Part shown: positions 1-50,444 of the stretch, piece by piece
How positions within the stretch are numbered: the first letter of the stretch is position 1
Layout of the letters: each line of letters begins with the position of its first letter
Source: Parcubacteria group bacterium
Lineage (GTDB): Bacteria; Patescibacteriota; Minisyncoccia; Moranbacterales; UBA9337
Reading direction: 5' to 3'
Assembly (NCBI GenBank): GCA_041662245.1
Contig: JBAZSW010000005.1
Coordinates: 1 to 50,444, forward strand
Length of the DNA stretch: 50,444 nucleotides
Made by a program: the position numbers and the translations under genes
Notes under the pieces: generated by a model
Told to the model about the DNA's origin: nothing
What the model saw: the letters and a program-made list of their open reading frames with translations, nothing else
Database searches by the model: none

Positions 1-1241
1 ATGATTTTGAAAAACTTTATGGAGATAATATAGATAATAAGGAGGAGCTGGATAAATTTTTAACGGGAGATGAAGGTAAAAGAAGCGATCCTGATTTTGA
101 CGATACTGACTCACCCAATGTTCTAAGTAATAGCTTATTGGGACAAGCTAATGACATTCATGATAATCTCTTGGATAAGTGGAGTGCTCCCATTGGCACA
201 GAAGTGATTCAGATTGCTGGTTGGGGCTTGGATACTATAGCGGGGATAAAATATGATGATTGTGATATTGTTTTTTGTCCCGATAAACTTAGTAATTTGG
301 ACAGAGAATTAATCTTTAAAAAAGATGGAGATGCTACAGTTGTTATTCCCAGTGCGATTATTATGAATGACGGAGAGATTTATTATGTAGATATGAAACT
401 CTATAATAGTTATGGTGAATTTAATAAAAACAGGGAACATGCCAATATTCTTGAAATCAATTCCCTTCAAGAATTTATCAAAAACATCTTAAATAACAAC
501 AGAGATTTGCCAAGTTATATCACTACAGTAAAACCGGAAGTTACGAATGAAGATGAAAGTCTGCGTTATCGAATGCATTCCCCAGTAGCAGTGCATCTTT
601 ATGACGAAAATAATAACCATACAGGACTCACAGATAATCTCAATCCTAATTCTGACTTAACTTACCATGAAGAAAATATCCCCAACTCCTACTACATAGA
701 ATTTGGAGAAACTAAATATCTGGGTAGTCCCAAAGATGGAAATATCAAAGTAGAATTAATTGGTGAAGACACTGGCACTTTTACCTTTGAGATAGATGCA
801 CTCAAAGGAGAGGATGTGGATAAAACTACAGTCTTTAAAGACGTACCAGTCATTAAAGATATGAAGGCAGATATAGATATATCTCAAAATATTGGTATAA
901 TGGATATAGATTGGAATAATGATGATAAAGTAGATATCACAATTAATACAGAGGAAGTAAATTCTGTACCAAAAGCTTCTTTGGAAATTCTCGAAGAAAT
1001 TATCAAGTTTTCCAAAATTAATCCAATCTTAAAAAATCTTTTTCTCAATGAGCTCAGGGTGGCTGAAAAACAAATAGCAAAAGGAAAAAATAAAATAGCA
1101 GGGCAGATACTGGAAATTTTAGAAAAACAAATTGAGACATTTAGTGATAAAAAAATGATGAAAAAGCTTAAAATCAATAAAGTTGAAGCTGAAAATCTAA
1201 TCAAAATAATCGAAACAATTCGTTTAAATTTAATTAAGTAA
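1..1241 (+). CDS. 5'-truncated secreted protein; the C-terminal part resembles a PGAP1/LCAT-type alpha/beta-hydrolase (lipase/esterase) and is followed by a helical tail
   Basis: Frame 3 is open from base 3 to TAA 1239-1241, so the track ORF 138..1241 is only the part after an internal TTG. KKDGDATVVIPSA and NREHANILE resemble the catalytic Asp (GDGTV) and His blocks of PGAP1/LCAT-like hydrolases. The last ~50 aa are reused in downstream repeats. Confidence 0.5.
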   Translation, partial: DFEKLYGDNIDNKEELDKFLTGDEGKRSDPDFDDTDSPNVLSNSLLGQANDIHDNLLDKWSAPIGTEVIQIAGWGLDTIAGIKYDDCDIVFCPDKLSNLDRELIFKKDGDATVVIPSAIIMNDGEIYYVDMKLYNSYGEFNKNREHANILEINSLQEFIKNILNNNRDLPSYITTVKPEVTNEDESLRYRMHSPVAVHLYDENNNHTGLTDNLNPNSDLTYHEENIPNSYYIEFGETKYLGSPKDGNIKVELIGEDTGTFTFEIDALKGEDVDKTTVFKDVPVIKDMKADIDISQNIGIMDIDWNNDDKVDITINTEEVNSVPKASLEILEEIIKFSKINPILKNLFLNELRVAEKQIAKGKNKIAGQILEILEKQIETFSDKKMMKKLKINKVEAENLIKIIETIRLNLIK

Positions 1242-1246
1242 AAAAT

Positions 1247-1666
1247 ATGAATTATAAAAAAAAGATTTATTGGGGGGTTGCAATTAGTGTGGGAGCATTT
1301 TTTTTAAGTATTGTCTTAGCTAAGCCGGAAATTTTTGGATTGTGTAATTATAATGACATGAAATGTATTTATAATTATATAGATATTTTTGATAGTATAG
1401 CACAATTTGTTGGATTATTTTCTATAGCATTTTTTATTATTTTTTCAATAATATTATTTTGTAAAGAGTTAGTTTTCAATTACTGGAAAAAATTTGCTAA
1501 AATATTTTTATCTGTAGCAATAATTCTAATTTTAATTACACCAACTCAATACGGAGGATTTGTTGGTATTGATAAAGAAATGGTTACTTGGGGTTTGGCT
1601 AGTTTATTTCTAATTAGTAGTCTTGGGATAATAATTTGGAAATCAATTCAGTTGAGAAAAAAATAG
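1247..1666 (+). CDS. small multi-pass membrane protein, paralog 1 of a local family (shared block VFNxWKxFA)
   Basis: ATG lies 5 nt after the upstream stop. The 139-aa product has several hydrophobic segments. KELVFNYWKKFAKIF is shared with 2065..2484 and 2518..2802, and the C-terminal LISSLGIIIWKSIQLRKK is identical to that of 2518..2802. Confidence 0.65.
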   Translation: MNYKKKIYWGVAISVGAFFLSIVLAKPEIFGLCNYNDMKCIYNYIDIFDSIAQFVGLFSIAFFIIFSIILFCKELVFNYWKKFAKIFLSVAIILILITPTQYGGFVGIDKEMVTWGLASLFLISSLGIIIWKSIQLRKK

Positions 1667-1812
1667 AACAAGTATCAATCTGGATGAGTTCGCTTTTCCT
1701 AATCATTAGCTTAGCTCTTATTATTATTTAGCAGATTAAAGAAAGAAAATCTTTGAAATAAAATAAAAACAAATTGCAAGGCTATAGCCATAGTCACTCA
1801 TTTTTTAAATTT

Positions 1813-1855
1813 AAAAGTGTCACTTTTGTCCACGTGCGACTGGATTGACACTTTT
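1813..1855. other. perfect 10-bp inverted repeat AAAAGTGTCA / TGACACTTTT around a 23-nt loop, inside the repeated spacer
   Basis: Read directly from the sequence. An identical copy lies at 2949..2991. It is followed by an unusually purine/GC-rich block (GTGGTAGTGAGGACAGGAGTGGCGTGGAGAGGAGTGAAG). Confidence 0.8.
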
Positions 1856-2053
1856 GCTGTGGTAGTGAGGACAGGAGTGGCGTGGAGAGGAGTGAAGAAG
1901 AATAAGGTGGCAGGACAAATCTTGGAAATAGTAGAAAAACAAATTGAAACATTTAGTGATAAAAAAATGTTAAATAAACTCAGAATCAATAAAATTGAAG
2001 CTGAAAACCTAATAAAAATAATCGAAACTATTCGTTTAAATTTAATTAAATAA
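1817..2053 (+). pseudogene. orphan 3' cassette: a copy of the last ~50 codons of the 1..1241 gene fused to unrelated 5' sequence
   Basis: KKNKVAGQILEIVEKQIETFSDKKMLNKLRINKIEAENLIKIIETIRLNLIK matches the tail of the upstream gene. The first ~25 codons (from GTG) have no counterpart there. It could instead be expressed as a 78-aa protein. Confidence 0.45.
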
Positions 2054-2064
2054 AAATAAAAAAT

Positions 2065-2484
2065 ATGGATTATAGAAAAAAAATATGGTTGATTTTTCTG
2101 GTAACATTATTGATAACTATAAGTGTGTATCTAAATAGATCTTTCACTTCTTTGGGTAGCTCCTTGTATTATTTTTCTTTGATATTGTCAGCTATTTTGT
2201 TTGTGATGTTATTCTTGAAAGAAGAAGTTTTTAATACATGGAAGAGATTTGCGATTATTTATGTATTTGTAGCTATGCTTATTATTAGTTTTTCACCTGG
2301 GGGTGGTGGGTTTATTCCATTCGGTTATAGAGATTTTTTTAGTTATTATTTTCCGATATCTCTATTTACAACAAGTATATTTATAACAATAAAATATATT
2401 CATAAATGGAGTCTTCCTATAATTATTTTACTTGGACATTTCGCAGGTATGATAATTTGGTATATTATTGCGGTACTCATTTGA
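2065..2484 (+). CDS. small multi-pass membrane protein, paralog 2 of the local family
   Basis: ATG lies 11 nt after the tail-cassette stop. MDYRKKIW parallels MNYKKKIY, and the KEEVFNTWKRFAIIY block is present. 139 aa, hydrophobic throughout. Confidence 0.65.
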   Translation: MDYRKKIWLIFLVTLLITISVYLNRSFTSLGSSLYYFSLILSAILFVMLFLKEEVFNTWKRFAIIYVFVAMLIISFSPGGGGFIPFGYRDFFSYYFPISLFTTSIFITIKYIHKWSLPIIILLGHFAGMIIWYIIAVLI

Positions 2485-2517
2485 GCACATTTTAAATAGC
2501 AGAGACGTAACAAGAAG

Positions 2518-2802
2518 GTGATGATTAAAAAATCAGGAAATAAATTGATAATTAGTGCCCCTTTCTTAATTTCTGTTTCTATTCTCCTTTTATTCTTTAA
2601 AGATTATGTTTTTAATATATGGAAAAAATTTGCGATTGTATTTGTGGTTATTTCGGTAGCTATTATTTCACTTGCTCCAGAAATTAGTGAAGGATTCATA
2701 GAATATAGTAAAAAATATCTCTCCTGGAGATTATCAGAATTATTTTTAATTAGTAGTCTTGGGATAATAATTTGGAAATCAATTCAGTTGAGAAAAAAAT
2801 AG
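2518..2802 (+). CDS. small membrane protein, paralog 3 (shorter; the C-terminus is identical to paralog 1)
   Basis: KDYVFNIWKKFAIVF block and the same C-terminal LISSLGIIIWKSIQLRKK. The start is GTG 2518 or ATG 2521. Confidence 0.6.
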   Translation: MMIKKSGNKLIISAPFLISVSILLLFFKDYVFNIWKKFAIVFVVISVAIISLAPEISEGFIEYSKKYLSWRLSELFLISSLGIIIWKSIQLRKK

Positions 2803-3189
2803 AACAAGTTTCCATCTGGATGAGTTCGCTTTTCCTAATTAGTAGTTTGATTCTTATTATTATTTGGCAGATTAAAGAAAGAAAATCTTTGAAATAAAAT
2901 AAAAACAAATTACAAAGCTATATCCATAGTCACTCATTTTTTAAATTTAAAAGTGTCACTTTTGTCCACGTGCGACTGGATTGACACTTTTGCTGTGGTA
3001 GTGAGGACAGGAGTGGCGTGGAGAGGAGTGAAGAAGAATAAGATGGCAGGGTAGATACTGGAAATTTTAGAAAAACAGATGGAAATGTTTAGTGATAGAA
3101 ATATGCCAAAAAAACTTAGAATAAATAAAGCAGAAGCTGAAAACCTGATAAAAATAATCGAAACTATTCGTTTAAATTTAATTAAGTAA
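2740..3189 (+). repeat. segmental repeat copy b (~450 bp), partner of 1604..2053
   Basis: Same order of parts: gene 3' end, decayed helix remnant, hairpin 2949..2991, purine-rich block, tail cassette. Confidence 0.85.
3033..3189 (+). pseudogene. degenerate third copy of the hydrolase-gene tail, with an in-frame TAG
   Basis: KNKMAG*ILEILEKQMEMFSDRNMPKKLRINKAEAENLIKIIETIRLNLIK. TAG 3052-3054 replaces the CAG of the parent copy and is in frame with TAA 3187-3189. Confidence 0.6.
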
Positions 3190-3199
3190 AAATAGAAAT

Positions 3200-3280
3200 A
3201 TGAATTATAGAAAAATAACATATATTTGTAGTTGTGAGTGGGCGTTATTTTTAGTAATTATAATGCCAAAAGACCTTTAA
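3200..3280 (+). pseudogene. truncated 5' remnant of a membrane-protein paralog (26 codons, MNYRKITYI...)
   Basis: It sits after a tail copy in the same position as 1247 and 2065, and has the same MNY(K/R)K start. It stops at TAA 3278-3280. Confidence 0.45.
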
Positions 3281-3314
3281 ATAGGGACGCGCCTTGGTGG
3301 GTGTGTCCTTATTT
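3279..3314 (+). terminator. hairpin AAATAGGGAC / GTCCTTATTT followed by a T-rich tract; probable end of the cassette region
   Basis: 10-bp stem with one G-U pair and a 16-nt loop, followed by GATTTTATTT. Confidence 0.4.
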
Positions 3315-3367
3315 GATTTTATTTGGATAAGTGCGATAATGGATAGAGCTTTAGGAGAAGTTTTTAA

Positions 3368-4510
3368 TTGTCTAAATATCAAAAAATTATGGAAGAAGCG
3401 ATAAAATTATCTAAAAAATTGGGAGGAAAAATTGAAGTTAATTCCAAACAAAAATTGACTAAAGAAAATTTAGCAGTGCTATATACCCCTGGAGTAGCTA
3501 GTGTTTCTAATGCGATTGCTCGAGATAAAAACTTATCTTTCGACTACACCATTCGTAAAAATACAGTAGCGGTTATTTCTGACGGAAGTGCTGTCTTGGG
3601 ACTGGGTAATATCGGACCAGAAGCAGCTCTGCCTGTAATGGAGGGTAAAGCACTTTTATTTAAAGAATTGGCAGGGGTAAATGCCTTTCCGATTGTGATT
3701 GATACGCAAGATTCTGACAAAATTATTGAAATTATCAAAAATATTGCTCCGACTTTTGGCGGGATAAATCTGGAGGATATTTCAGCACCGAGATGTTTTA
3801 AAATTGAAGAAAAATTAAAAAAAGAATTAAATATTCCGGTGTTTCATGATGATCAACACGGAACAGCCATTGTAGTTTTGGCAGGATTAATCAATGCACT
3901 TAAGGTGATTAATAAAAAAATGGGTAAAATTAAAATTGTAATTAGTGGAGTGGGAGCAGCAGGAGTGGCGATTGCCAAGTTGCTCATTGCCTATGGCGCT
4001 AAAAATATCATAATGGTGGACAGCCAAGGAATTATTTTTAAAGAAAGAGATGGCGGACTAAATGATTCCAAAATGGAAATTGCCAAAATTACTAATCCTC
4101 AAAATTTAATGGGGACTATCCGAGATGCTCTTTGTGGGGCAGATGTTTTCATTGGAGTTTCGGCACCCAATTTGGTAAATAATGTAGATATTTCTAAGAT
4201 GAATAAAAACGCTATAGTATTTGCCATGGCCAATCCTGTGCCGGAGATTATGCCTGAGTTAGCTAAACAGGGTGGGGCTAAAATTGTGGCTACGGGAAGC
4301 TCTCGATACCCTAATCAGCTTAATAATGTTTTGGTTTTTCCAGGAATTTTTTTGGGGGCTTTAGGCAAAAGAGTGAGATTGATAACTACCGAACATAAAC
4401 TAAAAGCAGCTCAAGTTTTGGCGGGACTAGTAAAAAAACCAACAGCTAATAAAATTATTCCCAATGCTCTAGATAAAAGAGTAGCCAAGAAAATAGCGGA
4501 AATATTTTAG
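3368..4510 (+). CDS. NAD(P)-dependent malic enzyme (short, about 380 aa)
   Basis: LYTPGVA, ISDGSAVLGLGNIGP, LPVMEGKALLFK, FGGINLEDI, PVFHDDQHGTAIV and SGVGAAG blocks. Track start is TTG 3368; ATG 3389 (MEEAIK) is an alternative. Confidence 0.9.
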   Translation: MSKYQKIMEEAIKLSKKLGGKIEVNSKQKLTKENLAVLYTPGVASVSNAIARDKNLSFDYTIRKNTVAVISDGSAVLGLGNIGPEAALPVMEGKALLFKELAGVNAFPIVIDTQDSDKIIEIIKNIAPTFGGINLEDISAPRCFKIEEKLKKELNIPVFHDDQHGTAIVVLAGLINALKVINKKMGKIKIVISGVGAAGVAIAKLLIAYGAKNIIMVDSQGIIFKERDGGLNDSKMEIAKITNPQNLMGTIRDALCGADVFIGVSAPNLVNNVDISKMNKNAIVFAMANPVPEIMPELAKQGGAKIVATGSSRYPNQLNNVLVFPGIFLGALGKRVRLITTEHKLKAAQVLAGLVKKPTANKIIPNALDKRVAKKIAEIF

Positions 4511-4515
4511 TGTTG

Positions 4516-4700
4516 CTACGAATTACGAATTAGTACGAATTTACGAATTCTGGTATTGAAAAATTCTAACAATACGATGGTGTGCTAGTTTGCGCTAACT
4601 TTAAAAATCTTAAGAACTTTAAAAACTATTGCCCATTCGTAATTTCGCCCGTCTGCAACGCTATAGCAACTGCGAGCAGGTATAAGTTCGTAATTCGTAG
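4516..4700. mobile_element. MITE-like 185-bp element with 14-bp terminal inverted repeats (CTACGAATTACGAA / TTCGTAATTCGTAG)
   Basis: Perfect inverted repeats at 4516-4529 and 4687-4700. ACGAATT words stutter at the left end. An internal 33-nt module (4648..4680) recurs inside the Elp3-like CDS. Confidence 0.6.
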
Positions 4701-4775
4701 AGGATTTGAAAAATAAAATTAAGTATGCTAAGATGATGGGTGTAAAATAATTAAATAATTAATAATAAAATCAAT

Positions 4776-5330
4776 ATGGTAGAAAATCACGTGGCTTCTC
4801 ATTTTCATAGTATTCCTCAGGATAAAGCTCCGGAAGTTTTAAATTTAATAGTGGAAATTCAAAAAGGGGACATGAATAAGTATGAGTACAACAAAGAATA
4901 TGGAGTGTTGGAATTAGACAGAGTTCTTTATGGACCGACTTTCTATCCGGTAAATTATTGTGATGTGCCCAATACTTGGAACACAGGAGATGAAGATCCG
5001 CTGGATGCTGTAGTATTTAGCTCAATGCCGATAATTCCAGGAGCTTTAGTAAAAGGAAGAGTAGTGGGAATGATGGAGATGGAGGATAATGGAGAAGTAG
5101 ATCATAAAATAATTTGTGTTAATGCCAAAGATCCTCGTTATGAGCATGTCGTTCACGTGGATGAACTTACTCCCTATGAAAGAAAAGATCTAAAGACTTT
5201 TATGGAAATTTATAAAATTCCCCAGACTGGTAAAGATAGCGTAAAAGTGGGAAGATTTTTGGGACCGGAGGAAGCTTATAAAAATATCAGGGAAGCGCAA
5301 GAAGAATATAAAAAGAAATTTTTAAGCTAA
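4776..5330 (+). CDS. ppa: inorganic pyrophosphatase (family I)
   Basis: EIQKGDMNKYEY, LDRVLY, YPVNYCDVP and GDEDPLDAVV blocks. Confidence 0.9.
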   Translation: MVENHVASHFHSIPQDKAPEVLNLIVEIQKGDMNKYEYNKEYGVLELDRVLYGPTFYPVNYCDVPNTWNTGDEDPLDAVVFSSMPIIPGALVKGRVVGMMEMEDNGEVDHKIICVNAKDPRYEHVVHVDELTPYERKDLKTFMEIYKIPQTGKDSVKVGRFLGPEEAYKNIREAQEEYKKKFLS

Positions 5331-5352
5331 TTTAAAAAAATTCTTTTGTATA

Positions 5353-5379
5353 AAAACAACTCAAGATGGGGTTGTTTTT
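5353..5379 (+). terminator. intrinsic terminator after ppa
   Basis: AAAACAACTC-aagat-GGGGTTGTTTT, a stem followed by a T-run. Confidence 0.55.
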
Positions 5380-5550
5380 AATTTGCCAAGAAAGAGGCCA
5401 TACTCTCGTTTTATTTTTAATTATCGTATATACTGGTAAATACTAGTAACTTATTTAAATTAATCTCTCTAAAACCTCTATTTGTCTAGCTTAGTAGTTA
5501 TGTGTTGTGAATTAATGCAAATGAGTTTGATAATTAATTTATTTTTAAAT

Positions 5551-6405
5551 ATGCAGAATAAAAAAGTAATTGTAGCCAAAAATGCAGGTTTTTGTTTTGG
5601 AGTAAAAAGAGCTGTTGATATGGTAGATGATTTATTGAAGGAAGGAAGAGAAATTTATGTCATCGGAGAGTTAGTACACAATAATCAAGTGATTGAAACT
5701 TTGACAAAAAAAGGACTAAAAACCGTAGAAAACTTAGATGATATTCCCAATGATGGAACCATGGTTATCAGAAGTCACGGAGCTTCAATTAAGATTATCA
5801 ACGAGGCTCGGTCAAAAGGTATCGAAATTATTGATGCCACCTGTCCATTTGTAAATAAGGCTAGAATAGTTGCAAACGATTTTTATAAAAAGGATTATAA
5901 TATTTTAATTTGTGGAGATAAGAATCATGCTGAAATAGTTGGAATTAATTCTTTGACAGAAAATTCAGCTAAAATTGTAAATGATATTAATCAAATTAAA
6001 GATATTAATTTTGAAAAAAGTATTGTAGGAGTAATGAGTCAAACTACTTACAAACTTACTTTTCTAAAGGAAGTTGTTTTGGCGCTTTTGGATCGGGGAT
6101 TAAAGAAAATAGTAATAGAAAATACTATTTGCCTCGATAGCACTACTAAGCAAACAGAAATAAAAGATTTAGCCAAAAAAGTGGATGTAATGATCGTGGT
6201 GGGGGGAAAATCATCCAGTAATACTAATAAATTAGCGGAAATTAGCTTAGCTTCTGGCGCACAGACTTATCATATTGAAATAGCCGATGAATTAAAAAAG
6301 GATTGGTTTGTGGGAGCAAATAAAATTGGGGTAGCAGCGGGGGCTTCTACAGCACAGTTTTTGATAGATGCGGTGGTTAGCGGGATTGAAAAAATGGTGG
6401 AATAA
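5551..6405 (+). CDS. ispH: 4-hydroxy-3-methylbut-2-enyl diphosphate reductase
   Basis: AGFCFGVKRAV, VHNNQV, IRSHG, DATCPFV, MSQTT, NTIC and VVGGKSSSNT blocks. ATG 5551 (MQNKKVIV) fits the family N-terminus better than the track start at TTG 5482. Confidence 0.9.
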   Translation: MQNKKVIVAKNAGFCFGVKRAVDMVDDLLKEGREIYVIGELVHNNQVIETLTKKGLKTVENLDDIPNDGTMVIRSHGASIKIINEARSKGIEIIDATCPFVNKARIVANDFYKKDYNILICGDKNHAEIVGINSLTENSAKIVNDINQIKDINFEKSIVGVMSQTTYKLTFLKEVVLALLDRGLKKIVIENTICLDSTTKQTEIKDLAKKVDVMIVVGGKSSSNTNKLAEISLASGAQTYHIEIADELKKDWFVGANKIGVAAGASTAQFLIDAVVSGIEKMVE

Positions 6406-6438
6406 GTCAGTTTTGACAAAAGATATATTAATGTTAAA

Positions 6439-6744
6439 ATGGTACATATGAAAAAGAATATTAAGAAAAATATAGAAAAAATATATAAGGCGGATGAAGT
6501 TTTGATTATGCTCGAAAGCATTGATGATAATGTCGCCGTTATAGCTGAACAACATCTCAGTATAAATAATCGCTTAGACAGTATCGATAATCGTTTGGAT
6601 AATATGCAATCAGATTTAGATATAGTAAAGAGTGATGTTTCAGATATTAAGTATGATTTAAGACAAAAAGTTAGCTATGATGAATTTGAAAAGATGGAAA
6701 AAAGAGTGCTTAAATTAGAGAAGCTTGTTTCTGCAAAATTTTAA
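6439..6744 (+). CDS. small coiled-coil protein, function unknown
   Basis: 101 aa with heptad-like NRLDSIDNRLDNMQSDLDIVKSDVSDIK. A terminator follows. Confidence 0.6.
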   Translation: MVHMKKNIKKNIEKIYKADEVLIMLESIDDNVAVIAEQHLSINNRLDSIDNRLDNMQSDLDIVKSDVSDIKYDLRQKVSYDEFEKMEKRVLKLEKLVSAKF

Positions 6745-6773
6745 TAAAAATTATACATATAATCAATAAAAAC

Positions 6774-6801
6774 AATGGGCAAAATTTTCTGCTCATTTTT
6801 T
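6774..6801 (+). terminator. intrinsic terminator
   Basis: AATGGGCA-aaattttc-TGCTCATT followed by TTTT. Confidence 0.5.
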
Positions 6802-6811
6802 ATTTTTTTGT

Positions 6812-6841
6812 TTGCATGAAAATGAATGAATGTGGTATAAT
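6812..6841 (+). promoter_or_regulatory. sigma70-like promoter: TTGCAT, 18-nt spacer, TGgTATAAT (extended -10)
   Basis: Read directly from the sequence, about 80 nt upstream of the 6923 start. Confidence 0.5.
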
Positions 6842-6922
6842 AAATTAATTTAAAAAAGGAGGACTAAAATAAGTTTACAAAACATATCTTGATAATTTTC
6901 AGTTACAGAAAAATTATACAAT

Positions 6923-7534
6923 ATGGATATAAAAACAAAAATATTTTGGTTGGTAATCGGACTTTTATTAGTATCCTCTTTTGCTTTGACTTTTTATCGT
7001 TATATAATCAAAAAAGATTATATGATTCAGGCACAGATGGATTGCGATCCTTATACGGAAACTTGTTTTGTCTGGAAATGTGACCCTGCTAGTGATGTAG
7101 ATGGAGAAAAATGTACCGGTGACGCGGAGAATGATATTTGGTATTACAAACTTATAAAAAGAAATGCTAGCCTAATTCCCGATTGCGATCCTACGGATGA
7201 AAATTGTGAAGCATTGGCTTGTGAAAATAATGAGCCTGAATGTCACTTTATATTATGTGATGAAACCAATAAGGAGGAGCTGGGTTCAGAAGAGTGTACT
7301 GATCCGATTAAATATTCGTTAGAAAATCCAATGGAAGAAGATGCTGTCTGTGAGGAGGGTGATGCGGAATGTTTCAATAATGCCCAAGATAATGCTGAGG
7401 GCAATGATGCCAGTAGTGATGAAGCGGAGGGCGAAGAAGAATCAATGACTCAAACTACTCAAGACGTTATTTCATCTCAGGTAGTGCCAGAAGATGAAGC
7501 TAACGATAAGGGTGATTTGCCAGTAGTTAAATAA
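6923..7534 (+). CDS. membrane-anchored, cysteine-rich, highly acidic exported protein
   Basis: N-terminal TM segment (IFWLVIGLLLVSSFALTFY), then many Cys in C-x-spaced pairs and an acidic D/E-rich tail. Confidence 0.65.
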   Translation: MDIKTKIFWLVIGLLLVSSFALTFYRYIIKKDYMIQAQMDCDPYTETCFVWKCDPASDVDGEKCTGDAENDIWYYKLIKRNASLIPDCDPTDENCEALACENNEPECHFILCDETNKEELGSEECTDPIKYSLENPMEEDAVCEEGDAECFNNAQDNAEGNDASSDEAEGEEESMTQTTQDVISSQVVPEDEANDKGDLPVVK

Positions 7535-7629
7535 TTTTTTGAAATTCGGGCTATTGACAAAAGAGTTTTTTGGTGATATAATTTCAAGTTGAGCTTCAAC
7601 GCCTAATTTGGTAATTATGGAAAAATTCA

Positions 7630-8274
7630 ATGGAAATTGTGAACAGTTTAGATGATTATGGAACCAAAAAAATAATAGCAATAGTAATATTAGTATTGAT
7701 TGGTGCTCTCATTTTTGAAAAACAAAGAAACATTATTCTTGGAGCTGGTTTCTATAGAGGATTAAGTTGGGTGTTTGATAACCCAATTTGGATTGCAGTC
7801 GAATTATTGTGGGGATTTCGTGGTGTTATAGGAATGGCTATTGTGGCAGTTTTGATAAACATAGGACTGTTTATATATTTTAGAAATAAAGATGCGAAAT
7901 TTGTTGTTTGGAATTCACTGAAAGGTTTTTCAGAAAAAGAATTGGAATATAAAAATAAATTTAAAGACTGGAAAAATAATAAAACTCCTTTAAAATTTAT
8001 ATTAGTCATAGGCACTTATATTCCGATGAAAGCATTTTTTCTGCTTCTGAAGGTTATAAAGATTCCTTTTTGGGGTAATTTTTTTGCGCTTATTATGCTT
8101 TCTATCTTCGAAGATCCTTTTGTTGCGACTACTTATATCAAAGATGGCAATAAAAAACATTTAGATTTTAAAATTTGCGGTGTTTTGTTTTTAAGTATCC
8201 TAATTAGTATTGGTTATTGGTTAATTAGAAATGGTTTAATTACAGAATTTATAATAAGGCCCGTAATATTTTAA
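7630..8274 (+). CDS. multi-pass membrane protein, function unknown
   Basis: 214 aa with several hydrophobic segments. Confidence 0.6.
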   Translation: MEIVNSLDDYGTKKIIAIVILVLIGALIFEKQRNIILGAGFYRGLSWVFDNPIWIAVELLWGFRGVIGMAIVAVLINIGLFIYFRNKDAKFVVWNSLKGFSEKELEYKNKFKDWKNNKTPLKFILVIGTYIPMKAFFLLLKVIKIPFWGNFFALIMLSIFEDPFVATTYIKDGNKKHLDFKICGVLFLSILISIGYWLIRNGLITEFIIRPVIF

Positions 8275-8310
8275 TAAAGAAAGTTTTACCGCACCTCCTT
8301 TTTTGTTGAA

Positions 8311-9162
8311 ATGTATGTTACAATGAAGACAAAGAAGGATATCTTAAATTATTTATTTAATTGTTTAAATTATTTATTTATGTCCGACTTGGGGAAAGAA
8401 AAGGGTGAAGATTTTAGGGTAGAAGATATTTACACGCCGCTCGAGGTGGCCAAAGAAGAAATTTGGCGACGCTGGAATGATAAAGAGCTTAAGAAAAAAG
8501 TAAAGAAGTTTCTAGATAAGGGTATTCCAGAAATTATGTTAAATAGCCCAAAAGCTATTTTGGCGAGACATGTCGCTAGTCCGAATAATGAATTTATTAA
8601 GTATTTGAAATTGTCGAAAAAAATAGATTTAAAACCAATTTGTTTAGAATATTTGAGTGATAAATTCAGATCCGAGAATCAAGATAAATATTATTTGGGC
8701 AAAATGTTTTTTTGCGATGGATTAGGAAAAAAGAATGGGAAAAGACTCAGTGCAAAGAAGGTAGTTGATTTGGATTATTCTGAAGGCAAGAGATTATCCG
8801 ATATGAAAACTTTATGGGGAGACAATTTTATAAAGTTTCATCATAATTTATTTTGTAACATATCAGAGGGATTTGAAAAATCTATTGTTGATGAATCTTT
8901 GTGGATTAAAAAAAATGGAGGAGATCCAAAGCTATTTTATGAAAAATTCTTTTCACTTTTTATTTGTTATGGAGTTTTGTTTGAGAATTATTTAGAAAAC
9001 AAAAATGAAAAAGATTTTACTGATAATTTAGTTATTCCAAATTTTAAAAAAGTGTATAATATTTTTGGAATAAAACCACTGGTAGTAAAAATTTATCCAT
9101 CAAAGAGAGAAAATGATTTGTTTTGGAGGTATTATCCAAAATCTATCGAAAAAATAAAATAA
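8311..9162 (+). CDS. hypothetical cytoplasmic protein
   Basis: Long ORF with no motif I recognise. The true start may be the internal Met of MSDLGKEKG. Confidence 0.55.
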   Translation: MYVTMKTKKDILNYLFNCLNYLFMSDLGKEKGEDFRVEDIYTPLEVAKEEIWRRWNDKELKKKVKKFLDKGIPEIMLNSPKAILARHVASPNNEFIKYLKLSKKIDLKPICLEYLSDKFRSENQDKYYLGKMFFCDGLGKKNGKRLSAKKVVDLDYSEGKRLSDMKTLWGDNFIKFHHNLFCNISEGFEKSIVDESLWIKKNGGDPKLFYEKFFSLFICYGVLFENYLENKNEKDFTDNLVIPNFKKVYNIFGIKPLVVKIYPSKRENDLFWRYYPKSIEKIK

Positions 9163-9183
9163 AAAAATAGTTTTATAAATAAA

Positions 9184-10935
9184 ATGAATTTTAATTTAGT
9201 TACACAAGTTGAAACTTGTTACTCTTTTATACATCAGAATCAAGATTTTTTGAGGTTTGTTTATTATTCGCACATTCCTACGATTTTTATCGCTCTATCT
9301 ATAGGGATATTTGTTTTTTTGAAAGATACGAGTGCTTTGGTTAATAGGCTTTTGTTGGGAATAGCGATTACTTTTTCTTTATGGGCTTCTTTTGACCTAG
9401 CTATTTGGAACTATTACGATAGTCGATTAATAATGTTTGCTTGGTCATTGCTTGGAATTTTGAATGTTTTATTATTTATATTAAGTTTATACTTTGTTTA
9501 TGCTTTTATTGAGAGAAAAGATGTCCGGTTAAGAAAAAAAATTATACTGGGACTAGTGCTCCTTCCTGCTGTATTAATGACCCCTACTAGTTTTAATCTG
9601 ATAAATTTTGATATTGCAAATTGTCAGGCGACTGAAGGCGCTTATTTTACTGGATATTATTATTTAGTTGGTTTTTTTATAGCTTTGTGGATAATTTTTC
9701 TAGCATTTTCGAATTGTATAGAAGCTAAAAATAATTCGAAAAGACAAATAATATTACTTACAATCGGGGTAGAATTTTTTTTGATGTCTTTTTTCGCCAC
9801 AGGTTTTTTGAATAGTTATCTAGTAGGAGCAGGTTTTATTACAGATGTTGTTAGTTTTGAAATAGAACAGTATGGTCTTTTTGGTATGACATTTTTTATG
9901 GGGATGTTGGCTTATTTAATTGTAAAATATAGGGCGTTTGATATAAAGATGGTCGGAGCACAGGCTTTAATAGTGGGACTCATCGTGTTAGTAGCTTCTC
10001 AATTCGCTTTTATCCAAAACTCTACCAATAAAATTTTAAATGGAATAGCCTTGTTTTTAATAACCGTTTTTGGATATGTGCTAATTAAAAGCATAAAAAG
10101 AGAGGTGGCACAAAAAGATGCTTTGGAAGTGGCTAACTATGAGATCGGAGAAAGGAAAGATCAACTTCAGAAAATTTCCGATCATTTGGCGGTGGCAAAT
10201 GCCAAGCTCAAGGAACTGGATACTGCCAAAAGTGAATTTGTTTCAATCGTGGCTCATCAATTACAAGGTCCACCAACAACTGTGAAAGGATATACGATGC
10301 TTCTTTTTGAAAATTCATATGGAGAATTGACTCCTGATCAAAAAGAGATATTACAAAAAATATATAATGCCAACGAACAACAAATTGCTTTCGTAAATGA
10401 TTTGCTAAATGTTTCTCGTTTAGAATCAGGTCGAGTAGTCTTTGCTTTTGAAGATTGTCAGATAGAAAATGTCTGCCAAGAAGTGGTGGATAATTTATTC
10501 ATAAAATCAAAGAACAAGGGTCTTTATTTGGATTATAAAAAAGCAGATAAATTACTTCCGAAAATTTCAGTAGATATCGCAAAGATAAGAGAAGCTATTA
10601 CCAACTTAGTAGATAATGCTATAAAATACACCAAAAAAGGAGGAGTAAGTTTAACGGTTAAAATTTGTAACGAAAACAATAATAACTGTGTGGATAGTCG
10701 TCATGTTAGAATTATAGTTTCTGATACAGGAATAGGTATTCCTAGTACTGAAATACCCCATCTTTTCTCTAAATTTTCTCGAGGCAAAGACGTCAAAAGA
10801 TTAAATGCCGGAGGGACAGGCTTGGGGCTCTATGTAGTAAAAATGATAGTAAATGGCAATAAAGGAAAAGTGTGGATAGAGTCAGATGGAGAAGGCAAAG
10901 GAACAAAATTCATTATGGAATTGCCAATTGTCTAA
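9184..10935 (+). CDS. sensor histidine kinase with a multi-TM N-terminal sensor domain
   Basis: About 7 hydrophobic segments and a coiled coil. H-box SEFVSIVAHQLQGP, N-box NLVDNAIKYT, DTGIGIP and GGTGLGLYVVK. Confidence 0.9.
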   Translation: MNFNLVTQVETCYSFIHQNQDFLRFVYYSHIPTIFIALSIGIFVFLKDTSALVNRLLLGIAITFSLWASFDLAIWNYYDSRLIMFAWSLLGILNVLLFILSLYFVYAFIERKDVRLRKKIILGLVLLPAVLMTPTSFNLINFDIANCQATEGAYFTGYYYLVGFFIALWIIFLAFSNCIEAKNNSKRQIILLTIGVEFFLMSFFATGFLNSYLVGAGFITDVVSFEIEQYGLFGMTFFMGMLAYLIVKYRAFDIKMVGAQALIVGLIVLVASQFAFIQNSTNKILNGIALFLITVFGYVLIKSIKREVAQKDALEVANYEIGERKDQLQKISDHLAVANAKLKELDTAKSEFVSIVAHQLQGPPTTVKGYTMLLFENSYGELTPDQKEILQKIYNANEQQIAFVNDLLNVSRLESGRVVFAFEDCQIENVCQEVVDNLFIKSKNKGLYLDYKKADKLLPKISVDIAKIREAITNLVDNAIKYTKKGGVSLTVKICNENNNNCVDSRHVRIIVSDTGIGIPSTEIPHLFSKFSRGKDVKRLNAGGTGLGLYVVKMIVNGNKGKVWIESDGEGKGTKFIMELPIV

Positions 10936-11082
10936 AGTCAATAGATTAATGGACGATTTTATTTCTGAAATAATATTTTTGGGTCGTCTTTTTTGGATGA
11001 CCTTTTTATTTTTTATTGTTCGATATTTTTGGTTCAAAATTTGGTTGTAACTCAATCTATATATTGGAAAAGCCGAATACTC

Positions 11083-11111
11083 TTGATAAAAATAAGAATT
11101 CAAGGCATAAT
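11083..11111 (+). promoter_or_regulatory. candidate promoter: TTGATA, 17-nt spacer, CATAAT, upstream of aspS
   Basis: Read directly from the sequence; 58 nt before the ATG. Confidence 0.4.
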
Positions 11112-11168
11112 GTATTTTAGTAATATACGTTATAAATCAATTGCTACAAATATAATAAAATTGTAAAT

Positions 11169-12977
11169 ATGAGAACACATACCTGTGGAGAATTAAATAA
11201 AAAAAATGTAGATGAGAGAGTGACTTTGGTCGGTTGGGTGCATAGAAGAAGGGATCATGGTGGGATAATTTTTATTGATTTACGAGATCGTTATGGATTA
11301 ACCCAAATAAAATTTGATCCAGCTATTAATAATGAAGCTTGGCAAGAGGCGGACAAACTTAGGAGTGAATGGGTAATTAAAGTAGTCGGAAATGTCTTGG
11401 CTCGACCAGCGGATATGCTTAATTTGAAATTGGCAACCGGAGAAGTGGAGGTAGGAGTAAATGAATTAGAAATTCTTAATAAATCCAAAACTCCCCCTTT
11501 TGAAATTGATGAAGAAAAAGCGGAGGAGGCTAATGAGAATTTGAGATTACAATATCGATTTGTAGATTTAAGAAGGCCAGAATTACAAAAATTATTGGAG
11601 TTAAAAGATAAATATATCCAATACATGCGAGATTATTTTCACAATTTAGGATTTATTGAAATACAGACTCCAATTTTAGCTAATTCTTCTCCAGAAGGAG
11701 CAAGAGATTTTTTGATTCCTTCTAGATTGCATCCGGGTAAATTTTATGCCCTTCCCCAAGCTCCCCAACAGTTTAAGCAACTTTTGATGGTAGGAGGCAT
11801 TGATAAATATTTTCAAATAGCGCCTTGTTTTAGAGACGAGGATCCTCGAATGGATAGGCATTATGGAGAATTTTATCAATTGGATATGGAAATGAGTTTT
11901 GTTACTCAAGAAGAAATTTTTGCTATTATGGAGCCTTTGATGATTGAATTAACTGAAAAATTTTCTAATAAAAAAATAATTAATTTTGACAAAAATAAAA
12001 GATTTATCCAACTTCCATGGAGAGAGGCAATGACTAGATACGGAAGCGATAAGCCAGATTTGAGATTTGGTTTAGAAATTAAACCGATTACCGAAATGGT
12101 GCGAGACTGTGGCTTCTCTGTTTTTGCTGGAGAAATAAAAAATGGTGGGGTGGTTCATGCAATGAAAGTAGAAGGTGGAGCAAAATTAAGCAGAAAAGAG
12201 ATTGATGAATTAACTCAGTTAGCTATTAGCAAAGAGGCTAAGGGTTTAGCTTATATTATTGTTAAAGAAGGCGGAGAATTGCAATCCCCGATTGTTAAAT
12301 TTTTAGGTCAGGATTTGGCAGATAAAATTGTAAATGAGGTGGGGGCTAAGGTGGGTGACATAATTTTCTTTGGAGCAGATACTTGGAAAATTGTATGTGT
12401 TAGTTTGGGTGCAGTTAGAAATGAATGTGCTTTGAAATTGGGACTCAAGGATAATACAAAGGCAGCGTGGTGTTGGATTGTGGATTTTCCAATGTATTCC
12501 TATTCAGAATTAGATTCAAGAAAGATTGATTTCGAGCATAATCCTTTTTCAATGCCTCAAGGAGGATTAAAATCTTTGGAGGAAAAAAATCCCCTAGAGA
12601 TATTAGCCTATCAATACGATTTAGTTTTAAATGGCTTTGAGGCTTCTAGCGGGGCAATTCGAAATCATAATCCTGAAATAATGTACAAGGCTTTTGCTAT
12701 TGCGGGTTACACTAAAGAGCAGGTAGATGCTCGCTTTGGAGCTTTGATTCGCGCTTTTCAATATGGTGCGCCACCTCACGGAGGAAATGCCCCTGGTATT
12801 GATAGGATCTTGATGGTTTTTCAAGATTTGGATTCTATCCGAGATATTTATGCTTTTCCTAAAGATGGACGAGGTAGAGATTTGATGATGGATAGCCCTA
12901 GTGAAGTGGATGTTAAATTACTTAAAGAGGCAAATATTAGAACATTAAAACAATTGAGTATTGAAACAAAAAAATAA
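11169..12977 (+). CDS. aspS: aspartyl-tRNA synthetase
   Basis: MRTHTCGEL...VTLVGWVHRRRDHGGIIFIDLRDRYG, class II motifs FYALPQAPQQFKQLLM and QIAPCFRDED, and GGNAPGIDRI. Confidence 0.95.
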   Translation: MRTHTCGELNKKNVDERVTLVGWVHRRRDHGGIIFIDLRDRYGLTQIKFDPAINNEAWQEADKLRSEWVIKVVGNVLARPADMLNLKLATGEVEVGVNELEILNKSKTPPFEIDEEKAEEANENLRLQYRFVDLRRPELQKLLELKDKYIQYMRDYFHNLGFIEIQTPILANSSPEGARDFLIPSRLHPGKFYALPQAPQQFKQLLMVGGIDKYFQIAPCFRDEDPRMDRHYGEFYQLDMEMSFVTQEEIFAIMEPLMIELTEKFSNKKIINFDKNKRFIQLPWREAMTRYGSDKPDLRFGLEIKPITEMVRDCGFSVFAGEIKNGGVVHAMKVEGGAKLSRKEIDELTQLAISKEAKGLAYIIVKEGGELQSPIVKFLGQDLADKIVNEVGAKVGDIIFFGADTWKIVCVSLGAVRNECALKLGLKDNTKAAWCWIVDFPMYSYSELDSRKIDFEHNPFSMPQGGLKSLEEKNPLEILAYQYDLVLNGFEASSGAIRNHNPEIMYKAFAIAGYTKEQVDARFGALIRAFQYGAPPHGGNAPGIDRILMVFQDLDSIRDIYAFPKDGRGRDLMMDSPSEVDVKLLKEANIRTLKQLSIETKK

Positions 12978-13081
12978 TTCATCTGTAATCAGCCATCGAA
13001 ATACATTTCAACTTTGATAGCTAATGACTTTTGACTTGATGACTATAATACTACTTTAAAAACTTTATAACTTCTCCCTAT

Positions 13082-13111
13082 TTGATTCTCGGTGCAAAAA
13101 TAGTGTATAAT
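13082..13111 (+). promoter_or_regulatory. promoter: TTGATT, 18-nt spacer, TGtATAAT (extended -10)
   Basis: Read directly from the sequence, 42 nt upstream of the receiver gene. Confidence 0.5.
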
Positions 13112-13152
13112 CAATTAAATGAATAAGACTTAATTTTTATAATTTTGATTTT

Positions 13153-13533
13153 ATGAATCGAACAGAAAACAAAAAGATATTAATGATAGAAGACGAAGAT
13201 GTTTTTATTGATATGTTTGGTAAAAAATTAACTCAAGAAGGATATACTATGACGTTTGCCAAGAATGGCGCTTGGGGAATCAAAGAGGCAATTGAAAATG
13301 AGTTTGATTTAATTTTAGTGGATATGGTGATGCCTGCCATGAGTGGGGAAGAAATAATTGCCAAATTAAAATTAGAAGAGAAAACTAAAAATGTTCCTAT
13401 TATAGCTTTATCGGCTTCAGTAGATGATGAAACAAAAAGAAAAATAGAAGCAATGGGCATAGTTGCTTTCTTTATGAAAACTCATATCACTCCGAGTGAG
13501 TTATCTCAAAAAATAAAGGAAACTTTAAGATAA
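13153..13533 (+). CDS. stand-alone response-regulator receiver domain (CheY-like)
   Basis: ILMIEDED, DLILVDMVMPAMSG and PIIALSA. 126 aa with no output domain. Confidence 0.85.
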   Translation: MNRTENKKILMIEDEDVFIDMFGKKLTQEGYTMTFAKNGAWGIKEAIENEFDLILVDMVMPAMSGEEIIAKLKLEEKTKNVPIIALSASVDDETKRKIEAMGIVAFFMKTHITPSELSQKIKETLR

Positions 13534-13544
13534 AACTGTTGATT

Positions 13545-13576
13545 AAAAAAGTACCAGTTTGAAAGCTGGTACTTTT
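13545..13576 (+). terminator. strong intrinsic terminator
   Basis: AAAAAGTACCAG-tttgaaag-CTGGTACTTTTT, then a T-run. Confidence 0.8.
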
Positions 13577-13659
13577 TAATTTTTTTGCATAAAAGTATTT
13601 CCTTTTTTACTAATTTAGTGTAGAATTAATTTGAAAGTTTTCTTTTTTAAAGGAGGAGA

Positions 13660-15054
13660 ATGAAATTGAACCAAAAAATAAAAAATAAAAATAAATATTT
13701 CAAAAAAGGAGTTTCTATCGTAGAGGCTTTGGTTTTGATTTTTGTTTTTTCGATAATAACGATATCTTTTTATTCGGTTTTTAGCGTAGGTTCGAAATAT
13801 ATAATTGGTTCTAAAAATAAAATTATTGCCACCTCTTTAGCTAATGAAAGAATGGAAATGCTTCGAAATTTGGCTTATGATAGTGTCGCTACAATAGGGG
13901 GTATTCCTAACGGTCCTATCGATCCTGATGAAAATATCACAGTAGGAGGTAAGATATTTCGAGTAACTACAGATGTTCGTTTTTATGATGACCCAGCAGA
14001 TGGTATTTTTGATGGTTCGCCTTTTGATAATGTTTCTAATGATTATAAGATTGCTGAAGTGGTGGTTTCTTGGGGTGATGGTGGTGAAAGCGAGCGAGCT
14101 ACTCTCAGTTCTAGATTCGTGCCTCCTGGAGTAGAGAATAGTGTGGGAGGAGGAACTTTTTCTATCAATTCAATTGATTATGCAGGTAACCCTGTTCCTA
14201 ACGTAACAGTTAATATTTATAATAATCAGATTTCTCCAACAGTTAATTACACGACGCATACTAGTTCAAATGGCAATCTCCTTTTGCAAGGAGTTCCGGG
14301 AGATATTAATCAAGATTATCAAATTACAATGAGCAAATCCGGATATGAAACAGCTGTTACGTATTCGCCAGCGACAGCTGGATTTATACCTTATGATGCT
14401 CATAGCAATATCATAGAGGGGGCCATGAATCAAAAGACAATGATAATTGATTTACTTTCAAACTTAGTGATAAAATCAAAAAATTCTTTTGGAGAAGATT
14501 TGCCGGATGTTTCTTTTGATTTAACAGGAGGAAGAAGATTGGATGATGGAACAACTGACCCGGGGATTTATGCTTTTGATCAAACTGTAGATACGGGTAG
14601 TGACAGTGAATTCTCAATAGGAAGTGCTAGTGCAGGTAAATATGTTTTAAAAAACTTTTCTTTTTCCAGTGGGGACTATGAGTTCAGAAAGGTTAGTGTG
14701 GGAGATGATTTAAATTCCAGTACTATAAATCTTGTTCCGGGCACAAGCCTTAGTACTAATATGATATTTATGGATAAGAATATTGATTCTGCTTATATAA
14801 ATGTAAAAGATTCCAATACGGGGTCAGTAATTGTAGGAGCGTCAGTGGAATTAAAAAATACCACGCTGAGCTATGACGTTACTCTTGTAACCGATAAATA
14901 TGGATATGTTTATTTTCCAGAAACCATTGCGTCGCCTCTTCAAAATGGAGAAACTTACGATATTTCGGTGACCGCTACCGGTTATACAAGTGGTAGTGAC
15001 AATGTAATTGTAAATAAATTTACCACCAAGGATATAACTTTAGTGGTAGAATAA
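13660..15054 (+). CDS. large type IV pilin-like (pseudopilin) protein with carboxypeptidase-regulatory-like beta-sandwich domains
   Basis: Strong SD (AAAGGAGGAGA). Prepilin signal KKG|VSIVEALVLIF with Glu at +5. Two segments resemble CarboxypepD_reg (GNPVPNVTVNIY...SNGNLLLQGVP...SKSGYE and GSVIVGASVELK...TDKYGYVYFP...TATGYT). Confidence 0.75.
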   Translation: MKLNQKIKNKNKYFKKGVSIVEALVLIFVFSIITISFYSVFSVGSKYIIGSKNKIIATSLANERMEMLRNLAYDSVATIGGIPNGPIDPDENITVGGKIFRVTTDVRFYDDPADGIFDGSPFDNVSNDYKIAEVVVSWGDGGESERATLSSRFVPPGVENSVGGGTFSINSIDYAGNPVPNVTVNIYNNQISPTVNYTTHTSSNGNLLLQGVPGDINQDYQITMSKSGYETAVTYSPATAGFIPYDAHSNIIEGAMNQKTMIIDLLSNLVIKSKNSFGEDLPDVSFDLTGGRRLDDGTTDPGIYAFDQTVDTGSDSEFSIGSASAGKYVLKNFSFSSGDYEFRKVSVGDDLNSSTINLVPGTSLSTNMIFMDKNIDSAYINVKDSNTGSVIVGASVELKNTTLSYDVTLVTDKYGYVYFPETIASPLQNGETYDISVTATGYTSGSDNVIVNKFTTKDITLVVE

Positions 15055-15065
15055 TTTTAAAAAAA

Positions 15066-15680
15066 GTGATGGTCTGTAATTTTAGAAGAAAATATAAGAA
15101 GGGAATGACTATTGTGGAATTAATAATTACTATGGGGATATTTTCATTGGTAATGATTGGCGTAAGTCAACTTTTCTTAAAATCTTGGCAGAACTATAAT
15201 TTTGTTATGCATACCAATGACTCATCTGTGGCCGCTAATAAAGGAGTAAGCGATTTAGTCAATGTTCTAAGGAGGGTGAGCGAGGCAGATAATGGCAGCT
15301 ATGCGGTGACAAGCGCAAATAGTTTTGACTTGAAGATTTATAGTGATATAGACAAGGACAATGTTACTGAAAAAATTCATTATTATTTAAATGGAACTAG
15401 TTTGATGGTGGGAATAAGTAATCCCAGTGGTTTTCCTCCGACTTATCCTTCTGGAGATGACACTTCAAAGGTTGTAATTAATAATGTGGTCAATACTTCA
15501 TCTCAGCCTTTATTTTATTATTATGATGGGAGCAATAATGCAATTAGTGCACCGGTTGGTGCTATAAATACTGTTAGGATGGTCAAGATAAATCTTGTAA
15601 TTTATCGTAAAGAAGGTAATCTGACCATAGAATCTTACGCTTCAATGCGGAATTTAAGTGATCATGATGCTATAAAATAA
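15066..15680 (+). CDS. minor pseudopilin (prepilin-type N-terminal cleavage/methylation domain)
   Basis: KKG|MTIVELIITMGIFSLVMIGV with Glu at +5. 204 aa. Confidence 0.75.
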   Translation: MMVCNFRRKYKKGMTIVELIITMGIFSLVMIGVSQLFLKSWQNYNFVMHTNDSSVAANKGVSDLVNVLRRVSEADNGSYAVTSANSFDLKIYSDIDKDNVTEKIHYYLNGTSLMVGISNPSGFPPTYPSGDDTSKVVINNVVNTSSQPLFYYYDGSNNAISAPVGAINTVRMVKINLVIYRKEGNLTIESYASMRNLSDHDAIK

Positions 15681-15686
15681 TTTTTT

Positions 15687-17123
15687 ATGAATACTTTTGA
15701 GAAAAAAATAAAATATTTATCAACTAAACAGGGCTCAGTTTTAGCTTATACTTTGATAATAATTTCAATAATTTCTATATTTTTGACAGCCTCTTTACGA
15801 GTTGTAGTGAGCAATATTCAATATGGCATAAATAGAGAATCAAAAGAGGAAGCTCTTCAAGTAGCTGAAGCAGGTGTTTATTTCTATAGATGGTATTTAG
15901 CTCACCAAGTAGCAGGTTTAACCAAAAAGCAAATTAGACAGTTTTGGAATTTGGGTACTGCTTATGGAGTTAGCACTGCTTATGAAGATGATTTTAATGG
16001 AGTAGGCACTTATAGTATAGAAGTTATTCCACCCCAGTCCAATTCCACTATTGTTATTGCTACTGTTACAGGTTGGACTTATAAAAATCCTAATATGAGA
16101 AGAACAGTTAAGGTGCGTTTCAGACAACCATCTTGGAGTGAATTTTCGGTGCTATGCGATTCTGATATTCGTTTTGGATCAGGAACAGAAGTTTATGGTC
16201 CTATTCATTCTAATGGAGGTGTTAGATTTGATGCGATAGCGCATAACATAGTTAGTAGTGGTGTCGCTAAATATAATGATCCAGACCACAGTGGAGGAGA
16301 TGAGTTTGGCGTACATACCCATGATGCTCCTGTGGATCCGCTTCCCCCAAGTGCTGTTCCTAGTCGTACAGATGTTTTTATAGCTGGGAGAGAATTTCCG
16401 GTTCCCGTTAAAGATTTTAACGGAGTATTATCTGATATGGCCGATATGAAAAGTGAAGCAGGATGTACTAATGTGGGAACGTACTGTGCTAGTGACACTA
16501 TTTCTTCTGCCAATGGTAGATACTTTAATAATTCTGGTTATGGCAGGCACATTATTTTACGCACTGATGATACAATGCGTGTTTATCGGGTAACTAATTA
16601 TAATTCTACGACGGATGAAATTAGCAGTGAAGCCCCTTATGTAAGCTACTCAATTCCCGATGATGGAATAATTTTTGTAGAAGATAATGTTTGGGTAGAG
16701 GGAACTATTAGTGGAAAAAAAATAACTATTGTGGCTGCTGATTTGGCAGGAGGAGGAGATAGAGATGTTTTCATAAAAAAAGATATAAGGTATACTAATT
16801 ATGATGGAAGTGATATTATTGGTTTAGTAGCGCAAAAAGATATTGAAGTAACTAGAGATAGCAATAACTTTTTGAGAATTGATGGGGCATTATTAGCTCA
16901 GAGCGGAAGAGTAGGAAGGGATTGGTTTAGTTCAGCCTATGATAAAGATACTATTACCGTCAATGGATCAATCGCGACTAAATTAAGGTATGGTTTTGCT
17001 TATACGGATGGCACTGGCTATACTAATAGAAATCTTATTTTTGATAACAATTTATTGTATTTTCCACCACCTTATTTTCCAACGGGGACAGACTATGCAA
17101 TTGATTCTTGGGAAGAGTTGTAG
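15687..17123 (+). CDS. large PilX-like pilus-associated protein (N-terminal hydrophobic helix, no Glu+5)
   Basis: KQGSVLAYTLIIISIISIFLTASLRVV N-terminus. It lies in the operon between the pseudopilins and pilM. Confidence 0.6.
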   Translation: MNTFEKKIKYLSTKQGSVLAYTLIIISIISIFLTASLRVVVSNIQYGINRESKEEALQVAEAGVYFYRWYLAHQVAGLTKKQIRQFWNLGTAYGVSTAYEDDFNGVGTYSIEVIPPQSNSTIVIATVTGWTYKNPNMRRTVKVRFRQPSWSEFSVLCDSDIRFGSGTEVYGPIHSNGGVRFDAIAHNIVSSGVAKYNDPDHSGGDEFGVHTHDAPVDPLPPSAVPSRTDVFIAGREFPVPVKDFNGVLSDMADMKSEAGCTNVGTYCASDTISSANGRYFNNSGYGRHIILRTDDTMRVYRVTNYNSTTDEISSEAPYVSYSIPDDGIIFVEDNVWVEGTISGKKITIVAADLAGGGDRDVFIKKDIRYTNYDGSDIIGLVAQKDIEVTRDSNNFLRIDGALLAQSGRVGRDWFSSAYDKDTITVNGSIATKLRYGFAYTDGTGYTNRNLIFDNNLLYFPPPYFPTGTDYAIDSWEEL

Positions 17124-17191
17124 ATGTTTTGAAAAAAGTTTTTTGCAATTGTTTACAGACATAAAAAATAAAAATAAAACAAATAATAAGA

Positions 17192-18259
17192 ATGATATTT
17201 TTAAATAAAAAAATAATTGATTTTAAAGATGATGCCCTAGGCCTAAGCATTGAGGATGATAAGCTTAGAATTGTTAGAATTGAAGATAATAAAATTAAAA
17301 GTTTCAATTCGGTGTCTATTCCTGAGGGAGTGATTGTGGATGGAGAAATTATAAATAAAGATGAATTTTTTAAAGTATTGGATAAATTGATAAAAGGAGC
17401 TAGGCCCAAAAAAATAAAAACAAAAAAAGTTAGATTAGCACTTTCTGAATCAAAGTCTTTCTTACGATTGATTTCTATGCCTTCCATGAGCGAAAAGGAG
17501 CTTAACGAAGCTATAAAATGGGAAATAGAAGCTAATATTCCCCTTTCTCTTGATCAGGTTTATTATGATTGGCAATTAGTGGGAGATATTTTTGCTAATG
17601 ATGAAAATGGGGAAGTAAAAGTTTTGGTTTTAGCAGCTGCCAAGAGAATAGCTGATCAATATTTAGATATACTGGAAGAATTTGGCTTGGAAGTTATTGG
17701 TATTGAATCTGAAACAACGGCTCTAACTAGAAGTTTGTTAAGTGAGCATAGCGCTTTAAAAACATCTTTGATAATAAGTGTGGATAAAAATAAAACAAGT
17801 TTTATTTTTGCTATTCAGAACATTCCTTGTTTTGCTTCAAGTATTCCAATTTCAGAAAAGAACATCATAGGCGCAATAGCGAAAAAATTTAATATTTCAG
17901 ATGAAAAAGCTAAAGAAATTGAAGAGAAGGATGGCATTGGATCATTTTTTGAAGACGATGCGTTATTTGAAGCCATAAAGCCAATTTTGGATGGATTAGT
18001 AAATGAAACCAAAAAAACTATAAGTTTTTATTTGGATGGTTTAAAATATTCAGCTTCTATTGATAGAGTCATTATTTGTGGAAAAATGTCACAAGCTAAA
18101 GGATTGATTCCTTATCTATCAAGGAATTTAGAAATTGAAGTTATTCAGGGAGATGTAAGAGAAGGAATGTCATCTAGCGTTAAGGATATCCCAATAATTG
18201 AAAAAGATAAAGCTATAAAATACGCCACGGCAATTGGTTTGGCATTGGGAAATAAATAG
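17192..18259 (+). CDS. pilM: type IV pilus assembly protein PilM (actin-like ATPase fold)
   Basis: Size, position before PilN/PilO-like genes, N-terminal LGLSIEDDKLRIV and GIESETTAL-type blocks. Confidence 0.7.
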   Translation: MIFLNKKIIDFKDDALGLSIEDDKLRIVRIEDNKIKSFNSVSIPEGVIVDGEIINKDEFFKVLDKLIKGARPKKIKTKKVRLALSESKSFLRLISMPSMSEKELNEAIKWEIEANIPLSLDQVYYDWQLVGDIFANDENGEVKVLVLAAAKRIADQYLDILEEFGLEVIGIESETTALTRSLLSEHSALKTSLIISVDKNKTSFIFAIQNIPCFASSIPISEKNIIGAIAKKFNISDEKAKEIEEKDGIGSFFEDDALFEAIKPILDGLVNETKKTISFYLDGLKYSASIDRVIICGKMSQAKGLIPYLSRNLEIEVIQGDVREGMSSSVKDIPIIEKDKAIKYATAIGLALGNK

Positions 18260-18291
18260 AGATATTTTTTATTTGTATATTTTGATTTATT

Positions 18292-18855
18292 ATGAAAATA
18301 AGATTAAATCTTTTACCAAAAAGTAAGGAAAAAAAGATAAAAAATAAAAAAATATTAAAGTTCGTAATTTTGCAAGAGATTATGATAATTCTTATTACAG
18401 TTTTGTTTTTTGGCGTAGTAAAGGGAGTAGATGCTATTGCTAGTTTTCGTTTGGATAGTGTGAATAAACAAATTTCTTCAAATGGAGCAAAGGGGGATTA
18501 TGTTGAGATAAAAAAATACGAAAATGGATTGAAGGATGTGAGAGCGAAAACATATTCCATAAGCAAAATTCAGAAATTTAGCGTCGCATGGGCGCCAGTT
18601 TTGGATAAATTAGCCCAGGTCCTTCCTTCGGAGATTACATTGACTTCCATAGATGGAAGCGGGTACAACTTGCTATTGAAAGGAGTGGCGCAGAATAGGG
18701 ATATTTTAATAAAAATGAAAGAGGATATGCAAAAAAATGAATGTTTTAAAAATGTAGTTATTCCTTTAAATGATATTGTTTTAAGAGAGAATATCGAATT
18801 TGAATTAAAGCTTGATATTAACAAAGAATGTCTAAACAATTATGAAAAAAAATAA
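18292..18855 (+). CDS. pilN: PilN-like pilus assembly protein
   Basis: MKIRLNLLPKSKE N-terminus (INLLP motif), then a single TM segment. Confidence 0.6.
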   Translation: MKIRLNLLPKSKEKKIKNKKILKFVILQEIMIILITVLFFGVVKGVDAIASFRLDSVNKQISSNGAKGDYVEIKKYENGLKDVRAKTYSISKIQKFSVAWAPVLDKLAQVLPSEITLTSIDGSGYNLLLKGVAQNRDILIKMKEDMQKNECFKNVVIPLNDIVLRENIEFELKLDINKECLNNYEKK

Positions 18856-19558
18856 TAAATTTTTAATAAAATATAAAATATATATAATTATCGGAATTCT
18901 TTTTGTGATTTGGTTTTGTTTTTTATTTTTTATTATTATTCCCTCCATAAAGTCCCTAGAGGGTAATTTTGATCTCGTCCAAATGAGGCTTATTGATATG
19001 AAAACTAATGATGAAAAATTGAGTAAAATTTCATTATTGAGGGATAATTTTAGTAAAGTAGACAGCGAAAAAGGAAATTTAGACGTTATATTTTCAAAAG
19101 ATAATATTGTTGGTTTGGTTAAAGAGTTAGAAGCGATTGCTCAAGAAACGGGAAATAACGTGAGTATCTCAGTAAATGAAGATAATCAGGAAATAATAGA
19201 AGAAAATAAGAATAAGATAGATGCAAAAGAGAATGAATTATTAAAAGAATTGCCTACAAAAAGTTATTTTATGATAAAAATTAGTTTAGTGGGTGATTAC
19301 AATAGTCTAGTTAAGTTTGTAAATAAGTTGAATAATATAAAATATTATAATAGTGTAGTTTCTTTCAATATTTCTTCTAAAAAAATAACTATAGAAGATA
19401 AGAATAATAAAAATGATATTTCAAGTGGAGGAATTAGTTTGATGGGTAGTGGTGGAAGTAGTGATGTTACATTGCCAGAAGCAGAAAAGGAAAAATTAGT
19501 TTTAAGTTCTGATTTAGATGTAATATTTTATTCTTTAGAAAATGATAATGGAAAATAA
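18842..19558 (+). CDS. PilO-like pilus assembly protein
   Basis: Single N-terminal TM segment, a coiled coil, and overlapping start and stop with its neighbours (operon coupling). Confidence 0.45.
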   Translation: MKKNNKFLIKYKIYIIIGILFVIWFCFLFFIIIPSIKSLEGNFDLVQMRLIDMKTNDEKLSKISLLRDNFSKVDSEKGNLDVIFSKDNIVGLVKELEAIAQETGNNVSISVNEDNQEIIEENKNKIDAKENELLKELPTKSYFMIKISLVGDYNSLVKFVNKLNNIKYYNSVVSFNISSKKITIEDKNNKNDISSGGISLMGSGGSSDVTLPEAEKEKLVLSSDLDVIFYSLENDNGK

Positions 19559-19892
19559 AAAATTTAAATTAAAATTTAGCAAAGAAGATTTTGATATTAA
19601 TAAAATAAAAAATTCTGTTTTTGAATTTTTTCTAAATCACTCGGAGATATTGTTCATGATTTTTTTTGTTGGCATAGCTTCCTTCAGCGGATTTTTAATT
19701 TATAGATATATTTATTTTTCTTCTTGGAGTGAAGAAAGAAAAAAAACTTATTTACTGGAAGTGAAAAAAGGAGAGGTTGATTTTAATTTAAATGAATTTA
19801 ATGCGATAATTGAAAAAGTGAAGGAGCGGGACGCTGCGTATTCTGAAGATGATGTCGTGGAAGTTCGAGATATTTTTGGCGTTAAAAAATAA
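19542..19892 (+). CDS. small single-pass membrane protein, last gene of the pilus operon
   Basis: Overlaps the upstream gene. One TM segment (ILFMIFFVGIASFSGFLIY). Confidence 0.55.
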   Translation: MIMENKKFKLKFSKEDFDINKIKNSVFEFFLNHSEILFMIFFVGIASFSGFLIYRYIYFSSWSEERKKTYLLEVKKGEVDFNLNEFNAIIEKVKERDAAYSEDDVVEVRDIFGVKK

Positions 19893-19986
19893 AAAAATAT
19901 TTTATATAGTGCTATCAAAACTATTTTTTTAAACTAAGAAATACTGTTTTTGATGTGGACTCTGCATTGTTGGAGTGTATGAAATA

Positions 19987-20016
19987 TTTTATAAACAAAA
20001 AAGCACCACAGCGATG
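19987..20016. terminator. bidirectional hairpin terminator between the pilus operon (+) and the tRNA cluster (-)
   Basis: AAAAAAGCACCA-cagcga-TGGTGTTTTTTT, with an A-run and a T-run on either side. Confidence 0.6.
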
Positions 20017-20055
20017 GTGTTTTTTTGCTATTTTTTTATAAAGTTTTTTAGCAAG

Positions 20056-20127
20056 TGCTCTTGTCAGGACTCGAACCTGAAATGCTTGGTCCGAAGCCAA
20101 GTGTGATATCCATTTCACCACAAGAGC
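20056..20127 (-). tRNA. tRNA-Arg (anticodon TCG)
   Basis: Reverse complement GCTCTTG-TG-GTGA..TCAC-A-CTTGG-CTTCGGA-CCAAG-CATT-TCAGG-TTCGAGT-CCTGA-CAAGAGC-A folds as a cloverleaf. CCA is not encoded. Confidence 0.85.
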
Positions 20128-20166
20128 AATTTTACAGTAAATAATTTAATTTGAACTCTACACAGG

Positions 20167-20238
20167 GGCGATCACAGGGAATCGGACCCTGATACTCGGT
20201 ACCACAAACCGATGTTCTACCACTGAACTATGATCGCC
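20167..20238 (-). tRNA. tRNA-His (anticodon GTG), with G-1
   Basis: G(-1)GCGATCA...TCGGT-TTGTGGT-ACCGA...CAGGG-TCCGATT-CCCTG-TGATCGC-C. The extra 5' G pairs with C73, as is typical of tRNA-His. Confidence 0.9.
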
Positions 20239-20352
20239 ACTCTATAGACTTCTGTTTAATACTACCTAAAAATAGTAGCATATAAAATTGTGGAAATCAA
20301 GGGTTTCTTAAAATATAAAGAAAAATATTTTAAATAATATAGTGGTTAAAAT

Positions 20353-20430
20353 AAAAACACTATCCTTAATTGGATAGTGGTTTTAAATGGTTGTAGATAA
20401 TGTTATATGTGCGCCGTGGGGGATTCGAAC
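20353..20430 (-). repeat. 78-bp direct repeat copy 1 (terminator hairpin, spacer, and the 3' ~21 nt of tRNA-Lys)
   Basis: Matches 20496..20574 with about 3 mismatches. Contains hairpin CACTATCC-ttaatt-GGATAGTG (20358..20379). Confidence 0.85.
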
Positions 20431-20495
20431 TCCTCACTAATCACAGATAAAAGCCCTGAAAGCTAAATCACTTTCAGCTCTCCCAACTGAACTTC
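20410..20495 (-). pseudogene. tRNA-Lys-derived pseudo-tRNA (no 5' acceptor strand, 18-nt insertion, degraded stems)
   Basis: The minus strand reads GAAGTTCAGTTGGGAGAGC (D-arm), TGAAAGTGATTTAGCTTT, CAGGG-CTTTTAT-CTGTG (TTT loop), AGGAG-TTCGAAT-CCCCC-ACGGCGC-A. There is no GCGCCGT partner upstream. Confidence 0.55.
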
Positions 20496-20574
20496 AAAAA
20501 ACACTATCCTTAATTGGATAGTGGTTTTAAATGGTTGTTGATACTGTTATATGTGCGCCGTGGGGGATTCGAAC
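20496..20574 (-). repeat. 78-bp direct repeat copy 2 (overlaps the 3' end of the intact tRNA-Lys)
   Basis: See 20353..20430. Hairpin at 20502..20523. Confidence 0.85.
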
Positions 20575-20626
20575 CCTCGACCATCAGCTTAAAAGGCTGT
20601 TGCTCTACCAACTGAGCTAACGGCGC
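20554..20626 (-). tRNA. tRNA-Lys (anticodon TTT)
   Basis: GCGCCGT-TA-GCTC-AGTTGGTA-GAGC-A-ACAGC-CTTTTAA-GCTGA-TGGTC-GAGGG-TTCGAAT-CCCCC-ACGGCGC-A. Confidence 0.85.
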
Positions 20627-20887
20627 ATATAGTTTTTTGGATTGTTTTTATTTAATCGACTAGATTATCATTAATCGCCAAATTCATCAACTGAAACTGA
20701 AATAGGGTGCATATTTTAAAAAATAAAAATTTTCCCAAGAATGGGTTTGTTTATTTTTTTACTATATGGCTAAGCGTTTTATCTAAATATTCAGTACTAT
20801 GAAATTATAACTTTTTCAAAATAAAAGTCAACCCCATGTATTAGAAGATTCACCTTACGGCTGTTTCGTGTTCATCTTTTTAAATCT

Positions 20888-22234
20888 TTGTGTGTAATGG
20901 AGAGGCAGATGAATAAGTTTTATGTTAAAATAATGAATATGAGAATAGATAAACGCAAATTAATAATAAGTGGACTTTTGATGACAAGTTTGATTGTTCA
21001 TTTTTTATTCTTTGGTTATCCCAGAGAAGTGGTTTTTGATGAGGTATTTTTTGGTAAATTCATAGCTTCTTATTATAATGGAGAATATTTCTTTGATATT
21101 CATCCACCATTAGGAAAACTAATTATTGCTGGCTTTGGAAAATTATTTGATCTGCAGTTGCATGATAATTTTTCCATTGTAGGAAATAGCTATTTAAATA
21201 ATAATTATTTGTTTCTACGTTTTTTACCCTCTTTGGCAGGGACATTTTTGCCAATAATCTTATTTTTACTAGCTATAGAAATAGGCTTTTCTCTTTGGGG
21301 AGCAACTATTTTGGGTTTATTTTTAATATTTGAGAATGCGTTGTTGACCCAATCGAGGTTTATTCTTTTGGATTCTTTTTTGTTGTTTTTTGGCTTTGGT
21401 TCTTTGCTGTTATATTTTATTTATCGTAGAAAGAAAAATTGGAAGTATTTATTGGGAGCAGGAATTTTGGGAGCAGGAGCTTTTTCCATTAAATGGACTG
21501 GTCTAACATTTATATTTTTAATTATTGTAAATGAAATTTTTTCAAAAAATGGTCTGTTGAAATTAAAAGTGCTTAAGATAATGATTTTTTTATTTTTCAT
21601 ACCAATCCTTTTTTATTTTATTTTCTTTGTGGTTCATTTTTCTATTTTGTCAAAAACTGGGACGGGAGATGACTATATGACAAAAAAATTTCAACATTCT
21701 TTGGAAGGAAATAAATGGAGCGCTAAAGAAATTCCAGATATTAATGTATTTGAAAAATTTATTGAATTAAATACTGAAATGTATAGGGCCAATGCTCGTC
21801 TTACTCAGAGACACGAATATGAAAGCAGATGGTATGTTTGGCCACTGATGATAAAACCTGTCTCCTACTGGGAAAGAGATGATAGACATATTTATTTTTC
21901 AGGAAACCTGCTCTTGTGGTGGGCGGGAACAGCAGCTGTTTTGTGGGGACTGATAAAACAATTAACTAATTTTTTTAAAAAAGATCGGCAATTAAATTTT
22001 CTTTTGGCAGGTTTTTTTGTGTCTTGGCTTCCCTTTATTTTTATTTCAAGAACTATGTTCCTCTATCATTATTTAGTTAGTTTAATCTTTTCTATTGTAA
22101 TTTTAGTTTATTTTTTGGATAAAAGTGAAAAAATGAAAAAAATAGGAATTACCTTAGTAACAATTGTTTTTATTATTTTTTTGATACTTTCTCCTTTTTC
22201 GTATGGTTTTCGTATGAGTGATTTTCTGAAATGA
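20888..22234 (+). CDS. GT39 protein O-mannosyltransferase-like (polyprenol-phosphate-mannose dependent) membrane glycosyltransferase
   Basis: VVFDEVFFGKFIASYY...FFDIHPPLGKLIIA is the diagnostic PMT loop-1 motif. Many TM segments. The real start is probably an internal Met (MNKFYV or MNMRIDK). Confidence 0.8.
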   Translation: MCVMERQMNKFYVKIMNMRIDKRKLIISGLLMTSLIVHFLFFGYPREVVFDEVFFGKFIASYYNGEYFFDIHPPLGKLIIAGFGKLFDLQLHDNFSIVGNSYLNNNYLFLRFLPSLAGTFLPIILFLLAIEIGFSLWGATILGLFLIFENALLTQSRFILLDSFLLFFGFGSLLLYFIYRRKKNWKYLLGAGILGAGAFSIKWTGLTFIFLIIVNEIFSKNGLLKLKVLKIMIFLFFIPILFYFIFFVVHFSILSKTGTGDDYMTKKFQHSLEGNKWSAKEIPDINVFEKFIELNTEMYRANARLTQRHEYESRWYVWPLMIKPVSYWERDDRHIYFSGNLLLWWAGTAAVLWGLIKQLTNFFKKDRQLNFLLAGFFVSWLPFIFISRTMFLYHYLVSLIFSIVILVYFLDKSEKMKKIGITLVTIVFIIFLILSPFSYGFRMSDFLK

Positions 22235-22312
22235 AATCCTTGGTTTTTTTTAATTAGTGTAATATAATTAAAGAGAAAATGAAGGTAAAATAATTTTTTT
22301 AAATTTTACAAT

Positions 22313-23365
22313 ATGAAGAAACGCGTACTGTTTTTTGCTGTTTTTCCCCTAACTGTTTTTTTGTCAGGGTGTTCTATCGGTGGAAGTAGCTCTTCGGGGG
22401 AAACAGGAGGAATGTTGGTGTCAAAGGATTCGGGTACTTTTTGGGAATTAAAAAATAAGGTTAATGATAAACAAAATATATCTAAAGTAGATGTTTTGGA
22501 TATAGCGATTGATCCTGTGGACAATGAGAGGATTTATTTGGGGACAAAAGACAAGGGAATAGTTTTTTCAGAGAATAGCGCTCAAAATTGGGAAAAACTA
22601 ACATTTCCAGCTAACAAAGTTTATGGGATAGCGATAAATTATTTTAAGCCTAGCGATATTTATGCTTTGGGCGTTTTGGGTGCTAGAGGAAAGATTTTTA
22701 AAACAAGTGATTACGGTGAAAAATGGGATGAAATTTATACAGAGCCAGCTGATGGAACAGTGATTATTTCTTTGGCTATGGATAAAAATAATCCAATGGT
22801 TTTGTATATGGGAACTTCCAAAGGGGCTATTTTAAAGACCGTAGATGGAGGAGCAACTTGGAGAAGCCTTTTTGCTGCTAGTGGTCCAGTTACAAAAATA
22901 TTATTTGGAGGAGGATCAGATAGTCATATTTATTTTTTAATCCAAGAATCTCAAGTATTAGTTTCGGATAATAATGGTAGTGATTTCAAAGTTATAGGAA
23001 GCAATATCAAAAGTGGAGACAAGAAAATGGGAAAAGTTTATTCTTTAGCTGTAAGTGAAAGTGATAGTGGTGCGATATATGTTGGAACTGATAATGGAAT
23101 TTTGAGAAGTTATGATGCAGGGGATAGTTTGGAAGAAGTGAGTGTCTTGAATACTTCCAAGGGTTTTCCAATTAGATCAATTGCCATAAATCCAAAAAAT
23201 TCTCAAGAAATTATTTATAGTGCTGCTCAGGCGATTTATAAATCTGTAGATGGAGGAAAAAATTGGTCGACCTATCAGTTAAATACTGGGAAATTAATTT
23301 CAGAAATTGTTTTTGATCCGAGTGACGTAAGTACAATTTATGCTGGTTTAAGAAGTTTTAAATAA
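22313..23365 (+). CDS. lipoprotein with BNR/Asp-box repeats (beta-propeller, Ycf48/sialidase-like fold)
   Basis: Lipobox FLSGC. Repeated SxDxGxxW-type boxes: SKDSGTFW, TSDYGEKW, TVDGGATW, SVDGGKNW. Confidence 0.75.
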   Translation: MKKRVLFFAVFPLTVFLSGCSIGGSSSSGETGGMLVSKDSGTFWELKNKVNDKQNISKVDVLDIAIDPVDNERIYLGTKDKGIVFSENSAQNWEKLTFPANKVYGIAINYFKPSDIYALGVLGARGKIFKTSDYGEKWDEIYTEPADGTVIISLAMDKNNPMVLYMGTSKGAILKTVDGGATWRSLFAASGPVTKILFGGGSDSHIYFLIQESQVLVSDNNGSDFKVIGSNIKSGDKKMGKVYSLAVSESDSGAIYVGTDNGILRSYDAGDSLEEVSVLNTSKGFPIRSIAINPKNSQEIIYSAAQAIYKSVDGGKNWSTYQLNTGKLISEIVFDPSDVSTIYAGLRSFK

Positions 23366-23371
23366 AAATAT

Positions 23372-23929
23372 ATGTATAAAAAAGTAATAGAAGACAAAAG
23401 AACAGATTTGAATGGTGCTATCGAGCATTTTAAGGTAGAAATGTCAAAAATAAGAACAGGTCGAGCCAATCCCTCAATTATAGAGGATTTATTGATTGAT
23501 TATTATGGAACGAAGACTCCACTTAAGCAAATAGCTAATATTAATGTTCCAGAACCAAGGACTCTTCTTGTCCAGCCTTGGAGTAGAGATAGTTTAACTA
23601 ATATTGAAGCAGCGATAAAAATTTCTGATTTAAATTTGTCTCCCAATAACGATGGAGAGGTCATTCGAATTAATATTCCTGCTCTTAATGAAGAGCGAAG
23701 AATTGAATTAGTAAAAACTCTCAACAAAAAAGCTGAGGAAGCGAGAATATCAATACGAAATATCCGTGAAGATATTTGGCAAGAGTTGCAAGAGATGGAA
23801 AAAGCGGGAAAAATTGCGGAAGATGATAAATTTAGAGGAAAAGAAAGGCTGCAAGAAACAGTTAATGAATATAATAAAAAAGTTGATGAGTTAAGAGAAA
23901 AGAAAGAACAAGACATAATGACAGTTTAG
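23372..23929 (+). CDS. frr: ribosome recycling factor
   Basis: RTGRANPSIIEDLLIDYYGTKTPLKQIANINVPEPRTLLVQPW. Confidence 0.95.
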   Translation: MYKKVIEDKRTDLNGAIEHFKVEMSKIRTGRANPSIIEDLLIDYYGTKTPLKQIANINVPEPRTLLVQPWSRDSLTNIEAAIKISDLNLSPNNDGEVIRINIPALNEERRIELVKTLNKKAEEARISIRNIREDIWQELQEMEKAGKIAEDDKFRGKERLQETVNEYNKKVDELREKKEQDIMTV

Positions 23930-24006
23930 GGTTATATCTGGAAGTGAAGGCTAGAAATATTTTTGATGATATTTTTTTAATTTTTTGTTAAATATTTAAT
24001 TATAAT

Positions 24007-24495
24007 ATGATTAAGTTGGTTAATACAGCGGGCTTTATTGCAATTAATCAAGAGAATAAAATTCTTCTTGTTAGGCAGTGCAAGGGAGAGAAGGAACAAA
24101 CAACAAAAGATGATAATTTGATATTGCCAAAAAAGGATATAGAGGAAGTGGCCATTGAAGAATGGTTAATTCCTTTTTGTGCCATTGATGATGATGAAAA
24201 TCCAAGAGACGCCTTAAAAAAGGAAATTAAAAAGTGCCTAAGTTGTGACGTAGAAGATTGTAATTATTTTAATCTTTATTTCTATAATATTTCAGATAGT
24301 TTCATAAAGAAAGTTTCTTATTTCTATGGAACTATATCAGGAGAGGCTAAGGTGAAGGATTCTTCATCAAACATTGAATGGATTAGTTTAGAAAAGAGTG
24401 AAATAGCTAAGCTAAATTTAACTCCTGAGCAGAAGGAAGTGTTAAATGATTTTATCGATTTTCATCAAGATAAATTTTTAGAGAAAATGGATTAA
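24007..24495 (+). CDS. Nudix-fold-like protein with a degenerate Nudix box
   Basis: AGFIAINQENKILLVRQ start and ENPRDALKKEIKK in place of REUxEE. Low functional confidence. Confidence 0.4.
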   Translation: MIKLVNTAGFIAINQENKILLVRQCKGEKEQTTKDDNLILPKKDIEEVAIEEWLIPFCAIDDDENPRDALKKEIKKCLSCDVEDCNYFNLYFYNISDSFIKKVSYFYGTISGEAKVKDSSSNIEWISLEKSEIAKLNLTPEQKEVLNDFIDFHQDKFLEKMD

Positions 24496-24716
24496 TAACA
24501 TTTTATTCCCATAGAATGAAGGATTTTATTATCAGTACGAAATTATTGGATAGTTTGTTTCATCTCAAATTAACCTTCATCAGTTAGTTGGAGATTTTTT
24601 TGTTATTAATTTTTTAATTTATGAGTTTTTTAACCAATATTTACTTTTTATCTTTTTGGTATTAAACTATAACTTGGAGGAGGATTTTAGATTTTAATTA
24701 GTTAATTCTATAAGAT

Positions 24717-25325
24717 ATGTCTTCGATGCAAGTTTTAGAGATATTGTTTGGTTCCAAATCAAGGGCCAGAATGATGCGTTTCTTTATTTTAAATAATAGT
24801 CAAGAATATTCTTTTTCAGATATTGTTAATAAGAATATTTTGAATACAACGGAAGCTCGAAAAGAATTAAATGCTTTTAAAAAGGCAGAATTCGTAAGAG
24901 AAAAAACTAAAAAAGGAAAAAGATATTATCATACTAATGTTAACTTTCCGTTCTATCAAGAATTAGAGCGCTTGGTCATAAAATCTGATATCTTTCCTCA
25001 ATGTAGTAGCTTGAGCAATGTGAAAAGAATTGGTGATGTAAAATTAGTTTTGACAACGGGTGTTTTTATGAATTACGGGAAAGGGAAGCTAGATCTTCTT
25101 TTGGTGGTAGATAATGTAAGCAGAGCCAAGCTAAAGACTTTGATAAACCATTTAGAAGCAGAGGTGGGTAAAGAAATCAGATTTATGGTTTTGACGGGGG
25201 ATGAATTGACTTATCGATTAAATATGCTAGACAGATTTTTGATAAATATATTTAAAGAACCCCATGACGTCTACTTTAGTAAAGTTCCCAAGATAAAACA
25301 AATTGTATCGGTTTTAAAGAAATAA
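24717..25325 (+). CDS. winged-helix plus minimal nucleotidyltransferase-like protein (putative regulator)
   Basis: N-terminal LEILFGSKSRARMMRFF (wHTH-like) and central GKLDLLLVVDN (NTase-like). Confidence 0.45.
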   Translation: MSSMQVLEILFGSKSRARMMRFFILNNSQEYSFSDIVNKNILNTTEARKELNAFKKAEFVREKTKKGKRYYHTNVNFPFYQELERLVIKSDIFPQCSSLSNVKRIGDVKLVLTTGVFMNYGKGKLDLLLVVDNVSRAKLKTLINHLEAEVGKEIRFMVLTGDELTYRLNMLDRFLINIFKEPHDVYFSKVPKIKQIVSVLKK

Positions 25326-25335
25326 TTGAAATAGA

Positions 25336-25692
25336 ATGGATGATATCAAACAATTTTTTAAAAATAAATTATTACTAACTTTGTTTGGTGGTTCTTTTTT
25401 GATAAATATTCTTAATTTTTTAGCTTTATTTTATTTTGTCAGAAGTGTAAACAGCTTAATAATATTGCATTATAATGTTTATTTAGGAGTGGACTTGATG
25501 GGCGAGAGTAATCAGGTTTTTCTTATCCCTGTTGTGGGAAATTTTTTTGCCTTAGTTAATTTATGTCTGGCTATTTATTTTTTTTCAAAAAAAGAAAGAA
25601 TGTTATCTCATATATTGTCTTTAGCGACTTTTATTGTGCAGCTAGGTATAAGCATTGCTAGTGGATCTCTGATTTTGGTTAATTATTTTTAA
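25336..25692 (+). CDS. small multi-pass membrane protein
   Basis: 118 aa, 3-4 TM segments, immediately upstream of the GT2 synthase. Confidence 0.55.
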   Translation: MDDIKQFFKNKLLLTLFGGSFLINILNFLALFYFVRSVNSLIILHYNVYLGVDLMGESNQVFLIPVVGNFFALVNLCLAIYFFSKKERMLSHILSLATFIVQLGISIASGSLILVNYF

Positions 25693-25704
25693 TTAAATCT
25701 TTTT

Positions 25705-27384
25705 ATGTTTAATTTTCCCAGTCCTTATCCAAAAGATGAACAAGATAAAAAAATACAAAGAACTTTAGAGATAATACCTGGTATTTTAACTTGGTCAACC
25801 TTGATCGGTATGCCGGTTTTATCCTTTTTATTTCCATTGTGGGTGTCAGTTTTTATTATCGTGTTTGATATCTATTGGATACATCGAACAATTTTTATAT
25901 CCACTTATTCAATTACAGCTTATAAAAAATTATCCAGAGGAAAAAATACTGATTGGTGGGGAAGGTGTCAAAATGTAGAAGATCCTGAAAAATACGTGGA
26001 GATTTTAACAGAGAAAATTAATAATTTGAAAAAAGTACTCAAAGAAAAAATGACTTTTTTGGAAAAGAGGAAAGTAAAGAAAGAAATACGACTTTTGAAA
26101 ATGGAGTGTAGGGAAATTTCCAAATTAAAAGATCTTAAAAGTGAGATATGGGATTGGCGAAAAATTGTTCATGTTGTGATGTTGCCTACTGCCGGAGAGC
26201 CTGCAAGCGTCATTGAACCAACTATAAAAGCTATTAAAGAAAGTAATTTTCCTAATAAACAAATAATAATTCTTCTAGCCACTGAGGAGCGTGAATCAGA
26301 AGAAAAGAGATTGGAAAAGGTAGATTATTTGAAAAATAAATTTACGGGTGTTTTTCGTGATTTTTTAGTTACTACTCATATTGTGGCTGAGGGTGAAATG
26401 AAATGCAAAGCTTCCAATGCTACTTTTGCGGCTAGAGAATTGAAAAGATATCTCGAAGAAAGAGATGTTGATTTAGAAAAAGTTATTTTTTCTAATTTTG
26501 ATTGTGACAGTGTCTGCCATAAGGAGTACTTTGCGGCATTGACTTATCACTATATTATTGATCCCAAAAGATTGCAAAGATCTTATCAGCCCATCCCGAT
26601 GTATCATAATAATTTATGGGATACTAATGCTTTTGTAAGAGTAATAGTAACCAGCTCTTCTTTTTGGCATATGTTTCAGAGTACCAGAAGGGAAATGGTT
26701 ACTTTCTCGTCGCATAGTGAGCCTTTTGCAACTTTAGTTAATGTTGATTTTTGGCCAGTAAATATGATTAGCGAAGACTCTATTATTTATTGGAAATGCT
26801 TCTCTTTTTATAATGGTGACTATCAAGTTACTCCAATTTATTTGCCCATTTCTTTGGATGCGGTATTAGCTAAGACTTATTGGCAAACAATTAAAAATCA
26901 ATATTTTCAAAAACGTCGTTGGGCTTATGGTATAGAAAATTTTCCGATTATAATGCGGTCTATTTGGAAAAATAAAACTATAAAATTAACTAGAAAGCTA
27001 GGAATAGCCTTTGAAATGCTTGAGGGGCACCATTCTTGGGCGACAGCCCCTTTCATTCTTGCTTTTTTGGGTTGGATGCCACTTATTTTTGGAGGGAGCG
27101 AATTTAACGAAAGCGTATTAGCGCATAATCTTCCTTTTGTCACCAGAGGACTAATGAGTTTGGCAATGTTAGGGTTGGTTATTTCAATGTCACTTAGTTT
27201 TATATTAATGCCAATGAGGCCTAAAAAATATTCTCGTTGGAAATATTTGAATATGTTTTTTCAGTGGTTGCTAATACCGATAATTGCACCGACTTTAGGC
27301 GCGATGCCGGCGATAGATTCTCAAACTAGAATTTTAATTAAAAAATATTTTACTGAATTTTGGGTAACACCGAAGGATAAGTAA
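25705..27384 (+). CDS. processive family-2 glycosyltransferase (cellulose/chitin-synthase-like membrane synthase)
   Basis: VMLPTAGEP, NFDCDS, SEDS and QKRRWAYG (QxxRW) blocks, flanked by TM segments. Confidence 0.75.
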   Translation: MFNFPSPYPKDEQDKKIQRTLEIIPGILTWSTLIGMPVLSFLFPLWVSVFIIVFDIYWIHRTIFISTYSITAYKKLSRGKNTDWWGRCQNVEDPEKYVEILTEKINNLKKVLKEKMTFLEKRKVKKEIRLLKMECREISKLKDLKSEIWDWRKIVHVVMLPTAGEPASVIEPTIKAIKESNFPNKQIIILLATEERESEEKRLEKVDYLKNKFTGVFRDFLVTTHIVAEGEMKCKASNATFAARELKRYLEERDVDLEKVIFSNFDCDSVCHKEYFAALTYHYIIDPKRLQRSYQPIPMYHNNLWDTNAFVRVIVTSSSFWHMFQSTRREMVTFSSHSEPFATLVNVDFWPVNMISEDSIIYWKCFSFYNGDYQVTPIYLPISLDAVLAKTYWQTIKNQYFQKRRWAYGIENFPIIMRSIWKNKTIKLTRKLGIAFEMLEGHHSWATAPFILAFLGWMPLIFGGSEFNESVLAHNLPFVTRGLMSLAMLGLVISMSLSFILMPMRPKKYSRWKYLNMFFQWLLIPIIAPTLGAMPAIDSQTRILIKKYFTEFWVTPKDK

Positions 27385-27551
27385 TATATTGAAAAATTTC
27401 AAATTTCAAATTTTAAATCAATATTAAATGATTTAATGGCTAAAATTTTAAATGATGTTTAGAAATATTTTAGAAATGTATTACATTGAAACATTAAAAA
27501 TTTATTATTAAAAATTGATTCAAAATTAAGAATTAAAAATTAATTTAAATT

Positions 27552-28136
27552 ATGGAATTAAAAGAATATATAAAAATATTTAGGGAAAATTATCGATTTT
27601 TTTTCATTGTTATGGCAGTAGTTTTATTAGTGGGTTTAGCTGCTCAAGTGGCAATGAAAACTAAATATAAAGTTGTAATAGATTTAAATGTTACTCGAAC
27701 CGGTTATCAGAAAGATACTTCTGATTATCGCTATGATGAATTTTATCGATTGCAAGCCGATGAACGATTTGCTGACACGCTAGTAAGATGGTTGGGTTCA
27801 GAGGTGATAAAAAATGATATTGCTAATGAGGCGAAGGGAGCGTTTTTTGAAAAAATAAAAGCGGAAAGATTGTCCTCGCAATTGGTAAGAGTTACCTTTT
27901 TGATTACAGATAAAAAGCAAGCTCAGGAAATTACCAAATCGATTGATAGAGTAATTAATAATAAAATAATAGAGTTAAATGCTCAACAAAATAATCCCCA
28001 GTGGTTTAAGGCCTTGGTCAGTTATCCAATTGTGAGCGACTATAAATTATCTTTAACAAAATTAATAGAAATACTTGTGGCGAGTGGAATTTTTCTTGGA
28101 TTTTGGGCAGTTTTGATAAGGCACTATCTTAAATAG
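27552..28136 (+). CDS. Wzz-like polysaccharide chain-length determinant (N- and C-terminal TM segments)
   Basis: Topology and N-terminal LKEYIKIFRENYRFFFIV pattern. Context lies between GT2 and GT4. Confidence 0.35.
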   Translation: MELKEYIKIFRENYRFFFIVMAVVLLVGLAAQVAMKTKYKVVIDLNVTRTGYQKDTSDYRYDEFYRLQADERFADTLVRWLGSEVIKNDIANEAKGAFFEKIKAERLSSQLVRVTFLITDKKQAQEITKSIDRVINNKIIELNAQQNNPQWFKALVSYPIVSDYKLSLTKLIEILVASGIFLGFWAVLIRHYLK

Positions 28137-28186
28137 AATTGGTGTGATATAATGCTAGACTAAACATTATATGCAATGCGATAATT

Positions 28187-29341
28187 ATGAAAATAGGCAT
28201 AGACATAAGATGTCTATCCGAGGGGAGGAGGACTGGGGTAGAGGAATATACGATCAATCTTTTAGATAAAATTTTTAAAGAGGATAAGGATAATGAATAT
28301 ATCCTTTTTTTGAATTCTTGGAAAAGCTCCCAATTAAATCTTGATTGGCTAAGCAAATATAAAAATGTAAAGGTTAGAATATTTCATTTTCCCAATAAAC
28401 TCTTAAATTTTTTTATTTGGTATTTTCATTGGCCCCAGATAGATAAACTGCTGGGGGGTATAGATATTTTTTTTATGCCTAATTTAAATTTTGTAACACT
28501 TTCTGGTAAAAGTAAGCTAATTTTAACAATGCATGATCTTTCTTTCGAATATTTCCCAGAAACTTTTTCTCTCAAAAGACAATTCTGGCATATTTTTATT
28601 AATCCTAAAAAATTGAGTCAACGAGCGGATAAGATTTTGGCGATTTCACAGTCAACTAAAAACGATTTAATGAATCTTTATAAAATTGATTCCCAAAAAA
28701 TAGAGGTTGTTTATAATGGAATTTCGGATGAGTTTATGAGAGTTGACAGAAACGATCCAAAATTATTGGAAATAAAGGACAAATACAAGTTGCCTTTTAA
28801 CTTTATCCTTTTTTTAGGAACATTTGAACCAAGAAAAAATATCATTGGAATTGTTAGGGCTTATGAATTTCTAAGAGATGAAAGAAATAAAAATTTAGAT
28901 AAATATAAGTTGGTTATAGCAGGTTCAGCTGGCTGGAAATCGTCAGAAATTAAAAAAAATATTAAAAATTCCAAATACAGCAAGGATATTCAACTAGTTA
29001 AATTTATAGAAAACAAGGATAAAGTTTATGTATATAATTTAGCTTCTCTTTTTATTTACCCTTCTTTTTTTGAAGGTTTTGGCATCCCTCCTTTGGAAGC
29101 TATGAAATGTGGGGTTCCTGTAGTTGCTTCCAATAGTTCTGCTTTAGTGGAAACTGTGGGCGAGGGAGGAATTATTGTGGATGCTGATCGTCCGGATGAA
29201 ATTGCTATGGCTTCACGTGAATTTTTATTAAATAAAAATTTACAGGAGAAGTTATCTACTAAAAGATTTAAACAAATTCAAAAATTTTCTTGGATAAAGT
29301 CAGCTAATAAATTTTTAGAAATTATTAATAATATCAAATAG
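28187..29341 (+). CDS. GT4-family (GT-B) glycosyltransferase
   Basis: PSFFEGFGIPPLEAMKCGVPVVASNSSALVETVGEGGIIVD. Confidence 0.85.
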   Translation: MKIGIDIRCLSEGRRTGVEEYTINLLDKIFKEDKDNEYILFLNSWKSSQLNLDWLSKYKNVKVRIFHFPNKLLNFFIWYFHWPQIDKLLGGIDIFFMPNLNFVTLSGKSKLILTMHDLSFEYFPETFSLKRQFWHIFINPKKLSQRADKILAISQSTKNDLMNLYKIDSQKIEVVYNGISDEFMRVDRNDPKLLEIKDKYKLPFNFILFLGTFEPRKNIIGIVRAYEFLRDERNKNLDKYKLVIAGSAGWKSSEIKKNIKNSKYSKDIQLVKFIENKDKVYVYNLASLFIYPSFFEGFGIPPLEAMKCGVPVVASNSSALVETVGEGGIIVDADRPDEIAMASREFLLNKNLQEKLSTKRFKQIQKFSWIKSANKFLEIINNIK

Positions 29342-29402
29342 TTTATCATCGTTATGATAGTAAAGATGCAATTTGTTGCGTGTCTGCATTTTTGCGGTTA
29401 AC

Positions 29403-29434
29403 AAAAAAACATCCCGATAAATCGGGATGTTTTT
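29403..29434. terminator. bidirectional terminator between the GT4 gene (+) and csp (-)
   Basis: AAAAAAACATCCCGA-taaa-TCGGGATGTTTTT. Confidence 0.8.
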
Positions 29435-29447
29435 AAGTTTGTTGTTA

Positions 29448-29648
29448 TTATGCTAGAGCAACGTTGACAGCATTAGGACCTTTAGGACCATCTTTTACTT
29501 CAAATGTTACAGCATCTCCGTCTTTAAGTTCATTGAACTCTACACCTTGTAATTCAGATGCATGAAAGAAAAGATCTTTTTCCTCACCATCTTGAGATAT
29601 AAAGCCAAATCCCCTGTCTGTAAGACGAGCAATTTTTCCTTTGTTCAT
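29448..29648 (-). CDS. cold-shock domain protein (CspA family)
   Basis: MNKGKIARLTDRGFGFISQDG...FFHASEL carries the RNP1/RNP2 motifs. ATG 29648 gives the canonical 66 aa; the track start 29684 is too long. Confidence 0.9.
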   Translation of the reverse strand: MNKGKIARLTDRGFGFISQDGEEKDLFFHASELQGVEFNELKDGDAVTFEVKDGPKGPNAVNVALA

Positions 29649-29980
29649 CGTTTTTGTAAGATAAGCTTGTTGATTAATTTTCAAATCTATGTGGACTGTT
29701 TGATAAAACTCGACTTTGCTTTTCTTACAGTTCCGATCTGATTATATGAATCATTGCATATTTAAAGGATTTTGTCAATGTTTTTTTTATTTGAAAATTT
29801 TAAAGTGAGTAGTGACTTAAATTATTGCGATAAATTTAGTTGATTTAAGAAGATTAAAGCATAGCTTAAATTTTAACTAAAATTATAATAGAGGGGTGTT
29901 TTTCTAATGCAACAAAGTAAAAGCCTTGTCAATATTGCGGTATTTAGTGTAATTGTTATACTTATTATGTTTTAAGAAAT

Positions 29981-30349
29981 ATGTACAAGAAATTAAATCT
30001 TAATATAAAAATTATGGGAGATTACGAAAAAGACAATATTAGAGATGCCGAAGTGGATGAAATAGAATCCGGCGATGAAGGAAAAAAGAAAAATTATCGC
30101 ACGGAAGTTATTTTGATTCTTATTATCGGCTTGCTTTTGGGCGTAATGTTAAAAGCAGAGTCTTTAAAAAGAGTTAGTGTAGGATTTAGCGATTATAAAG
30201 TAGAAGGTGGCGCGCAAGGATATGATATGGATAGCATTGAAAAGAAAATGATTGAGGAGAATAATGCTCAGTCAAAAACAGACGCGGGTGCGACAGATAA
30301 TAAATCTGGAGGTGCAGGAGTTGAAGACGTAGCTCCTTCAGGAAATTAA
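29981..30349 (+). CDS. small single-pass membrane protein
   Basis: One TM segment (VILILIIGLLLGVML) and a low-complexity C-terminus. Confidence 0.5.
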   Translation: MYKKLNLNIKIMGDYEKDNIRDAEVDEIESGDEGKKKNYRTEVILILIIGLLLGVMLKAESLKRVSVGFSDYKVEGGAQGYDMDSIEKKMIEENNAQSKTDAGATDNKSGGAGVEDVAPSGN

Positions 30350-30435
30350 TAATAAATAATTTTTAAAAGTAGTTTAATTAAATAATATTGCTGCTTCGGG
30401 TGTCCCTGAGACATTTGGACAATAATAAAATTTTT

Positions 30436-31572
30436 ATGAGCGAGGAAAACAAAATTGAAACAACGGAGACAACTGAGACAACAGAGGAAGTTGTTGTGGA
30501 AGATAAAAATGATGATAAGAAAAAAATAAAAAATTTAATTTCCCTAGTTATTTTATTGGGTGGTCTTTTTGTGGGAAGTTTATTTGTTGATTTTTCTCAA
30601 TTAATTAAGGGAGGAGGAATTTCTCAAAAAGTTCTTAATAACAAGGATATTTTTCAATTAGATGGGAAAACTTGGGTTGCCTATAGCGATCCAATGATTA
30701 GCGTATCCATTTTGAATGATGATACTTGCAAAGATTGTAACGTAGACGAGGTGATTCTTTCTTTAAGGAAAGTAATTCCTACGATGCTTTCTAGTAGGAT
30801 TGATTATTCATCAGCTGAAGGAAAGAAAATGATTGAAGATTTTGAAATAAAATCATTGCCAGCTTTCGTTTTTGGAAAAGAAGTTGAGGATACAGAACTT
30901 TTTGGACAAGCTAAAGCCCTTTTTATTGAGAAAAATGGAAAATATTTATTAGATTCTGCTAAAGCAGGTTTACCGGCAGGAAAATATTTGAAAACTCCGA
31001 CTATTGGAGATAATTCAATAAAATTTGGACCAGATGACGCTAAAGTTAAATTGGTAGAGTTTTCAGATTTTCAATGTCCTTATTGTCAATTATTCCAAAA
31101 AACTGTAGATACGATTGTCAAGGAATATGGAGATAAAGTTCAATTTGTGTTTAAGAATTTTCCTTTGGATTCAATTCATCCAAGAGCTAAAGCCGCTGCT
31201 ATGGCAGCAGAGTGTGCTAATGAACAAGGTAAATTCATGGATTATTCAGATAAGCTTTTTGTCAATCAAAAAATTTGGGGAGCTACTAAAGATAACAAAT
31301 TATTTATTGGTTATGCCTCTCAATTAAAAATGGATGTGACTAAATTTACTCAATGCGTAAATGACGAAAAATACAAAAATAAGATTGAGAGTGATTTGAA
31401 AGAGGGAAGTGAGTTTGGTATTTCTGGGACACCAGCTATGTTTATTAATGATAAATTTAAAAATGGAGCCGTGGAAATGTCTGAATTAAAATCTATTATT
31501 GATGCTGAGCTAAACGGAGAGCAAGTTACTGAATCAGCGGAAAGTGATGAAAAAGTAGAAGAAACTAAATAA
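30436..31572 (+). CDS. membrane-anchored DsbA-family thiol:disulfide oxidoreductase
   Basis: FSDFQCPYCQLF active site and an N-terminal TM segment. ATG 30436 (MSEENK) is preferred over the track start at TTG 30388. Confidence 0.8.
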   Translation: MSEENKIETTETTETTEEVVVEDKNDDKKKIKNLISLVILLGGLFVGSLFVDFSQLIKGGGISQKVLNNKDIFQLDGKTWVAYSDPMISVSILNDDTCKDCNVDEVILSLRKVIPTMLSSRIDYSSAEGKKMIEDFEIKSLPAFVFGKEVEDTELFGQAKALFIEKNGKYLLDSAKAGLPAGKYLKTPTIGDNSIKFGPDDAKVKLVEFSDFQCPYCQLFQKTVDTIVKEYGDKVQFVFKNFPLDSIHPRAKAAAMAAECANEQGKFMDYSDKLFVNQKIWGATKDNKLFIGYASQLKMDVTKFTQCVNDEKYKNKIESDLKEGSEFGISGTPAMFINDKFKNGAVEMSELKSIIDAELNGEQVTESAESDEKVEETK

Positions 31573-31605
31573 TTTATTAGCTTATAGCTTGTAAGTTTCG
31601 AAAAT

Positions 31606-31637
31606 AAAAAACATCCCGTTTGGTCGGGATGTTTTTT
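31606..31637 (+). terminator. intrinsic terminator
   Basis: AAAAAACATCCCG-tttggt-CGGGATGTTTTTT. Confidence 0.8.
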
Positions 31638-31712
31638 AAATAGATAAAATTGTTATATTAATTCAATTCATCATTATTTAATTAATAAATTATGAAGAAT
31701 ATAAAATAATAT

Positions 31713-31789
31713 GTCATTTCGACCGGATAAATTTTTGCCTGTCATGTTGAATAACATGGTACTCAAAAATTTAGAAGTGGAGAAATCTC
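31713..31789 (+). mobile_element. MITE-like dispersed element, family GTCATTTCGAC...GGAGAAATCTC (copy A1)
   Basis: About 93% identical to the reverse complement of 48152..48228. Internal hairpin CATGTTGAATAACATG. Confidence 0.7.
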
Positions 31790-31805
31790 AGATTTATTGT
31801 TAGCT

Positions 31806-31832
31806 GAGATATTCCGACAAGCTCGAAATAAC
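31806..31832 (-). repeat. short form of the same family (GAGATATTCC...CTCGAAATAAC)
   Basis: Both end motifs are present, in the opposite orientation to A1. Confidence 0.4.
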
Positions 31833-31917
31833 ATAATTGGAAGATTTGAAGTGATTTGTTAATTGCTGGCTGGCGGAGTTGCGTTGTTTAGATGACTGAT
31901 TTCTGATGACCGATGAC

Positions 31918-32871
31918 TTATTCTTCTATCTCTATTTTGCAAACTCTCCATTTTTGAGCTAAGTCTTTTTTAAATTTAATCTGGGCTTGGGAAAAATATT
32001 TTTTTATCAGGGGAATGATTATCTTTTTTTGTTCGGGGCTTATCTCCATTAGGATAGTAGCTCGTAGCTTGTAGCTCGTAATCAGTGATTTTATTTGGGA
32101 AAGTAGTTTGTTGTAGTGAGATAGACCATTTTGAGGGCTGTAGAGAGCGGATTTGGGTTCGTATTCTTTTACATTTTTGGCGCACGCATAGTAGATGTCT
32201 TTGGAGAGGTAGGGAAGATTGGCCAAAATAATCAGATTTGTAGCAGGTAGTTTGTAGCAGGTAGTTTGTATTTTTTTAGAAAATGGCTCTAGCAAATCGC
32301 CGTGAAGGAATTTTATTTTTTTATTTAAATTGTGAAGTCGGGCATTTTGTCTAGCGATTTTTAACGCATCTGGGGAAATATCTGTAGCGAAGCAGTTTAC
32401 AGTTTTTAGTCCACAGTTCTCAGCATGGTTCGTGGTTTTTGATTCACAGTTCACAGAATCTATGCCCCATGTTCTATGCTCCATGTTATGTGTTAGTGAT
32501 ATTATAATGTTGCCACTTCCTGTGCCGACGTCTATAACATTGATGACTGATGACTGATGACTGATGACATTCTGCAAGGCTAAATCCACCATCAATTCTG
32601 TCTCGGGGCGAGGAATGAGGGTATGCGCGTTAACTTTAAAGTTTAAGCCATAAAACTCTTTTTCTCCAAGAATATAGGCGAGAGGCTCATTTTTGAGGCG
32701 ACGATTAGCTAATAATGCTATTTTTTTAGCTTGCAGGGTAGTTAATTTATATTCAGGATGAATTAATATGAATTCCCGTTCTTTTTTTATTACGCGGGAA
32801 ATCAAAATATCTAGATCAATAGAATCTAGTTTTTTATAATAATTTTCCTTAAAGCGCTCAACTGTTGGCAT
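31918..32871 (-). CDS. prmC: release-factor glutamine N5-methyltransferase, interrupted in frame by four low-complexity repeat blocks
   Basis: LIPRPETE, VIDVGTGSGNI, ATDISPDAL and LANLPYL (NPPY position), downstream of prfA. ATG 32871 is preferred because the track start at TTG 32928 lies inside a 12-bp hairpin. Confidence 0.8.
   Translation of the reverse strand: MPTVERFKENYYKKLDSIDLDILISRVIKKEREFILIHPEYKLTTLQAKKIALLANRRLKNEPLAYILGEKEFYGLNFKVNAHTLIPRPETELMVDLALQNVISHQSSVINVIDVGTGSGNIIISLTHNMEHRTWGIDSVNCESKTTNHAENCGLKTVNCFATDISPDALKIARQNARLHNLNKKIKFLHGDLLEPFSKKIQTTCYKLPATNLIILANLPYLSKDIYYACAKNVKEYEPKSALYSPQNGLSHYNKLLSQIKSLITSYKLRATILMEISPEQKKIIIPLIKKYFSQAQIKFKKDLAQKWRVCKIEIEE
32057..32080. 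repeat. heptamer stutter GTAGCTC GTAGCTT GTAGCTC GTA inside prmC
   Basis: Read directly from the sequence. Encodes the SYKLRAT segment. Confidence 0.8.
32237..32270. repeat. 14-nt tandem repeat TTTGTAGCAGGTAG, 2.4 units, inside prmC
   Basis: Read directly from the sequence. Encodes TTCYKLPATN, just before the NLPY motif. Confidence 0.85.
32541..32568. repeat. heptanucleotide repeat TGATGAC, 4 units, inside prmC
   Basis: Read directly from the sequence. Encodes VISHQSSVI just before the SAM-binding GxGxG. Related words GATGACTGATTTCTGATGACCGATGAC lie just past the stop (31893..31919). Confidence 0.9.
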
Positions 32872-32918
32872 AAGGGTATTTGGTTGATATTCTGTTTTGC
32901 TTAAGTAATTAAAAGCGG

Positions 32919-32954
32919 AAAGCTCCAAATATAAATAAATCTATTTGGAGCTTT
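32919..32954 (-). promoter_or_regulatory. perfect 12-bp inverted repeat (AAAGCTCCAAAT / ATTTGGAGCTTT) between prfA and prmC
   Basis: Read directly from the sequence. 12-nt loop, and on the minus strand it is followed by a T-rich tract (CCGCTTTT). Confidence 0.6.
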
Positions 32955-32966
32955 GCAATTGAAATT

Positions 32967-34043
32967 TTATTTTTTATCTAATTTTTTCTTAATATCTTCT
33001 TCTTGAAGAGTTTCAATAATCTTAGATATATCTCCGTCTAAAATAGTTTCCATATTACTCCAAGATACTTTTATGCGGTGATCAGTAATTCTATCTTGAG
33101 GAAAGTTGTAGGTTCTAATTTTTTCGCTGCGGTCGCCCGTGCCAATTTGGCTTAGTCTAGCATCGCCCAATTTTTTAGATTCTTCATCTCTTTGCACTTG
33201 GACTACTCGAGAACGTAAGACTTTCATGGCTTGATCCTTGTTTTTATGTTGAGATTTGGCGTCTTGACAAGAGGCTACAATACCAGTTGGAAGATGGGTA
33301 ATTCTCACTGCACTCATAGTGGTATTAACACTTTGCCCTCCCGGCCCAGATGAAGCAAAAGTGTCAATCCGCAGATCCTTGGGGTCGATTCTTATATCAA
33401 TTTCTTCAGCCTCGGGCAGAACTGCCACAGTAACAGTAGAGGTGTGAATTCGACCTGACTTTTCCGTTTCAGGAATTCTTTGCACGCGGTGTACTCCTGA
33501 CTCATATTTCATTTTTTTAAAGACAGAATTTTCATTGTCAGTAGACGAAAGATTAAATATAATTTCTTTATACCCTCCCATTTCAGTAGTGCTAGAACTA
33601 AGAATGGATATTTTCCAATGATTATTTTCCGCGTAACGAGAGTACATCTTAAAAAGAGTGGCAGCAAAAAGACTGGCCTCATCCCCGCCAGCTCCAGCTC
33701 GAATTTCAATGATAACATCTTTAGAATCGTTAGGATCTTTAGGTAAAAGATTATATTCTAGTTTTTTTTCTAACTCTTCCTTTTCTTTGTGCAAGTTGAC
33801 ATTATCTTCAATCGCCAAGGCAGTCATTTCCTCATCTTCTTGAGAATTAATAATTTCTCCATTTTCTTTTAATTCATTCTCAACTGCTTCTAAGCGATTG
33901 ATAAGCAGAATGGTTTTTTCCAGTTCGGATTTTCTTTTTCCGAATTTAGCCATTTGGGATGGATGGGATAATATTTCTGAAGAATTTAATTCACTTTGCA
34001 ATTTTAGATATTCTTTTTTTATGCTTTCAATTTGATTTATCAT
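32967..34043 (-). CDS. prfA: peptide chain release factor 1
   Basis: GGQSVNTT (GGQ) and [15 protein letters not shown] (PxT tripeptide region). Confidence 0.95.
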
Positions 34044-34249
34044 AGTATTTTTATTCCTTAAAACTCAAGTAAATTCTATCTCTATTGGCGTCTTAAGTCA
34101 AACAATAGAAATAATATGTCAGCAGGAAATAAAAATAGTAGTAACTGTTAGTTAATTTAATTTATTTGACAGTAATTTATTTTTAATATATAAGAAAATA
34201 AGTAAATATAGAAGTATTTATTAAAAGTCCATCAAGAAAGGAGACTACA

Positions 34250-34825
34250 ATGACAACGGAAAATGGTAAATTTTCAACGTGGCTCAATGCCGGTTCAATG
34301 GGGTGGGAAGTTGTTGTGCTACAAATTTTGTTAAGACTTAAGCTCCTAAGTACCTCAGTGAGCATAAGTGGATACTACGGCAATAAAACAGTGGATGGAG
34401 TTTGTAAATGGCAACGAATGTTGGGGGTTGAGGTTGATGGCAATTTTGGTCAAGATACCCGAAAAAAAATTATCAAAAGAGGCGGATTGGATTTTAATAC
34501 GCTTCTGGCAGCCGTTTTTCGAACAAAGGCAGAAAGAAAAAAACTTTTTCGCGAAAGTCTTTGCATGGGAGATAATGGATCGGATGTAGCTGTTCTTCAA
34601 TGCTATCTTCGAGATAATGGACACAACGACAATATTGTTGTTGACGGAAAGTATGGCAACGAAACAAAAAAAGGAGTTATCAGCTTGCAAAGATTTTTTT
34701 TAATTAAGGGAGTTGGTGACTTTGATTCAACGACTAATGTGGCACTGTTTGAAAATACTGGATTTGATCTGAAATCTCTTTCGTCAGATATCTTTCAAGG
34801 AGAAAATATTCCCGTTGGTCCTTAA
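34250..34825 (+). CDS. protein with two peptidoglycan-binding (PG_binding_1-like) domains
   Basis: Two repeats of G..G..V..LQ..L.....DG.(F/Y)G..T...V...Q. Confidence 0.65.
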   Translation: MTTENGKFSTWLNAGSMGWEVVVLQILLRLKLLSTSVSISGYYGNKTVDGVCKWQRMLGVEVDGNFGQDTRKKIIKRGGLDFNTLLAAVFRTKAERKKLFRESLCMGDNGSDVAVLQCYLRDNGHNDNIVVDGKYGNETKKGVISLQRFFLIKGVGDFDSTTNVALFENTGFDLKSLSSDIFQGENIPVGP

Positions 34826-34862
34826 ATAAGATTTGATCTGCCAATCAATTTATTTGATTTTG

Positions 34863-34904
34863 AAAACGCTTTGACAGTTAACACTATTGTCAAAGCGTTT
34901 TTTT
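34863..34904 (+). terminator. strong intrinsic terminator
   Basis: AAAACGCTTTGACA-gttaacactat-TGTCAAAGCGTTTTTTT. Confidence 0.85.
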
Positions 34905-34963
34905 ATTGTTTTTTAATTAATAAATGTGCTATAATATAAAAAATAATATTTAAAATAAAAAAC

Positions 34964-35263
34964 ATGAAGAAAAATTTGTATCTGTGGATATTTATAGCAG
35001 TAGCCATCGTCTTGTGTGGAACACTCTTTTTTGCTTCGGTAGATGTCTTTAAAAAAGGGGAGAGAGAAAATTCTGCGTTAAAAAACATTCCTAACTCCAG
35101 TCGAAGATCTGAAGGAAAGAATGTCGTTTCTGAAAAAGTTGATTTAACTCAACCAAATGTTGATTTTGAAGAGGATAATAATGATTTAAATGACGGAATT
35201 GCCGATGATGCTAGTTTTGACGATCAACCTAGTGTGGATTCAATTGAGAATGAAGTTTATTAA
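34964..35263 (+). CDS. small membrane-anchored acidic protein
   Basis: N-terminal TM segment and a D/E-rich tail. Confidence 0.5.
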   Translation: MKKNLYLWIFIAVAIVLCGTLFFASVDVFKKGERENSALKNIPNSSRRSEGKNVVSEKVDLTQPNVDFEEDNNDLNDGIADDASFDDQPSVDSIENEVY

Positions 35264-35360
35264 GATAATTAATGGGGTAAATATAAAAAATAAATATAAA
35301 CTGTGAATATAAGTCCTATGCGTAATTTTGCATAAATTTGTAATTCACAGAAAAAGATAT

Positions 35361-36155
35361 ATGAAAAATAAAATAAAATTAATTAGTTTAATAGCCTTAT
35401 TTTTATCAGTAGGTACTTTTGCTAATAAAGTTCAGGCTGTTAGCCAAAGCATCACTGATAGAATTGACGAAAGAAATGCTACTCGAGAAGAAAGAATTGC
35501 AGAAAGAGTTTGTAATCGAATAGATAATGTGATTACTCGTTTAGAAAAAAGTATTAGTGATAATGGCGTTAATTTAAGAAATAGAGCAGAAAACAGATTG
35601 AGAGAAATGGAAACTAATCAAGTCAGTAAAGAAACTGAATTAAAAAATAGAAGAACAGCGAGAGATACTAGCAGAGAAAAATTTTATAATGAATTAGAAT
35701 CCAAGGCGGGAGACGACGCGACAAAAAAGACAGCAGTAGCGAAATTTAAAACTGCTGTAGAAGAGGCAATAAAAATAAGGAGAACGGCTATTGATCAAGC
35801 TCAAACAACGATGAACGAGGGGATTTCGCAAGCGCTAAAAAACAGGGAAACCTCAATGGAATCTTTTCGAAAAGAGTTTGAAGGAAATGTCGAAACAGCA
35901 ATCAATAAAGCCAAAAACTCTTGTGATGATAATACTAGTAGCGAAGAATTAAAAAGTGTCTTAAGTCAATTAAAAAATGATATAAAATCAGCAAGAGATA
36001 AATATAAAACACAAACAATAGAAGCAAAAAAAGTTCAAGAAACAGTTATGACATTAAGGGAGGAAAGAAAAGCAAACGTGAAGACCGCTATTGAAAATTT
36101 TAAAGCGGCCATGAAAACAGCTCAAGAGGAGCTACGGGTGGCTATGGGTGCATAA
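35361..36155 (+). CDS. secreted coiled-coil protein
   Basis: Signal peptide MKNKIKLISLIALFLSVGTFANKVQA, then a charged helical region. ATG 35361 is preferred over the track start at TTG 35328. Confidence 0.6.
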   Translation: MKNKIKLISLIALFLSVGTFANKVQAVSQSITDRIDERNATREERIAERVCNRIDNVITRLEKSISDNGVNLRNRAENRLREMETNQVSKETELKNRRTARDTSREKFYNELESKAGDDATKKTAVAKFKTAVEEAIKIRRTAIDQAQTTMNEGISQALKNRETSMESFRKEFEGNVETAINKAKNSCDDNTSSEELKSVLSQLKNDIKSARDKYKTQTIEAKKVQETVMTLREERKANVKTAIENFKAAMKTAQEELRVAMGA

Positions 36156-36172
36156 TATCTATTATTTCAAGA

Positions 36173-37262
36173 ATGATTGAATTTAAAAAAAAACTGGAAG
36201 ATTTGAAAGATAAAATCCCGTCTTTACGGGAATGTCTTTGACGAGGAAAATAAAAAAAATAGAATTAAGGAGCTTGAAATTGAGATAAATCAAGAAAATT
36301 TTTGGAATGATCACGAAAAGGCTAGTTTGGCGATGCGAGAGCTGGAAGAACTTCGGAAAATTGTAGAAAAAATAAAAAAAAATTCTGAACAAATAGACTA
36401 TTTTTTAGAAATATTAGAGATAGTGGAAAATGATAAAGAGAAAGAAGATTTAAAAAAACAAATCTTATCTTTAGAGAAAGAATTTGAGGAACTGGAAATA
36501 ACAACATTGTTGGGAGAAAAATATGATAAGAATGATGTGATTATGTCTATTCATGCTGGAGCAGGCGGAGTGGATGCTCAAGATTGGTCGGAAATGTTGA
36601 TGAGAATGTATCTTCGTTATTCAAGCAGAAAAGAGTTTAGCACAAAGATAATAGATGAATCTCGAGGAGCAGAAGCGGGAATAAAAAGTGCTACTTTTGA
36701 AATAGAGGGATTATATGCTTATGGATTATTAAAGGGAGAGGCCGGAACTCATCGCTTGGTGCGATTATCTCCTTTTAATTCTGATAATTTGAGACAAACC
36801 TCTTTCGCTTTGGTTGAGGTTTTGCCAGTAATTGAAAGTTTAAAAGAAGTAGAAATAAAAAGTGATGATCTAAAAATAGATACTTTTAGATCTTCGGGAG
36901 CGGGGGGTCAGAGTGTTAATACTACCGATAGTGCGGTTCGGATAACTCATCTACCAACAAATACGGTGGCAACTTGTCAATCGGAACGATCCCAATTGCA
37001 AAATAGAGAAAGAGCTATGAAATTTCTGTTAGCTAAACTTCATAAAAAGTTTTTGGAAGAACAAGATTTAGAAAAGAAAAAACTCAGAGGAGAATATCAT
37101 AGTGCTGAGTGGGGGAATCAAATTCGTTCTTACGTGGTACATCCTTATAAGCTAGTTAAGGATCATCGCAGTGGTTTTGAGAGTACTAATCCAGAAGCGG
37201 TTTTAAATGGTGAGATTGATGAATTTATCGAGGCATTTTTACGGAGAAGTAAGAGTCTATAA
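36173..37262 (+). CDS. prfB: peptide chain release factor 2, needs a programmed +1 frameshift (join 36173..36238, 36240..37262)
   Basis: Frame 0 reads MIEFKKKLEDLKDKIPSLRECL then TGA at 36239. The +1 frame continues DEENKKNRIKELEIEINQENFWND... into track ORF 36327..37262. SPF and GGQ motifs are present. Confidence 0.9.
36236..36242 (+). promoter_or_regulatory. prfB autoregulatory +1 frameshift site CTT TGA C
   Basis: Exact match to the canonical CUU UGA C slippery/stop context. Confidence 0.9.
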
Positions 37263-37382
37263 TAAGTAGTTTAAAATTTTAAAAAATATTATAGGAGTTG
37301 GCATAAATTTTAAAAAGTAGTATAATTTAATTAAATAAAAATGTAGGTAAATCTTTATAAAATAAATTTTAACAAAAAAGAA

Positions 37383-38159
37383 ATGGAAAATAATAATCCT
37401 TACGTATCAGTAGTGATACCGACATATAATGAAGAAGTTCGAAAGGAAAAGATGAAGGAGCACCTAGAATCAATCGTAGAATATTTTAGTGATAAGGCCA
37501 TTGCTTATGAAATAATAATTGCGTTAGATGGTCCAACTGACAATACGCCTACATTGGCAAAGGAACATGCTGCTCGTTTAGCTAATATTAGGGTATTAGA
37601 TAGAAAAGAAAACAAAGGAAAGGGTTTTACTGTAAGAGAAGCAATGATGGAGGCTAAGGGTGAGATAATACTTTTTACTGATATGGACGGGGCTACTCCA
37701 ATAAAGATGTTGGATAGATTTTTGCCTAAATTTAAAGATGAAAATTTTGATATTGTAATCGGTTCGAGAGACAAAGATGAATCGGATGTTAAGGTGCATC
37801 AACCTATTTGGAAAGAATGGTTAGGCAATGCTGGAAATTTATTAATTCAATTTGTTGGAGGGCTATGGGGCATGAAAGATACTCAGTGTGGTTTTAAAGC
37901 ATTTACTCGAGAAGCTACTCGCGATATTATTCCTCGTACTACCGTTAATAGATGGGGGCTTGATTTTGAATTACTTATGATTGGCAAGAGATTGGGTTAT
38001 AAAATTGTAGAAGTTCCTGTAGAGTGGATTGACAGCGGAGACAGTTTAGTCGGAATAAGTGGATATATCAGTACTTTTAGAGATTTATTTAGCGTAAAAT
38101 GGAATATGATAAGAGGGGTTTATCAATTAGATAAAAAGGTAGAAGAGATGAAAAAATAA
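37383..38159 (+). CDS. GT2 polyprenol-phosphate glycosyltransferase (DPM1/dolichyl-phosphate glucosyltransferase-like)
   Basis: VSVVIPTYNEE, DGPTDNT, TDMDGATP and QCGFKAF blocks. Confidence 0.8.
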   Translation: MENNNPYVSVVIPTYNEEVRKEKMKEHLESIVEYFSDKAIAYEIIIALDGPTDNTPTLAKEHAARLANIRVLDRKENKGKGFTVREAMMEAKGEIILFTDMDGATPIKMLDRFLPKFKDENFDIVIGSRDKDESDVKVHQPIWKEWLGNAGNLLIQFVGGLWGMKDTQCGFKAFTREATRDIIPRTTVNRWGLDFELLMIGKRLGYKIVEVPVEWIDSGDSLVGISGYISTFRDLFSVKWNMIRGVYQLDKKVEEMKK

Positions 38160-38228
38160 CAAAAAATATGGCTAAAATATAAAATTTTGACAGGAGTGTC
38201 TTTGATTAAATAAAAACAAAAAATAAAA

Positions 38229-39332
38229 ATGCAAATAAACATTTCTCAAGAAGGAGAAACAATAAAAAAAGAATCTGAAGGTAAATTTGGCGAAGAACAG
38301 AAAATAACTCCTCAATCAGAATTGCGTCAGGATATAGTAACGGGGGATTGGGTGGTAATTGCTACAGGTCGAGCCAAGAGACCAGAGGATTTTACAAAAG
38401 CTGAGTATAGTACTCATAAAATAGGCAGTGAGAAAGATATTGATGACTGTTTTTTTTGTGATACCGTTAAAAGCGAGCAAGAAAAAGATGTTTTGATCTA
38501 TTCTAAAAGTGATGGAGATTGGTCTTTGCGAGTTTTTCCCAATAAATATCCAGCTTTTTCTCGAGGAAAAGTCCCCAAATCATTGGAAGAGGGTCCTTAT
38601 TTTGCGATGACAGGGACGGGTTATCATGAAATAATTGTTACTAAAGATCATTTTAAGCATCTTCCTGACTTGGAAGTTTTTGAGGTGGCAGAAGTAATTG
38701 ATGCTTTTCAAGATAGATATTTGGATTTGATGAGAAAAAAGAGTGTTAATTATATAACGATATTTCATAATTTTGGAAAAGAAGCAGGAGCTTCAATCGC
38801 CCATCCTCATTCTCAATTGATAGCCATCCCAGTTATATCTCCCTATATAAAACAAGAATTGGACGGCGCTGAATTATATTTTAAAAGTTTGAGAAAATGT
38901 GTTTATTGTGAAATGGCTGAATATGAAAGCAAACATAGCAGACGTGTAATATCTGAAAATGATGATTTTATAGCTTTTTGTCCTTTTGCTAGTCGGAGTG
39001 CTTTTGAGATTTGGATTATGCCCAAGAAACACAATCCTTATTTTGAAAGAATAACTGATGAAGAAAAAATAAAATTAGCGCAAGTTTTTAAAGATTCGTT
39101 GCAGGCAATTAAAGGAACAATCAACAACCCTCCTTATAATTTTTATATCCACACTTCTCCTTGTGATGGAAAGGATTATCGTCATTATCATTGGCATATC
39201 GAAATTTTACCTCATACTTCTACTTGGGCAGGTTTTGAGCTAGAAACAGGAATTGAAATCTCCATGATTCAACCAGAAATAGCAGCTAAGTCATTACAAA
39301 ATAATTTAAAAATAATTAATAACTCCAATTAA
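38229..39332 (+). CDS. galT: GalT-family HIT nucleotidyltransferase (galactose-1-phosphate uridylyltransferase / ADP-glucose phosphorylase-like)
   Basis: RQDIVTGDWVVIATGRAKRP, CFFC, VFPNKYPAF, GYHEIIV and AGASIAHPHSQL (HxHxQ). Confidence 0.75.
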   Translation: MQINISQEGETIKKESEGKFGEEQKITPQSELRQDIVTGDWVVIATGRAKRPEDFTKAEYSTHKIGSEKDIDDCFFCDTVKSEQEKDVLIYSKSDGDWSLRVFPNKYPAFSRGKVPKSLEEGPYFAMTGTGYHEIIVTKDHFKHLPDLEVFEVAEVIDAFQDRYLDLMRKKSVNYITIFHNFGKEAGASIAHPHSQLIAIPVISPYIKQELDGAELYFKSLRKCVYCEMAEYESKHSRRVISENDDFIAFCPFASRSAFEIWIMPKKHNPYFERITDEEKIKLAQVFKDSLQAIKGTINNPPYNFYIHTSPCDGKDYRHYHWHIEILPHTSTWAGFELETGIEISMIQPEIAAKSLQNNLKIINNSN

Positions 39333-39365
39333 ATAAGGTAAATTTAACGGAGATAACTAAAAAAT

Positions 39366-39809
39366 ATGAAAATACATAATGTGAAAGTGGATCTAGAGAG
39401 TAAAACCCAGATTGAATTTATGGATATTACCGATAAAGTTCATGAGATTGTAGATAATTCTGGAATCAGGGATGGACAGGTAACTATTTTTTGTCCACAT
39501 ACTACTATGGGTTTGGCCATCAATCATAATGAATCAATGTTGATGCAGGATTTTATGCGAGTGCTATATCGGCTAGTGCCAGTAGAAGATCATTATTCTC
39601 ACGATTTGTTTGAACTAAGAAATAATGCAGTGAGGTCAGATGGCAGAAGCAATGGACATTCGCATGCTAAATCAATTTTGTTGGGTGTCAGTGAGACTAT
39701 CCCTGTGACAAAAGGAAAAATGATGTTGGGAAATAGGCAAAATATTTTTGTGGTAGAATTCGACGGTGGACGAAAAAGAGATGTCTTGGTACAAGTGATT
39801 GGTGCTTAA
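39366..39809 (+). CDS. yjbQ: YjbQ/UPF0047 family protein (secondary thiamine-phosphate synthase fold)
   Basis: FMDITDKV...GIRDGQVTIFCPHTTMGLAINHNE...NGHSHAKS...LGNRQNIFVVEFDGGRKR. Confidence 0.8.
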   Translation: MKIHNVKVDLESKTQIEFMDITDKVHEIVDNSGIRDGQVTIFCPHTTMGLAINHNESMLMQDFMRVLYRLVPVEDHYSHDLFELRNNAVRSDGRSNGHSHAKSILLGVSETIPVTKGKMMLGNRQNIFVVEFDGGRKRDVLVQVIGA

Positions 39810-39830
39810 TTCAATTTAGGATATGTTGCT

Positions 39831-40457
39831 ATGAATAGATTAACTAATGATTTAATGAAAGATGGATATCTGAGGACAACTTCTATCATAGAAGCTTTTG
39901 CTAGCATTGATAGAATTAATTTTGTTTTGCCAGAATTAGAATTGGATGCCAATGCTGATGTCCCATTACCAATCGGATATGGTCAGACCATTTCTCAGCC
40001 GACGACGGTAGCGATAATGATGGAGCTTTTGGATCCTTGTCAAAATCAAAAAATATTGGATATTGGCAGTGGTTCAGGTTGGACCACAGCACTGCTGGCT
40101 TATATTGTAGGTGAGAAAGGCAAGGTTATCTCAATTGAAAGAATAAAAGAATTATCTGATTTTGGTAGAAAAAATATTCGTAAAATAAAAAAAATTGGCA
40201 AAGAGGTAGTGGAATCTTACAACATTGATGGAAGTCTTGGGTATGCTCCGAGAGCTCCTTATGATAGAATCTTAGTATCCGCTTCTGCCAGAGAAGTTCC
40301 GCAAGAATTAAGAGATCAATTAAAAATCGGAGGAAAATTAGTAATGCCTGTGCATAATTATCTTCATTATTTAGAGAAAAGAGGTGAAAATGATTTTTAT
40401 GAAGAAGAATATCCGGGGTTTTCTTTTGTTCCACTTATTAGTAGGGGGAGTCTTTAA
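39831..40457 (+). CDS. pcm: protein-L-isoaspartate O-methyltransferase
   Basis: GYGQTISQPTTVAIMMELL, ILDIGSGSGWTTALLA and DRILVSASA. Confidence 0.9.
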   Translation: MNRLTNDLMKDGYLRTTSIIEAFASIDRINFVLPELELDANADVPLPIGYGQTISQPTTVAIMMELLDPCQNQKILDIGSGSGWTTALLAYIVGEKGKVISIERIKELSDFGRKNIRKIKKIGKEVVESYNIDGSLGYAPRAPYDRILVSASAREVPQELRDQLKIGGKLVMPVHNYLHYLEKRGENDFYEEEYPGFSFVPLISRGSL

Positions 40458-40486
40458 AATAGATTGAGGTTTATTAAAAAATAATT

Positions 40487-40513
40487 TTAGCACTCTCATT
40501 AAGAGATTGCTAA
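40487..40513 (+). promoter_or_regulatory. CIRCE operator (HrcA binding site) upstream of dnaJ
   Basis: TTAGCACTC-N9-GATTGCTAA against consensus TTAGCACTC-N9-GAGTGCTAA, 1 mismatch. 56 nt before the dnaJ ATG. Confidence 0.8.
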
Positions 40514-40568
40514 TTTTTTTATTTTATGTTAAATTATTAGAGAAATTAAAAAATAAATTATTTATTGT

Positions 40569-41636
40569 ATGGCAGACTATTATAAAATATTGGGCATAGA
40601 AAAAGGGGCAAGCGAGGAGGAAATAAAAAAAGCTTATCGAAAATTGGCTCATCAGCATCATCCTGATAAAGAGGGAGGGGATGAGAATAAATTTAAAGAA
40701 ATAAATGAAGCTTATCAGGTTTTGTCTGATAAGACCAAGCGAGCTCAGTATGATCAATTTGGTCAAACTTTTGATGGTGCTGGTGGAGGCGGAGGTGGAT
40801 TTGGAGGCTTTGGGCAAGGAGGTTTTGGGGGATTTTCGGGAGCGAGTGGATGGGAAGATGTTTTTTCAGATATTTTTGGTGGAGGACGAGGTGGCTTTCA
40901 TCAAGAAGCAGGAAGAGATATTCAGGCTGATATTGAAATTACCTTTGCTGAGATGGTTAAAGGCGTAAGAAAAGAGATAAGATTATATAAAAGTGTAGTT
41001 TGTGACATTTGTAGAGGAAGCGGAGGAGCTCCTGATGCTAAAGAAGAGACTTGTGGGGATTGTCATGGAACTGGAAGGATAAGAAAATCAATTCGGACTA
41101 TCTTGGGTACTATTGCGCAAGAGGCTGTTTGTGAAAAATGTAGAGGGAAAGGAAAAATTTATTCTCAAAAATGTAAAAAATGTCAGGGGGAAGGAGTACA
41201 TAAGGATGAAAAAATTATTCCCATTGATATTCCTGCTGGGATAAGCAATGGTCAAACTATTTCGATTCGAGGTGAGGGAGAGGCAGGAAAGCAAGGTGCA
41301 CCAAGCGGTGATTTATTTATCAATGTGCATATTATTAGGCATAGCAAATTTACTAGAGATGAAGATAACAATATAGTTTCGGAAGAAACAATTTCATTCG
41401 CTCAAGCAACATTGGGAGATAAGATAGAAATAGACACAATCGATGGAAAAGTTTCTATGAAAATTCCTTCGGGAACTCAAAATGGAGAAATATTTAGAAT
41501 TAAGCATATGGGAGTACCATATCTGAGAAGCAATGGTCGAGGACATCATTTGGTAAAAATACGAGTGATGGTGCCGAAGAAATTAAGTCGGAGAGAAAAA
41601 GAATTAATTACTGAATTGAGGGAATTGGAAAGATAG
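40569..41636 (+). CDS. dnaJ: molecular chaperone DnaJ
   Basis: J domain with HPD, a G/F-rich linker, four CxxCxGxG zinc motifs and a C-terminal substrate domain. Confidence 0.95.
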
Positions 41637-41750
41637 ATCACGCATATCAAAGTTTAAATTACAAATTTCCAATAAAATCCAAAATTCAATTTTTTGTATA
41701 TTGTATTATTTATTTGATATTGGAAATTGGAATTTTGAAATTTTAAATAT

Positions 41751-42146
41751 ATGTTTTGGAAAAATAAAAATAAAAAAAATATTGGAAATATAGGGGAGCA
41801 AGTAGCAGGAAAATATCTTAAGAAAAAAGGTTTCAAAATTATCCAATTTAATTATCAAAACCAAAAAGGAAAGAGATTAGGGGAGATTGATATTGTTGCT
41901 AAAAAAGATGATCAGATTGTTTTTGTAGAAGTTAAAACTAGGCTAACCAAAGTGGGGCAGATAATTTTACCGGAAGAAAATATTACTCGGGATAAACTGC
42001 ATAAGCTACAAAAAATTGCTCAAATTTATATTAAAGAAAATAATCTTTGGGAAAACTCTTATCGATTTGATGCGGTTAGTATTTTATTTGATGAAAAGGG
42101 TGAGGAGGTTATCGAAATGAAACATTTGGAGAGCATTTTTTATTAA
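41751..42146 (+). CDS. yraN: YraN-family (UPF0102) endonuclease-like protein
   Basis: IGEQVAGKYLKKKGFKII..N......GEIDIVAKKDDQIVFVEVKTR. Confidence 0.8.
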   Translation: MFWKNKNKKNIGNIGEQVAGKYLKKKGFKIIQFNYQNQKGKRLGEIDIVAKKDDQIVFVEVKTRLTKVGQIILPEENITRDKLHKLQKIAQIYIKENNLWENSYRFDAVSILFDEKGEEVIEMKHLESIFY

Positions 42147-42201
42147 AAAGTATCTATAAAAATTATCCCCCCGACTCTGTGAGCTGGGGGGCGACTGTTT
42201 C

Positions 42202-42591
42202 TTATTTTTGGATTATTCCTAAATAGAAACGAAAGGCAGTCAGATTTTTGTTTAAGATTCGAATGGTGTCTTCCATTTGGATGCTTTCAAAAATGGAGTC
42301 AAGATAACTTTTTAAGTAATGGCCAATCTTAGATTTGCGTGCTCTCGCATTTATAATATTTGAAGATAATTTTAATTCATTCTTTGTTTTTATTTGGAAT
42401 ATTAAATGCTCGATTATTTGAATTTCCAAAAATCTTATAGTTTCAATGGTTTCTTTTATCGAGTCAACCACTTCGTAATATTCTGAAAGATGTCGGGGAA
42501 GTGATTTTCTTTTTTTTATCTTCAACATGGGAAATTCCTCCTGTTGAGTTGAATTAATCTTAAGAACTGGGTGCCAATAGCCTATTTCCAT
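42202..42591 (-). CDS. hypothetical helical protein
   Basis: ORF only, no motif recognised. The start may be the internal Met of MLKIKKRK. Confidence 0.45.
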   Translation of the reverse strand: MEIGYWHPVLKINSTQQEEFPMLKIKKRKSLPRHLSEYYEVVDSIKETIETIRFLEIQIIEHLIFQIKTKNELKLSSNIINARARKSKIGHYLKSYLDSIFESIQMEDTIRILNKNLTAFRFYLGIIQK

Positions 42592-42621
42592 AATAATATA
42601 AAAAGAATTTTTTAGTCAAAT

Positions 42622-42651
42622 AAAAAACATCTCAGTTAAGAGATGTTTTTT
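42622..42651 (-). terminator. terminator after the RRM gene
   Basis: AAAAAACATCTC-agttaa-GAGATGTTTTTT, usable on both strands. Confidence 0.75.
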
Positions 42652-42668
42652 GAAGTTTCTAAAATAAA

Positions 42669-42962
42669 TTAGAATCTGTTTCCTCCTCTGAAACCACCGC
42701 GATCTTCTCGTGGTTGCATTGGACGAGCTTCGTTTACTGTTAGTTTTCTTCCTTCTAACTCTTGGCCATTGAACATATCAATAGCTTTTTGAGCTTCTTC
42801 ATCGGCAGACATTTCAACGAATCCAAAACCTTTGCTTCGACCAGTAGCTTTATCATTGATGATAACTGCTGATTCGACTGCTCCAGCTTGTGCGAAAAGT
42901 TGATTTAAATCTGCATCCTTAAGTGTATAAGGAAGATTTCCAACATATAATTTCTTTGCCAT
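42669..42962 (-). CDS. RRM-type RNA-binding protein
   Basis: RNP-2 LYVGNL and RNP-1 KGFGFVEM, with an RGG-like tail. Confidence 0.9.
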   Translation of the reverse strand: MAKKLYVGNLPYTLKDADLNQLFAQAGAVESAVIINDKATGRSKGFGFVEMSADEEAQKAIDMFNGQELEGRKLTVNEARPMQPREDRGGFRGGNRF

Positions 42963-43182
42963 ATTTGCTTTTAACTATTTATAAAATAAATTATAGATAG
43001 CTAATTTGTTGTATTTTACTATCTTGCTTCGACCGCGTACTAAACTCATTAATGAATTAAACGAAAAGATGCACGAACAAGTTGCTATTATTGTAGCAGA
43101 GAGGGGAGAATTATGCAATAAAATTGATGAATTATGAATTAAGAATTTGGGAATATGAGAATTTGGGAATTTAAAAAATACT

Positions 43183-43218
43183 GTCGTTGCGAAACGTTAC
43201 TCCGTCGTAGCAATCTAG
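43183..43218 (+). repeat. short dispersed-repeat variant (GTCGTTGCGAA...GTAGCAATCTAG)
   Basis: Same end architecture as the GTCAT...ATCTC family. Confidence 0.4.
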
Positions 43219-43265
43219 AATTTAATTTCTAATAACTTAATTTTCAATTTATGTACTGCAAGTGT

Positions 43266-43350
43266 GTCATTTCGACTCGACTCGCTAAAGCTACTGCGAA
43301 GCGGACTGGATAAATATTTGTACTCAAGTATTTAGCAGTGGAGAAATCTA
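43266..43350 (+). mobile_element. MITE-like dispersed element, copy A2
   Basis: GTCATTTCGACTCGACTCGC...TTTAGCAGTGGAGAAATCTA. The ends and internal ATAAAT..TACTCA..TTTAG blocks match A1. Confidence 0.6.
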
Positions 43351-43450
43351 TCGAGTTGTTAAAATTTATTAAAAAATATTTAAAAACCCCATTAAATAAG
43401 CTATAAATCGTAAATTTTGGGTTTAAAATAAATAGATTGTTTCAGGGGTA

Positions 43451-43479
43451 TTGACAAGATTTGGATAGTGTGCTATGTT
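43451..43479 (+). promoter_or_regulatory. consensus-like promoter of module 1: TTGACA, 17-nt spacer, TATGTT
   Basis: Read directly from the sequence. Confidence 0.6.
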
Positions 43480-43568
43480 CGAGTGTCGATAGGGGAGAGG
43501 GTTATTGTTGATGTCGATAATAAGCACATTCAAATTTAAAGGATTAAGGTATATTCAAACGAGGTAAG

Positions 43569-43650
43569 ATGTGATGGGAAAAATGAGTTTTTCTTGTCTC
43601 GCCATAGTTTTAACGAAGGCGGATGGATGAATTTATTTTTCCCATCGCAT
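43569..43650 (+). ncRNA. conserved long leader hairpin, module 1 (18-bp stem ATGTGATGGGAAAAATGA / TTATTTTTCCCATCGCAT)
   Basis: The two G-U pairs are valid only on the + strand. The paralogous hairpin at 44285..44343 has compensatory changes. Confidence 0.6.
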
Positions 43651-43735
43651 CCAGAATCGGAGCGACCCTCGGGAGTAACCCTAAAAGTCCCCAGCACGAA
43701 CGCTTGGGGAGAAAATTCCAAAAGGAGGAATTGCT

Positions 43736-43873
43736 ATGCACCAGAGAACAACGATGAGAAAAAATATTTTTTATTTCGCCATTGATGCCACCGGTCAGTT
43801 GGGCCCGTTCAACACCTTTATGATGAAAAAAATTCCTTCGATGCTACCGGTCCTGTCGCCCCCCTCGGCGTAG
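43736..43873 (+). CDS. candidate 45-codon GC-rich small ORF (module 1)
   Basis: SD AAAGGAGG lies 7 nt before the ATG. MHQRTTMRKNIFYFAIDATGQLGPFNTFMMKKIPSMLPVLSPPSA, TAG at 43871. The codon style is unlike the rest of the window, so it may be non-coding. Confidence 0.35.
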   Translation: MHQRTTMRKNIFYFAIDATGQLGPFNTFMMKKIPSMLPVLSPPSA

Positions 43874-44089
43874 CTACGGCCCCGTTTCTGTGCCCCCGAG
43901 AAGAGATTGAAATCTCGGGCGCACATTCATCGGCCTGATTGGATTACTGATTATATTCGCTGGACATTATTTCAGGACGCCTGAATAATGGTTGAAGGGG
44001 GATACATGAGGTAACTTACTCGGTATTTTTTACGAAGGTCCATCTGTCTCAGGTGGATATCGAAATTAAAAAATATCGGAAACACAATC

Positions 44090-44126
44090 AAAAAGGATAT
44101 TAACCTAACGGTTCAATATCCTTTTT
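44090..44126 (+). terminator. intrinsic terminator of module 1
   Basis: AAAAAGGATATT-aacctaacggttc-AATATCCTTTTT. Confidence 0.7.
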
Positions 44127-44209
44127 AATTTGATTAAAAATAAATAAAGAGTAGGCGAAACTTTGAATTTAAAATCTAAAAGGATTAGAGAAGTTTAATC
44201 GTGGACTAT

Positions 44210-44238
44210 TTGACAGCCAAATAACTTTTTGCTAATAT
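44210..44238 (+). promoter_or_regulatory. consensus-like promoter of module 2: TTGACA, 17-nt spacer, TAATAT
   Basis: Read directly from the sequence. Confidence 0.6.
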
Positions 44239-44284
44239 TAATTTAGTTATTTGAAAGAAAAAAGTTTAAAAATATTCGTGAGAA

Positions 44285-44343
44285 ATGTGACAGGGAAAAA
44301 TGATTTTTTTAGTAACGCAAAGAATTTATTTTCCTTGTCGCAT
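44285..44343 (+). ncRNA. conserved long leader hairpin, module 2 (ATGTGACAGGGAAAAATGA / TTTATTTTCCTTGTCGCAT)
   Basis: Same flanks as module 1 (ATGTGA...TCGCAT), with GATGGG/CCCATC replaced by GACAGGG/CCTTGTC. Confidence 0.6.
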
Positions 44344-44434
44344 TTGAGTCAGAGACATTTCTGATCATGACGATCAAGGGTGGAAGTATAACCGATTTTT
44401 TTTGTTGTAACCTTCGCAAAAGGAGATCACCGTT

Positions 44435-44593
44435 ATGAAACACTCATTCCCACCCACCCACCATTCAGCAATCGTGTATATCCAGGTTGAAACCCCGATC
44501 GCTGCCGGCGCAACCAACATGGAAGCGTGTGCCCTGGCCCCCACTGATGCCGTCAAGATTACCGCTCCCTTGCAGACTGGCCTGCTGATCTGA
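44435..44593 (+). CDS. candidate 52-codon GC-rich small ORF (module 2)
   Basis: SD AAAAGGAGA lies 9 nt before the ATG. MKHSFPPTHHSAIVYIQVETPIAAGATNMEACALAPTDAVKITAPLQTGLLI, TGA at 44591. GC-rich codons are atypical for this window. Confidence 0.35.
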   Translation: MKHSFPPTHHSAIVYIQVETPIAAGATNMEACALAPTDAVKITAPLQTGLLI

Positions 44594-44664
44594 TACCGTG
44601 CCGTGTAAATGTTTTTGACTTTTTTTAACTGGTATATTTTTTATACCGTATCTTTGCAGAGGAT

Positions 44665-44697
44665 GGGATACCAAGCTAACGCTAGGTATCCCTTTTT
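44665..44697 (+). terminator. intrinsic terminator of module 2
   Basis: GGGATACC-aagctaacgcta-GGTATCCC-TTTTT. The T-run is present only on the + strand. Confidence 0.75.
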
Positions 44698-44725
44698 ATT
44701 TTAAAATAAATTTAAAATTGTTGGC

Positions 44726-45124
44726 TTATCTAGTAATTCCAAAATAATCTAAAGTTGGCATAATATTGGGAGCGAGATTTTCGCTTGCGAGATTTTCTAG
44801 TGAAATCCATTTCCACTCTCTGATATCTGCTCCTTGTTTTATTTCGCCAATTCTTTGGGCTAGGTAATGAACGAGGATGACATCGATTTTTCCGTCAGGA
44901 GTTTCTTTTGTGGCGTGAAATAAAAATGGATTTTCATCTAAGATTTCTAGTTCAATTCCCATTTCTTCCTTGGTTTCTCTTTTCGCTGCTTCAATTAAGT
45001 TATCATCAAAATCTTCCACTCTTCCACCACAAAATTTCCAAAACTCTGTGTCCCCGTGTTGATTAAGTAGAACTTTGTTATCCTCTATGATAACCGGACC
45101 AGAGGCGATGATTATTTTATTCAT
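44726..45124 (-). CDS. Nudix hydrolase
   Basis: Complete Nudix box GGRVEDFDDNLIEAAKRETKEEMGI. Confidence 0.85.
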   Translation of the reverse strand: MNKIIIASGPVIIEDNKVLLNQHGDTEFWKFCGGRVEDFDDNLIEAAKRETKEEMGIELEILDENPFLFHATKETPDGKIDVILVHYLAQRIGEIKQGADIREWKWISLENLASENLAPNIMPTLDYFGITR

Positions 45125-45167
45125 ATATTTGAGATTAATTATTATCTTTTATCGACTATTGTTTTTT

Positions 45168-45244
45168 GTCATCCCAGAAAATAGAATTTCTTAGCGATCC
45201 GCCAGCCAGCGGAGAGCGGTAGAAATTCATTTATGTGGGATCTC
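45168..45244 (+). mobile_element. dispersed-repeat variant (GTCATCCCAG...GTGGGATCTC), copy A3a
   Basis: End motifs are of the same family, with an internal GC-rich CCGCCAGCCAGCGGAGAGCGG. Confidence 0.45.
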
Positions 45245-45250
45245 ATTTTA

Positions 45251-45303
45251 GATTCCTCCACTTCTAAATTTCTGAGTACAGAAATTTATGCGGTCGGAAT
45301 GAC
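45251..45303 (-). mobile_element. MITE-like dispersed element, truncated copy A3b
   Basis: GATTCCTCCACTTCTAAATTTCTGAGTAC...ATGCGGTCGGAATGAC matches A1/A4 but lacks the central hairpin. Confidence 0.6.
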
Positions 45304-45432
45304 ATACATAAATTGGGAATTGGAACTTTGACATTTTTTATCTCTTCTATATTTTAACATAAATCAATCTAATTTAGCTAGAATTTATTGTTGCATTTTT
45401 TATAGATATATTGTAGGATGAATTTAATACTG

Positions 45433-45614
45433 GTGGCTAACTCGACATACACAGTGATTCATGCGAGCTAAAACGTATAAGAAGGGGAGTAGCTAGTCAC
45501 AATGCGTCAATAATTGTTTAATTTACCCTCTGCTGATGCCAAGAAATTAAATGACTTTGGCGCAATTGAGTATTAAAAGCTGGCTAGAAATAACAGCAGA
45601 GGGAGTTCTTTTTT
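45433..45614 (+). ncRNA. candidate structured RNA or leader that ends in a terminator-like long hairpin, upstream of the zf-CHC2 ORF
   Basis: Helix GTGGCTAACT/AGCTAGTCAC (45433-42 with 45491-500) and helix CCCTCTGCTG/CAGCAGAGGG (45526-35 with 45594-603) with inner GCCAA/TTGGC, then TTCTTTTTT. Confidence 0.4.
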
Positions 45615-45637
45615 AAAAATTCAATGCGAGGTGTCAA

Positions 45638-45976
45638 ATGAAAAATAGAGAAATACCTCGTTCTTATTACGATGAAGTTAAGAACGCAATTTATTGGGGT
45701 GAGATTTTGCCTAAACTTGGGATAAGATTAAAAAAAGTTAATAGAGCTGGATTGACCAGTCGTATTTGGAATTATAGGTGTAAATGTATTTTTCATAAAG
45801 AAAAAACGGCCTCACTAACATTTTTTGATAAAACAGGAACTTTTCATTGTTATGGTTGCGGAGAAAGTGGTGATATTTTTTACTTTATTTCCCGGTATTT
45901 AACAGATAATAAACGTAGCTTGCCGAGAGTTTGTAGGTGGCTAAAAAAATGTTTTAACATTCCTCTGCCTTGGTAA
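45638..45976 (+). CDS. stand-alone CHC2 (DnaG-primase-type) zinc-finger protein
   Basis: CKCIFHKEKTASLTFFDKTGTFHCYGCGESGDIFYFI matches CxxHxEKTPS...HCFGCGxxGD. 112 aa with no TOPRIM domain. SD is GAGGTG. Confidence 0.75.
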   Translation: MKNREIPRSYYDEVKNAIYWGEILPKLGIRLKKVNRAGLTSRIWNYRCKCIFHKEKTASLTFFDKTGTFHCYGCGESGDIFYFISRYLTDNKRSLPRVCRWLKKCFNIPLPW

Positions 45977-46011
45977 AAAGCTTGATATGCATCGCATAGC
46001 GAGCTTTTTTT
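45976..46011 (+). terminator. intrinsic terminator after the zf-CHC2 ORF
   Basis: AAAAGCTTG-atatgcatcgcatag-CGAGCTTTTTTT. Confidence 0.65.
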
Positions 46012-46227
46012 GTGCTAAATTGATTTAATTCGTTCCAGCTATTTAGAGGTACAACCTTGGGCACAAAAGAGGTCGGACCTCTTTAATGTGGAAGTAATTT
46101 AACTGATTTTATACTATTCGCGATGATATGTGCACTAATTGGAAATTTAGTTATTGAAAATTGAATGGAAATTGTAAATTGTGAATTGAAAATTAGTTAA
46201 CTTTACAAACTTTATAACTTTAAGAAC

Positions 46228-48027
46228 TCACAAAGTTTTCACCATATACGTATCTCGTAATCTGTATCCATTTTTTCGATAATAATTCCGCACTCCCACG
46301 CCGGAAATAACGGCGATTTTTTTTAGACCGAATTCTTCGCGAGCGATACGCTCGGCTTCAAGAATGAGTTTTTTACCCAGACCGATGTGTTGAGGTGAGT
46401 TAGCATTTTTTTTATCTATGTCTGTAAGTTTTCCATAGGTGTGAACTTCACGGATGATGGCGGAGTTTTTGAGAGCAGGGATTGTTTCTAAATTATTTGT
46501 TTGAGATTTTTCGACTTCATTATCATTTCGCTCAAGATGACATGAATGGAGAGTTTTGGAATTATAAAGCGATGAGGGGATGCGCAGACGAAGGAGGGAA
46601 TAAAGTTTTTGTTTACTCACCCCCTCTGTCCTTCGGACATCTCCCCTTCGGAGAGGGGGAGAGGATACGAATTGAAGGAAAATTTCTTTGCCACCTGAAG
46701 CGTCATAATCTATTCTGTCTAAAATTATTTTTCCCGCCTGCAACGCTGTAGCAGCTGCGGGCAGGTCATCGATTTTATATTCACCTTTAATTTCTCGGCA
46801 ACGAATGCATGGGCAGTGGGTTTGATTTTCGATAATTTGTCTGAGATTAGAAATTATTGGTCCTGCTTCAATAGAGGACATGGGGACATCGCGAATCAAT
46901 CTTTGGATGCGGGTGTAGGCAGGAATGGCTTCATTTTTAATTTTGATAATTAATTTAGCGAATTGTTTGTCAGTTAAGGCTTTATAATTTCCTTTTTTCC
47001 AAATGTCATAAAGCTCAGAATTTTTGGTAACTACGGTCGGATAAATTTTAAGCATATCAGGTTGAAAATCAGAATTAGTAAAAAGCACCTTGAACATTTT
47101 AAAATCTTTAGCAATTGTAGAACCCAGAAGCCCTGGCATCATATGATAGTTGATTTTAAAACCAGCATCTTTAAGCAACTGGGTGGCTAGGATTGTTTGG
47201 GCTACTAGATGACCGCGATTATTTTTTATTAAAACATCATCAAAGATAGATTGTACGCCTAGCTCCACTCGTGTACAACCCAGTTGTCTAAAATTTAAAA
47301 TTTCTTTTCCATCAATATAATCAGGACGAGTTTCTAAGGTTAATCCTACAATGCGGTGTTTGGCGATTTCATTTTTCTTTTGTTCTTTTGCTAACTTGAG
47401 ATCTCTCGACTCCGCATTCTCTCCGTTCGAGATGACAATCCAAGGGTCTTTTGTTTCATGCTTTATGCTATGTGTTCTATGTTTGGGATAATCGTTGGCG
47501 GCGCGAAAACAATCGGTAATAAATTTTTTTTGGTAAGTTTTAGAAAAATAGGAAAAAGTTCCACCCATGATGATTAATTCAATTTTTTCGGTAGAGTGTC
47601 CGTTTAATTCTAAGGCCAGTAAGCGATTTTGAACTTGATTATAGGCGTCAAATTTATGCATAATGGCGCGCATCACAGCGGGCTCATTGGAGAGATAACT
47701 TTTGGGCATGTTTTTTTCCGTAGGGCAAAAAATGCATCTTCCAGGACAGGCAGAAGGTTTAGTAAGAACAGCAACCACGGCCACGCCAGATTGAGTACGA
47801 ACGGCTCGTGAAAGCATCGCTTTTTCTAAGATTATATTCTTTTTAATTTTTTTGTTTAAAAGTAAATTATTATAAATTTCTCGCAGATCAGCATTGGTGG
47901 GCTGGGGGATTTTATGTTCGCCGCAAAACTTCTTTTTAAAATTCAAAAATTTATCAGGATTTTTAAAAGATAATTTGACAGCCTGAGTTATTAATTCTAT
48001 ATGATTAAGATCGGGAGTAGTCTTCAT
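46228..48027 (-). CDS. elp3: Elp3-like radical-SAM/GNAT enzyme (tRNA U34 modification family) carrying several in-frame repeat insertions
   Basis: CPGRCIFCP cluster, IMGGTF, GLTLETRPD, RVELGVQS and a C-terminal GNAT (HIGLGKKLILEAERIA, ISGVGVRNYYRKNGY). Confidence 0.85.
   Translation of the reverse strand: MKTTPDLNHIELITQAVKLSFKNPDKFLNFKKKFCGEHKIPQPTNADLREIYNNLLLNKKIKKNIILEKAMLSRAVRTQSGVAVVAVLTKPSACPGRCIFCPTEKNMPKSYLSNEPAVMRAIMHKFDAYNQVQNRLLALELNGHSTEKIELIIMGGTFSYFSKTYQKKFITDCFRAANDYPKHRTHSIKHETKDPWIVISNGENAESRDLKLAKEQKKNEIAKHRIVGLTLETRPDYIDGKEILNFRQLGCTRVELGVQSIFDDVLIKNNRGHLVAQTILATQLLKDAGFKINYHMMPGLLGSTIAKDFKMFKVLFTNSDFQPDMLKIYPTVVTKNSELYDIWKKGNYKALTDKQFAKLIIKIKNEAIPAYTRIQRLIRDVPMSSIEAGPIISNLRQIIENQTHCPCIRCREIKGEYKIDDLPAAATALQAGKIILDRIDYDASGGKEIFLQFVSSPPLRRGDVRRTEGVSKQKLYSLLRLRIPSSLYNSKTLHSCHLERNDNEVEKSQTNNLETIPALKNSAIIREVHTYGKLTDIDKKNANSPQHIGLGKKLILEAERIAREEFGLKKIAVISGVGVRNYYRKNGYRLRDTYMVKTL
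46503..46541. mobile_element. 39-nt GAGAT...GATGAC element inserted in frame in elp3 (copy 1)
   Basis: GAGATTTTTCGACTTCATTATCATTTCGCTCAAGATGAC, read as CHLERNDNEVEKS. Confidence 0.6.
46620..46659. repeat. 40-nt GC-rich nested palindrome inside elp3
   Basis: CCCCCTCT-GTCCttcGGAC-aTCTCCccttcGGAGA-GGGGG, encoding PPLRRGDVRRTEG. Confidence 0.7.
46733..46765. repeat. 33-nt module CCCGCCTGCAACGCTGTAGCAGCTGCGGGCAGG inside elp3
   Basis: 29/33 identical to 4648..4680 (intergenic, inside the MITE-like element). Encodes LPAAATALQAG. Confidence 0.7.
47408..47446. mobile_element. 39-nt GAGAT...GATGAC element inserted in frame in elp3 (copy 2)
   Basis: GAGATCTCTCGACTCCGCATTCTCTCCGTTCGAGATGAC, read as VISNGENAESRDL, which is a different element frame from copy 1. 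Confidence 0.6.
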
Positions 48028-48151
48028 TAATTTAGATTTTTTTATTGATTATCTTAACTAATAGTAGTATGATATGGTAAAAATAGGCAAGAGTCTTTAT
48101 AATTTCAAATTTTAAATTTCAAATGAATGCTTGAATGCCTAAATAATTATT

Positions 48152-48228
48152 GAGATTCCTCCGCTTCTAAATTTTTGAGTACCATGTTATTCAACATGAC
48201 AGGCAAAAATTTATACGGTCGGAATGAC
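48152..48228 (-). mobile_element. MITE-like dispersed element, copy A4
   Basis: Its reverse complement is about 93% identical to 31713..31789. Confidence 0.7.
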
Positions 48229-48261
48229 ATAAAATGAAACAATCTAAAATTAAATTTGTTT

Positions 48262-48969
48262 ATGAATAAAGCGTTAGTTAAAAAAATATTGAGAGATACG
48301 GAAGATGGGTATGGTTTGATCTCGGAAAAATTTTCTCAAACTAGAAATAAATTTTGGAAAGAGCTGGAATTTATTGGTAATTACGCCAAAGAGGGTGCTC
48401 AAGTGCTTGATTTTGGGTGTGGCAATGGAAGATTGGCAGAGATGCTAGTAAATAAAAAAGTTAATTATGTAGGGGTGGATGTGTGCGAAAATTTAATTAA
48501 TTTGGCCAAAAAAAATTTAGCAGGATTAAGGGAATCAAAAAAGATTCAATTTTTAAAAATAGAAAGTGATTTTAAAAAATTACCTTTTCCTTCCGAATTT
48601 TTTGATTCTATTTATAGTATTGCCGTTTTTCACCATTTACCTAGCAAAAAACTAAGGTTGGAAGTGGCTCAAGAACTTTATCGATTACTAAAAAAAGATA
48701 GTTATATCGTCATAACTGTTTGGAATTTATGGCAATCTCGATATCAAAAAAATATCTTTAAAAATTGGCAAAAAAAAATTCTAAACAAAAGTAATCTTGA
48801 TTTTAATGATTGCTACGTGTCATTTACAAATAATCAGGGGCAAGTGTTTGATCGTTTTCATCATGCTTTTGTTAAATATGAGTTAAAGAGACTTTTGGAA
48901 AAAAGTGGTTTTACAGTGATTAAATGCCGAAAAATAAAGGGTAATATTGTGGCGATTGGGAGGAAATAA
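48262..48969 (+). CDS. class I SAM-dependent methyltransferase
   Basis: VLDFGCGNGRLAEML (motif I) and IYSIAVFHHL. ATG 48262 is preferred over TTG 48256. Confidence 0.8.
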   Translation: MNKALVKKILRDTEDGYGLISEKFSQTRNKFWKELEFIGNYAKEGAQVLDFGCGNGRLAEMLVNKKVNYVGVDVCENLINLAKKNLAGLRESKKIQFLKIESDFKKLPFPSEFFDSIYSIAVFHHLPSKKLRLEVAQELYRLLKKDSYIVITVWNLWQSRYQKNIFKNWQKKILNKSNLDFNDCYVSFTNNQGQVFDRFHHAFVKYELKRLLEKSGFTVIKCRKIKGNIVAIGRK

Positions 48970-49213
48970 ATATAATACTCAATAACTAATACTCAATTTT
49001 CAATCAATAATCAATATTTCAATTTTCAATGAGTATTAACAAGTTTGGATATTAAATGGGTATTGAGTATTAAATGTTGAATATTTAGGCTTTGCCTGGC
49101 TTGACTAAAATTTAATAAAAGTGTATTCTCAGATAAGACTTATTTAACAGATAATTTATGAAATTAAGAGTCGAGGAGCAAATCTTCGGTTTTTGGTTTG
49201 TTATTATAAAAAA

Positions 49214-49714
49214 ATGAATAAAACATTGATAGAGTTTAATTTAAATCAAAGAAAGGTGAAAAATTATCCTGAATTTAAAACTGGTGATATTGTTAAAGTT
49301 CATCGTAGAATTAAAGAAGGAGAAAAGGAAAGAGTGCAGATTTTCGAAGGTATAATTATTGCTAAAAAAGGAGGACAGAGCAGTTCACCAATGATAACTG
49401 TACGAAAAGTTTCTGGTGGTGTGGGTGTAGAGCTAGTTTTGCCAGTGTATTCTCCATCTATAGATAATATTGAGGTAGTAAAAAGAGCCAAGGTAAAAAG
49501 AGCCAAATTATATTATATTAGAGATAAATCAGCAAAATCTTTGAGATTAAAATACAAAGATATTGCCAAGTTTGCAGTGGCTGAAGAAATTGCAGAAGAA
49601 AAAGTAGTTTCAGAATCCAAAGAGGATGTTTCTGAAAAAGAGGAAATTAAAGAAAATGTAAAACCTTTAGAAGAAAATAATAGTGTCAAAAAAGAGGAAA
49701 TTGAGAAAAAATAA
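49214..49714 (+). CDS. rplS: 50S ribosomal protein L19 with a ~50-aa charged C-terminal extension
   Basis: [33 protein letters not shown]...[13 protein letters not shown] and [10 protein letters not shown], then an E/K-rich tail. ATG 49214 is preferred over the track start at TTG 49193. Confidence 0.9.
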
Positions 49715-49810
49715 AATATTTTACTTTTTTGTTTTTTGAGTTATAATAGTTAAGTGATTTTGGGAAGAAATTTGTTTTTATGAGCGGTTGACGAAAGGAA
49801 TAAAAAATTA

Positions 49811-49894
49811 GCCGCGGTGCTGAAATTGGTATACAGGCCAGCTTGAGGTGCTGGTGCTCGTAAGGGCGTGTGGGTTCAAGTCCCACTCGCGGCA
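49811..49894 (+). tRNA. tRNA-Leu (anticodon GAG), type II with a long variable arm
   Basis: GCCGCGG-TG-CTG..CAG-G-CCAGC-TTGAGGT-GCTGG-(15-nt variable arm)-GTGGG-TTCAAGT-CCCAC-TCGCGGC-A. Confidence 0.9.
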
Positions 49895-49952
49895 CACTAG
49901 GCGGTAAAGTAGATTGTAAAATATTTTATTAGATTATAAATCTGTATTGTAT

Positions 49953-50017
49953 GAACTGGGACGCAGAAGGGTTCGCTCAAAGAACCCAGGCCCGCAGGGA
50001 AGTCCCGTCTGGCGGCA
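49953..50017 (+). pseudogene. tRNA-derived element sharing the tRNA-Leu 3' end and trailer; no 5' acceptor strand; 6-bp hairpin with loop GCTCAAA
   Basis: GGGTTC-GCTCAAA-GAACCC (49969..49987). The 3' end GTCCCGTCTGGCGGCA parallels GTCCCACTCGCGGCA of tRNA-Leu. The trailer repeat 50014..50050 matches 49891..49927. Confidence 0.45.
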
Positions 50018-50073
50018 CACTAAGTGGTAAAGTAGATTGTAAAATGTTTATTTGATTGTAAAATTAATGAAAA

Positions 50074-50147
50074 GGACGATTAGCTCAGTTGGTTAGAGCA
50101 CTTCTCTTACAAAGAAGGGGTCACTGGTTCGAGTCCAGTATCGTCCA
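50074..50147 (+). tRNA. tRNA-Val (anticodon TAC)
   Basis: GGACGAT-TA-GCTC-AGTTGGTTA-GAGC-A-CTTCT-CTTACAA-AGAAG-GGGTC-ACTGG-TTCGAGT-CCAGT-ATCGTCC-A. Confidence 0.9.
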
Positions 50148-50202
50148 CATTTTATTTTTAGTTGCAATTAATGTAATTAAAATTTAAATAAAATAGGTGG
50201 AA

Positions 50203-50444
50203 GGGCGTATAGCTCAGTTGGTTAGAGAACGCTCGCCACGGCGAGTAATGACAAGGTTATCGAAGTTTTAAAAGTTAAAGTAGTTTACAGTTATGGGCGT
50301 ATAGCTCAGTTGGTTAGAGAACGCTCGCCACGGCGAGTAATGACAAGGTTATCGAAGTTTTAAAAGTTAAAGTAGTTTACAGTTATGGGCGTATAGCTCA
50401 GTTGGTTAGAGAACGCTCGCCACGGCGAGTAATGACAAGGTTAT
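50203..50444 (+). repeat. perfect 92-bp tandem repeat, 2.6 units to the window end; each unit starts with a tRNA 5'-half-like segment
   Basis: Units start at 50203, 50295 and 50387. GGGCGTATAGCTCAGTTGGTTAGAGAAC gives an acceptor and D-arm, followed by a GCTCGCC-AC-GGCGAG hairpin and non-tRNA sequence. There is no T-arm and no 3' acceptor. Confidence 0.8.

Follow-up and report, generated by a model that had tools for sequence, protein, structure and literature searches.

A lipase and membrane-protein module of Parcubacteria and its tandem cassettes of lipase-gene tail and partner gene

The array at the contig start

The window analysed is a stretch of 50,444 nucleotides from a Parcubacteria group bacterium (contig JBAZSW010000005.1 of assembly GCA_041662245.1) and it begins inside an LCAT-family lipase gene, the resident full-length copy of a two-gene module, which is cut by the contig edge (Table 1). 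The last 51 codons of this gene, here called the tail, are present twice more downstream. As the initial annotation had claimed, they recur without the rest of the gene: a repeat search of the window recovered three ungapped 159-nt copies (1086-1244, 1898-2056 and 3034-3192) with 86% identity, and the matches to a 32-nt degenerate core pattern are exactly these three sites, with none expected in 100 shuffles. The list of open reading frames bears out the state of the copies described there. The truncated parent frame stops at 1241, the second tail is intact within a 78-aa GTG ORF, and the frame of the third is broken, its sequence reading AAG AAT AAG ATG GCA GGG TAG, where the TAG replaces a CAG of copy 1. 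A diversity-generating retroelement was considered for the differences between the copies and rejected, as these show no adenine specificity and the window ORFs that were scanned included no reverse transcriptase.

Table 1. Features of the array, with positions in the window
Feature	Position	Strand	Description
LCAT-family alpha/beta-hydrolase gene	1..1241	+	3' 1.24 kb; 5' end cut by contig edge; stop 1239-1241
Tail copy 1	1086..1241	+	last 51 codons and stop; repeat search, AF2 model
memA	1247..1666	+	139-aa four-helix membrane partner; resident; start 5 nt past lipase stop; ORF, family HMM, AF2
Repeat D1 copy a	1604..1903	+	memA 3' end, decayed mem137-type 3' fragment (1669-1764), G+C-rich hairpin (~1817-1905)
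Orphan tail copy 2	1898..2053	+	intact frame within 78-codon GTG ORF 1817-2053; collinear and in frame with copy 1
memB	2065..2484	+	139-aa partner of another subtype (without the Cys pair, longer C-terminus); orphan in the window
memC	2518..2802	+	94-aa partner-family gene, 5'-truncated relative to L001 homologue
Repeat D1 copy b	2740..3039	+	96% identical to copy a; mem137-type fragment 2802-2900, hairpin ~2953-3041
Orphan tail copy 3	3034..3189	+	TAG at 3052-3054; mosaic of copy-1-like 5' part and copy-2-like 3' part
Partner-gene remnant	3200..3280	+	truncated 26-codon remnant (MNYRK...) of a fourth partner gene
Terminator-like hairpin with T run	3277..3316	+	closes the array, upstream of the malic-enzyme gene

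Each tail is followed by the ATG of a small membrane-protein gene, and the stop-to-ATG distances measured for tails 1, 2 and 3 (5, 11 and 10 nt) agree with the spacing first noticed. The product of memA matches the family HMM with E=1.7e-55 and is modelled by AF2 as four long helices (pLDDT 89). The orthologue of memB in locus L010 sits directly after a full-length lipase gene, and cassette 2, made up of tail 2 and memB, looks functional for memB. The gene memC, which had been missed, brings the partner-family genes of the window to four; its final 20 codons are common to memA by way of repeat D1. The repeated unit is in fact larger than the tail, with the two D1 copies directly abutting tails 2 and 3. 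The extent of this spacer had also gone unnoticed, as had the paralogue fragment and G+C-rich hairpin that it contains. Both memC and cassette 3 are in decay, so that the array, with memC, tail 3 and the last partner remnant all degraded, is not uniformly maintained in this window.

An array at the very start of a contig, holding 300-nt repeats of 96-100% identity and beginning inside a repeated lipase gene, could have been put together wrongly in assembly, as a chimera from several strains or loci. This is extremely unlikely, since the tails differ by 14-15% and the mem genes of the window among themselves by 50-70%, so these are not collapsed copies, and equivalent arrays occur in independent NCBI, JGI and ENA assemblies, one of them on 19 contigs.

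The lipase and mem genes as a module

The part of the parent gene inside the window has no Pfam match. Its homologues at 71-85% identity carry PF02450 (LCAT), which bears out the earlier label of hydrolase-like, and the full-length relatives are proteins of ~900 aa with an N-terminal signal peptide, a beta-helix domain and an LCAT domain with the motif GHSNGG, as expected for the secreted lipase or esterase that the parent had been taken for. The tail corresponds in the AF2 model to helices 3 and 4, the last two, of a conserved four-helix (FIMAH-like) C-terminal domain. No secretion apparatus other than Sec was evident, and near the locus there is no delivery system or mobile element, the neighbours being housekeeping genes.

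A two-gene module that is widespread in Parcubacteria and other ultra-small CPR bacteria is represented here by one copy. In this module the gene of a multidomain LCAT-family lipase/acyltransferase, predicted to be secreted through Sec, is followed by a gene, mem, for a predicted four-helix membrane protein of ~135 aa. A mem-family ORF lies immediately 3' of the lipase gene in 71 of 80 lipase-anchored metagenome loci, the modal gap being 4 nt; the nine loci lacking one are, in all but one case, on contigs shorter than 6 kb, several of which end at or near the match. Conversely, look-ups anchored on mem found an adjoining LCAT gene in every case. The mem family has 1,841 representatives at 50% identity and no match in Pfam, NCBIfam or PADLOC, and its members are compact four-helix membrane bundles with no detectable relative. 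Their extracellular loops are predicted to be very short, and the most conserved motif, VFxxWxKFA, falls in the loop between helices 2 and 3, which the basic residues flanking the helices would place in the cytoplasm. Genomes bear several diverged versions of the module, and a single unit is present in 28 of 35 informative loci.

Exchange, selection and the junction

Extra cassettes consisting of a mem gene preceded by a stub of the lipase 3' end are found in at least eight other independent lineages, giving roughly nine cases (orphan units in L002/L004, L010, L012, L019, L031, L043, L047, L067 and L087-89/L093-94). The stubs range from ~23 codons, for a fragment in L067, to 115 codons and their 5' junctions vary. 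Cassettes that are orphan in the window occur elsewhere joined to a full-length lipase gene, and the reverse is also seen: tail 2 with memB matches the resident tail and mem of L010 (78% nt), and the 3' end of the window lipase with memA matches an orphan cassette of L010. Similarly, the orphan mem137 of L002 has a ~95-nt stub, and the two are 95% identical to the resident end and mem of a divergent 1,102-aa lipase gene in L087, where a stub of the window type adjoins the divergent lipase. In relatives, then, the same tail is found beside different partner genes, in keeping with the initial view of the C-terminal tail as the conserved piece and the partner as the changing one, and cassettes swap between orphan and resident positions. 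One orphan cassette has been kept in three genomes. In UBA9337 each orphan type is matched by a resident lipase of its own type at another place in the genome, so plain redundancy fits as well as 'immunity to non-self'.

Gene conversion also passes sequence between stubs and full-length genes. The orphan stub of L093/L094 has a junction in common with the L087 orphan (99%); over the ~100 nt that come next it agrees at 99% with the full-length lipase gene of L001, from the same genome (UBA9337), and for its own orthologue the figure over this stretch is about 73%. Within the window tail 3 combines sequence of tails 1 and 2 in a mosaic, and a crossover between tails 1 and 2 at any position would leave an in-frame lipase gene beside memB. 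Collinear, in-frame copies in which any crossover yields an intact gene, together with the conversion tracts and a cassette order that varies between related genomes, might point to the tails as homology handles of a silent-cassette system, with frequent partner swapping selected for population heterogeneity. It is very unlikely that variation is programmed in this way, however, as the repeats are direct and a crossover would irreversibly delete the cassette in between, no recombinase or invertase lies nearby, and the cassettes appear to have their own promoters and could all be expressed at once. The parent protein itself would hardly change, and the earlier comparison with silent-cassette arrays is not upheld in the sense of cassettes that diversify this protein.

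The orphan mem genes are, judging by dN/dS values of 0.16-0.37, under purifying selection; the value of 0.37 is that of memB against the resident copy in L010. This bears on whether the cassettes are simply neutral debris, left when segments of a multi-copy family were duplicated in tandem and partly deleted and the breakpoints happened to lie in the lipase 3' end, with no role and with the additional mem genes being redundant paralogues in the course of loss. A tandem duplication that begins in the lipase 3' end gives exactly this layout, and the degradation of memC, tail 3 and the last mem remnant, the paralogue fragments in the spacers, the predominance of single-unit loci and the frequent breakage of contigs within the lipase gene, as expected of a repeated family, would all fit. 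We nevertheless consider it unlikely. Besides the constraint on the orphan genes, the stubs are short (<=115 of ~900 codons) and never absent in the roughly nine independent cases, which is unexpected for random breakpoints, cassettes of heterologous module types are found side by side, and the same orphan cassette is conserved in three genomes.

The stubs, compared with parental tails, give a dN/dS of only 0.06-0.07 (0.06 for tail copy 2 against copy 1), but gene conversion from intact genes accounts for such low values and a function of the stub is not implied. It seems quite unlikely, then, that the ORFs of the orphan tails, with 78 aa in the window and 89-91 aa in L087/L093/L094, encode functional small helical proteins, for example modulators of the lipase or of mem. 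Their frames are open over 31-115 codons in A+T-rich DNA and are annotated by gene callers; on the other hand, several have no plausible start codon near the 5' end (L002/L012), the stubs cut the four-helix domain arbitrarily, that of the window retaining only two helices, and tail 3 contains a stop codon.

What the stub carries may instead be an expression signal. In 28 of 64 non-redundant loci an extended -10 motif, TGnTAnnnT, has its end 4-10 nt ahead of the mem start, the distance being exactly 6 nt in 21 of them, compared with a background of 22 of 382 ORFs (Fisher p=7e-14). In 23 loci the motif and the lipase stop codon overlap, and in 4 it falls after the stop. Leaderless genes are recognised in comparative genomics by a -10-like box that precedes the start codon by about 6-7 nt, and the predicted box before mem resembles these in its position and in the lack of a Shine-Dalgarno (SD) sequence, but differs from typical cases in overlapping the stop and last sense codons of the upstream gene. 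This would tie the 3' end of the lipase gene to the mem gene downstream. None of 63 non-redundant first-mem genes has GGAG or GAGG upstream, which is weak evidence given that SD motifs are rare throughout these genomes (6% for GGAG/GAGG, 16% with a looser pattern). Taken together, the motif positions suggest that in many lineages mem has a leaderless transcript whose promoter lies inside the last lipase codons, and this would be a simpler reason for stub and partner to move as a pair. The window itself belongs to a very A+T-rich clade that lacks the strict extended -10 motif and shows only weak -10-like hexamers, so for the window the promoter argument is transferred from other clades. In this clade a 70-nt junction block is almost invariant across 13 parent and orphan copies.

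Origin of the cassettes and the role of mem

The cassettes are probably the product of recombination and displacement among modules, with the stub kept for its expression signals and its homology. Each would be what remains of another module after recombination or deletion had taken the greater part of its lipase gene. Together with the junction and the first codons of mem, the conserved tail makes up a block of homology at which unequal crossing-over and gene conversion take place, and through these cassettes are duplicated or deleted, become chimeric or move between orphan and resident positions. The stub may have been kept because it holds the predicted promoter of mem, the extended -10 box overlapping the lipase stop, and because recombination breakpoints fall there; with both, stub and mem would form an autonomous, portable expression cassette. 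Set against this reading are a lipase that, unlike the usual toxins of such arrays, is not polymorphic and has a conserved tail, the lack of a delivery system or mobile element nearby, and the preponderance of single units.

The resemblance to orphan CT/immunity arrays noted at the outset is apt as regards the array, the exchange of partners and the recombination in the tail, all of which are observed; it fails in that the tail is not a swappable effector module and no variable toxin is present. A classical polymorphic-toxin orphan array is ruled out, as the tail is conserved and no variable C-terminal toxin follows a conserved motif. In the orphan modules of CDI (cdiA-CT/cdiI) and Rhs systems the retained homology precedes a variable toxin domain, which is the part swapped in. 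Like the present array, they consist of a full gene followed by tandem fragments that keep a coding piece of the parent and a small partner gene, and the homology retained permits recombination with the full gene. Here, in contrast, the piece retained is the conserved extreme C-terminus with no alternative catalytic domain, and a crossover alters the partner gene only.

Orphan immunity-gene arrays that retain a 3' remnant of the displaced effector gene are the closer precedent. In the T6SS clusters of Vibrio cholerae such orphan arrays arise by effector displacement (Kirchberger et al, 2017, PMC5361080). As here, an effector-type gene (in one case a lipase) and its partner are followed by extra partners, which match those paired with intact effectors in other strains, and partial effector genes and short conserved regions remain, homologous recombination giving rise to mosaics. 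The present locus differs in having no T6SS or dedicated delivery system, in partners that all belong, as paralogues, to one 4-TM family where V. cholerae has unrelated immunity types, and in a stub that is always present and appears to bear the partner promoter. The T7SS immunity paralogues esaG, tipC and tsaI are likewise arranged in tandem and evolve by recombination at conserved blocks (Garrett et al, 2022, PMC9484751). They too form strings of non-identical partner paralogues downstream of a secreted toxin gene, in which conserved blocks at the gene ends drive loss, expansion and chimera formation, and tsaI, like mem, encodes membrane proteins. Toxin-gene stubs before each copy, present here, were not reported for those arrays, and the conserved block here spans the upstream gene end, the junction and six codons at the start of the partner.

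As to function, mem may shield the exposed membrane of the producer from its cognate lipase, and perhaps from the variants of neighbours, a tentative reading that we hold at somewhat below even chances. If mem is protective it would be an immunity-type factor, and the array the equivalent of orphan immunity-gene arrays. Rather doubtful is a non-protective role, as a membrane anchor or docking site for the lipase C-terminal domain, a maturation factor, or a route for uptake of lysolipids or fatty acids freed from host membranes. CPR bacteria, which lack lipid synthesis, are thought to obtain lipids, including lysolipids, from other cells (bioRxiv 10.1101/465690), which would favour such a role. 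So would the nearly universal and tight linkage of the pair and the place of the tail in a helical bundle, predicted with confidence, that might act as a docking domain. The mem subtype and the 3' half of the tail also go together, but physical adjacency alone accounts for this linkage. An anchor or uptake factor would, moreover, be useless without the enzyme, yet orphan mem genes are intact and constrained, and the very short extracellular loops and the inferred cytoplasmic position of the VFxxWxKFA loop also argue against it.

A point against a protective mem is that the known immunity proteins of lipase effectors are soluble or lipoprotein inhibitors and not 4-TM proteins. The lipase effector/immunity pairs Tle/Tli and the lipase/foldase operons LipA/Lif resemble the module in that a small dedicated partner gene comes directly after the gene of a secreted alpha/beta-hydrolase lipase, and the type-2 lipase gave a sub-threshold Pfam match to Tle3 (25.5 bits, the cut-off being 27). 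Unlike mem with its compact four-helix bundle, however, the Tli inhibitors are periplasmic or lipoproteins, and Lif combines a single membrane anchor with a large chaperone domain.

Tail copies and partner genes near the contig start

The lipase gene is cut at its 5' end by the contig edge, and its last 51 codons are found in two further copies downstream, each lying just ahead of a gene, or remnant of a gene, of a small membrane-protein family (mem; approximately 135 aa, four helices). A 32-nt pattern from the core of the tail matches the three tail sites only in the whole window, with no match expected by chance. The initial annotation had reported the recurrence of the tail, the 78-codon ORF with a GTG start, the TAG codon in the third copy and an ATG 5-11 nt downstream of each, and these were borne out by repeat, ORF and core-pattern searches. 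Cassette 2, consisting of tail 2 and memB, looks intact; memC and cassette 3 are degraded. The first helix seen in the homologue from L001, one of the related metagenome loci (L001-L094), is missing from memC, and the last 20 codons of memC (LISSLGIIIWKSIQLRKK) are common to memA with ~97-98% nucleotide identity (1604-1666 / 2740-2802), a pattern that points to a putative second recombination block at the 3' end of the mem genes.

Features of the tail and partner-gene array
Feature	Position	Strand	Remarks
Truncated lipase frame	contig start to stop at 1239-1241	+	from ORF list
Tail copies 1, 2 and 3	1086-1244, 1898-2056, 3034-3192	+	ungapped 159 nt, 86% identity
Tail 2 reading frame	1817-2053	+	in frame through to TAA, inside 78-codon GTG ORF
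Tail 3 stop codon	3052-3054	+	TAG in place of copy-1 CAG
memA	1247-1666	+	small hydrophobic ORF, ATG 5 nt past tail 1
memB	2065-2484	+	small hydrophobic ORF, ATG 11 nt past tail 2
memC	2518-2802	+	fourth family member, 5'-truncated
mem remnant	3200-3280	+	26 codons, ATG 10 nt past tail 3
Repeat D1	1604-1903 and 2740-3039		96% identity, abuts tails 2 and 3
Decayed 3' fragment of another mem paralogue	1669-1764 and 2802-2900		within D1, homologous to end of the L002 137-aa gene
G+C-rich element	1817-1905 and 2953-3041		100% identical copies, directly abutting orphan tails 2 and 3
Terminator-like hairpin	3277-3316		end of array, upstream of malic-enzyme gene

The G+C-rich element has ~50% G+C, compared with ~27% in the surrounding region, and as RNA it is predicted to fold into a long (~20-bp) imperfect hairpin with G-U pairs (z=-3.3). 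An Rfam scan of positions 1-5000 at E<=1 gave just one chance snoRNA match, leaving the hairpin without a family, and BLAST of the element against the other loci found no counterpart. By eye, part of it resembles a hairpin downstream of the 137-aa mem gene (mem137) in L087 (CCAGTCATTTTTTCCACGTGGGTGTGAATGACTGG). Over 17 nt (1842-1858, 2978-2994) it is also identical to a RIDTF-coding stretch of prfA, the release-factor-1 gene, on the minus strand (33354-33370); this match does not extend and is probably due to chance.

Elsewhere in the window, a PilM type IV pilus assembly gene lies at 17192-18256 with unannotated ORFs beside it (13660-19892), and a cluster of tRNA genes for Arg, His and Lys is found on the minus strand at 20055-20626. 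Up to ~42 kb the GC skew is strongly positive and the plus strand has nearly all ORFs of at least 100 aa that are not overlapped by a longer one; from ~42 to 48 kb the skew is flatter, with several of the listed ORFs on the minus strand.

The lipase and mem form a conserved module

Pfam gave no match for the lipase fragment of the window, which begins downstream of the GxSxG motif. The LCAT domain (PF02450) is present in homologues with 71-85% identity to the fragment from Candidatus Moranbacteria/Parcubacteria assemblies, and full-length relatives score 69 bits against the family cut-off of 21, with the nucleophile motif GHSNGG. These relatives, of 800-1,300 aa, have an N-terminal signal peptide, in many cases a right-handed beta-helix, a central LCAT domain, a beta-sandwich region and a C-terminal helical domain with weak matches to FIMAH. 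In the AlphaFold model of the window fragment the latter is seen as four helices at residues 321-411 (pLDDT ~90), of which the repeated tail comprises the last two only. PDB sequence and Foldseek searches with the C-terminal part of the lipase gave no significant match, and nothing relevant was found in the literature on FIMAH or on bacterial or CPR LCAT. Two divergent type-2 lipases (L093 1933-5226 and L087 3870-7178) gave Pfam matches to Tle3, a phospholipase effector domain of T6SS, of 25.5 and 18.8 bits, below the cut-off of 27; the match sits around the nucleophile elbow and may reflect generic alpha/beta-hydrolase similarity.

Among 80 metagenome loci retrieved with a lipase profile, a mem-family ORF directly follows the lipase in 71, with a modal gap of 4 nt. 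Of the nine remaining loci, eight are on contigs shorter than 6 kb, several of which stop at the match or close to it, and the ninth is a 21-kb locus with a distant lipase (33% identical). In the reverse direction, all four successful look-ups from mem proteins led to an adjoining LCAT gene, and a 43%-identical relative also has the lipase-mem pair, as a single unit. The neighbours of the pair are ordinary housekeeping genes that differ from locus to locus. Lipase and mem thus form a conserved module, present in a genome in several diverged versions; one UBA9337 MAG has three lipase loci, namely L001, L002 and L094. Many independent assemblies break inside the lipase at similar positions (window position 1, L001, L002, L008, L009, L011 and others), consistent with several near-identical 5' parts per genome; in UBA9337 there are at least three lipase loci.

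The partner protein is predicted, for memA, to consist of four long helices (pLDDT 89). In the family alignment the first loop has a pair of cysteines that the memB subtype lacks, the loop joining helices 2 and 3 has the conserved motif VFxxWxKFA, and the termini are basic. Searches of the tail ORF and the mem proteins against Pfam, NCBIfam and PADLOC returned nothing significant, nor did PDB sequence and Foldseek searches with memA.

Orphan cassettes, recombination and a putative promoter

Orphan lipase tails, or stubs, lie just upstream of mem genes in L002/L004, L010, L012 (where it is 3'-truncated), L019, L031, L043, L047, L067 (a fragment) and L087-89/L093-94. Besides the window, at least eight other lineages thus have stubs ahead of orphan mem genes, heterologous stub types included, and at least two mem genes are present in 7 of the 35 loci of an unbiased subset. 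The array is a real, recurrent feature. The stubs range from ~23 to 115 codons and their 5' junctions differ among loci, which argues that they arose by separate events. In L087 (7706-7739), L093 (~5713-5746) and L094 the 5' junction of the orphan stub coincides exactly with a perfect 17-bp palindrome, GTGATAAAATTATACGG/CCGTATAATTTTATCAC. Within the palindrome are TATAAT and the GTG start of an annotated ORF of 89-91 aa, and in L094 it is interrupted mid-way by a run of N (masked or gapped).

The cassettes derive from other versions of the module. Tail 2 and memB of the window correspond to the resident tail and first mem gene of L010, that is, those belonging to its full-length lipase, and reciprocally the resident 3' end and memA of the window correspond to the orphan cassette of L010. 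In L087 the end of a divergent lipase gene (1,102 aa), together with the resident mem gene, is 95% identical to the orphan mem137 of L002 and its ~95-nt stub, and behind this divergent module L087 carries a window-type stub (a 91-codon ORF) followed by a 131-aa mem gene, mem131. These comparisons of L010, L002 and L087 confirm the expectation that related genomes would have the same tail beside different partners. Two near-identical groundwater contigs, L090 and L091, differ over ~6450-7950 in the small ORFs called downstream of the lipase-mem pair, which may be population-level variation of an array.

Recombination and gene conversion are evident at the block formed by the tail and the junction. 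Tail 3 is a mosaic, its informative sites matching tail 1 in the 5' part and tail 2 in the 3' part, and the spacer flanking units 2 and 3 is 96-100% identical, compared with only 85% for the tails. Wherever it fell, a crossover between tail 1 and tail 2 would leave memB behind an intact lipase gene. L087 and L093/L094 have the same junction in their orphan stubs, with 99% identity over 90 nt that include the palindrome. Beyond this, the L093/L094 stub is for ~100 nt 99% identical to the full-length L001 lipase of the same genome and ~73% identical to the L087 orthologue, and its last 80 nt is unlike both the L001 lipase and the L087 stub; the ~100-nt stretch is a gene-conversion tract. Conversion also accounts for the grouping of tail motifs, with AGQILEI common to all three tails of the window and AAKILEI to those of L001, L002 and L010.

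Conversion similarly bears on the apparent constraint on the stubs, where dN/dS relative to parental tails is 0.06-0.07, since this constraint is imported from the intact genes; the orthologous orphan stubs of L002 and L012 are identical and so provide no test of selection after truncation. The orphan mem genes have a dN/dS of 0.16-0.37 and are therefore constrained in their own right, by purifying selection.

The retained block may hold the signals for expression of mem. GGAG or GAGG upstream of the first mem gene is found in 0 of 63 non-redundant cases, although these genomes have few such motifs in general. Of 64 loci, 28 have an extended -10 motif, TGnTAnnnT, with its end 4-10 nt ahead of the mem start, and in 21 of the 28 the distance is exactly 6 nt; the background is 22 in 382 ORFs (p=7e-14). 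A -10 box placed in this way is accepted as the sequence signature of leaderless transcription. In 23 cases there is overlap between the motif and the lipase stop codon; in 4 the motif lies in the short spacer, and these show it to be more than a by-product of the C-terminal peptide. The orphan cassettes of L047 and L031 retain the box at the right distance. On this basis the last ~20 lipase codons probably act, in general, as the mem promoter. Synonymous-site conservation at the 3' end of the lipase was set aside as evidence, the drop being modest (0.22 compared with ~0.4) and seen elsewhere too.

In the window's own clade the strict TGnTAnnnT motif is absent. Here a block of ~70 nt, which takes in the end of the tail, the junction and six initial mem codons, is almost invariant among 13 copies, parental as well as orphan, regardless of the mem subtype downstream, and most of these have TAAAAT 7-8 nt before the ATG. 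In a sigma-70 scan, sites were no more numerous in the window than in shuffled sequence. An embedded mem promoter is accordingly a tentative proposal for this clade. The stub would persist because it holds the expression signals of mem and because breakpoints fall in the homology block.

Precedents and a possible role for the pair

It had been suggested that the array is akin to the orphan toxin/immunity arrays of polymorphic-toxin loci. The likeness to an array of partner genes stands; tests for the two features that define CDI and Rhs systems, a dedicated secretion system and a toxin that varies at the C-terminus, found neither here. In those systems the body of the parent is conserved, and a demarcation motif, likewise conserved, precedes a variable toxin domain at the C-terminus, whereas here the C-terminus is the conserved part and the catalytic LCAT domain is central. 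Their orphan modules comprise an alternative toxin domain with its cognate immunity gene, while those described here have ~23-115 conserved tail codons and a partner, with no alternative catalytic domain. In place of a dedicated T5SS, T6SS or T7SS only Sec-type signal peptides and, within 50 kb, housekeeping neighbours are seen.

Silent-cassette antigenic variation, as in pilE/pilS and vlsE, involves a single expression site and promoterless partial cassettes that convert the variable region of the expressed gene. This was rejected, the cassettes here containing complete mem genes with putative promoters of their own and the region common with the parent being the conserved one. In a diversity-generating retroelement the mismatches between repeats are confined to template adenines and a reverse transcriptase is encoded nearby. 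The mismatches between the tails involve each of the four bases about as often as base composition predicts, arguing against such an element, and a Pfam scan of 22 ORFs of the window yielded no reverse transcriptase.

The nearest precedents are the orphan immunity arrays of Vibrio cholerae and tandem T7SS immunity paralogues. In V. cholerae T6SS clusters, displacement of effectors leaves arrays of orphan immunity genes, partial effector genes included (PMC5361080). Similarly, the orphan partners here are homologous to partners of intact lipases elsewhere (memB to that of L010, and L002 mem137 to that of L087 with 95% nucleotide identity), and remnants of the displaced effector-type gene stay in the array. 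By analogy with this model the lipase would be a toxin and mem would neutralise it, for which the indirect evidence consists of a lipase-type enzyme that is secreted and of purifying selection on the orphan partners. Tandem T7SS immunity paralogues evolve by recombination at conserved blocks (PMC9484751); the block common to 13 copies, the mosaic tail 3, the 3' end common to memA and memC and the L093/L094 tract are like those of the esaG/tipC arrays. Novel features here are the protein families and the lineage, the lack of any specialised secretion system and a partner promoter apparently embedded in the last codons of the upstream gene.

CPR/Patescibacteria cannot synthesise their own membrane lipids. 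CPR bacteria are thought to take lipids, lysolipids included, from other cells (10.1101/465690). A surface-acting phospholipase/acyltransferase with a beta-helix of carbohydrate-binding type fits such uptake and would create a need for self-protection in a cell whose membrane is exposed to its own secreted lipase. It is possible, though we would not put it more strongly, that mem shields the exposed membrane of the cell from its cognate secreted lipase, in which case the arrays would be equivalent to orphan immunity arrays. In its genome dynamics (orphan cassettes, exchange between genomes and gene conversion) the pair behaves like conflict or immunity loci. Alternatively mem might be an anchor, a maturation factor or an uptake route, and the pair would still be a testable enzyme-partner module relevant to lipid scavenging.

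If mem is protective, a major uncultivated radiation would have a toxin-immunity-like system that lies outside the secretion-system settings known so far. The effector stubs would then have a simple mechanistic reason, the promoter in the last codons of the upstream gene, which may apply to other orphan arrays too. A wider proposal, which we consider unlikely as a whole, is that lipase and mem constitute an unrecognised Sec-dependent self-protection system, toxin-immunity-like and widespread in CPR/Parcubacteria, in which the last lipase codons and stop would form a leaderless mem promoter, and stub and mem cassettes would accumulate and recombine into a repertoire against membrane-attacking enzymes of the cell itself or its neighbours.

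The locus points in any case to a conserved and uncharacterised pair, a large secreted LCAT-type lipase and a mem family of 1,841 representatives at 50% identity, which are diverged and have no database annotation. A few of the mem-family proteins are of double length with two matched stretches, such as P0129 (290 aa) and P0151 (271 aa), and are apparent fusions of tandem copies. Close homologues of the lipase on short contigs (proteins P0003 and P0004 and locus L005) are labelled Bacteroidales, Sphingobacteriia and Campylobacterales in their source MAGs; given their 71-81% identity to Parcubacteria genes these contigs are probably mis-binned.

Follow-up and report, generated by a model that had tools for sequence, protein, structure and literature searches.

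Two paralogous hairpin-led units in a Moranbacteria intergenic gap: candidate genes for small, fast-diverging peptides

Small-protein mRNAs and dual-function RNAs are represented by SgrS/SgrT, RNAIII/hld and SR1/SR1P, and stabilising or processing hairpins in 5′ untranslated regions by the ompA stem-loops, the aprE and ermC leaders of B. subtilis and the RNase III sites of phage T7 early mRNA. Other short mRNAs encode type I toxins (hok, tisB, fst, txpA), and genes for bacteriocin, pheromone and RiPP precursors combine conserved control regions with variable mature peptides. In the small, gene-dense genomes of Patescibacteria, 1.7 kb without an annotated gene is conspicuous. Such a gap was analysed here in a contig stretch of 50,444 nt from a Parcubacteria group bacterium (Candidatus Moranbacteria; the whole stretch is called the window). 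It contains two units, A and B, each with a small open reading frame (sORF).

Like dual-function RNAs, each unit has a short predicted transcript of its own ending in a terminator, with an sORF of less than 60 codons inside a far longer, structured RNA that has a conserved non-coding part. However, no sequence or structure similarity to these RNAs was found, the non-coding part lies 5′ of the ORF as a leader containing a single long hairpin, and the predicted peptides are hypervariable and encoded by G+C-rich sequence. With stabilising 5′ hairpins the units share a long stable stem-loop in the leader of a presumably strongly expressed mRNA, which leaves the Shine-Dalgarno (SD) sequence free and shows compensatory changes, but this hairpin starts 40–80 nt downstream of the likely transcript start instead of at the 5′ end, and its stem is much longer (22–35 bp). 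Type I toxin mRNAs are similar in transcript and sORF length, heavy structure, tandem paralogues and strain turnover; they differ in that the units have no hydrophobic helix, no visible antisense gene and no conserved fold-back. The resemblance to bacteriocin and RiPP precursors lies in small paralogous ORFs in a row, fast divergence, and three within-species SNPs that are all nonsynonymous, whereas processing, export and immunity genes are missing, as is a double-glycine or signal leader. Finally, a predicted transcript of several hundred nt in a G+C-rich island, with promoter and terminator, recalls OLE, GOLLD, ROOL, HEARO and raiA. The Rfam models of those RNAs, however, are silent even at E≤10, and the body of the units is poorly conserved with little excess folding.

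Two predicted transcription units between the Nudix and RRM genes

The longest ORF on either strand of the gap (42963–44725) is 69 aa, and Pfam gave no match in its ten longest or alternative frames, which bears out an earlier sequence-only reading that saw no convincing long ORF there. That reading had also described two + strand units of common architecture, and both are recovered here, each consisting of a promoter, a long hairpin, an SD sequence with ATG, a short ORF and an intrinsic terminator. The features are as follows.

43451–43479, + strand: unit A promoter, TTGACA (43451–56), 17-nt spacer, TG-extended −10 TATGTT (43474–79)
43486–43567, + strand: unit A leader 5′ of the hairpin, with motif AAGCACATTCAAATTT (43522–43537; AAGTACYTTYAAAT in relatives), from a four-species alignment
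43568–43651, + strand: hairpin A, long form with apical CGCC..GGCG stem-loop (inverted repeat I3)
43689–43728, + strand: small G+C stem CCCCAGC-ACGAAC-GCTTGGGG, then SD AAAGGAGG (43721–28), from folding
43736–43873, + strand: sORF A, 45 codons, SD AAAGGAGG before the ATG at 43736
43890–43924, + strand: post-ORF hairpin GTGCCCCCGAGA..TCTCGGGCGCAC, from folds
43960–44014, + strand: second unit A module, with CTGGA, a hairpin (43967–43988), SD-like GAAGGGGGA (43994–44002) and ATG AGG TAA
44039–44057, + strand: CATCTG hairpin in the unit A 3′ UTR, with counterparts in L053 and L049
44090–44126, + strand: unit A terminator, near-palindromic with a T run on both sides (inverted repeat I7, fold)
44210–44238, + strand: unit B promoter, TTGACA, 17 nt, TG-extended TAATAT
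44284–44344, + strand: hairpin B, short form (inverted repeat, fold, covariance model R1)
44345–44434, + strand: unit B leader from hairpin to start codon, including SD AAAAGGAGA (44418–26)
44435–44593, + strand: sORF B, 52 codons, SD AAAAGGAGA before the ATG at 44435
44665–44697, + strand: unit B terminator, GGGATACC..GGTATCCC then T5 (inverted repeat I19, fold)

Each unit starts with a near-consensus sigma-70 extended −10 promoter and ends with an intrinsic-terminator-like stem and T run. Both promoters, with the boxes and spacing originally reported, score 10/12 with the extended −10 TG in a consensus scan, and the strict pattern TTGAC[AT]..TGnTAnnnT has three matches in the 50-kb window, two of which are these promoters. 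The unit A promoter is conserved, spacer included, in L053, L075, L204 and L049; from the unit B promoter onward (44210–44283) there is a single difference from strain L057. The two terminators were likewise confirmed: both sites form a stable stem with a T run directly behind it. L057 has them too, with 5.4% divergence for unit A and one difference for unit B. Neither is in the list of the consensus scanner, owing to its own stem and loop criteria. The SD sequences, start codons and ORF lengths also stood as first described.

The claim that the ORFs are markedly G+C-rich held in part. Windows of 100 nt in the units peak at 0.58–0.62 G+C, versus about 0.32 for the whole window, but sORF A itself reaches only 0.47, and the unit A peak runs about 70 nt beyond its stop codon.

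The order Nudix–gap–RRM is kept in relatives. At least six lineages, with Nudix proteins that are 68–96% identical, have this architecture in the same syntenic position. Two identical contigs of the same strain (L001 and L209) were excluded as uninformative. Strain-variable content adjoins the gap. Besides RRM and Nudix, the neighbours encode a CHC2 Zn-ribbon protein, an Elp3-type radical SAM enzyme and a UbiE-like methyltransferase. A RiPP link to the radical SAM gene was rejected, because its product is an Elp3-type tRNA-modifying enzyme (TIGR01211, 516 bits); no modification, protease, export or immunity genes for a RiPP or bacteriocin were found near the units. An attenuation leader peptide of the erm, cat or trp type was discarded too, since no other gene stands between the sORFs and the terminator of either unit, and the Nudix gene is convergent to unit B. 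An alternative genetic code with UGA read-through was rejected, as the neighbouring genes are intact under code 11.

A leader hairpin kept by compensatory changes

The hairpin noticed from the start as common to both units was confirmed. Hairpins A and B share ATGTGA..GGGAAAA / TTTATTTT..TCGCAT, and this joint pattern matches exactly two sites, A and B, with none expected by chance. The core is AUGUG..GGGAAAA / UUUUCCC..CGCAU, with at least 22 bp. Hairpin A has a fold energy of −43 kcal/mol and scores 109.6 bits with the covariance model R1; the hairpin B orthologue in L057 has a long apical insert like that of hairpin A.

As had been suggested, a covariance model of the hairpin was searched in relatives, and it recurs at the same locus. 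Model R1 is significant only at the Nudix–RRM gap, in about six related lineages (positive are the window, L057, L053/56/59, L075, L074/147, L049/50/124–126 and L204/205). All nine hairpin copies fold, at −25 to −50 kcal/mol. Of 23 pairs, 7 show compensatory (double) changes. The MAFFT alignment of the nine hairpins being out of structural register, these copies were compared on their individual folds, which show GC to UA or AU and UA to CG swaps among about six independent lineages. At the level of sequence comparison, the pairing is shown to be kept by compensatory changes. A population variant, L168, is without the 3′ arm, so either the hairpin is dispensable or this contig is faulty.

The exact hairpin pattern had no match in GTDB genomes or in JGI metagenomes. 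The 47 IMG/VR loci matching it were dismissed as chance SD-ATG or A+T-rich matches without the partner arm.

Relative to L057, leader divergence is 0–3.2%, versus 8.3% at third codon positions of the Nudix gene and 17.7% in sORF A. From hairpin B to the start codon, none of the 90 nt is changed.

Small reading frames and their divergence

In all related units GGAGG or GGAGA stands 5–9 nt before an ATG and 60–95 nt after the hairpin, and the hairpin-then-SD module of unit A is likewise present in L053, L204, L075 and L049. Relatives have two to four modules of small hairpin, SD and sORF per predicted transcript.

At the gap site, sORF A has orthologues in other species, and this family has a common peptide block (..KKNS[FI][DN]..G....A*). 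In addition to its 17.7% divergence, sORF A differs from L057 by 13 gap columns, while the Nudix gene of that strain differs by 4%. The indels (−3, +8, −2) sum to a multiple of three, and the window copy is out of frame with its orthologues over about 13 codons, through a compensated double frameshift that begins at an A7/A8 run. A diversity-generating retroelement (DGR) with template and variable repeat was considered and rejected: on inspection of the sequences, the differences from L057 in its variable part also affect bases other than adenine, and the ten neighbouring genes scanned included no reverse transcriptase. In sORF B, 7 substitutions and an in-frame 3-nt indel separate the same strains; the substitutions are spread 2/2/3 over codon positions, about five being nonsynonymous and two synonymous. 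All three within-species SNPs in the L049 sORF are nonsynonymous. Between species, differences are nearly even over codon positions, at a saturation too high for dN/dS. These comparisons give no clear sign of purifying selection on the peptides.

G+C content by codon position is 0.38/0.42/0.62 in sORF A and 0.58/0.48/0.65 in sORF B. In 15 of 17 sORFs the third position (GC3) exceeds the other two; the mean excess is 0.145, compared with −0.007 +/− 0.08 in simulated open frames. At about 0.63, GC3 is far from that of host genes (0.18–0.33, around 0.25), including the RRM and L19 genes, both assumed to be highly expressed; ordinary codon adaptation is therefore unable to explain the composition. 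Some peptide blocks recur, namely TG[RQ]FAIA*, which carries synonymous changes, and AMDSA, and N-terminal or flanking parts (HSxPP, LYxLSP) are more alike than the rest. Because of the codon periodicity and these few recurring motifs, translation of the SD-defined frames is likely.

The predicted peptides are hydrophilic (maximal 15-residue Kyte-Doolittle mean 0.03–1.21), with abundant Ala, Thr, Ser and Gln but few acidic residues. Pfam and NCBIfam gave no match for ten of them, a profile search with the sORF A family gave two matches only, both in Moranbacteria, and an exhaustive phmmer search of sORF B against 1.84 billion representative proteins returned only the peptide itself, of which an exact-sequence look-up found no record. 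No protein family thus explains either peptide, and as judged from these comparisons they are fast-evolving orphans.

The 3′ part of unit A is less uniform. The post-ORF hairpin is identical in L057, absent in L053 and replaced by a different hairpin in L049. The second module (43960–44014) has 87% identity to L053 and differs by 3.6% from L057; since L057 has ATA in place of its ATG, and a start codon is missing at this position in L049, it is read as a decayed or non-coding cistron module. The start codon after the SD-like GAAGGAGGA in this part is not conserved either. The CATCTG hairpin is partly deleted in L057.

Weighing the explanations

We consider the units to be best explained as strongly expressed mRNAs for small, fast-diverging peptides, whose conserved structured leader would control or stabilise them, and give this a probability of roughly 55%. 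The gap would hold two independently transcribed paralogous mini-genes, limited to one Candidatus Moranbacteria clade. Each transcript would open with a leader of about 200–250 nt with the long hairpin at its core, and the strong SD would drive translation of a 45–52 codon ORF for a hydrophilic peptide. In unit A, a second hairpin and SD module may have lost its conserved ORF. Given the two to four modules per transcript in relatives, the units may be seen as short arrays of such cistrons. Strong purifying selection presumably acts on the leader, whose hairpin most likely serves as an RNA stabiliser, an RNase III-type double-strand processing site or a protein-binding control element, while the peptide part would diverge fast through relaxed or diversifying selection.

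The sequence-only reading had left three possibilities. Small-protein genes with structured leaders are the best supported, with SD and ATG in every unit, GC3 in frame and leaders as the most conserved parts, whereas type-I-toxin-like loci are not supported, and two copies of a large structured non-coding RNA (ncRNA) with incidental ORFs are disfavoured. The same goes for a decayed gene, a RiPP locus and an integron cassette.

Two of only three near-consensus extended −10 promoters in 50 kb lie here, so the gap likely makes abundant products missed by current annotation. Should the peptides prove real, they might act in the surface biology or host interactions of these uncultured symbionts, and the hairpin leader would be a new cis-regulatory RNA motif for Rfam. 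The GC3 contrast with the host would also be a test case for selection, on small genes or RNA, over mutational bias. A further step, speculative and rather improbable, is that the sORFs form a hitherto unrecognised, fast-diversifying peptide class of an ultra-small symbiont (for instance effectors, bacteriocin-like or signalling peptides for contacts with other cells or a host), with G+C-rich, C-ending codons actively kept against the A+T mutational bias and a new, clade-specific riboregulatory AUGUG..CGCAU leader. This would amount to a compact system of conserved controller and hypervariable peptide, with no described counterpart in Patescibacteria.

The units may instead be non-coding or mainly riboregulatory RNAs, in which the 5′ leader and hairpin are functional and the SD-led ORFs incidental or ribosome-retaining; this is possible, if unlikely. 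The leaders are the most conserved parts (0–3%), and the ORFs of the orphan peptides diverge at or above the neutral rate. Structured RNA is the usual cause of G+C-rich islands in an A+T-rich genome, an SD-like box without an ORF is conserved in the 3′ part, and the whole units fold better than shuffled sequences (z −5.2 and −4.5). However, without hairpin and terminator the bodies, which are the least conserved parts, are barely above shuffles (z −2.1 and −1.3). Without selection linked to translation, 15 of 17 sORFs would hardly show GC3 periodicity in frame. SD and ATG stand at the same place in every unit, and peptide motifs carry synonymous changes. Moreover, the paralogy of A and B is limited to promoter type, hairpin and overall layout, which tells against two copies of one large RNA. 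Untranslated ORFs would make this a clade-specific non-coding RNA with ribosome-binding-site mimics.

Searches for known RNAs also speak against the ncRNA alternative. In the Rfam scan proposed earlier, Rfam 15 at the gathering threshold found five tRNAs in the window, none explaining the units, and at E≤10 only far-sub-threshold hairpin look-alikes appeared, among them miRNA models (31 bits; gathering score 70). There was no match to tmRNA, RNase P, SRP, 6S, T-box, riboswitches or OLE/GOLLD/ROOL/HEARO/raiA, and ARAGORN found no tmRNA or tRNA-like sequence in 42963–44725, in agreement with the first impression that no tmRNA, RNase P, SRP RNA, T-box or riboswitch signature is present. An RNase P reading of AAAGTCCCC was rejected, the P4 partner being absent and Rfam silent. 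A literature search on ncRNAs and sORFs of Patescibacteria or Moranbacteria found nothing relevant.

It is very improbable that the hairpin acts primarily at the DNA level, for instance as a site of recombination or inversion, a cruciform or a mobile palindrome of attC or REP type, and brings variable cargo to the locus. The hairpin interior in L075 is inverted relative to the window copy and scores on both strands, very close strains differ in whether the apical part is present, a G+C palindrome is inserted in the L053 loop, and the downstream cargo differs between units. Yet no integrase, transposase or invertase gene is near, no RYYYAAC/GTTRRRY cores were seen on reading the hairpin arms, and the hairpin invariably stands on one strand, at a fixed distance inside its transcription unit. 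Only the + strand keeps the G-U pairs, one of them an invariant U-G, and for 8 of 9 copies the covariance model gives the + strand of the unit the higher score. The sORF A orthologues in different species also occupy this very site. An integron cassette in particular was rejected, since the surrounding genes include no integrase and the hairpin follows a promoter, not a cassette 3′ end.

A type I toxin-antitoxin-like locus, that is a structured mRNA for a small toxic peptide under antisense RNA control, is barely credible. Transcripts of about 450–640 nt with an ORF of about 50 codons, a long structured leader, tandem paralogues and rapid strain turnover would fit, but the peptides are hydrophilic, with a maximal 15-residue mean of 0.9–1.2 that leaves no membrane helix, and the consensus scan found no − strand promoter- or terminator-like site in 43451–44697. 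The predicted fold-back of the unit B 3′ UTR onto the 5′ part is not conserved, its 3′ region being 25% different in L057 while the 5′ partner is unchanged.

That the G+C-rich stretches are a decayed longer gene, as the sequence-only reading had allowed, or recent foreign DNA with a coincidental pattern of elements is hardly tenable: GC3 (0.63 vs 0.25), the strain-variable content next door and the frameshifted sORF A point that way, but no frame has a Pfam match, BLAST of both units against phage genomes gave none, and the architecture recurs at one syntenic site in six lineages or more, with leaders and terminators under constraint.

Two putative transcription units in the RRM-Nudix gap

The interval between the RRM gene (42669-42962, -) and the Nudix gene (44726-45124, -) had been described, from sequence alone, as devoid of long ORFs. 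This was confirmed: frames on both strands reach at most 69 aa, and none of the ten longest matched Pfam. The two + strand units described there, each made of promoter, hairpin leader, Shine-Dalgarno (SD) box, short ORF (sORF) and terminator, were likewise recovered in all their parts.

Features of units A and B
43451-43479, +, unit A promoter, TTGACA-17-(TG)cTATGTT
43568-43651, +, unit A hairpin
AAAGGAGG, then ATG at 43736, +, unit A SD and start
43736-43873, +, sORF A, 45 codons
44090-44126, +, unit A terminator
44210-44238, +, unit B promoter, TTGACA-17-(TG)cTAATAT
44284-44344, +, unit B hairpin
AAAAGGAGA, then ATG at 44435, +, unit B SD and start
44435-44593, +, sORF B, 52 codons
44665-44697, +, unit B terminator

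A loose promoter scan gave as many sites as in shuffled sequence. The 50 kb window has just three sites with the strict pattern TTGAC[AT] ... TGnTAnnnT, of which two head units A and B. A two-arm hairpin pattern matched exactly the two unit sites (chance expectation 0). G+C content peaks at 58-62% (100-nt windows), versus a window mean of 32%. Promoter type, hairpin and layout are all that the units have in common; the remainder cannot be aligned.

Searches of known families, proposed with the sequence-only reading, left the units unassigned. Rfam 15 at gathering thresholds reported five tRNAs only in the whole window, and at E<=10 it returned, for 42950-44750, nothing but far-sub-threshold miRNA-like hairpin look-alikes. 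A tmRNA had already been discounted, and ARAGORN found none. The peptides had no match in Pfam or NCBIfam; among 1.84 billion representative proteins sORF B matched itself alone, and the sORF A family, searched as a profile, matched two entries, both from Moranbacteria. Phage records held no DNA match to the units.

The two-unit finding is real, recurrent and unannotated. Transcripts that bear a sORF behind a structured leader are a known kind, to which the units belong, but they match no described family. We favour, with a probability of roughly 55%, the reading that units A and B are two strongly transcribed mRNAs encoding small peptides that diverge rapidly, with a conserved hairpin-centred leader acting on RNA.

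The leader hairpin and its distribution

All nine hairpin copies fold, with stems of 22-35 bp and energies of -25 to -50 kcal/mol. The foot, AUGUG/CGCAU, is nearly constant and contains an invariant U-G pair. Above it, pair changes are compensated (GC to UA or AU, UA to CG, AU to GU/UG), and RNAalifold recorded double changes in 7 of 23 pairs. Since G-U pairs and higher model scores fall on the unit's own strand, an RNA-level rather than a DNA-level structure is argued for, and a DNA-level mobile palindrome is disfavoured. No U tract follows the stem, and the SD is left uncovered. Such a leader might serve as an RNA stabiliser, a double-strand processing site or a protein-binding element.

The organism was placed in Candidatus Moranbacteria by its Nudix homologues. 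Gene order is conserved (L19 - methyltransferase - Elp3 - (variable) - Nudix - gap - RRM - UPF0102 - DnaJ), and the gap of the relatives, whose loci or contigs carry L-numbers here, is likewise large and gene-poor.

Hairpin units in related lineages (Nudix identity to the window; content of the gap)
L057: 96% aa, 96% nt; both units, DNA 85-88% identical
L204/L205: 80%; two hairpin units
L049/50/124-126: 83%; one hairpin unit and one hairpin-less unit
L053/56/59: 82%; one hairpin unit
L075: 68%; one hairpin unit
L074/L147: 70%; one hairpin unit

A covariance model of the hairpin, also proposed beforehand, was run over the window and ~1 Mb from 160 related loci; the hairpin recurs, and was significant nowhere but in the Nudix-RRM gap of these lineages. 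Scanning GTDB genomes and JGI metagenomes for the exact hairpin pattern gave zero matches, and viral matches were rejected as chance. The distribution of the units is narrow. In other Moranbacteria (L061, L135/136, L206) the corresponding position is taken by sORF units that are G+C-rich and SD-led but lack the hairpin. At the post-Nudix position of L063 (2600-2900) and L134 (4480-4700) there is a genuine small gene, with a CxxC..CxxC Zn-ribbon and an RGG-rich tail, preceded by a long structured leader.

Compared across copies, the apical part of the hairpin is dispensable and unstable. It is missing in window unit B and present in the L057 orthologue of that unit; it is also missing in L049, L074 and L204, inverted in L075, and interrupted by a G+C palindrome in L053. 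The L049 species also has a contig, L168, whose unit is otherwise identical but has lost 24 nt (~5735), the 3' arm of the hairpin among them; this is either a natural deletion variant or an assembly fault. A 20-nt G+C palindrome, CCTGCCTGCCGGCA(A/G)GCAGG, is scattered over unrelated sites in related genomes (L053 7085-7105, L075 ~5140, L130 ~4860), the L053 apical loop among them; it resembles a small mobile element of palindromic type, and was not found in the window with 3 mismatches allowed.

Coding potential and constraint

A strong SD and an ATG follow the hairpin by 60-95 nt in all units. In the frames so defined, G+C is highest at the third codon position (GC3) in 15 of 17 independent sORFs, with a mean excess over GC1/GC2 of 0.145, versus -0.007 +/- 0.08 for open frames in random sequence of equal composition. 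The sORF A family can be aligned from the window to L049, with a common C-terminal block ..[FY].KKN.[FIV][DN]..G......A*; TG[RQ]FAIA* is common to L135 and L206, accompanied by synonymous differences, and AQ..AMDSA to L204 and L135. Between the window and L057, sORF A has three indels (-3, +8, -2) that sum to a multiple of three and leave the stop codon unchanged. GC3 phase, SD and ATG, peptide motifs and frame-keeping indels all count for translation.

Other observations speak against translation or, short of that, against conservation of the peptide. From an A7/A8 run onward, window sORF A is out of frame with its orthologues for ~13 codons. The 7 substitutions between sORF B and L057 fall 2/2/3 by codon position, cross-species differences are nearly even across positions, and the only three SNPs in the L049/L050 unit are all nonsynonymous and all in the sORF. 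GC3 itself is odd: it is ~0.63 in the sORFs versus 0.18-0.33 in host genes, including RRM and L19, which we take to be highly expressed, so that ordinary codon adaptation fails to explain the composition. The main rival, a riboregulatory RNA in which the ORFs are incidental or merely load ribosomes, is judged less likely. Full units fold better than shuffles (z -5.2 and -4.5), and their bodies minus hairpin and terminator only slightly so (z -2.1 and -1.3).

Divergence between window and L057 (baseline: Nudix third codon positions 8.3%, whole Nudix gene 4%)
Unit B promoter and leader: 1.4%
Unit B, hairpin to ATG: 0 differences/90 nt
Unit A, hairpin to ATG: 3.2%
Unit A second hairpin+SD module: 3.6%
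Terminators: 3-5%
sORF B: 4.4%
sORF A: 17.7%, and 13 gap columns
Unit B 3' UTR: 25%

Species with Nudix proteins just 68-83% identical also keep the unit A promoter, spacer included, and the motif AAGTACYTTYAAAT. From this conservation and the segment divergences, selection is strongest on the control region and change fastest in the peptide-coding part. The 17-nt spacer (43457-43473) reads AGATTTGGATAGTGTGC in the window and AGATTTCAATAGTATGC in L053, L075, L204 and L049, and a block ~60-110 nt upstream, AAACACGCCATAAATYG, is likewise conserved across species; such conservation points to operator or activator sites.

Directly 5' of the SD box lies a small G+C hairpin whose loop is of the ACGAAC/ACGAU type. 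This module occurs twice in unit A, before sORF A and in the 3' part (43960-44014), and at equivalent positions in L053, L049, L204 and L075; L074 and L204 unit B have two to four, with one sORF each. One module holds a mini-ORF of 5-8 codons in L204, L075, L074 and L206 (MKxx[IF]* in the first three), and the second window module only ATG AGG TAA, with ATA for ATG in L057. From this layout, the units resemble short arrays of hairpin, SD and sORF cistrons, partly decayed.

Two things about the units stand out as unusual: codon composition that is G+C-rich in frame inside a 32% G+C genome, and an invariant leader coupled to a hypervariable peptide. Specific tests disfavoured a type I toxin (the peptides are Ala/Thr/Ser/Gln-rich, Asp/Glu-poor and hydrophilic, with no membrane segment), a RiPP locus (the nearby radical SAM gene, rejected as a peptide modifier, is an Elp3-type tRNA modifier, 516 bits), decayed-gene fragments, an integron cassette and an attenuation leader.

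Neighbouring DNA

Three ~97-nt tandem repeats occupy 50200-50444 and continue past the window end; each opens with a tRNA-like 5' half (GGGCGTATAGCTCAGTTGGTTAGAGAACGCTCGCCACGGCGAG) followed by non-tRNA sequence, and neither ARAGORN nor Rfam calls them. Between tRNA-Leu and tRNA-Val, a degenerate duplicate of the tRNA-Leu 3' end and downstream GGTAAAGTAGATTGTAAAAT (49950-50045) may represent an insertion scar at the tRNA.

The segment 45125-45389 is 100% identical to L057, and similarity is abruptly lost beyond it; the stand-alone CHC2 (primase-type) Zn-ribbon gene at 45638-45976, which has a 147-aa version in L206, is therefore strain-variable content. A 10-bp inverted repeat, CCCTCTGCTG/CAGCAGAGGG, lies ahead of it (~45528-45613). 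In the relatives L053 (~6490-6520), L049 (~7225-7250) and L207 (~4010-4035), the stretch from the sORF unit to the Nudix gene contains a palindrome, TTGCCATATATCCTTATATGGCAA; a 29-nt indel polymorphism at the palindrome distinguishes L053 from the otherwise identical L056.

On the long leader side of the RRM gene, 42963-43233 (-) is 87% identical to L053/L055 and 73-79% to L049, far more than intergenic DNA around it. Part of this segment is a hairpin at ~43183-43217 (CTGTCGTTGCGAAACG..CGTCGTAGCAAT), with covarying counterparts (GTCATTGCGAG..CGTGGCAAT) in L053, L049 and L075; the segment is probably a conserved RRM 5' UTR element.

What the first reader, a model, noticed from the sequence alone, without database searches (positions are those of the whole stretch)
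43569..43650. Leader hairpin conserved between the two modules with compensatory base changes
In module 1, ATGTGATGGGAAAAATGA pairs with TTATTTTTCCCATCGCAT as an 18-bp stem with 2 G-U pairs. In module 2 (44285..44343), ATGTGACAGGGAAAAATGA pairs with TTTATTTTCCTTGTCGCAT. The flanks ATGTGA and TCGCAT and the GGGAAAAAT core are conserved. The internal GATGGG/CCCATC is replaced by GACAGGG/CCTTGTC on both arms, and the apical parts differ in length (46 and 21 nt). The G-U pairs would be C-A mismatches on the opposite strand, so the structure belongs to the + transcript. Covariation across only two copies is suggestive, not proof.
Basis: seen in the sequence. Interest (0 to 1): 0.6.

Follow-up and report, generated by a model that had tools for sequence, protein, structure and literature searches.

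The report
Conserved RNA hairpin leading small-ORF cassettes
A long RNA stem-loop, kept intact by compensating mutations, sits in front of small, fast-changing, unusually GC-rich peptide genes in a few tiny groundwater bacteria; it is probably a control point for processing or stability of these messages and matches no catalogued RNA family.

Summary
Both hairpins (43569-43650 and 44285-44343) fold far better than shuffles, and better on the + strand than on the - strand.

I found eight more copies in six other genomes of the same order of small-genome (Moranbacteria-like) bacteria, ten copies in seven genomes in all. On nine of them, 95.5% of stem cells pair and 8 of 22 pairs change on both sides; 0 of 500 shuffles reach either value. 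All ten fold better on the + strand and carry 3-7 G-U pairs.

The stem ("P1") lies behind strong promoter-like sites and 72-93 nt ahead of a strong ribosome-binding site and a small ORF. Nine of these ORFs are orphans of 23-62 aa. Their GC3 is 0.51-0.65 against a genome mean of 0.26. The tenth encodes a 93-aa beta-flower protein.

P1 matches no Rfam family. It is not a terminator, not an RBS-masking switch and not a multicopy repeat, and the genome has no reverse transcriptase. RNase III is encoded.

Best reading: a cis-acting double-stranded RNA element in the 5' leader, most likely an RNase III processing or stability site. The mechanism is inferred, not shown. The cassette is dispensable and is lost in two genus members. 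Its apex is inverted in one species.

The parts
43451..43479 (+). Promoter-like site of module 1: consensus -35 hexamer, 17-nt spacer, extended -10
   Evidence: 10 of 12 matches, TG before the -10. The same site is conserved in G006, G004 and G003. The number of promoter-like sites in the region is not above shuffles (8 against 8.5), so the support is conservation and position, not the scan.
43569..43650 (+). P1 hairpin of module 1 (the finding): 22 continuous pairs plus a structured apex
43587..43632 (+). Apical segment of P1, module 1. It is dispensable: absent from the short forms and inverted in G006.
   Evidence: the G006 apex read as reverse complement is 43 of 47 identical, against 31 of 49 on the same strand. 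The short forms have 5-7-nt loops. G004 carries an extra GC palindrome at the tip.
43651..43735 (+). Leader between P1 and the small ORF (85 nt), with small hairpins and a strong Shine-Dalgarno at 43724-43728
43736..43873 (+). Small ORF of module 1: 45 aa, orphan, GC3 0.62, with an A7 run at 43826-43832
43874..44130 (+). 3' part of module 1. It has blocks conserved in G004 and G003 and ends in a terminator-like hairpin at 44086-44130.
   Evidence: (I8).
44210..44238 (+). Promoter-like site of module 2
   Evidence: It is nearly identical in G039, which belongs to another family.
44285..44343 (+). P1 hairpin of module 2
44344..44434 (+). Leader between P1 and the small ORF (91 nt), with a Shine-Dalgarno at 44422-44425
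44435..44593 (+). Small ORF of module 2: 52 aa, orphan, GC3 0.65
   Evidence: A relative in run X2 has an in-frame 3-letter insertion in it.
44665..44700 (+). Terminator-like hairpin with T run that closes module 2
   Evidence: Read. The simple scan did not list it.

Best explanation
P1 is a cis-acting RNA stem-loop in the 5' leader of stand-alone small-ORF expression cassettes. Each cassette has a strong promoter, P1, a leader of about 70-90 nt, a strong ribosome-binding site, a small GC-rich ORF and a terminator. The cassettes occur in one order of small-genome groundwater bacteria. Shown here: the stem is conserved as a structure of the + strand RNA, it is 20-24 pairs long in its minimal form, and it keeps a conserved base (four pairs including an invariant U-G wobble) and a conserved 11-nt core. 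It is independent of the RBS. Inferred: P1 acts as a double-strand-specific processing or stability determinant. The cell's RNase III most likely cuts the stem, or a double-strand RNA-binding protein holds it. That would fix the 5' end and the lifetime of the small-ORF message and so set how much peptide is made. This would resemble the RNase III-processed 5' UTR hairpin of Staphylococcus aureus cspA mRNA.
For: Structure and strand:
- One search gives z -8.4 and -5.9 for the two window copies.
- (9 copies) gives 95.5% of cells paired and 8 of 22 pairs with changes on both sides, with 0 of 500 shuffles as high and slid controls at 36-61%.
- One search shows all 10 copies more stable on the + strand, each with 3-7 G-U pairs.

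Position:
- P1 lies downstream of promoter-like sites.
- It lies 72-93 nt upstream of a strong SD and start codon in all 10 copies.

Length:
- The short forms have 20-24 pairs capped by 5-7-nt loops. By recalled textbook knowledge this is about the two helical turns that RNase III needs.
- Apical insertions and an apical inversion are tolerated, as expected if the double-stranded stem is what matters.

Enzyme:
- An RNase III gene is present in the same genome (144 bits, 231-aa open frame).

Precedent:
- RNase III cleavage of a 5' UTR hairpin stabilises S. aureus cspA mRNA and enhances its translation (PMC3386247; abstract and passages read).

Independence from the payload:
- In G333 the same leader precedes a different gene, a 93-aa beta-flower protein. 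P1 therefore behaves as a portable expression element.
Against: - No transcript data exist for these organisms in the runs on offer, so neither the RNA ends nor any cleavage is shown.
- The conserved sequence goes beyond what a purely double-strand-specific nuclease would require. This covers the 11-nt core, the four-pair base and the invariant U-G wobble in 9 of 9 aligned copies. It hints at a sequence-specific partner.
- In G026 and in the third G333 copy the stem is broken by internal loops into runs of 9-13 pairs.
- The leader ahead of P1 varies from about 11 to about 90 nt. P1 is therefore not a simple 5'-terminal cap on the primary transcript.
Confidence: 0.4

Rival explanations
1. P1 is the binding site of a sequence-specific RNA-binding regulator (a translational repressor or activator, an antiterminator, or an RNA chaperone). 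The regulator would co-control a small regulon of small-protein genes. The double strand presents the conserved core and the U-G wobble to the protein.
For: - The 11-nt core and the four-pair base are nearly invariant across three families, while neighbouring stem positions covary.
- The U-G wobble at the fourth pair is kept in 9 of 9 aligned copies.
- In G333, P1 heads unlinked loci with unrelated payloads.
Against: - No candidate protein was identified.
- The neighbours differ between families: RRM protein and NUDIX in the genus and partly in G039, other genes in G026 and G333.
- One copy changes the core with compensation. That argues for shape over sequence.
Confidence: 0.25
2. P1 is a passive stabiliser. 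It is a very stable stem that blocks 5'-to-3' exonucleolytic decay or shields the message after the unstructured leader is trimmed, with no cleavage and no specific partner.
For: - Stability is high (-19.6 to -44.9 kcal/mol).
- The AU-rich stretch ahead of P1 varies in length.
- The payloads use rare GC-ending codons (GC3 0.51-0.65 against a genome mean of 0.26). That could make the messages slow to translate and in need of protection.
Against: A passive barrier would not need the conserved core, the conserved base or a constant minimal length. By recalled knowledge, known 5' stabilisers sit within a few nucleotides of the 5' end, which is not the case for the primary transcripts predicted here.
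Confidence: 0.15
3. The inverted repeat works at the DNA level, as a cruciform, an operator or a recombination site. The RNA fold would be a by-product.
For: - The apex is inverted between G000 and G006.
- A relative in run X2 carries the module-1 type apex inside module-2 type arms (joints 44295 to 43580 and 43628 to 44322).
- So the arms do recombine as DNA.
Against: - 3-7 G-U pairs per copy, all on the + strand, would be mismatches in a cruciform and on the other strand.
- Spacing between the half-sites varies from 5 to over 60 nt, unlike a dimer operator.
- No recombinase or reverse transcriptase lies nearby, and no RVT_1 is found in the genome.
Confidence: 0.07
4. P1 is a ribosome-sensing element. 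The foot of the stem begins with a start codon followed at once by a stop in 6 of 10 copies, or by a five-codon frame ending at the conserved in-stem stop in 4 of 10. A ribosome loading there would open the stem.
For: This is read from the ten sequences printed. Three genus copies have an SD-like purine run 4-5 nt before that start.
Against: Most copies outside the genus lack any SD before it. The start is buried in a stem of 20 or more pairs. The frame relation follows from the conserved arm length and is not independent evidence.
Confidence: 0.05
5. The hairpins are chance inverted repeats or copies of a small mobile palindromic element, without function.
For: The genome is AT-rich and other long inverted repeats occur in the window. 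The apical segment looks like an inserted palindrome, and short pieces of it match other contigs in runs X1 and X3.
Against: - There are only two copies in the genome, and the apical segment has one partial relative.
- P1 holds the same position relative to promoter and SD in three families.
- Covariation is above the controls.
Confidence: 0.03

Closest known systems
RNase III-processed 5' UTR hairpin of Staphylococcus aureus cspA mRNA (PMC3386247; abstract and passages read)
   Same: Both are long hairpins in the 5' UTR of a short, strongly expressed gene, placed upstream of the RBS. In cspA, cleavage gives a shorter, more stable and better translated message. An RNase III gene is present here too.
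   Different: There is no sequence likeness. Cleavage is untested here. P1 does not pair with the RBS region, whereas the cspA authors discuss relief of an inhibitory structure at the RBS. The payloads here are orphan peptides, not a cold-shock protein.
5'-UTR cis-acting RNA element targeted by RNase III in Haemophilus influenzae phase variation (PMC12721329; only the search listing and the start of the abstract seen)
   Same: A structured 5' UTR element and RNase III act together on a variable locus.
   Different: That system depends on an intergenic simple sequence repeat, and none lies in or beside P1. The paper's details were not read.
5' stem-loop stabilisers of bacterial mRNAs (ompA, ermC and aprE leaders; recalled, no call)
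   Same: A stable leader hairpin that prolongs message life.
   Different: Those sit at the very 5' end. P1 lies about 11-90 nt behind the predicted start and carries conserved sequence.
Type I toxin-antitoxin modules with structured toxin mRNA leaders (hok/sok, aapA/isoA, zorO/orzO; recalled, no call)
   Same: Tandem small-ORF modules, long structured 5' leaders, patchy and dispensable distribution.
   Different: The peptides have no membrane-helix-like stretch: the maximal 19-residue hydropathy is -0.46 to 0.91. No antisense promoter-like site lies in the modules.
Small inversions of hairpin loops between inverted repeats, as described for chloroplast non-coding DNA (recalled, no call)
   Same: The apex of P1 is flipped between two species while the arms stay in place.
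   Different: This concerns the evolution of the DNA, not the function of P1.

Membership tests
Any Rfam 15 family | Score at or above the family's gathering threshold | tested here: not met
   (whole window): only 5 tRNAs. (43000-44800, permissive): the hairpins hit only eukaryotic miRNA-precursor models far below threshold (27.7 against 83 bits; 21.4 against 72 bits).
RNase III substrate | Near-continuous double strand of about two helical turns (about 20 bp or more) | tested here: met
   20-24 pairs in the short forms and 22 continuous pairs in module 1. In G026 and the third G333 copy the stem is interrupted by internal loops.
RNase III substrate | RNase III encoded by the organism | tested here: met
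   Ribonucleas_3_3, 144 bits, at C4:83071-83466.
RNase III substrate | Staggered cleavage in the stem, in vivo or in vitro | not testable with these tools
   No RNA run holds the stretch.
Intrinsic terminator or attenuator | GC-rich stem followed directly by a U run | tested here: not met
   no T run follows either copy, and the scan lists no terminator there. The sequences after P1 in all copies lack a U tract.
RBS-masking riboregulator or RNA thermometer | Complementarity of an arm of the element to the SD/start region | tested here: not met
   duplex energies of either arm with the RBS window are within shuffles in all copies (z -1.8 to +1.0; 3' arm in all 10 copies, 5' arm in 9).
Retron msr-msd or DGR template | Reverse transcriptase in the genome or locus; for a DGR, a second near-copy of the variable stretch | tested here: not met
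   no RVT_1 in the 100%-complete genome; the GC-rich stretches have no second copy in the genome.
CsrB/RsmZ-type protein sponge | CsrA partner encoded | tested here: not met
   no CsrA in the genome.
MITE/REP-type dispersed palindromic repeat | Many copies at unrelated places | tested here: not met
   two copies; one partial relative of the apical segment.
Type I toxin-antitoxin | Hydrophobic membrane-helix peptide and an antisense or overlapping small RNA | tested here: not met
   maximal 19-residue hydropathy below 1.0 in all ten; no - strand promoter-like site inside the modules. Weak promoters could be missed.

The most novel reading that the evidence does not exclude
The P1-led cassettes may be a lineage-specific system for making rapidly diversifying small peptides in candidate-phyla-radiation bacteria. 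The payload is kept at a GC content foreign to the genome and turns over almost completely between species. The long inverted repeat would do double duty, as an RNA control element and as a DNA recombination substrate that flips, swaps and reshuffles cassette parts. Three events of this kind were seen here: an inverted apex, transfer of the apex between the two modules in a relative, and a chimeric small ORF between two G333 contigs.
Probability: 0.12. Interest if true: 0.75.

Novelty: new variant of a known kind. Interest (0 to 1): 0.45.

Why it matters
If the reading holds, P1 is a new, clade-restricted cis-regulatory RNA motif in bacteria that cannot yet be grown alone and for which almost no post-transcriptional regulation is known. 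It also marks a set of small, orphan, compositionally odd peptide genes that gene callers and protein databases miss. The module-2 peptide has no relative among 5.8 billion clusters or 1.84 billion representatives. A motif model (R2) now exists to find more of them. The stem is simple enough for direct tests with recombinant RNase III and with reporter fusions.

Tried and rejected
Known RNA families. Rfam at gathering threshold and at permissive threshold gave nothing. The tmRNA gene lies elsewhere, on C7.

Retron or DGR. The genome has no reverse transcriptase and no second copy of the GC-rich stretches.

CsrB-like sponge. The genome has no CsrA.

Dispersed repeat. The genome has two copies only. 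The apical segment has one partial relative.

Terminator. No U tract follows the stem.

RBS-masking switch. Neither arm is complementary to the RBS beyond shuffles.

Likeness to the 16S processing stem of the same genome. None was seen by eye.

Phage origin. No match in 50,697 phage records. Plasmids were not searched.

Peptide families.
- Pfam on 6 peptides gave nothing above cut-off; there was one weak TM231 hit at E 0.04.
- NCBIfam on 7 proteins gave nothing.
- The word-indexed protein search found only the query itself, for the module-2 peptide and for one G333 peptide.
- The full HMMER scan of 1.84 billion representatives found only the query itself.
- The ESM Atlas gave only scores of 0.81-0.82, which is chance level.

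Other GC-rich SD-led small ORFs in the own genome. None was found among 17 small GC islands inspected of 75 islands listed.

Beta-flower gene in the own genome. None was found, but the control rang in no genome, so this says little.

Expression. No RNA holder was listed for the stretch.

More copies.
- The metagenome scan gave 11 stretches. Three are true copies and all three are identical to the G003 locus.
- The genome-contig scan gave 108 stretches, of which 80 were listed. Four of the 80 are true copies. The 28 unlisted stretches were not seen.
- The class-level sample outside the order gave one weak hit (G162, E 0.005), which I did not inspect.
- Five weak order-level hits (G009, G017 twice, G081, G128, G138) and two f6 hits (G352, G065) were inspected and dropped. 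They are unrelated hairpins or terminators that lack the conserved base and core.

Literature. Searches for 'Moranbacteria' with 'small peptide' and for 'Parcubacteria' with 'structured RNA' and 'intergenic' returned nothing relevant. I found no printed description of this motif in those two searches. Supplements were closed and were not consulted.

Full report
**What is in the window**

The stretch between an RRM-type RNA-binding protein gene (42669-42962, - strand) and a small NUDIX hydrolase gene (44726-45124, - strand) holds two tandem units on the + strand. Each unit has:
- a promoter-like site with a consensus -35 hexamer, a 17-nt spacer and an extended -10 (43451-43479 and 44210-44238);
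- the hairpin of the finding (43569-43650 and 44285-44343);
- a leader of 85 or 91 nt;
- a strong Shine-Dalgarno with a start codon (small ORFs 43736-43873, 45 aa, and 44435-44593, 52 aa);
- a terminator-like hairpin (44086-44130 and about 44665-44700).

The genome has 33% G+C. The small-ORF stretches reach 58-62% in 100-nt windows.

**The observation**

- Module 1 folds to -39.4 kcal/mol (z -8.37) and module 2 to -22.3 kcal/mol (z -5.94). No shuffle out of 200 does as well.
- The reverse strands give -23.6 and -11.2 kcal/mol.
- The own genome (1,124,432 bases, 11 contigs, 100% complete) has exactly these two copies.
- Rfam has no family for them.

**More copies**

DNA search in relatives, two covariance models (R1, R2), pattern scans of public genomes and metagenomes and inspection gave ten copies in seven genomes.

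| Genome | Copies | Family |
|---|---|---|
| G000 (own) | 2 | f1, same genus |
| G003 | 1 | f1, same genus |
| G004 | 1 | f1, same genus |
| G006 | 1 | f1, same genus |
| G026 | 1 | f6 |
| G039 | 1 | f9 |
| G333 | 3 | f9 |

Public record titles name two of these genomes Candidatus Moraniibacteriota and one a Parcubacteria-group bacterium.

Denominators:
- Order sample: 11 of 151 genomes had a hit at E 0.01 or better, and 6 of those are true copies on inspection.
- Family f1: 4 of 22.
- Family f9: 2 of 71.
- Family f6: 3 of 30 with hits, of which 1 is true.
- Class sample, mostly outside the order: G000 plus one weak hit that I did not inspect, of 151.

P1 was thus found in only a few genomes of each sample and, apart from that one uninspected weak hit, only within this order.

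**Structure and strand**

- On the alignment of nine copies (A5; the tenth was found later), 95.5% of 198 cells pair.
- 8 of 22 pairs show changes on both sides, against a shuffle mean of 3.1. The covariation score is 0.328 against 0.211. No shuffle of 500 reaches either value.
- With the partners slid by 1-3 columns only 36-61% of cells pair. Some double changes in columns 16-19 reflect a one-base register shift in two copies.
- The clearest compensations are at pairs 5-7 of the stem base and in the distal stem.
- Seven pairs never vary, including a U-G wobble at the fourth pair (9 of 9).
- The tenth copy (G333, contig 68) changes the otherwise invariant core on both arms and still pairs.
- All ten copies fold better on the + strand and have 3-7 G-U pairs.

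**Anatomy**

- The minimal form is a stem of 20-24 pairs with a 5-7-nt loop (G003, G039, G333).
- Module 1, G004 and G006 carry an extra apical segment of about 46 nt that is itself a weak hairpin.
- In G006 this segment is the reverse complement of the G000 segment: 43 of 47 identical, against 31 of 49 on the same strand. The apex was therefore inverted between the stem arms.
- G004 has a further GC palindrome at the tip.
- A relative in a second groundwater run carries the module-1 type apex between module-2 type arms (one 617-nt contig; joints 44295 to 43580 and 43628 to 44322).
- The apex is therefore dispensable and the arms recombine as DNA.
- P1 ends 72-93 nt before the start codon in all copies, and a small second hairpin usually follows it directly.
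- Neither arm is complementary to the RBS beyond chance.
- No U run follows the stem.

**The payloads**

- The first ORF behind P1 is 23-62 aa in nine copies. It has no Pfam or NCBIfam match in the eight of these peptides that were scanned; the G006 and G039 ones were not.
- The module-2 peptide has no relative in two very large protein collections.
- None of the ten has a membrane-helix-like stretch.
- GC3 is 0.51-0.65, against a mean of 0.26 and a maximum of 0.44 in 428 long frames of the own genome.
- ORF length alone is weak evidence in GC-rich DNA. Translation is supported in three other ways. The strong SD and start are conserved in all ten copies. The relative in run X2 has an in-frame three-letter insertion, with one- and two-letter indels only after the stop (some rows of that table were not shown). 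Modules of G000 and G004 keep the same start and stop while reading the middle in different frames (my reading).
- By my codon reading, the seven substitutions in the module-2 ORF are 2 synonymous and 5 non-synonymous. The peptide sequence is therefore under little purifying constraint.
- In G333 one copy of P1 precedes a 93-aa five-fold beta-flower protein (PF21785, E 1.8e-12). This fold has no known function (PMC10584680, passages read).

**Dispensability**

In the same genus, G008 and G005 have the RRM and NUDIX genes adjacent with no module between them. G008 keeps only the tail of the module's terminator, so the module was deleted there. G003 has a second module without P1.

**Mechanism**

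The following are shown:
- P1 is a + strand RNA stem in the leader, conserved in shape.
- It has a constant minimal length and a conserved foot and core.
- It is independent of the RBS and portable between payloads.

The following is inferred. P1 is a double-strand-specific processing or stability determinant, most likely cut by RNase III, whose gene is present. The precedent is the cspA leader of S. aureus, where such a cut stabilises the message and raises translation (PMC3386247).

I put this at about 0.4. The conserved sequence suggests that a specific RNA-binding partner is nearly as likely (0.25). A passive decay barrier (0.15), a DNA-level role (0.07), a start-stop ribosome sensor at the stem foot (0.05) and chance or a mobile palindrome (0.03) follow.

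**Novelty**

The kind of element, a regulatory leader stem-loop, is well known. This motif, its clade, and its link to compositionally foreign, fast-changing small ORFs are not in Rfam and did not turn up in my two literature searches. I rate it a new variant of a known kind, of moderate interest.

Noticed in passing
window 42963-43130: The stretch upstream of the RRM RNA-binding protein gene (- strand) is 81-92% identical at the DNA level across the genus, together with the gene (9 of 9 genomes matched). It is probably a conserved 5' UTR of that gene.
   Followed up: partly
window 43826-43832: There is an A7 run inside the module-1 small ORF. G004 has A8 at the homologous place, and a relative in run X2 lacks two letters near 43824. 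The G000 and G004 ORFs share start and stop but read the middle in different frames. This could be slippage-prone or simply unconstrained.
   Followed up: partly
window 43874-44130; L004 340-605; L159 6985-7245: The 3' part of module 1 has sequence blocks conserved in G004 and G003, with a possible long-range pairing and hairpins (37 predicted pairs, 7 with changes on both sides, only 3 sequences). It might be a functional 3' UTR or a 3'-derived small RNA.
   Followed up: partly
window 31728-31773 and 48168-48213: The same hairpin, with 21-nt arms and a 4-nt loop, occurs twice in opposite orientation 16.4 kb apart.
   Followed up: no
L165 (G333 contig 68), downstream of the third G333 hairpin: A 93-aa protein with a five-fold beta-flower match (PF21785) shares the P1 leader with the orphan peptides.
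   Followed up: partly
L058 and L059 (two G333 contigs): The flanks are nearly identical, but one contig has two small ORFs and the other a single ORF. The 3' end of the single ORF equals that of the second ORF on the other contig. This looks like a recombinant or deletion variant. The genome bin has 8% contamination, so these may be two strains.
   Followed up: partly
own genome C2:94000-127500: About 33 kb of repeated GC-rich islands (53-57% against 33% for the genome), many inside very long open frames.
   Followed up: no
window 43170-43340 and 45160-45300: These are short GC-richer palindromic stretches of a kind that also flanks the modules in G004 and G006. They look like small repeated elements.
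   Followed up: no
window 45638-45976: A 112-aa ORF with a CHC2-type zinc-finger look (primase-like N-terminus, judged by eye only) lies just beyond the NUDIX gene.
   Followed up: no

Follow-up and report, generated by a model that had tools for sequence, protein, structure and literature searches.

Two copies of one REP-like hairpin repeat very probably entered an Elp3 coding sequence of Candidatus Moranbacteria at the DNA level

Colonisation of conserved enzymes by REP-like hairpins that keep the reading frame is known from Rickettsia and a few Proteobacteria, and the small dispersed repeats of cyanobacteria, which are also short, occasionally sit in frame inside ORFs and lengthen the product. 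The RPE-1 type described by Ogata and colleagues is reportedly about 100-150 bp long, encodes 30-50 amino acids and is restricted to Rickettsia. Two other elements, RPE-4 and RPE-6 of Rickettsia conorii, belong together with Neisseria dRS3 to the superfamily of CGTC-tagged REPs (Di Nocera, De Gregorio and Rocco 2013, PMC3733652). These REPs carry an unpaired terminal CGTC tag (TGTC and CCTC being accepted variants), an 8-9 bp stem with complementary A-T at the first and second positions, a loop of 4-5 nt with noted exceptions, and a 3-nt unpaired tail of consensus CCA; they commonly form inverted dimers, often heterodimers, and are not known to have a dedicated transposase (PMC3733652). They are mainly intergenic, with occasional in-frame intragenic copies, sometimes two per gene, and many of them have been argued to act as RNA (PMC3733652). 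MITEs, for their part, are defined by terminal inverted repeats with TA termini and a length of 100-400 bp (PMC5896051).

The window, that is, the whole stretch of 50,444 nucleotides analysed here, comes from an uncultured groundwater bacterium of Candidatus Moranbacteria (Patescibacteria) with a genome GC content of 32%. An intact minus-strand ORF of 599 amino acids contains both of the 39-nt segments described below, which we call E1 and E2. This ORF matches Radical_SAM and Radical_SAM_C in Pfam and the solved Elp3 structures in the PDB (E about 1e-109, over three stretches), and its homologues are named Elp3 of Candidatus Moranbacteria. C94, C98, C101 and the QHxGxG region are invariant in a 30-sequence alignment of Elp3. 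With the cysteines of the radical-SAM cluster and a C-terminal GNAT/KAT domain bearing the acetyl-CoA motif, the ORF has the sequence hallmarks of Elp3. The gene and its inserts are laid out as follows:

46228..48027, minus strand: Elp3 gene, tRNA U34 cm5 radical-SAM/GNAT enzyme, host of the inserts (ORF list, Pfam, PDB matches, names of homologues)
47437..47490, minus strand: remaining part of the additional site-A loop, residues 180-197, YPKHRTHSIKHETKDPWI (query 180-207 face 3 residues of M. infernus Elp3)
47398..47436, minus strand: E2, a well-preserved TGTC-tagged hairpin unit of 39 nt in the site-A loop, residues 198-210 (exact position, codon alignment)
46732..46764, minus strand: site B insert in the central linker, 33-nt GC-rich element encoding LPAAATALQAG, a third repeat family (absent from orthologues L001-L003)
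46618..46659, minus strand: site C insert, 42-nt GC-rich palindrome, PPLRRGDVRRTEGV, a different repeat family (absent from L001-L003; GC island)
46543..46569, minus strand: nine lineage-specific codons SLYNSKTLH, residues 487-495, at site D just upstream of E1 (codon alignment)
46503..46541, minus strand: E1, a decayed unit of 39 nt in the site-D loop, drifted towards AT, residues 496-508 (exact position; same site as the intact copies of L001 and L002)

E1 reads GAGATTTTTCGACTTCATTATCATTTCGCTCAAGATGAC and lies exactly where the first-pass annotation had placed it. For E2 that annotation gave the correct sequence but the coordinates 47408..47446, and the 39-mer is in fact found 10 nt to the left. 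Aligned without gaps, E1 and E2 are identical at 27 of 39 positions. As had been proposed, codon alignment showed that the two are translated in different phases of the element, E2 as GTC ATC TCG..., giving V198-L210 (VISNGENAESRDL), and E1 as T|GT CAT CTT..., giving C496-S508 (CHLERNDNEVEKS). Relative to the orthologue consensus E2 has 4 mismatches and E1 has 12, the best match in shuffled sequence having 15-17. The predicted RNA hairpin reaches -9.7 kcal/mol in E2 and -1.3 kcal/mol in E1, where the fold is lost; compared with shuffles, the predicted stability of the hairpin is unexceptional (z about -1.4). When E1 was used as query, E2 was the sole other place in the window with an identity of at least 27/39 (0.01 expected per shuffled window), and with E2 or the orthologue consensus as query a match arose in 0 of 200 shuffles. 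No 39-mer with ATCTCGAG arms was detected outside Elp3 in the 50-kb window or in the 21.7-kb L001 locus. No target-site duplication was visible, the flanks (T...A) of E1, E2 and the L001 copies showing no duplicated sequence.

The E1-E2 similarity taken by itself is only moderately convincing because an all-against-all scan within the gene gave a weaker result (5 pairs, where shuffles averaged 0.33 and reached 9 at most). It is the copies in orthologues that are decisive for the common identity of E1 and E2. In orthologue L001 both sites are occupied as well, by copies that match each other at 38/39 positions and yet are translated as VISSVANAESRDL and CHLERSECGVERS. Nearly identical DNA encoding unrelated peptides is explained by one reading only, an origin at the nucleic-acid level, and this bears out the earlier proposal of a DNA-level insertion of one repeat that the protein tolerates. 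Among the best 120 homologues just P0001-P0006 carry the 39-nt variant. In position and phase the site-A copy agrees between the window, L001 and L003, and in the codon alignment it is missing from L002, whose DNA is 94% identical to that of L001; the site-D copy likewise agrees in position and phase between the window, L001, L002 and L122, the L122 hairpin being lost to a large extent, and is missing from L003. The site-A copies of L001 and L003 are 38/39 identical and L001-D and L003-A are 39/39 identical, compared to a gene-wide DNA identity of 76.6% (P about 4e-4 and 3e-5, respectively), and in L001 and L128 the copies within a genome are more alike than orthologous copies.

When all GTCAT-type inserts were considered, 29 of 120 orthologues were filled at site D, with at least 19 state changes on a tree, and 8 of 120 at site A, with 8 changes, two phases and two positions. 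Five loop sites are patchily filled across the orthologues, several unrelated short repeats use the same sites, and in sister lineages this repeat family and others have repeatedly come to occupy the same loops. Doublets also occur within Elp3 orthologues, and the assembly of L001, GCA_049287345.1, contains a copy with the same arms outside any long ORF (L017). No clean case of a filled and an empty site with identical flanks was found among the orthologues; between L001 and L002 the entire loop at site A differs, which by its sequence looks more like an allele replacement than a simple insertion or excision.

The 39-nt unit comprises an unpaired (T/C)GTC tag, a stem whose first bases are AT, an apical hairpin that varies, and a tail of 3 nt. 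Its 5′ arm, ATCTCGA, pairs with the 3′ arm, TCGAGAGAT, with AT at both ends, over 7 bp with a 2-nt bulge or, in the RNAfold register, over 9 bp with a bulged A. The 17 nt between the arms contain a covarying apical mini-hairpin; covariation supports pairs 12-26, 16-22 and 17-21, with U-G intermediates among the apical pairs, giving an extended apical hairpin. In composite Bacteroidales copies the core is 27 nt long and its loop about 6 nt, and single units span 27-59 nt. None of the three forward frames of the 39-nt unit contains a stop codon. Its tail is CTC in the window and CTA in L001 and L003, compared with the consensus CCA in which some site-D units of orthologues end, as in L128.

With RPE-1 the Elp3 inserts share the presence of palindromic repeats in frame in conserved protein genes, translated, in surface regions and patchy among orthologues. 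However, a 39-nt Patescibacteria unit contrasts with the 100-150 bp Rickettsia-specific consensus, and the sequences are unrelated; the resemblance is functional, both being in-frame insertions. The features of the element match those of the CGTC-tagged REPs, and we regard it on sequence as REP-like, of this superfamily's kind. The likeness includes the TGTC tag, a stem of approximately fitting length that starts with AT, frequent inverted dimers, often heterodimers, a mostly intergenic location and in-frame copies, sometimes two to a gene. The differences are the 17 nt between the arms in place of a 4-5 nt loop, which form an internal loop with G-A-rich motifs and a 2-4 bp apical hairpin, the 2-nt bulge in the 3′ arm, the short tail, CTC or CTA rather than CCA, the Patescibacteria hosts, and arms found in many phyla beyond the five reported in 2013 (PMC3733652). 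The analogy to Rickettsia palindromic elements drawn at the outset is closer than proposed, since tag and stem are those of the superfamily of RPE-4 and RPE-6 (PMC3733652).

The GTAG REPs, REPINs and BIMEs associated with RAYT resemble the element in their tag-plus-hairpin design, inverted doublets of two subtypes and concerted within-genome similarity, but its tag is GTCA(T) rather than GTAG and its arms are common across phyla whereas those of GTAG REPs are species-specific. Neither a RAYT nor any other transposase was present among the eight window ORFs run on Pfam. Coxiella burnetii QMITEs are likewise short repeats, sometimes in frame in ORFs and adding residues (PMC5896051); in contrast to these and other MITEs, the Elp3 unit has no inverted repeats with TA termini, is smaller than 100-400 bp and differs in sequence. 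Its units of 27-59 nt come with no target-site duplication, and its doublets have the inverted outer ends GTCAT...ATGAC. A hammerhead or other small ribozyme, considered on account of the GUC tag, was rejected because the core motifs are absent on inspection and there is no Rfam match. Integron attC sites, CRISPR repeats and IS200/IS605 ends were rejected as well, since the element does not fit their terminal motifs on inspection.

Alignment to Elp3 structures, proposed in the first-pass annotation as a check on whether the insertions fall in surface loops, placed both of them in alignment gaps, and these coincide with low-confidence coil in the AlphaFold model. The solved Elp3 proteins of Methanocaldococcus infernus and Dehalococcoides mccartyi have no counterpart of the inserts, the alignments to 6IAZ and 5L7J breaking exactly there (query 180-207 and 455-521), and the AlphaFold model shows coil with pLDDT <50 at residues 184-210 (E2) and 489-512 (E1). 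E1 and E2 are insertions relative to the orthologues and the solved structures alike, and each adds 13 amino acids to a poorly predicted loop that, judging from the model, is probably flexible. Together with the patchy presence and the unrelated peptides, these missing counterparts agree with the earlier view that the inserts are not a conserved protein feature. Site A is located in the radical-SAM domain and site D in the beta3-beta4 region of the acetyltransferase domain. An identity of site D with the Elp3 'acetyl-CoA blocking loop' was rejected: that loop (Dmc residues 390-406) corresponds to query residues about 531-547.

The gene contains at least two more inserts derived from repeats, at sites B and C. 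Inserts resembling that of site C, which has pLDDT <50 over residues 460-470, are found in 8 of 120 orthologues, and the LPAAATALQAG peptide recurs among the orthologues, 8 having it at site B and 6 others at a different position, before PQHIGLG. Residues 180-197 at site A are possibly another short repeat; similar peptides of the form H.T..I.H.TK occur in some orthologues, and the DNA segment has a weak similarity to a PrmC insert. Eight of the nine SLYNSKTLH codons are gapped in L001-L003 in the codon alignment. All in all, about 70 of the 599 residues would derive from at least three repeat families. The two 39-mers are only part of the explanation for the extra length of this Elp3, to which an N-terminal region contributes too.

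That E1 and E2 share their ends with an intergenic GTCAT...ATCTC family was confirmed by a scan of the window with a 5-bp signature and a shuffle control, which returned 7 matches against 0.77 expected. One match is E2, and five lie outside long ORFs:

31713..31789, plus strand: intergenic copy GTCATTTCGAC...GGAGAAATCTC between convergent genes (decayed inverted partner at 31806-31832)
43266..43349, plus strand: copy outside long ORFs, GTCATTTCGAC...GGAGAAATCT, in an ORF-poor 1.7-kb region (signature scan)
45168..45244, plus strand: intergenic copy GTCATCCCAG...TGGGATCTC, left half of an inverted doublet, tag outward (signature scan)
45250..45303, minus strand: intergenic copy GTCATTCCGACCGC...GGAGGAATCT, right half of the 45168-45303 doublet (signature scan)
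48152..48228, minus strand: intergenic copy, flanked by the start of Elp3 and a divergent methyltransferase gene (signature scan)

The seventh match, at 26000-26054, has an AT-only stem and is probably due to chance. A strict 7-bp stem regex was dropped, being too noisy in this AT-rich genome and missing intergenic copies. T precedes GTCAT in E1, E2 and every window copy. The copy next to the Elp3 start is multicopy in the source metagenome (contig word depth 463 vs about 31 baseline). For the ORF-poor region, 42963-44725, a pseudogene of the 344-aa ORF that neighbours the gene in L001 was considered and rejected, there being no similarity. In a pattern scan, at least 118 loci in many phyla contained the element, and just 25 of 129 copies were located within stop-free stretches of at least 50 codons on both sides; the family is widespread and lies mostly outside long ORFs. 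Among 126 copies from other genomes the base before GTCAT was mostly T (94 copies), followed by C (26), G (4) and A (2), and an inverted partner was present within 130 nt in 63. In Moranbacteria loci the inverted partner of the 39-nt unit belongs to the type found between genes in the window. No Rfam family matched the element in the window or in four repeat-rich loci, only tRNAs being reported. A literature search with the exact element sequences returned coincidental primer matches only, and in the library searched no paper co-mentioning REP or RPE and Patescibacteria was found. In-frame repeat insertion is a known kind of event, as in Rickettsia, and we found no report of it for this bacterial group.

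We consider it highly probable that E1 and E2 are two copies of one non-coding hairpin repeat and came into the coding sequence of Elp3 as DNA insertions. If the segments were instead ancestral Elp3 loops kept by selection on the peptide, with incidental DNA similarity, the constant position and phase at site A (window, L001, L003) and site D (window, L001, L002, L122) would fit inheritance in a small clade; this is nevertheless very improbable, given the unrelated peptides encoded by the 38/39 identical L001 copies, the lack of the segments in most orthologues and in the archaeal and Dehalococcoides structures, the low-confidence coil in the model, and the occurrence of the same DNA unit in many phyla at places outside long ORFs. 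That the match arose by chance in a gene rich in AT could be suspected from the modest 27/39 identity, from the up to 9 pairs that shuffled genes yield at that threshold and from the failure of a repeat search of the window to list the E1-E2 pair. Such a coincidence is hardly credible against a query-based expectation of at most 0.01 per window, and the orthologue data already refute it, an independent consensus from other genomes fitting both places, which are orthologous sites. An assembly artefact is to be considered for a metagenome in which related repeats are multicopy, but is just as implausible: the ORF is intact and in frame, the same sites are filled in independent NCBI, Logan and JGI assemblies, and one contig from each of the groundwater runs X1 (covering 45600-47710) and X2 (covering 46302-46651) shows no differences.

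Two other explanations concern how the copies spread and why they stay. The patchiness could mainly reflect homologous recombination that swaps whole loop alleles among related Moranbacteria after one or a few ancient insertions, rather than repeated transposition. L001 and L002 do differ over the whole site-A loop, and the L002 loop NIKTLKHKS matches P0014 and P0016; in addition, empty alleles at site D, TCGGAAAATAAC..., are similar to the right end, in its decayed form, of filled doublets, GGGAATGAC.... We hold this to be possible, though on balance unlikely as the main process, because GTCAT-type units at site A occur in two phases, at two positions and with different arm subfamilies, and within-genome copies are closer than orthologous ones (L001, L128); new insertions, or conversion from the genome's own family, are therefore needed. 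The copies might also persist through a role of the hairpin at the nucleic-acid level in the gene, either as mRNA structure affecting translation pace or stability or as a DNA target of a recombinase or a structural protein. Conservation is higher in site-A copies than in the gene (38/39 and 39/39 vs 76.6%), apical pairs covary through U-G intermediates, and many such REPs are argued to act as RNA (PMC3733652). Such a role seems improbable, however, with the hairpin lost in E1 and largely in the L122 site-D copy, with the element missing from most orthologues, and with recent insertion or gene conversion from other genomic copies explaining the near-identity equally well.

Under the preferred reading, a DNA-level entry of one non-coding repeat, the copies persist because 39 nt make 13 codons without a stop in any of the three forward frames and both sites are poorly predicted loops. 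The encoded peptides would be passengers, E2 staying near the family consensus and E1 drifting towards AT with loss of its hairpin. The single-stranded hairpin may have been copied or transposed in trans by a host- or mobile-element-encoded enzyme that reads tag and hairpin, as RAYT does with GTAG REPs, a route whose prospects we rate as roughly even. Gene conversion or recombination between copies would add to homogenisation, and selection would then remove all copies but those in frame within permissive loops. When contigs of two groundwater metagenomes were compared with the Elp3 gene, no joint skipped E1 or E2; the many joints detected derive from related Elp3 genes and are uninformative on E1 and E2.

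Identical 10-11-nt arms of the hairpin occur in more than 10 phyla. This identity across distant phyla and the homogeneity within genomes point to a mobilising or homogenising activity; to our knowledge, none is known for CGTC-type REPs. A bolder and rather doubtful extension would be that the (T/C)GTC-AT hairpin is one ancient, still-active class across bacteria, homogenised in each genome by a conserved enzyme and repeatedly re-entering or overwriting the same two Elp3 loops in Patescibacteria, with a possible RNA- or DNA-level role in Elp3 expression; if so, loops of conserved enzymes would be renewable landing pads. The repeat inserts inflate protein lengths, show up in alignments and structure predictions as spurious 'lineage-specific' loops, and give rise to recurring peptides (CHxE..., ...QVQHD, ...RFHGND) in many of these Elp3 orthologues. 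The proteins of Patescibacteria, with their streamlined genomes, are thus also shaped by REP-like hairpins that colonise conserved enzymes in frame.

The Elp3 gene lies on the minus strand of a window with a GC content of ~32%, and its product carries the Pfam domains Radical_SAM and Radical_SAM_C and matched solved Elp3 structures at E ~1e-109. Its closest database relatives were Elp3 proteins of Candidatus Moranbacteria / Patescibacteria (≤77% identity, 516-621 aa). The first-pass annotation had claimed that one 39-nt element is inserted twice in this gene. The position of one copy, E1, was exact; for the other, E2, the sequence was correct but the coordinates had to be moved ten bases to the left. 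The variable sites of the protein (A to E) were taken from 30-sequence and 120-sequence alignments of Elp3 homologues.

46228..48027, minus strand: Elp3 gene, ORF of 599 aa
46503..46541: E1, 39-nt repeat copy at site D
47398..47436: E2, 39-nt repeat copy at site A
Site A: follows FRAANDY
Site B: follows EIKGEYKxxD
Site C: follows FLQFVS
Site D: follows LLRLRIP
Site E: precedes PQHIGLG

Along the coding strand, the codons of E2 run GTC ATC TCG AAC ... and give VISNGENAESRDL (residues 198-210), and those of E1 run (T)GT CAT CTT GAG ... and give CHLERNDNEVEKS (residues 496-508); the phase of the element therefore differs, as had been proposed. The two copies are identical at 27 of 39 positions without gaps. 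With E1 as query, E2 was the sole other place in the window reaching at least 27/39 (expectation 0.01 per shuffled window), and with E2 as query no such match was expected (0/200 shuffles of the window), in agreement with a similarity beyond chance. Support from an all-against-all scan within the gene was less impressive (5 pairs; shuffle mean 0.33, maximum 9). The decisive evidence that E1 and E2 are one element came from copies in other genomes. DNA of three orthologues (L001, L002 and L003) was fetched and the codons were threaded on the protein alignment. L001, from the NCBI MAG GCA_049287345.1, carries copies at the same sites A (GTCATCTCGAGCGTAGCGAATGCGGAGTCGAGAGATCTA) and D (GTCATCTCGAGCGCAGCGAATGCGGAGTCGAGAGATCTA), which are 38/39 identical as DNA and yet encode different peptides, VISSVANAESRDL and CHLERSECGVERS, as expected for a DNA-level insertion tolerated by the protein. 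E2 differed from the orthologue-derived consensus at 4 positions and E1 at 12; the best matches in shuffled windows had 15-17 mismatches, none reaching 27/39. By these values, E2 is a fairly fresh copy, whereas E1, which sits at the orthologous site, has decayed and drifted towards AT. Read by eye, the 39-mer consensus is open in three forward and two reverse frames.

Insert-free orthologues measure ~520-540 aa, and therefore ~70 of the 599 Elp3 residues derive from repeats; relative to DmcElp3 (459 aa), the remaining length excess is the N-terminal region. Comparison with known structures supported the idea of insertions placed in loops. When the protein was aligned to Elp3 of Methanocaldococcus infernus and of Dehalococcoides mccartyi, the alignments split into three stretches, breaking at the inserts: query residues 180-207 face 3 residues and 455-521 face 27. 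The AlphaFold2 model (mean pLDDT 74, pTM 0.77) predicted coil with pLDDT <50 at residues 184-210, 417-423, 460-470 and 489-512, the four insert regions, each flanked by confidently predicted helices or strands. These are DNA-level insertions, in frame and stop-free, in loops predicted as low-confidence coil. Equating site D with the Elp3 acetyl-CoA 'blocking loop' (Dmc residues 390-406; PMC6367351) was rejected, as that loop aligns to query residues ~531-547.

The inserts at sites B and C are of other types. The site B insert (46732-46764, minus strand) is 33 nt long, GC-rich and encodes LPAAATALQAG in the central linker; 8 orthologues have the peptide LPAxATALQAG at site B, another 6 have it elsewhere, ahead of PQHIGLG, and long variants, LPAML...(20-25 aa)...AMQAG, resemble a split element with cargo. 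The site C insert (46618-46659, minus strand) is a 42-nt GC-rich palindrome (CCCCCTCTCCGAAGGGGAGATGTCCGAAGGACAGAGGGGG region) encoding PPLRRGDVRRTEGV in the KAT domain; it is missing from L001-L003 and has no second copy within the window, and related GC-rich inserts were seen in 8/120 orthologues.

Sister genomes displayed the presence/absence differences that the first-pass annotation had suggested looking for. L002 lacks the site-A copy, yet its coding DNA is 94% identical to that of L001, and L003 lacks the site-D copy; in the codon alignment, the window has inserts at two more sites that none of the three shares. The ATCTCGAG-armed 39-mer was present only in P0001-P0006 among the best 120 homologues, and site D was filled by some insert in 58 of 120 orthologues. 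Many site-D inserts begin CH[PSL][EG], that is, TGTCAT in one phase, and fall into subfamilies with different arms: CHLE (ATCTCGAG arms), CHPELVSGS...LKQVQHD, CHSGLDPES...LDSRFHGND and CHSREGGNPE. Several form inverted doublets whose outer ends read TGTCAT...ATGACA (DNA of L128, L133, L137 and L162), and unrelated repeats such as PPPFKGGGWEGV and GGSTSIMEVEPP also fill this loop. On a neighbour-joining tree, no fewer than 19 state changes were needed to explain GTCAT-type occupancy of site D (29/120 orthologues) and no fewer than 8 for site A (8/120), whose units come in two phases and at two positions. Copies of one genome are alike: those of sites A and D match at 38/39 positions in L001, and the first units of the two sites at 26/27 in L128 (counted by eye). 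The L001 site-D and L003 site-A copies are 39/39 identical, compared with 76.6% gene identity (P ~3e-5). The copies at L001 10565-10603 and 11361-11399 and at L003 841-879 share 38-39/39 mutual identity, far above the surrounding coding DNA. The Elp3 loops have been repeatedly re-occupied, and this patchy turnover is consistent with insertion on repeated occasions or with gene conversion, in either case from the repeats of the genome concerned, and is at odds with a conserved protein feature, a reading that had been dismissed at the outset. Under such insertion or conversion, permissive loops would act as a survivorship filter.

The repeat family is dispersed. Species-representative genomes scanned with the pattern GTCATCTCGA-N(10-40)-TCGAGAGATCT gave at least 118 loci, and the matches listed include Bacteroidales, Pedobacter, Bifidobacterium, Pirellulales, Clostridia, Treponema, Chloroflexota, Terriglobales, Saccharibacteria, other Patescibacteria and Moranbacteria. 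The common architecture is GTC-AT-CTCGA / GCGNA / variable apical hairpin / GRAG / TCGAG-AG-AT / CT. Among the matches listed, only 25 of 129 copies had 50 or more stop-free codons on both sides; most copies therefore lie outside long ORFs and are probably intergenic; the base before the tag was T in 94/126 and C in 26/126, and half of the 126 copies had an inverted partner within 130 nt. At Moranbacteria loci, an inverted unit GAGATTTCTCC...GTCGAAATGAC, the subtype of the window's intergenic copies, follows 15-35 nt after the 39-nt unit. A signature scan of the window gave 7 matches against 0.77 expected, and the element corresponds to no Rfam family. Family copies outside long ORFs in the window are:

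31713-31789
43266-43349
45168-45244
45250-45303
48152-48228, multicopy in the source metagenome (depth 463 vs ~31)

Composite copies, mainly in Bacteroidales (L005, L009, L016, L036, L059, L066, L090, L100, L107 and L112), show a tandem duplication, covering the 5' arm (GTCATCTCGAGC) and ~10-12 nt of its upstream flank, ahead of a 27-nt core unit; this may be the footprint of a copying mechanism. Regularly spaced arrays were seen at L072 6775-7324 (Terriglobales; 4 copies every 167 nt), L056 (2 copies 168 nt apart) and L008 (2 copies 81 nt apart).

Di Nocera and colleagues recognised two superfamilies of REPs by their tag, GTAG or CGTC, and assigned Neisseria dRS3 and, from Rickettsia conorii, RPE-6 and RPE-4 to the CGTC type (PMC3733652). 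In the tag, the AT-stem start, the dimers and the intragenic copies the element agrees with the CGTC REPs, and the proposed analogy with Rickettsia palindromic elements was apt. It departs from them in the structured centre of its 39-nt unit, which at 17 nt exceeds the loop length of the type (4-5 nt). The tail is CTC or CTA where the type has the consensus CCA, although some site-D units of orthologues (L128) do end in CCA. From this combination we file the element as a new CGTC/TGTC-tagged member of the REP kind, in an extended-loop form, and it may share a common family with RPE-4/RPE-6. Assignment to GTAG REP/REPINs was rejected for the wrong tag, and to MITEs for wrong size and lack of a target-site duplication.

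As for how the element moves, no target-site duplication was seen at E1, E2 or the L001 copies, no clean empty site was found among the Elp3 orthologues compared, and Pfam searches of eight window ORFs found no transposase. Our best guess is that a single-stranded tag-plus-hairpin would be mobilised in trans, on the model of RAYT acting on GTAG REPs, or copied, with gene conversion acting alongside. Between L001 and L002 the entire site-A loop is replaced, so recombination between alleles probably contributes to the site-A differences; empty site-D alleles resemble the decayed right end of a doublet, which makes the ancestral state uncertain. The conservation of the L001 and L003 copies could stem from recent insertion, conversion or selection. 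The embedded hairpin may have a function at the nucleic-acid level, in line with the high conservation at site A and with covariation among 32 distinct 37-nt copies of the matches listed, at the three inner pairs 12-26 (CG 24, UA 3, UG 3), 16-22 (GC 24, AU 7) and 17-21 (CG 14, UA 14, UG 3); the outer stem, preset by the search pattern, is uninformative here. The decay of E1, however, speaks against an essential role of the hairpin.

Several other features of the window were recorded. The PrmC/HemK gene (31918-32928, minus strand) encodes ~26 residues more than Thermotoga HemK behind the GTGSG motif (THNMEHRTWGIDSVNCESKTTNHAENCGLKTVN; 32395-32493), part like the peptide upstream of Elp3 site A and part like a AAATTGTGAATTGAAAA-type low-complexity repeat, a resemblance that points to in-frame repeat colonisation beyond Elp3 in the same genome. 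Directly downstream of the Elp3 stop, a low-complexity stretch (46070-46257; GAAATTGTAAATTGTGAATTGAAAATT...) had a contig word depth of 400-1180 vs ~31 in its flanks in two groundwater metagenomes, a depth that identifies it as an intergenic repeat of very high abundance in the community. A stand-alone 112-aa ORF (45638-45976, plus strand), flanked by the repeat doublet and Elp3, has a CHC2 zinc ribbon of the DnaG type as its sole content (Pfam PF01807, E 1e-12); the equivalent place in L001 holds an unrelated 344-aa ORF. The 1.7 kb between the RRM and NUDIX genes (42963-44725; only ~380 nt in L001) has no ORF of at least 100 aa, no Rfam match at E≤1 and no similarity to L001's neighbouring 344-aa ORF, and holds GC-rich patches (43641-43907, 44480-44592) and the family copy at 43266-43349. 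At 50203-50444, directly after tRNA-Leu and tRNA-Val, lies a tandem array of a 92-nt unit that starts like a tRNA 5' half (GGGCGTATAGCTCAGTTGGTTAGAG...), with three perfect copies and a continuation past the window end; neither ARAGORN nor Rfam called the units as tRNAs. In a tRNA cluster, a 78-nt direct repeat (20353-20574; spacing 144, identity 97%) overlaps both the 3' end of a tRNA and a hairpin that resembles a terminator. A tandem duplication at 1086-3192 (period 1136 nt; 300-nt block 96%, 159-nt blocks 86% identity) suggests recently duplicated small paralogous genes.

All in all, the two copies are confirmed, with E2 moved by 10 nt, and their reading as tolerated DNA-level insertions is supported. 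The phenomenon is of a known kind, REP/RPE-type repeats translated within genes; in the literature searched we found no earlier report of it in Patescibacteria, and this case adds an unusually rich hot-spot pattern and a repeat that is spread very widely among phyla.
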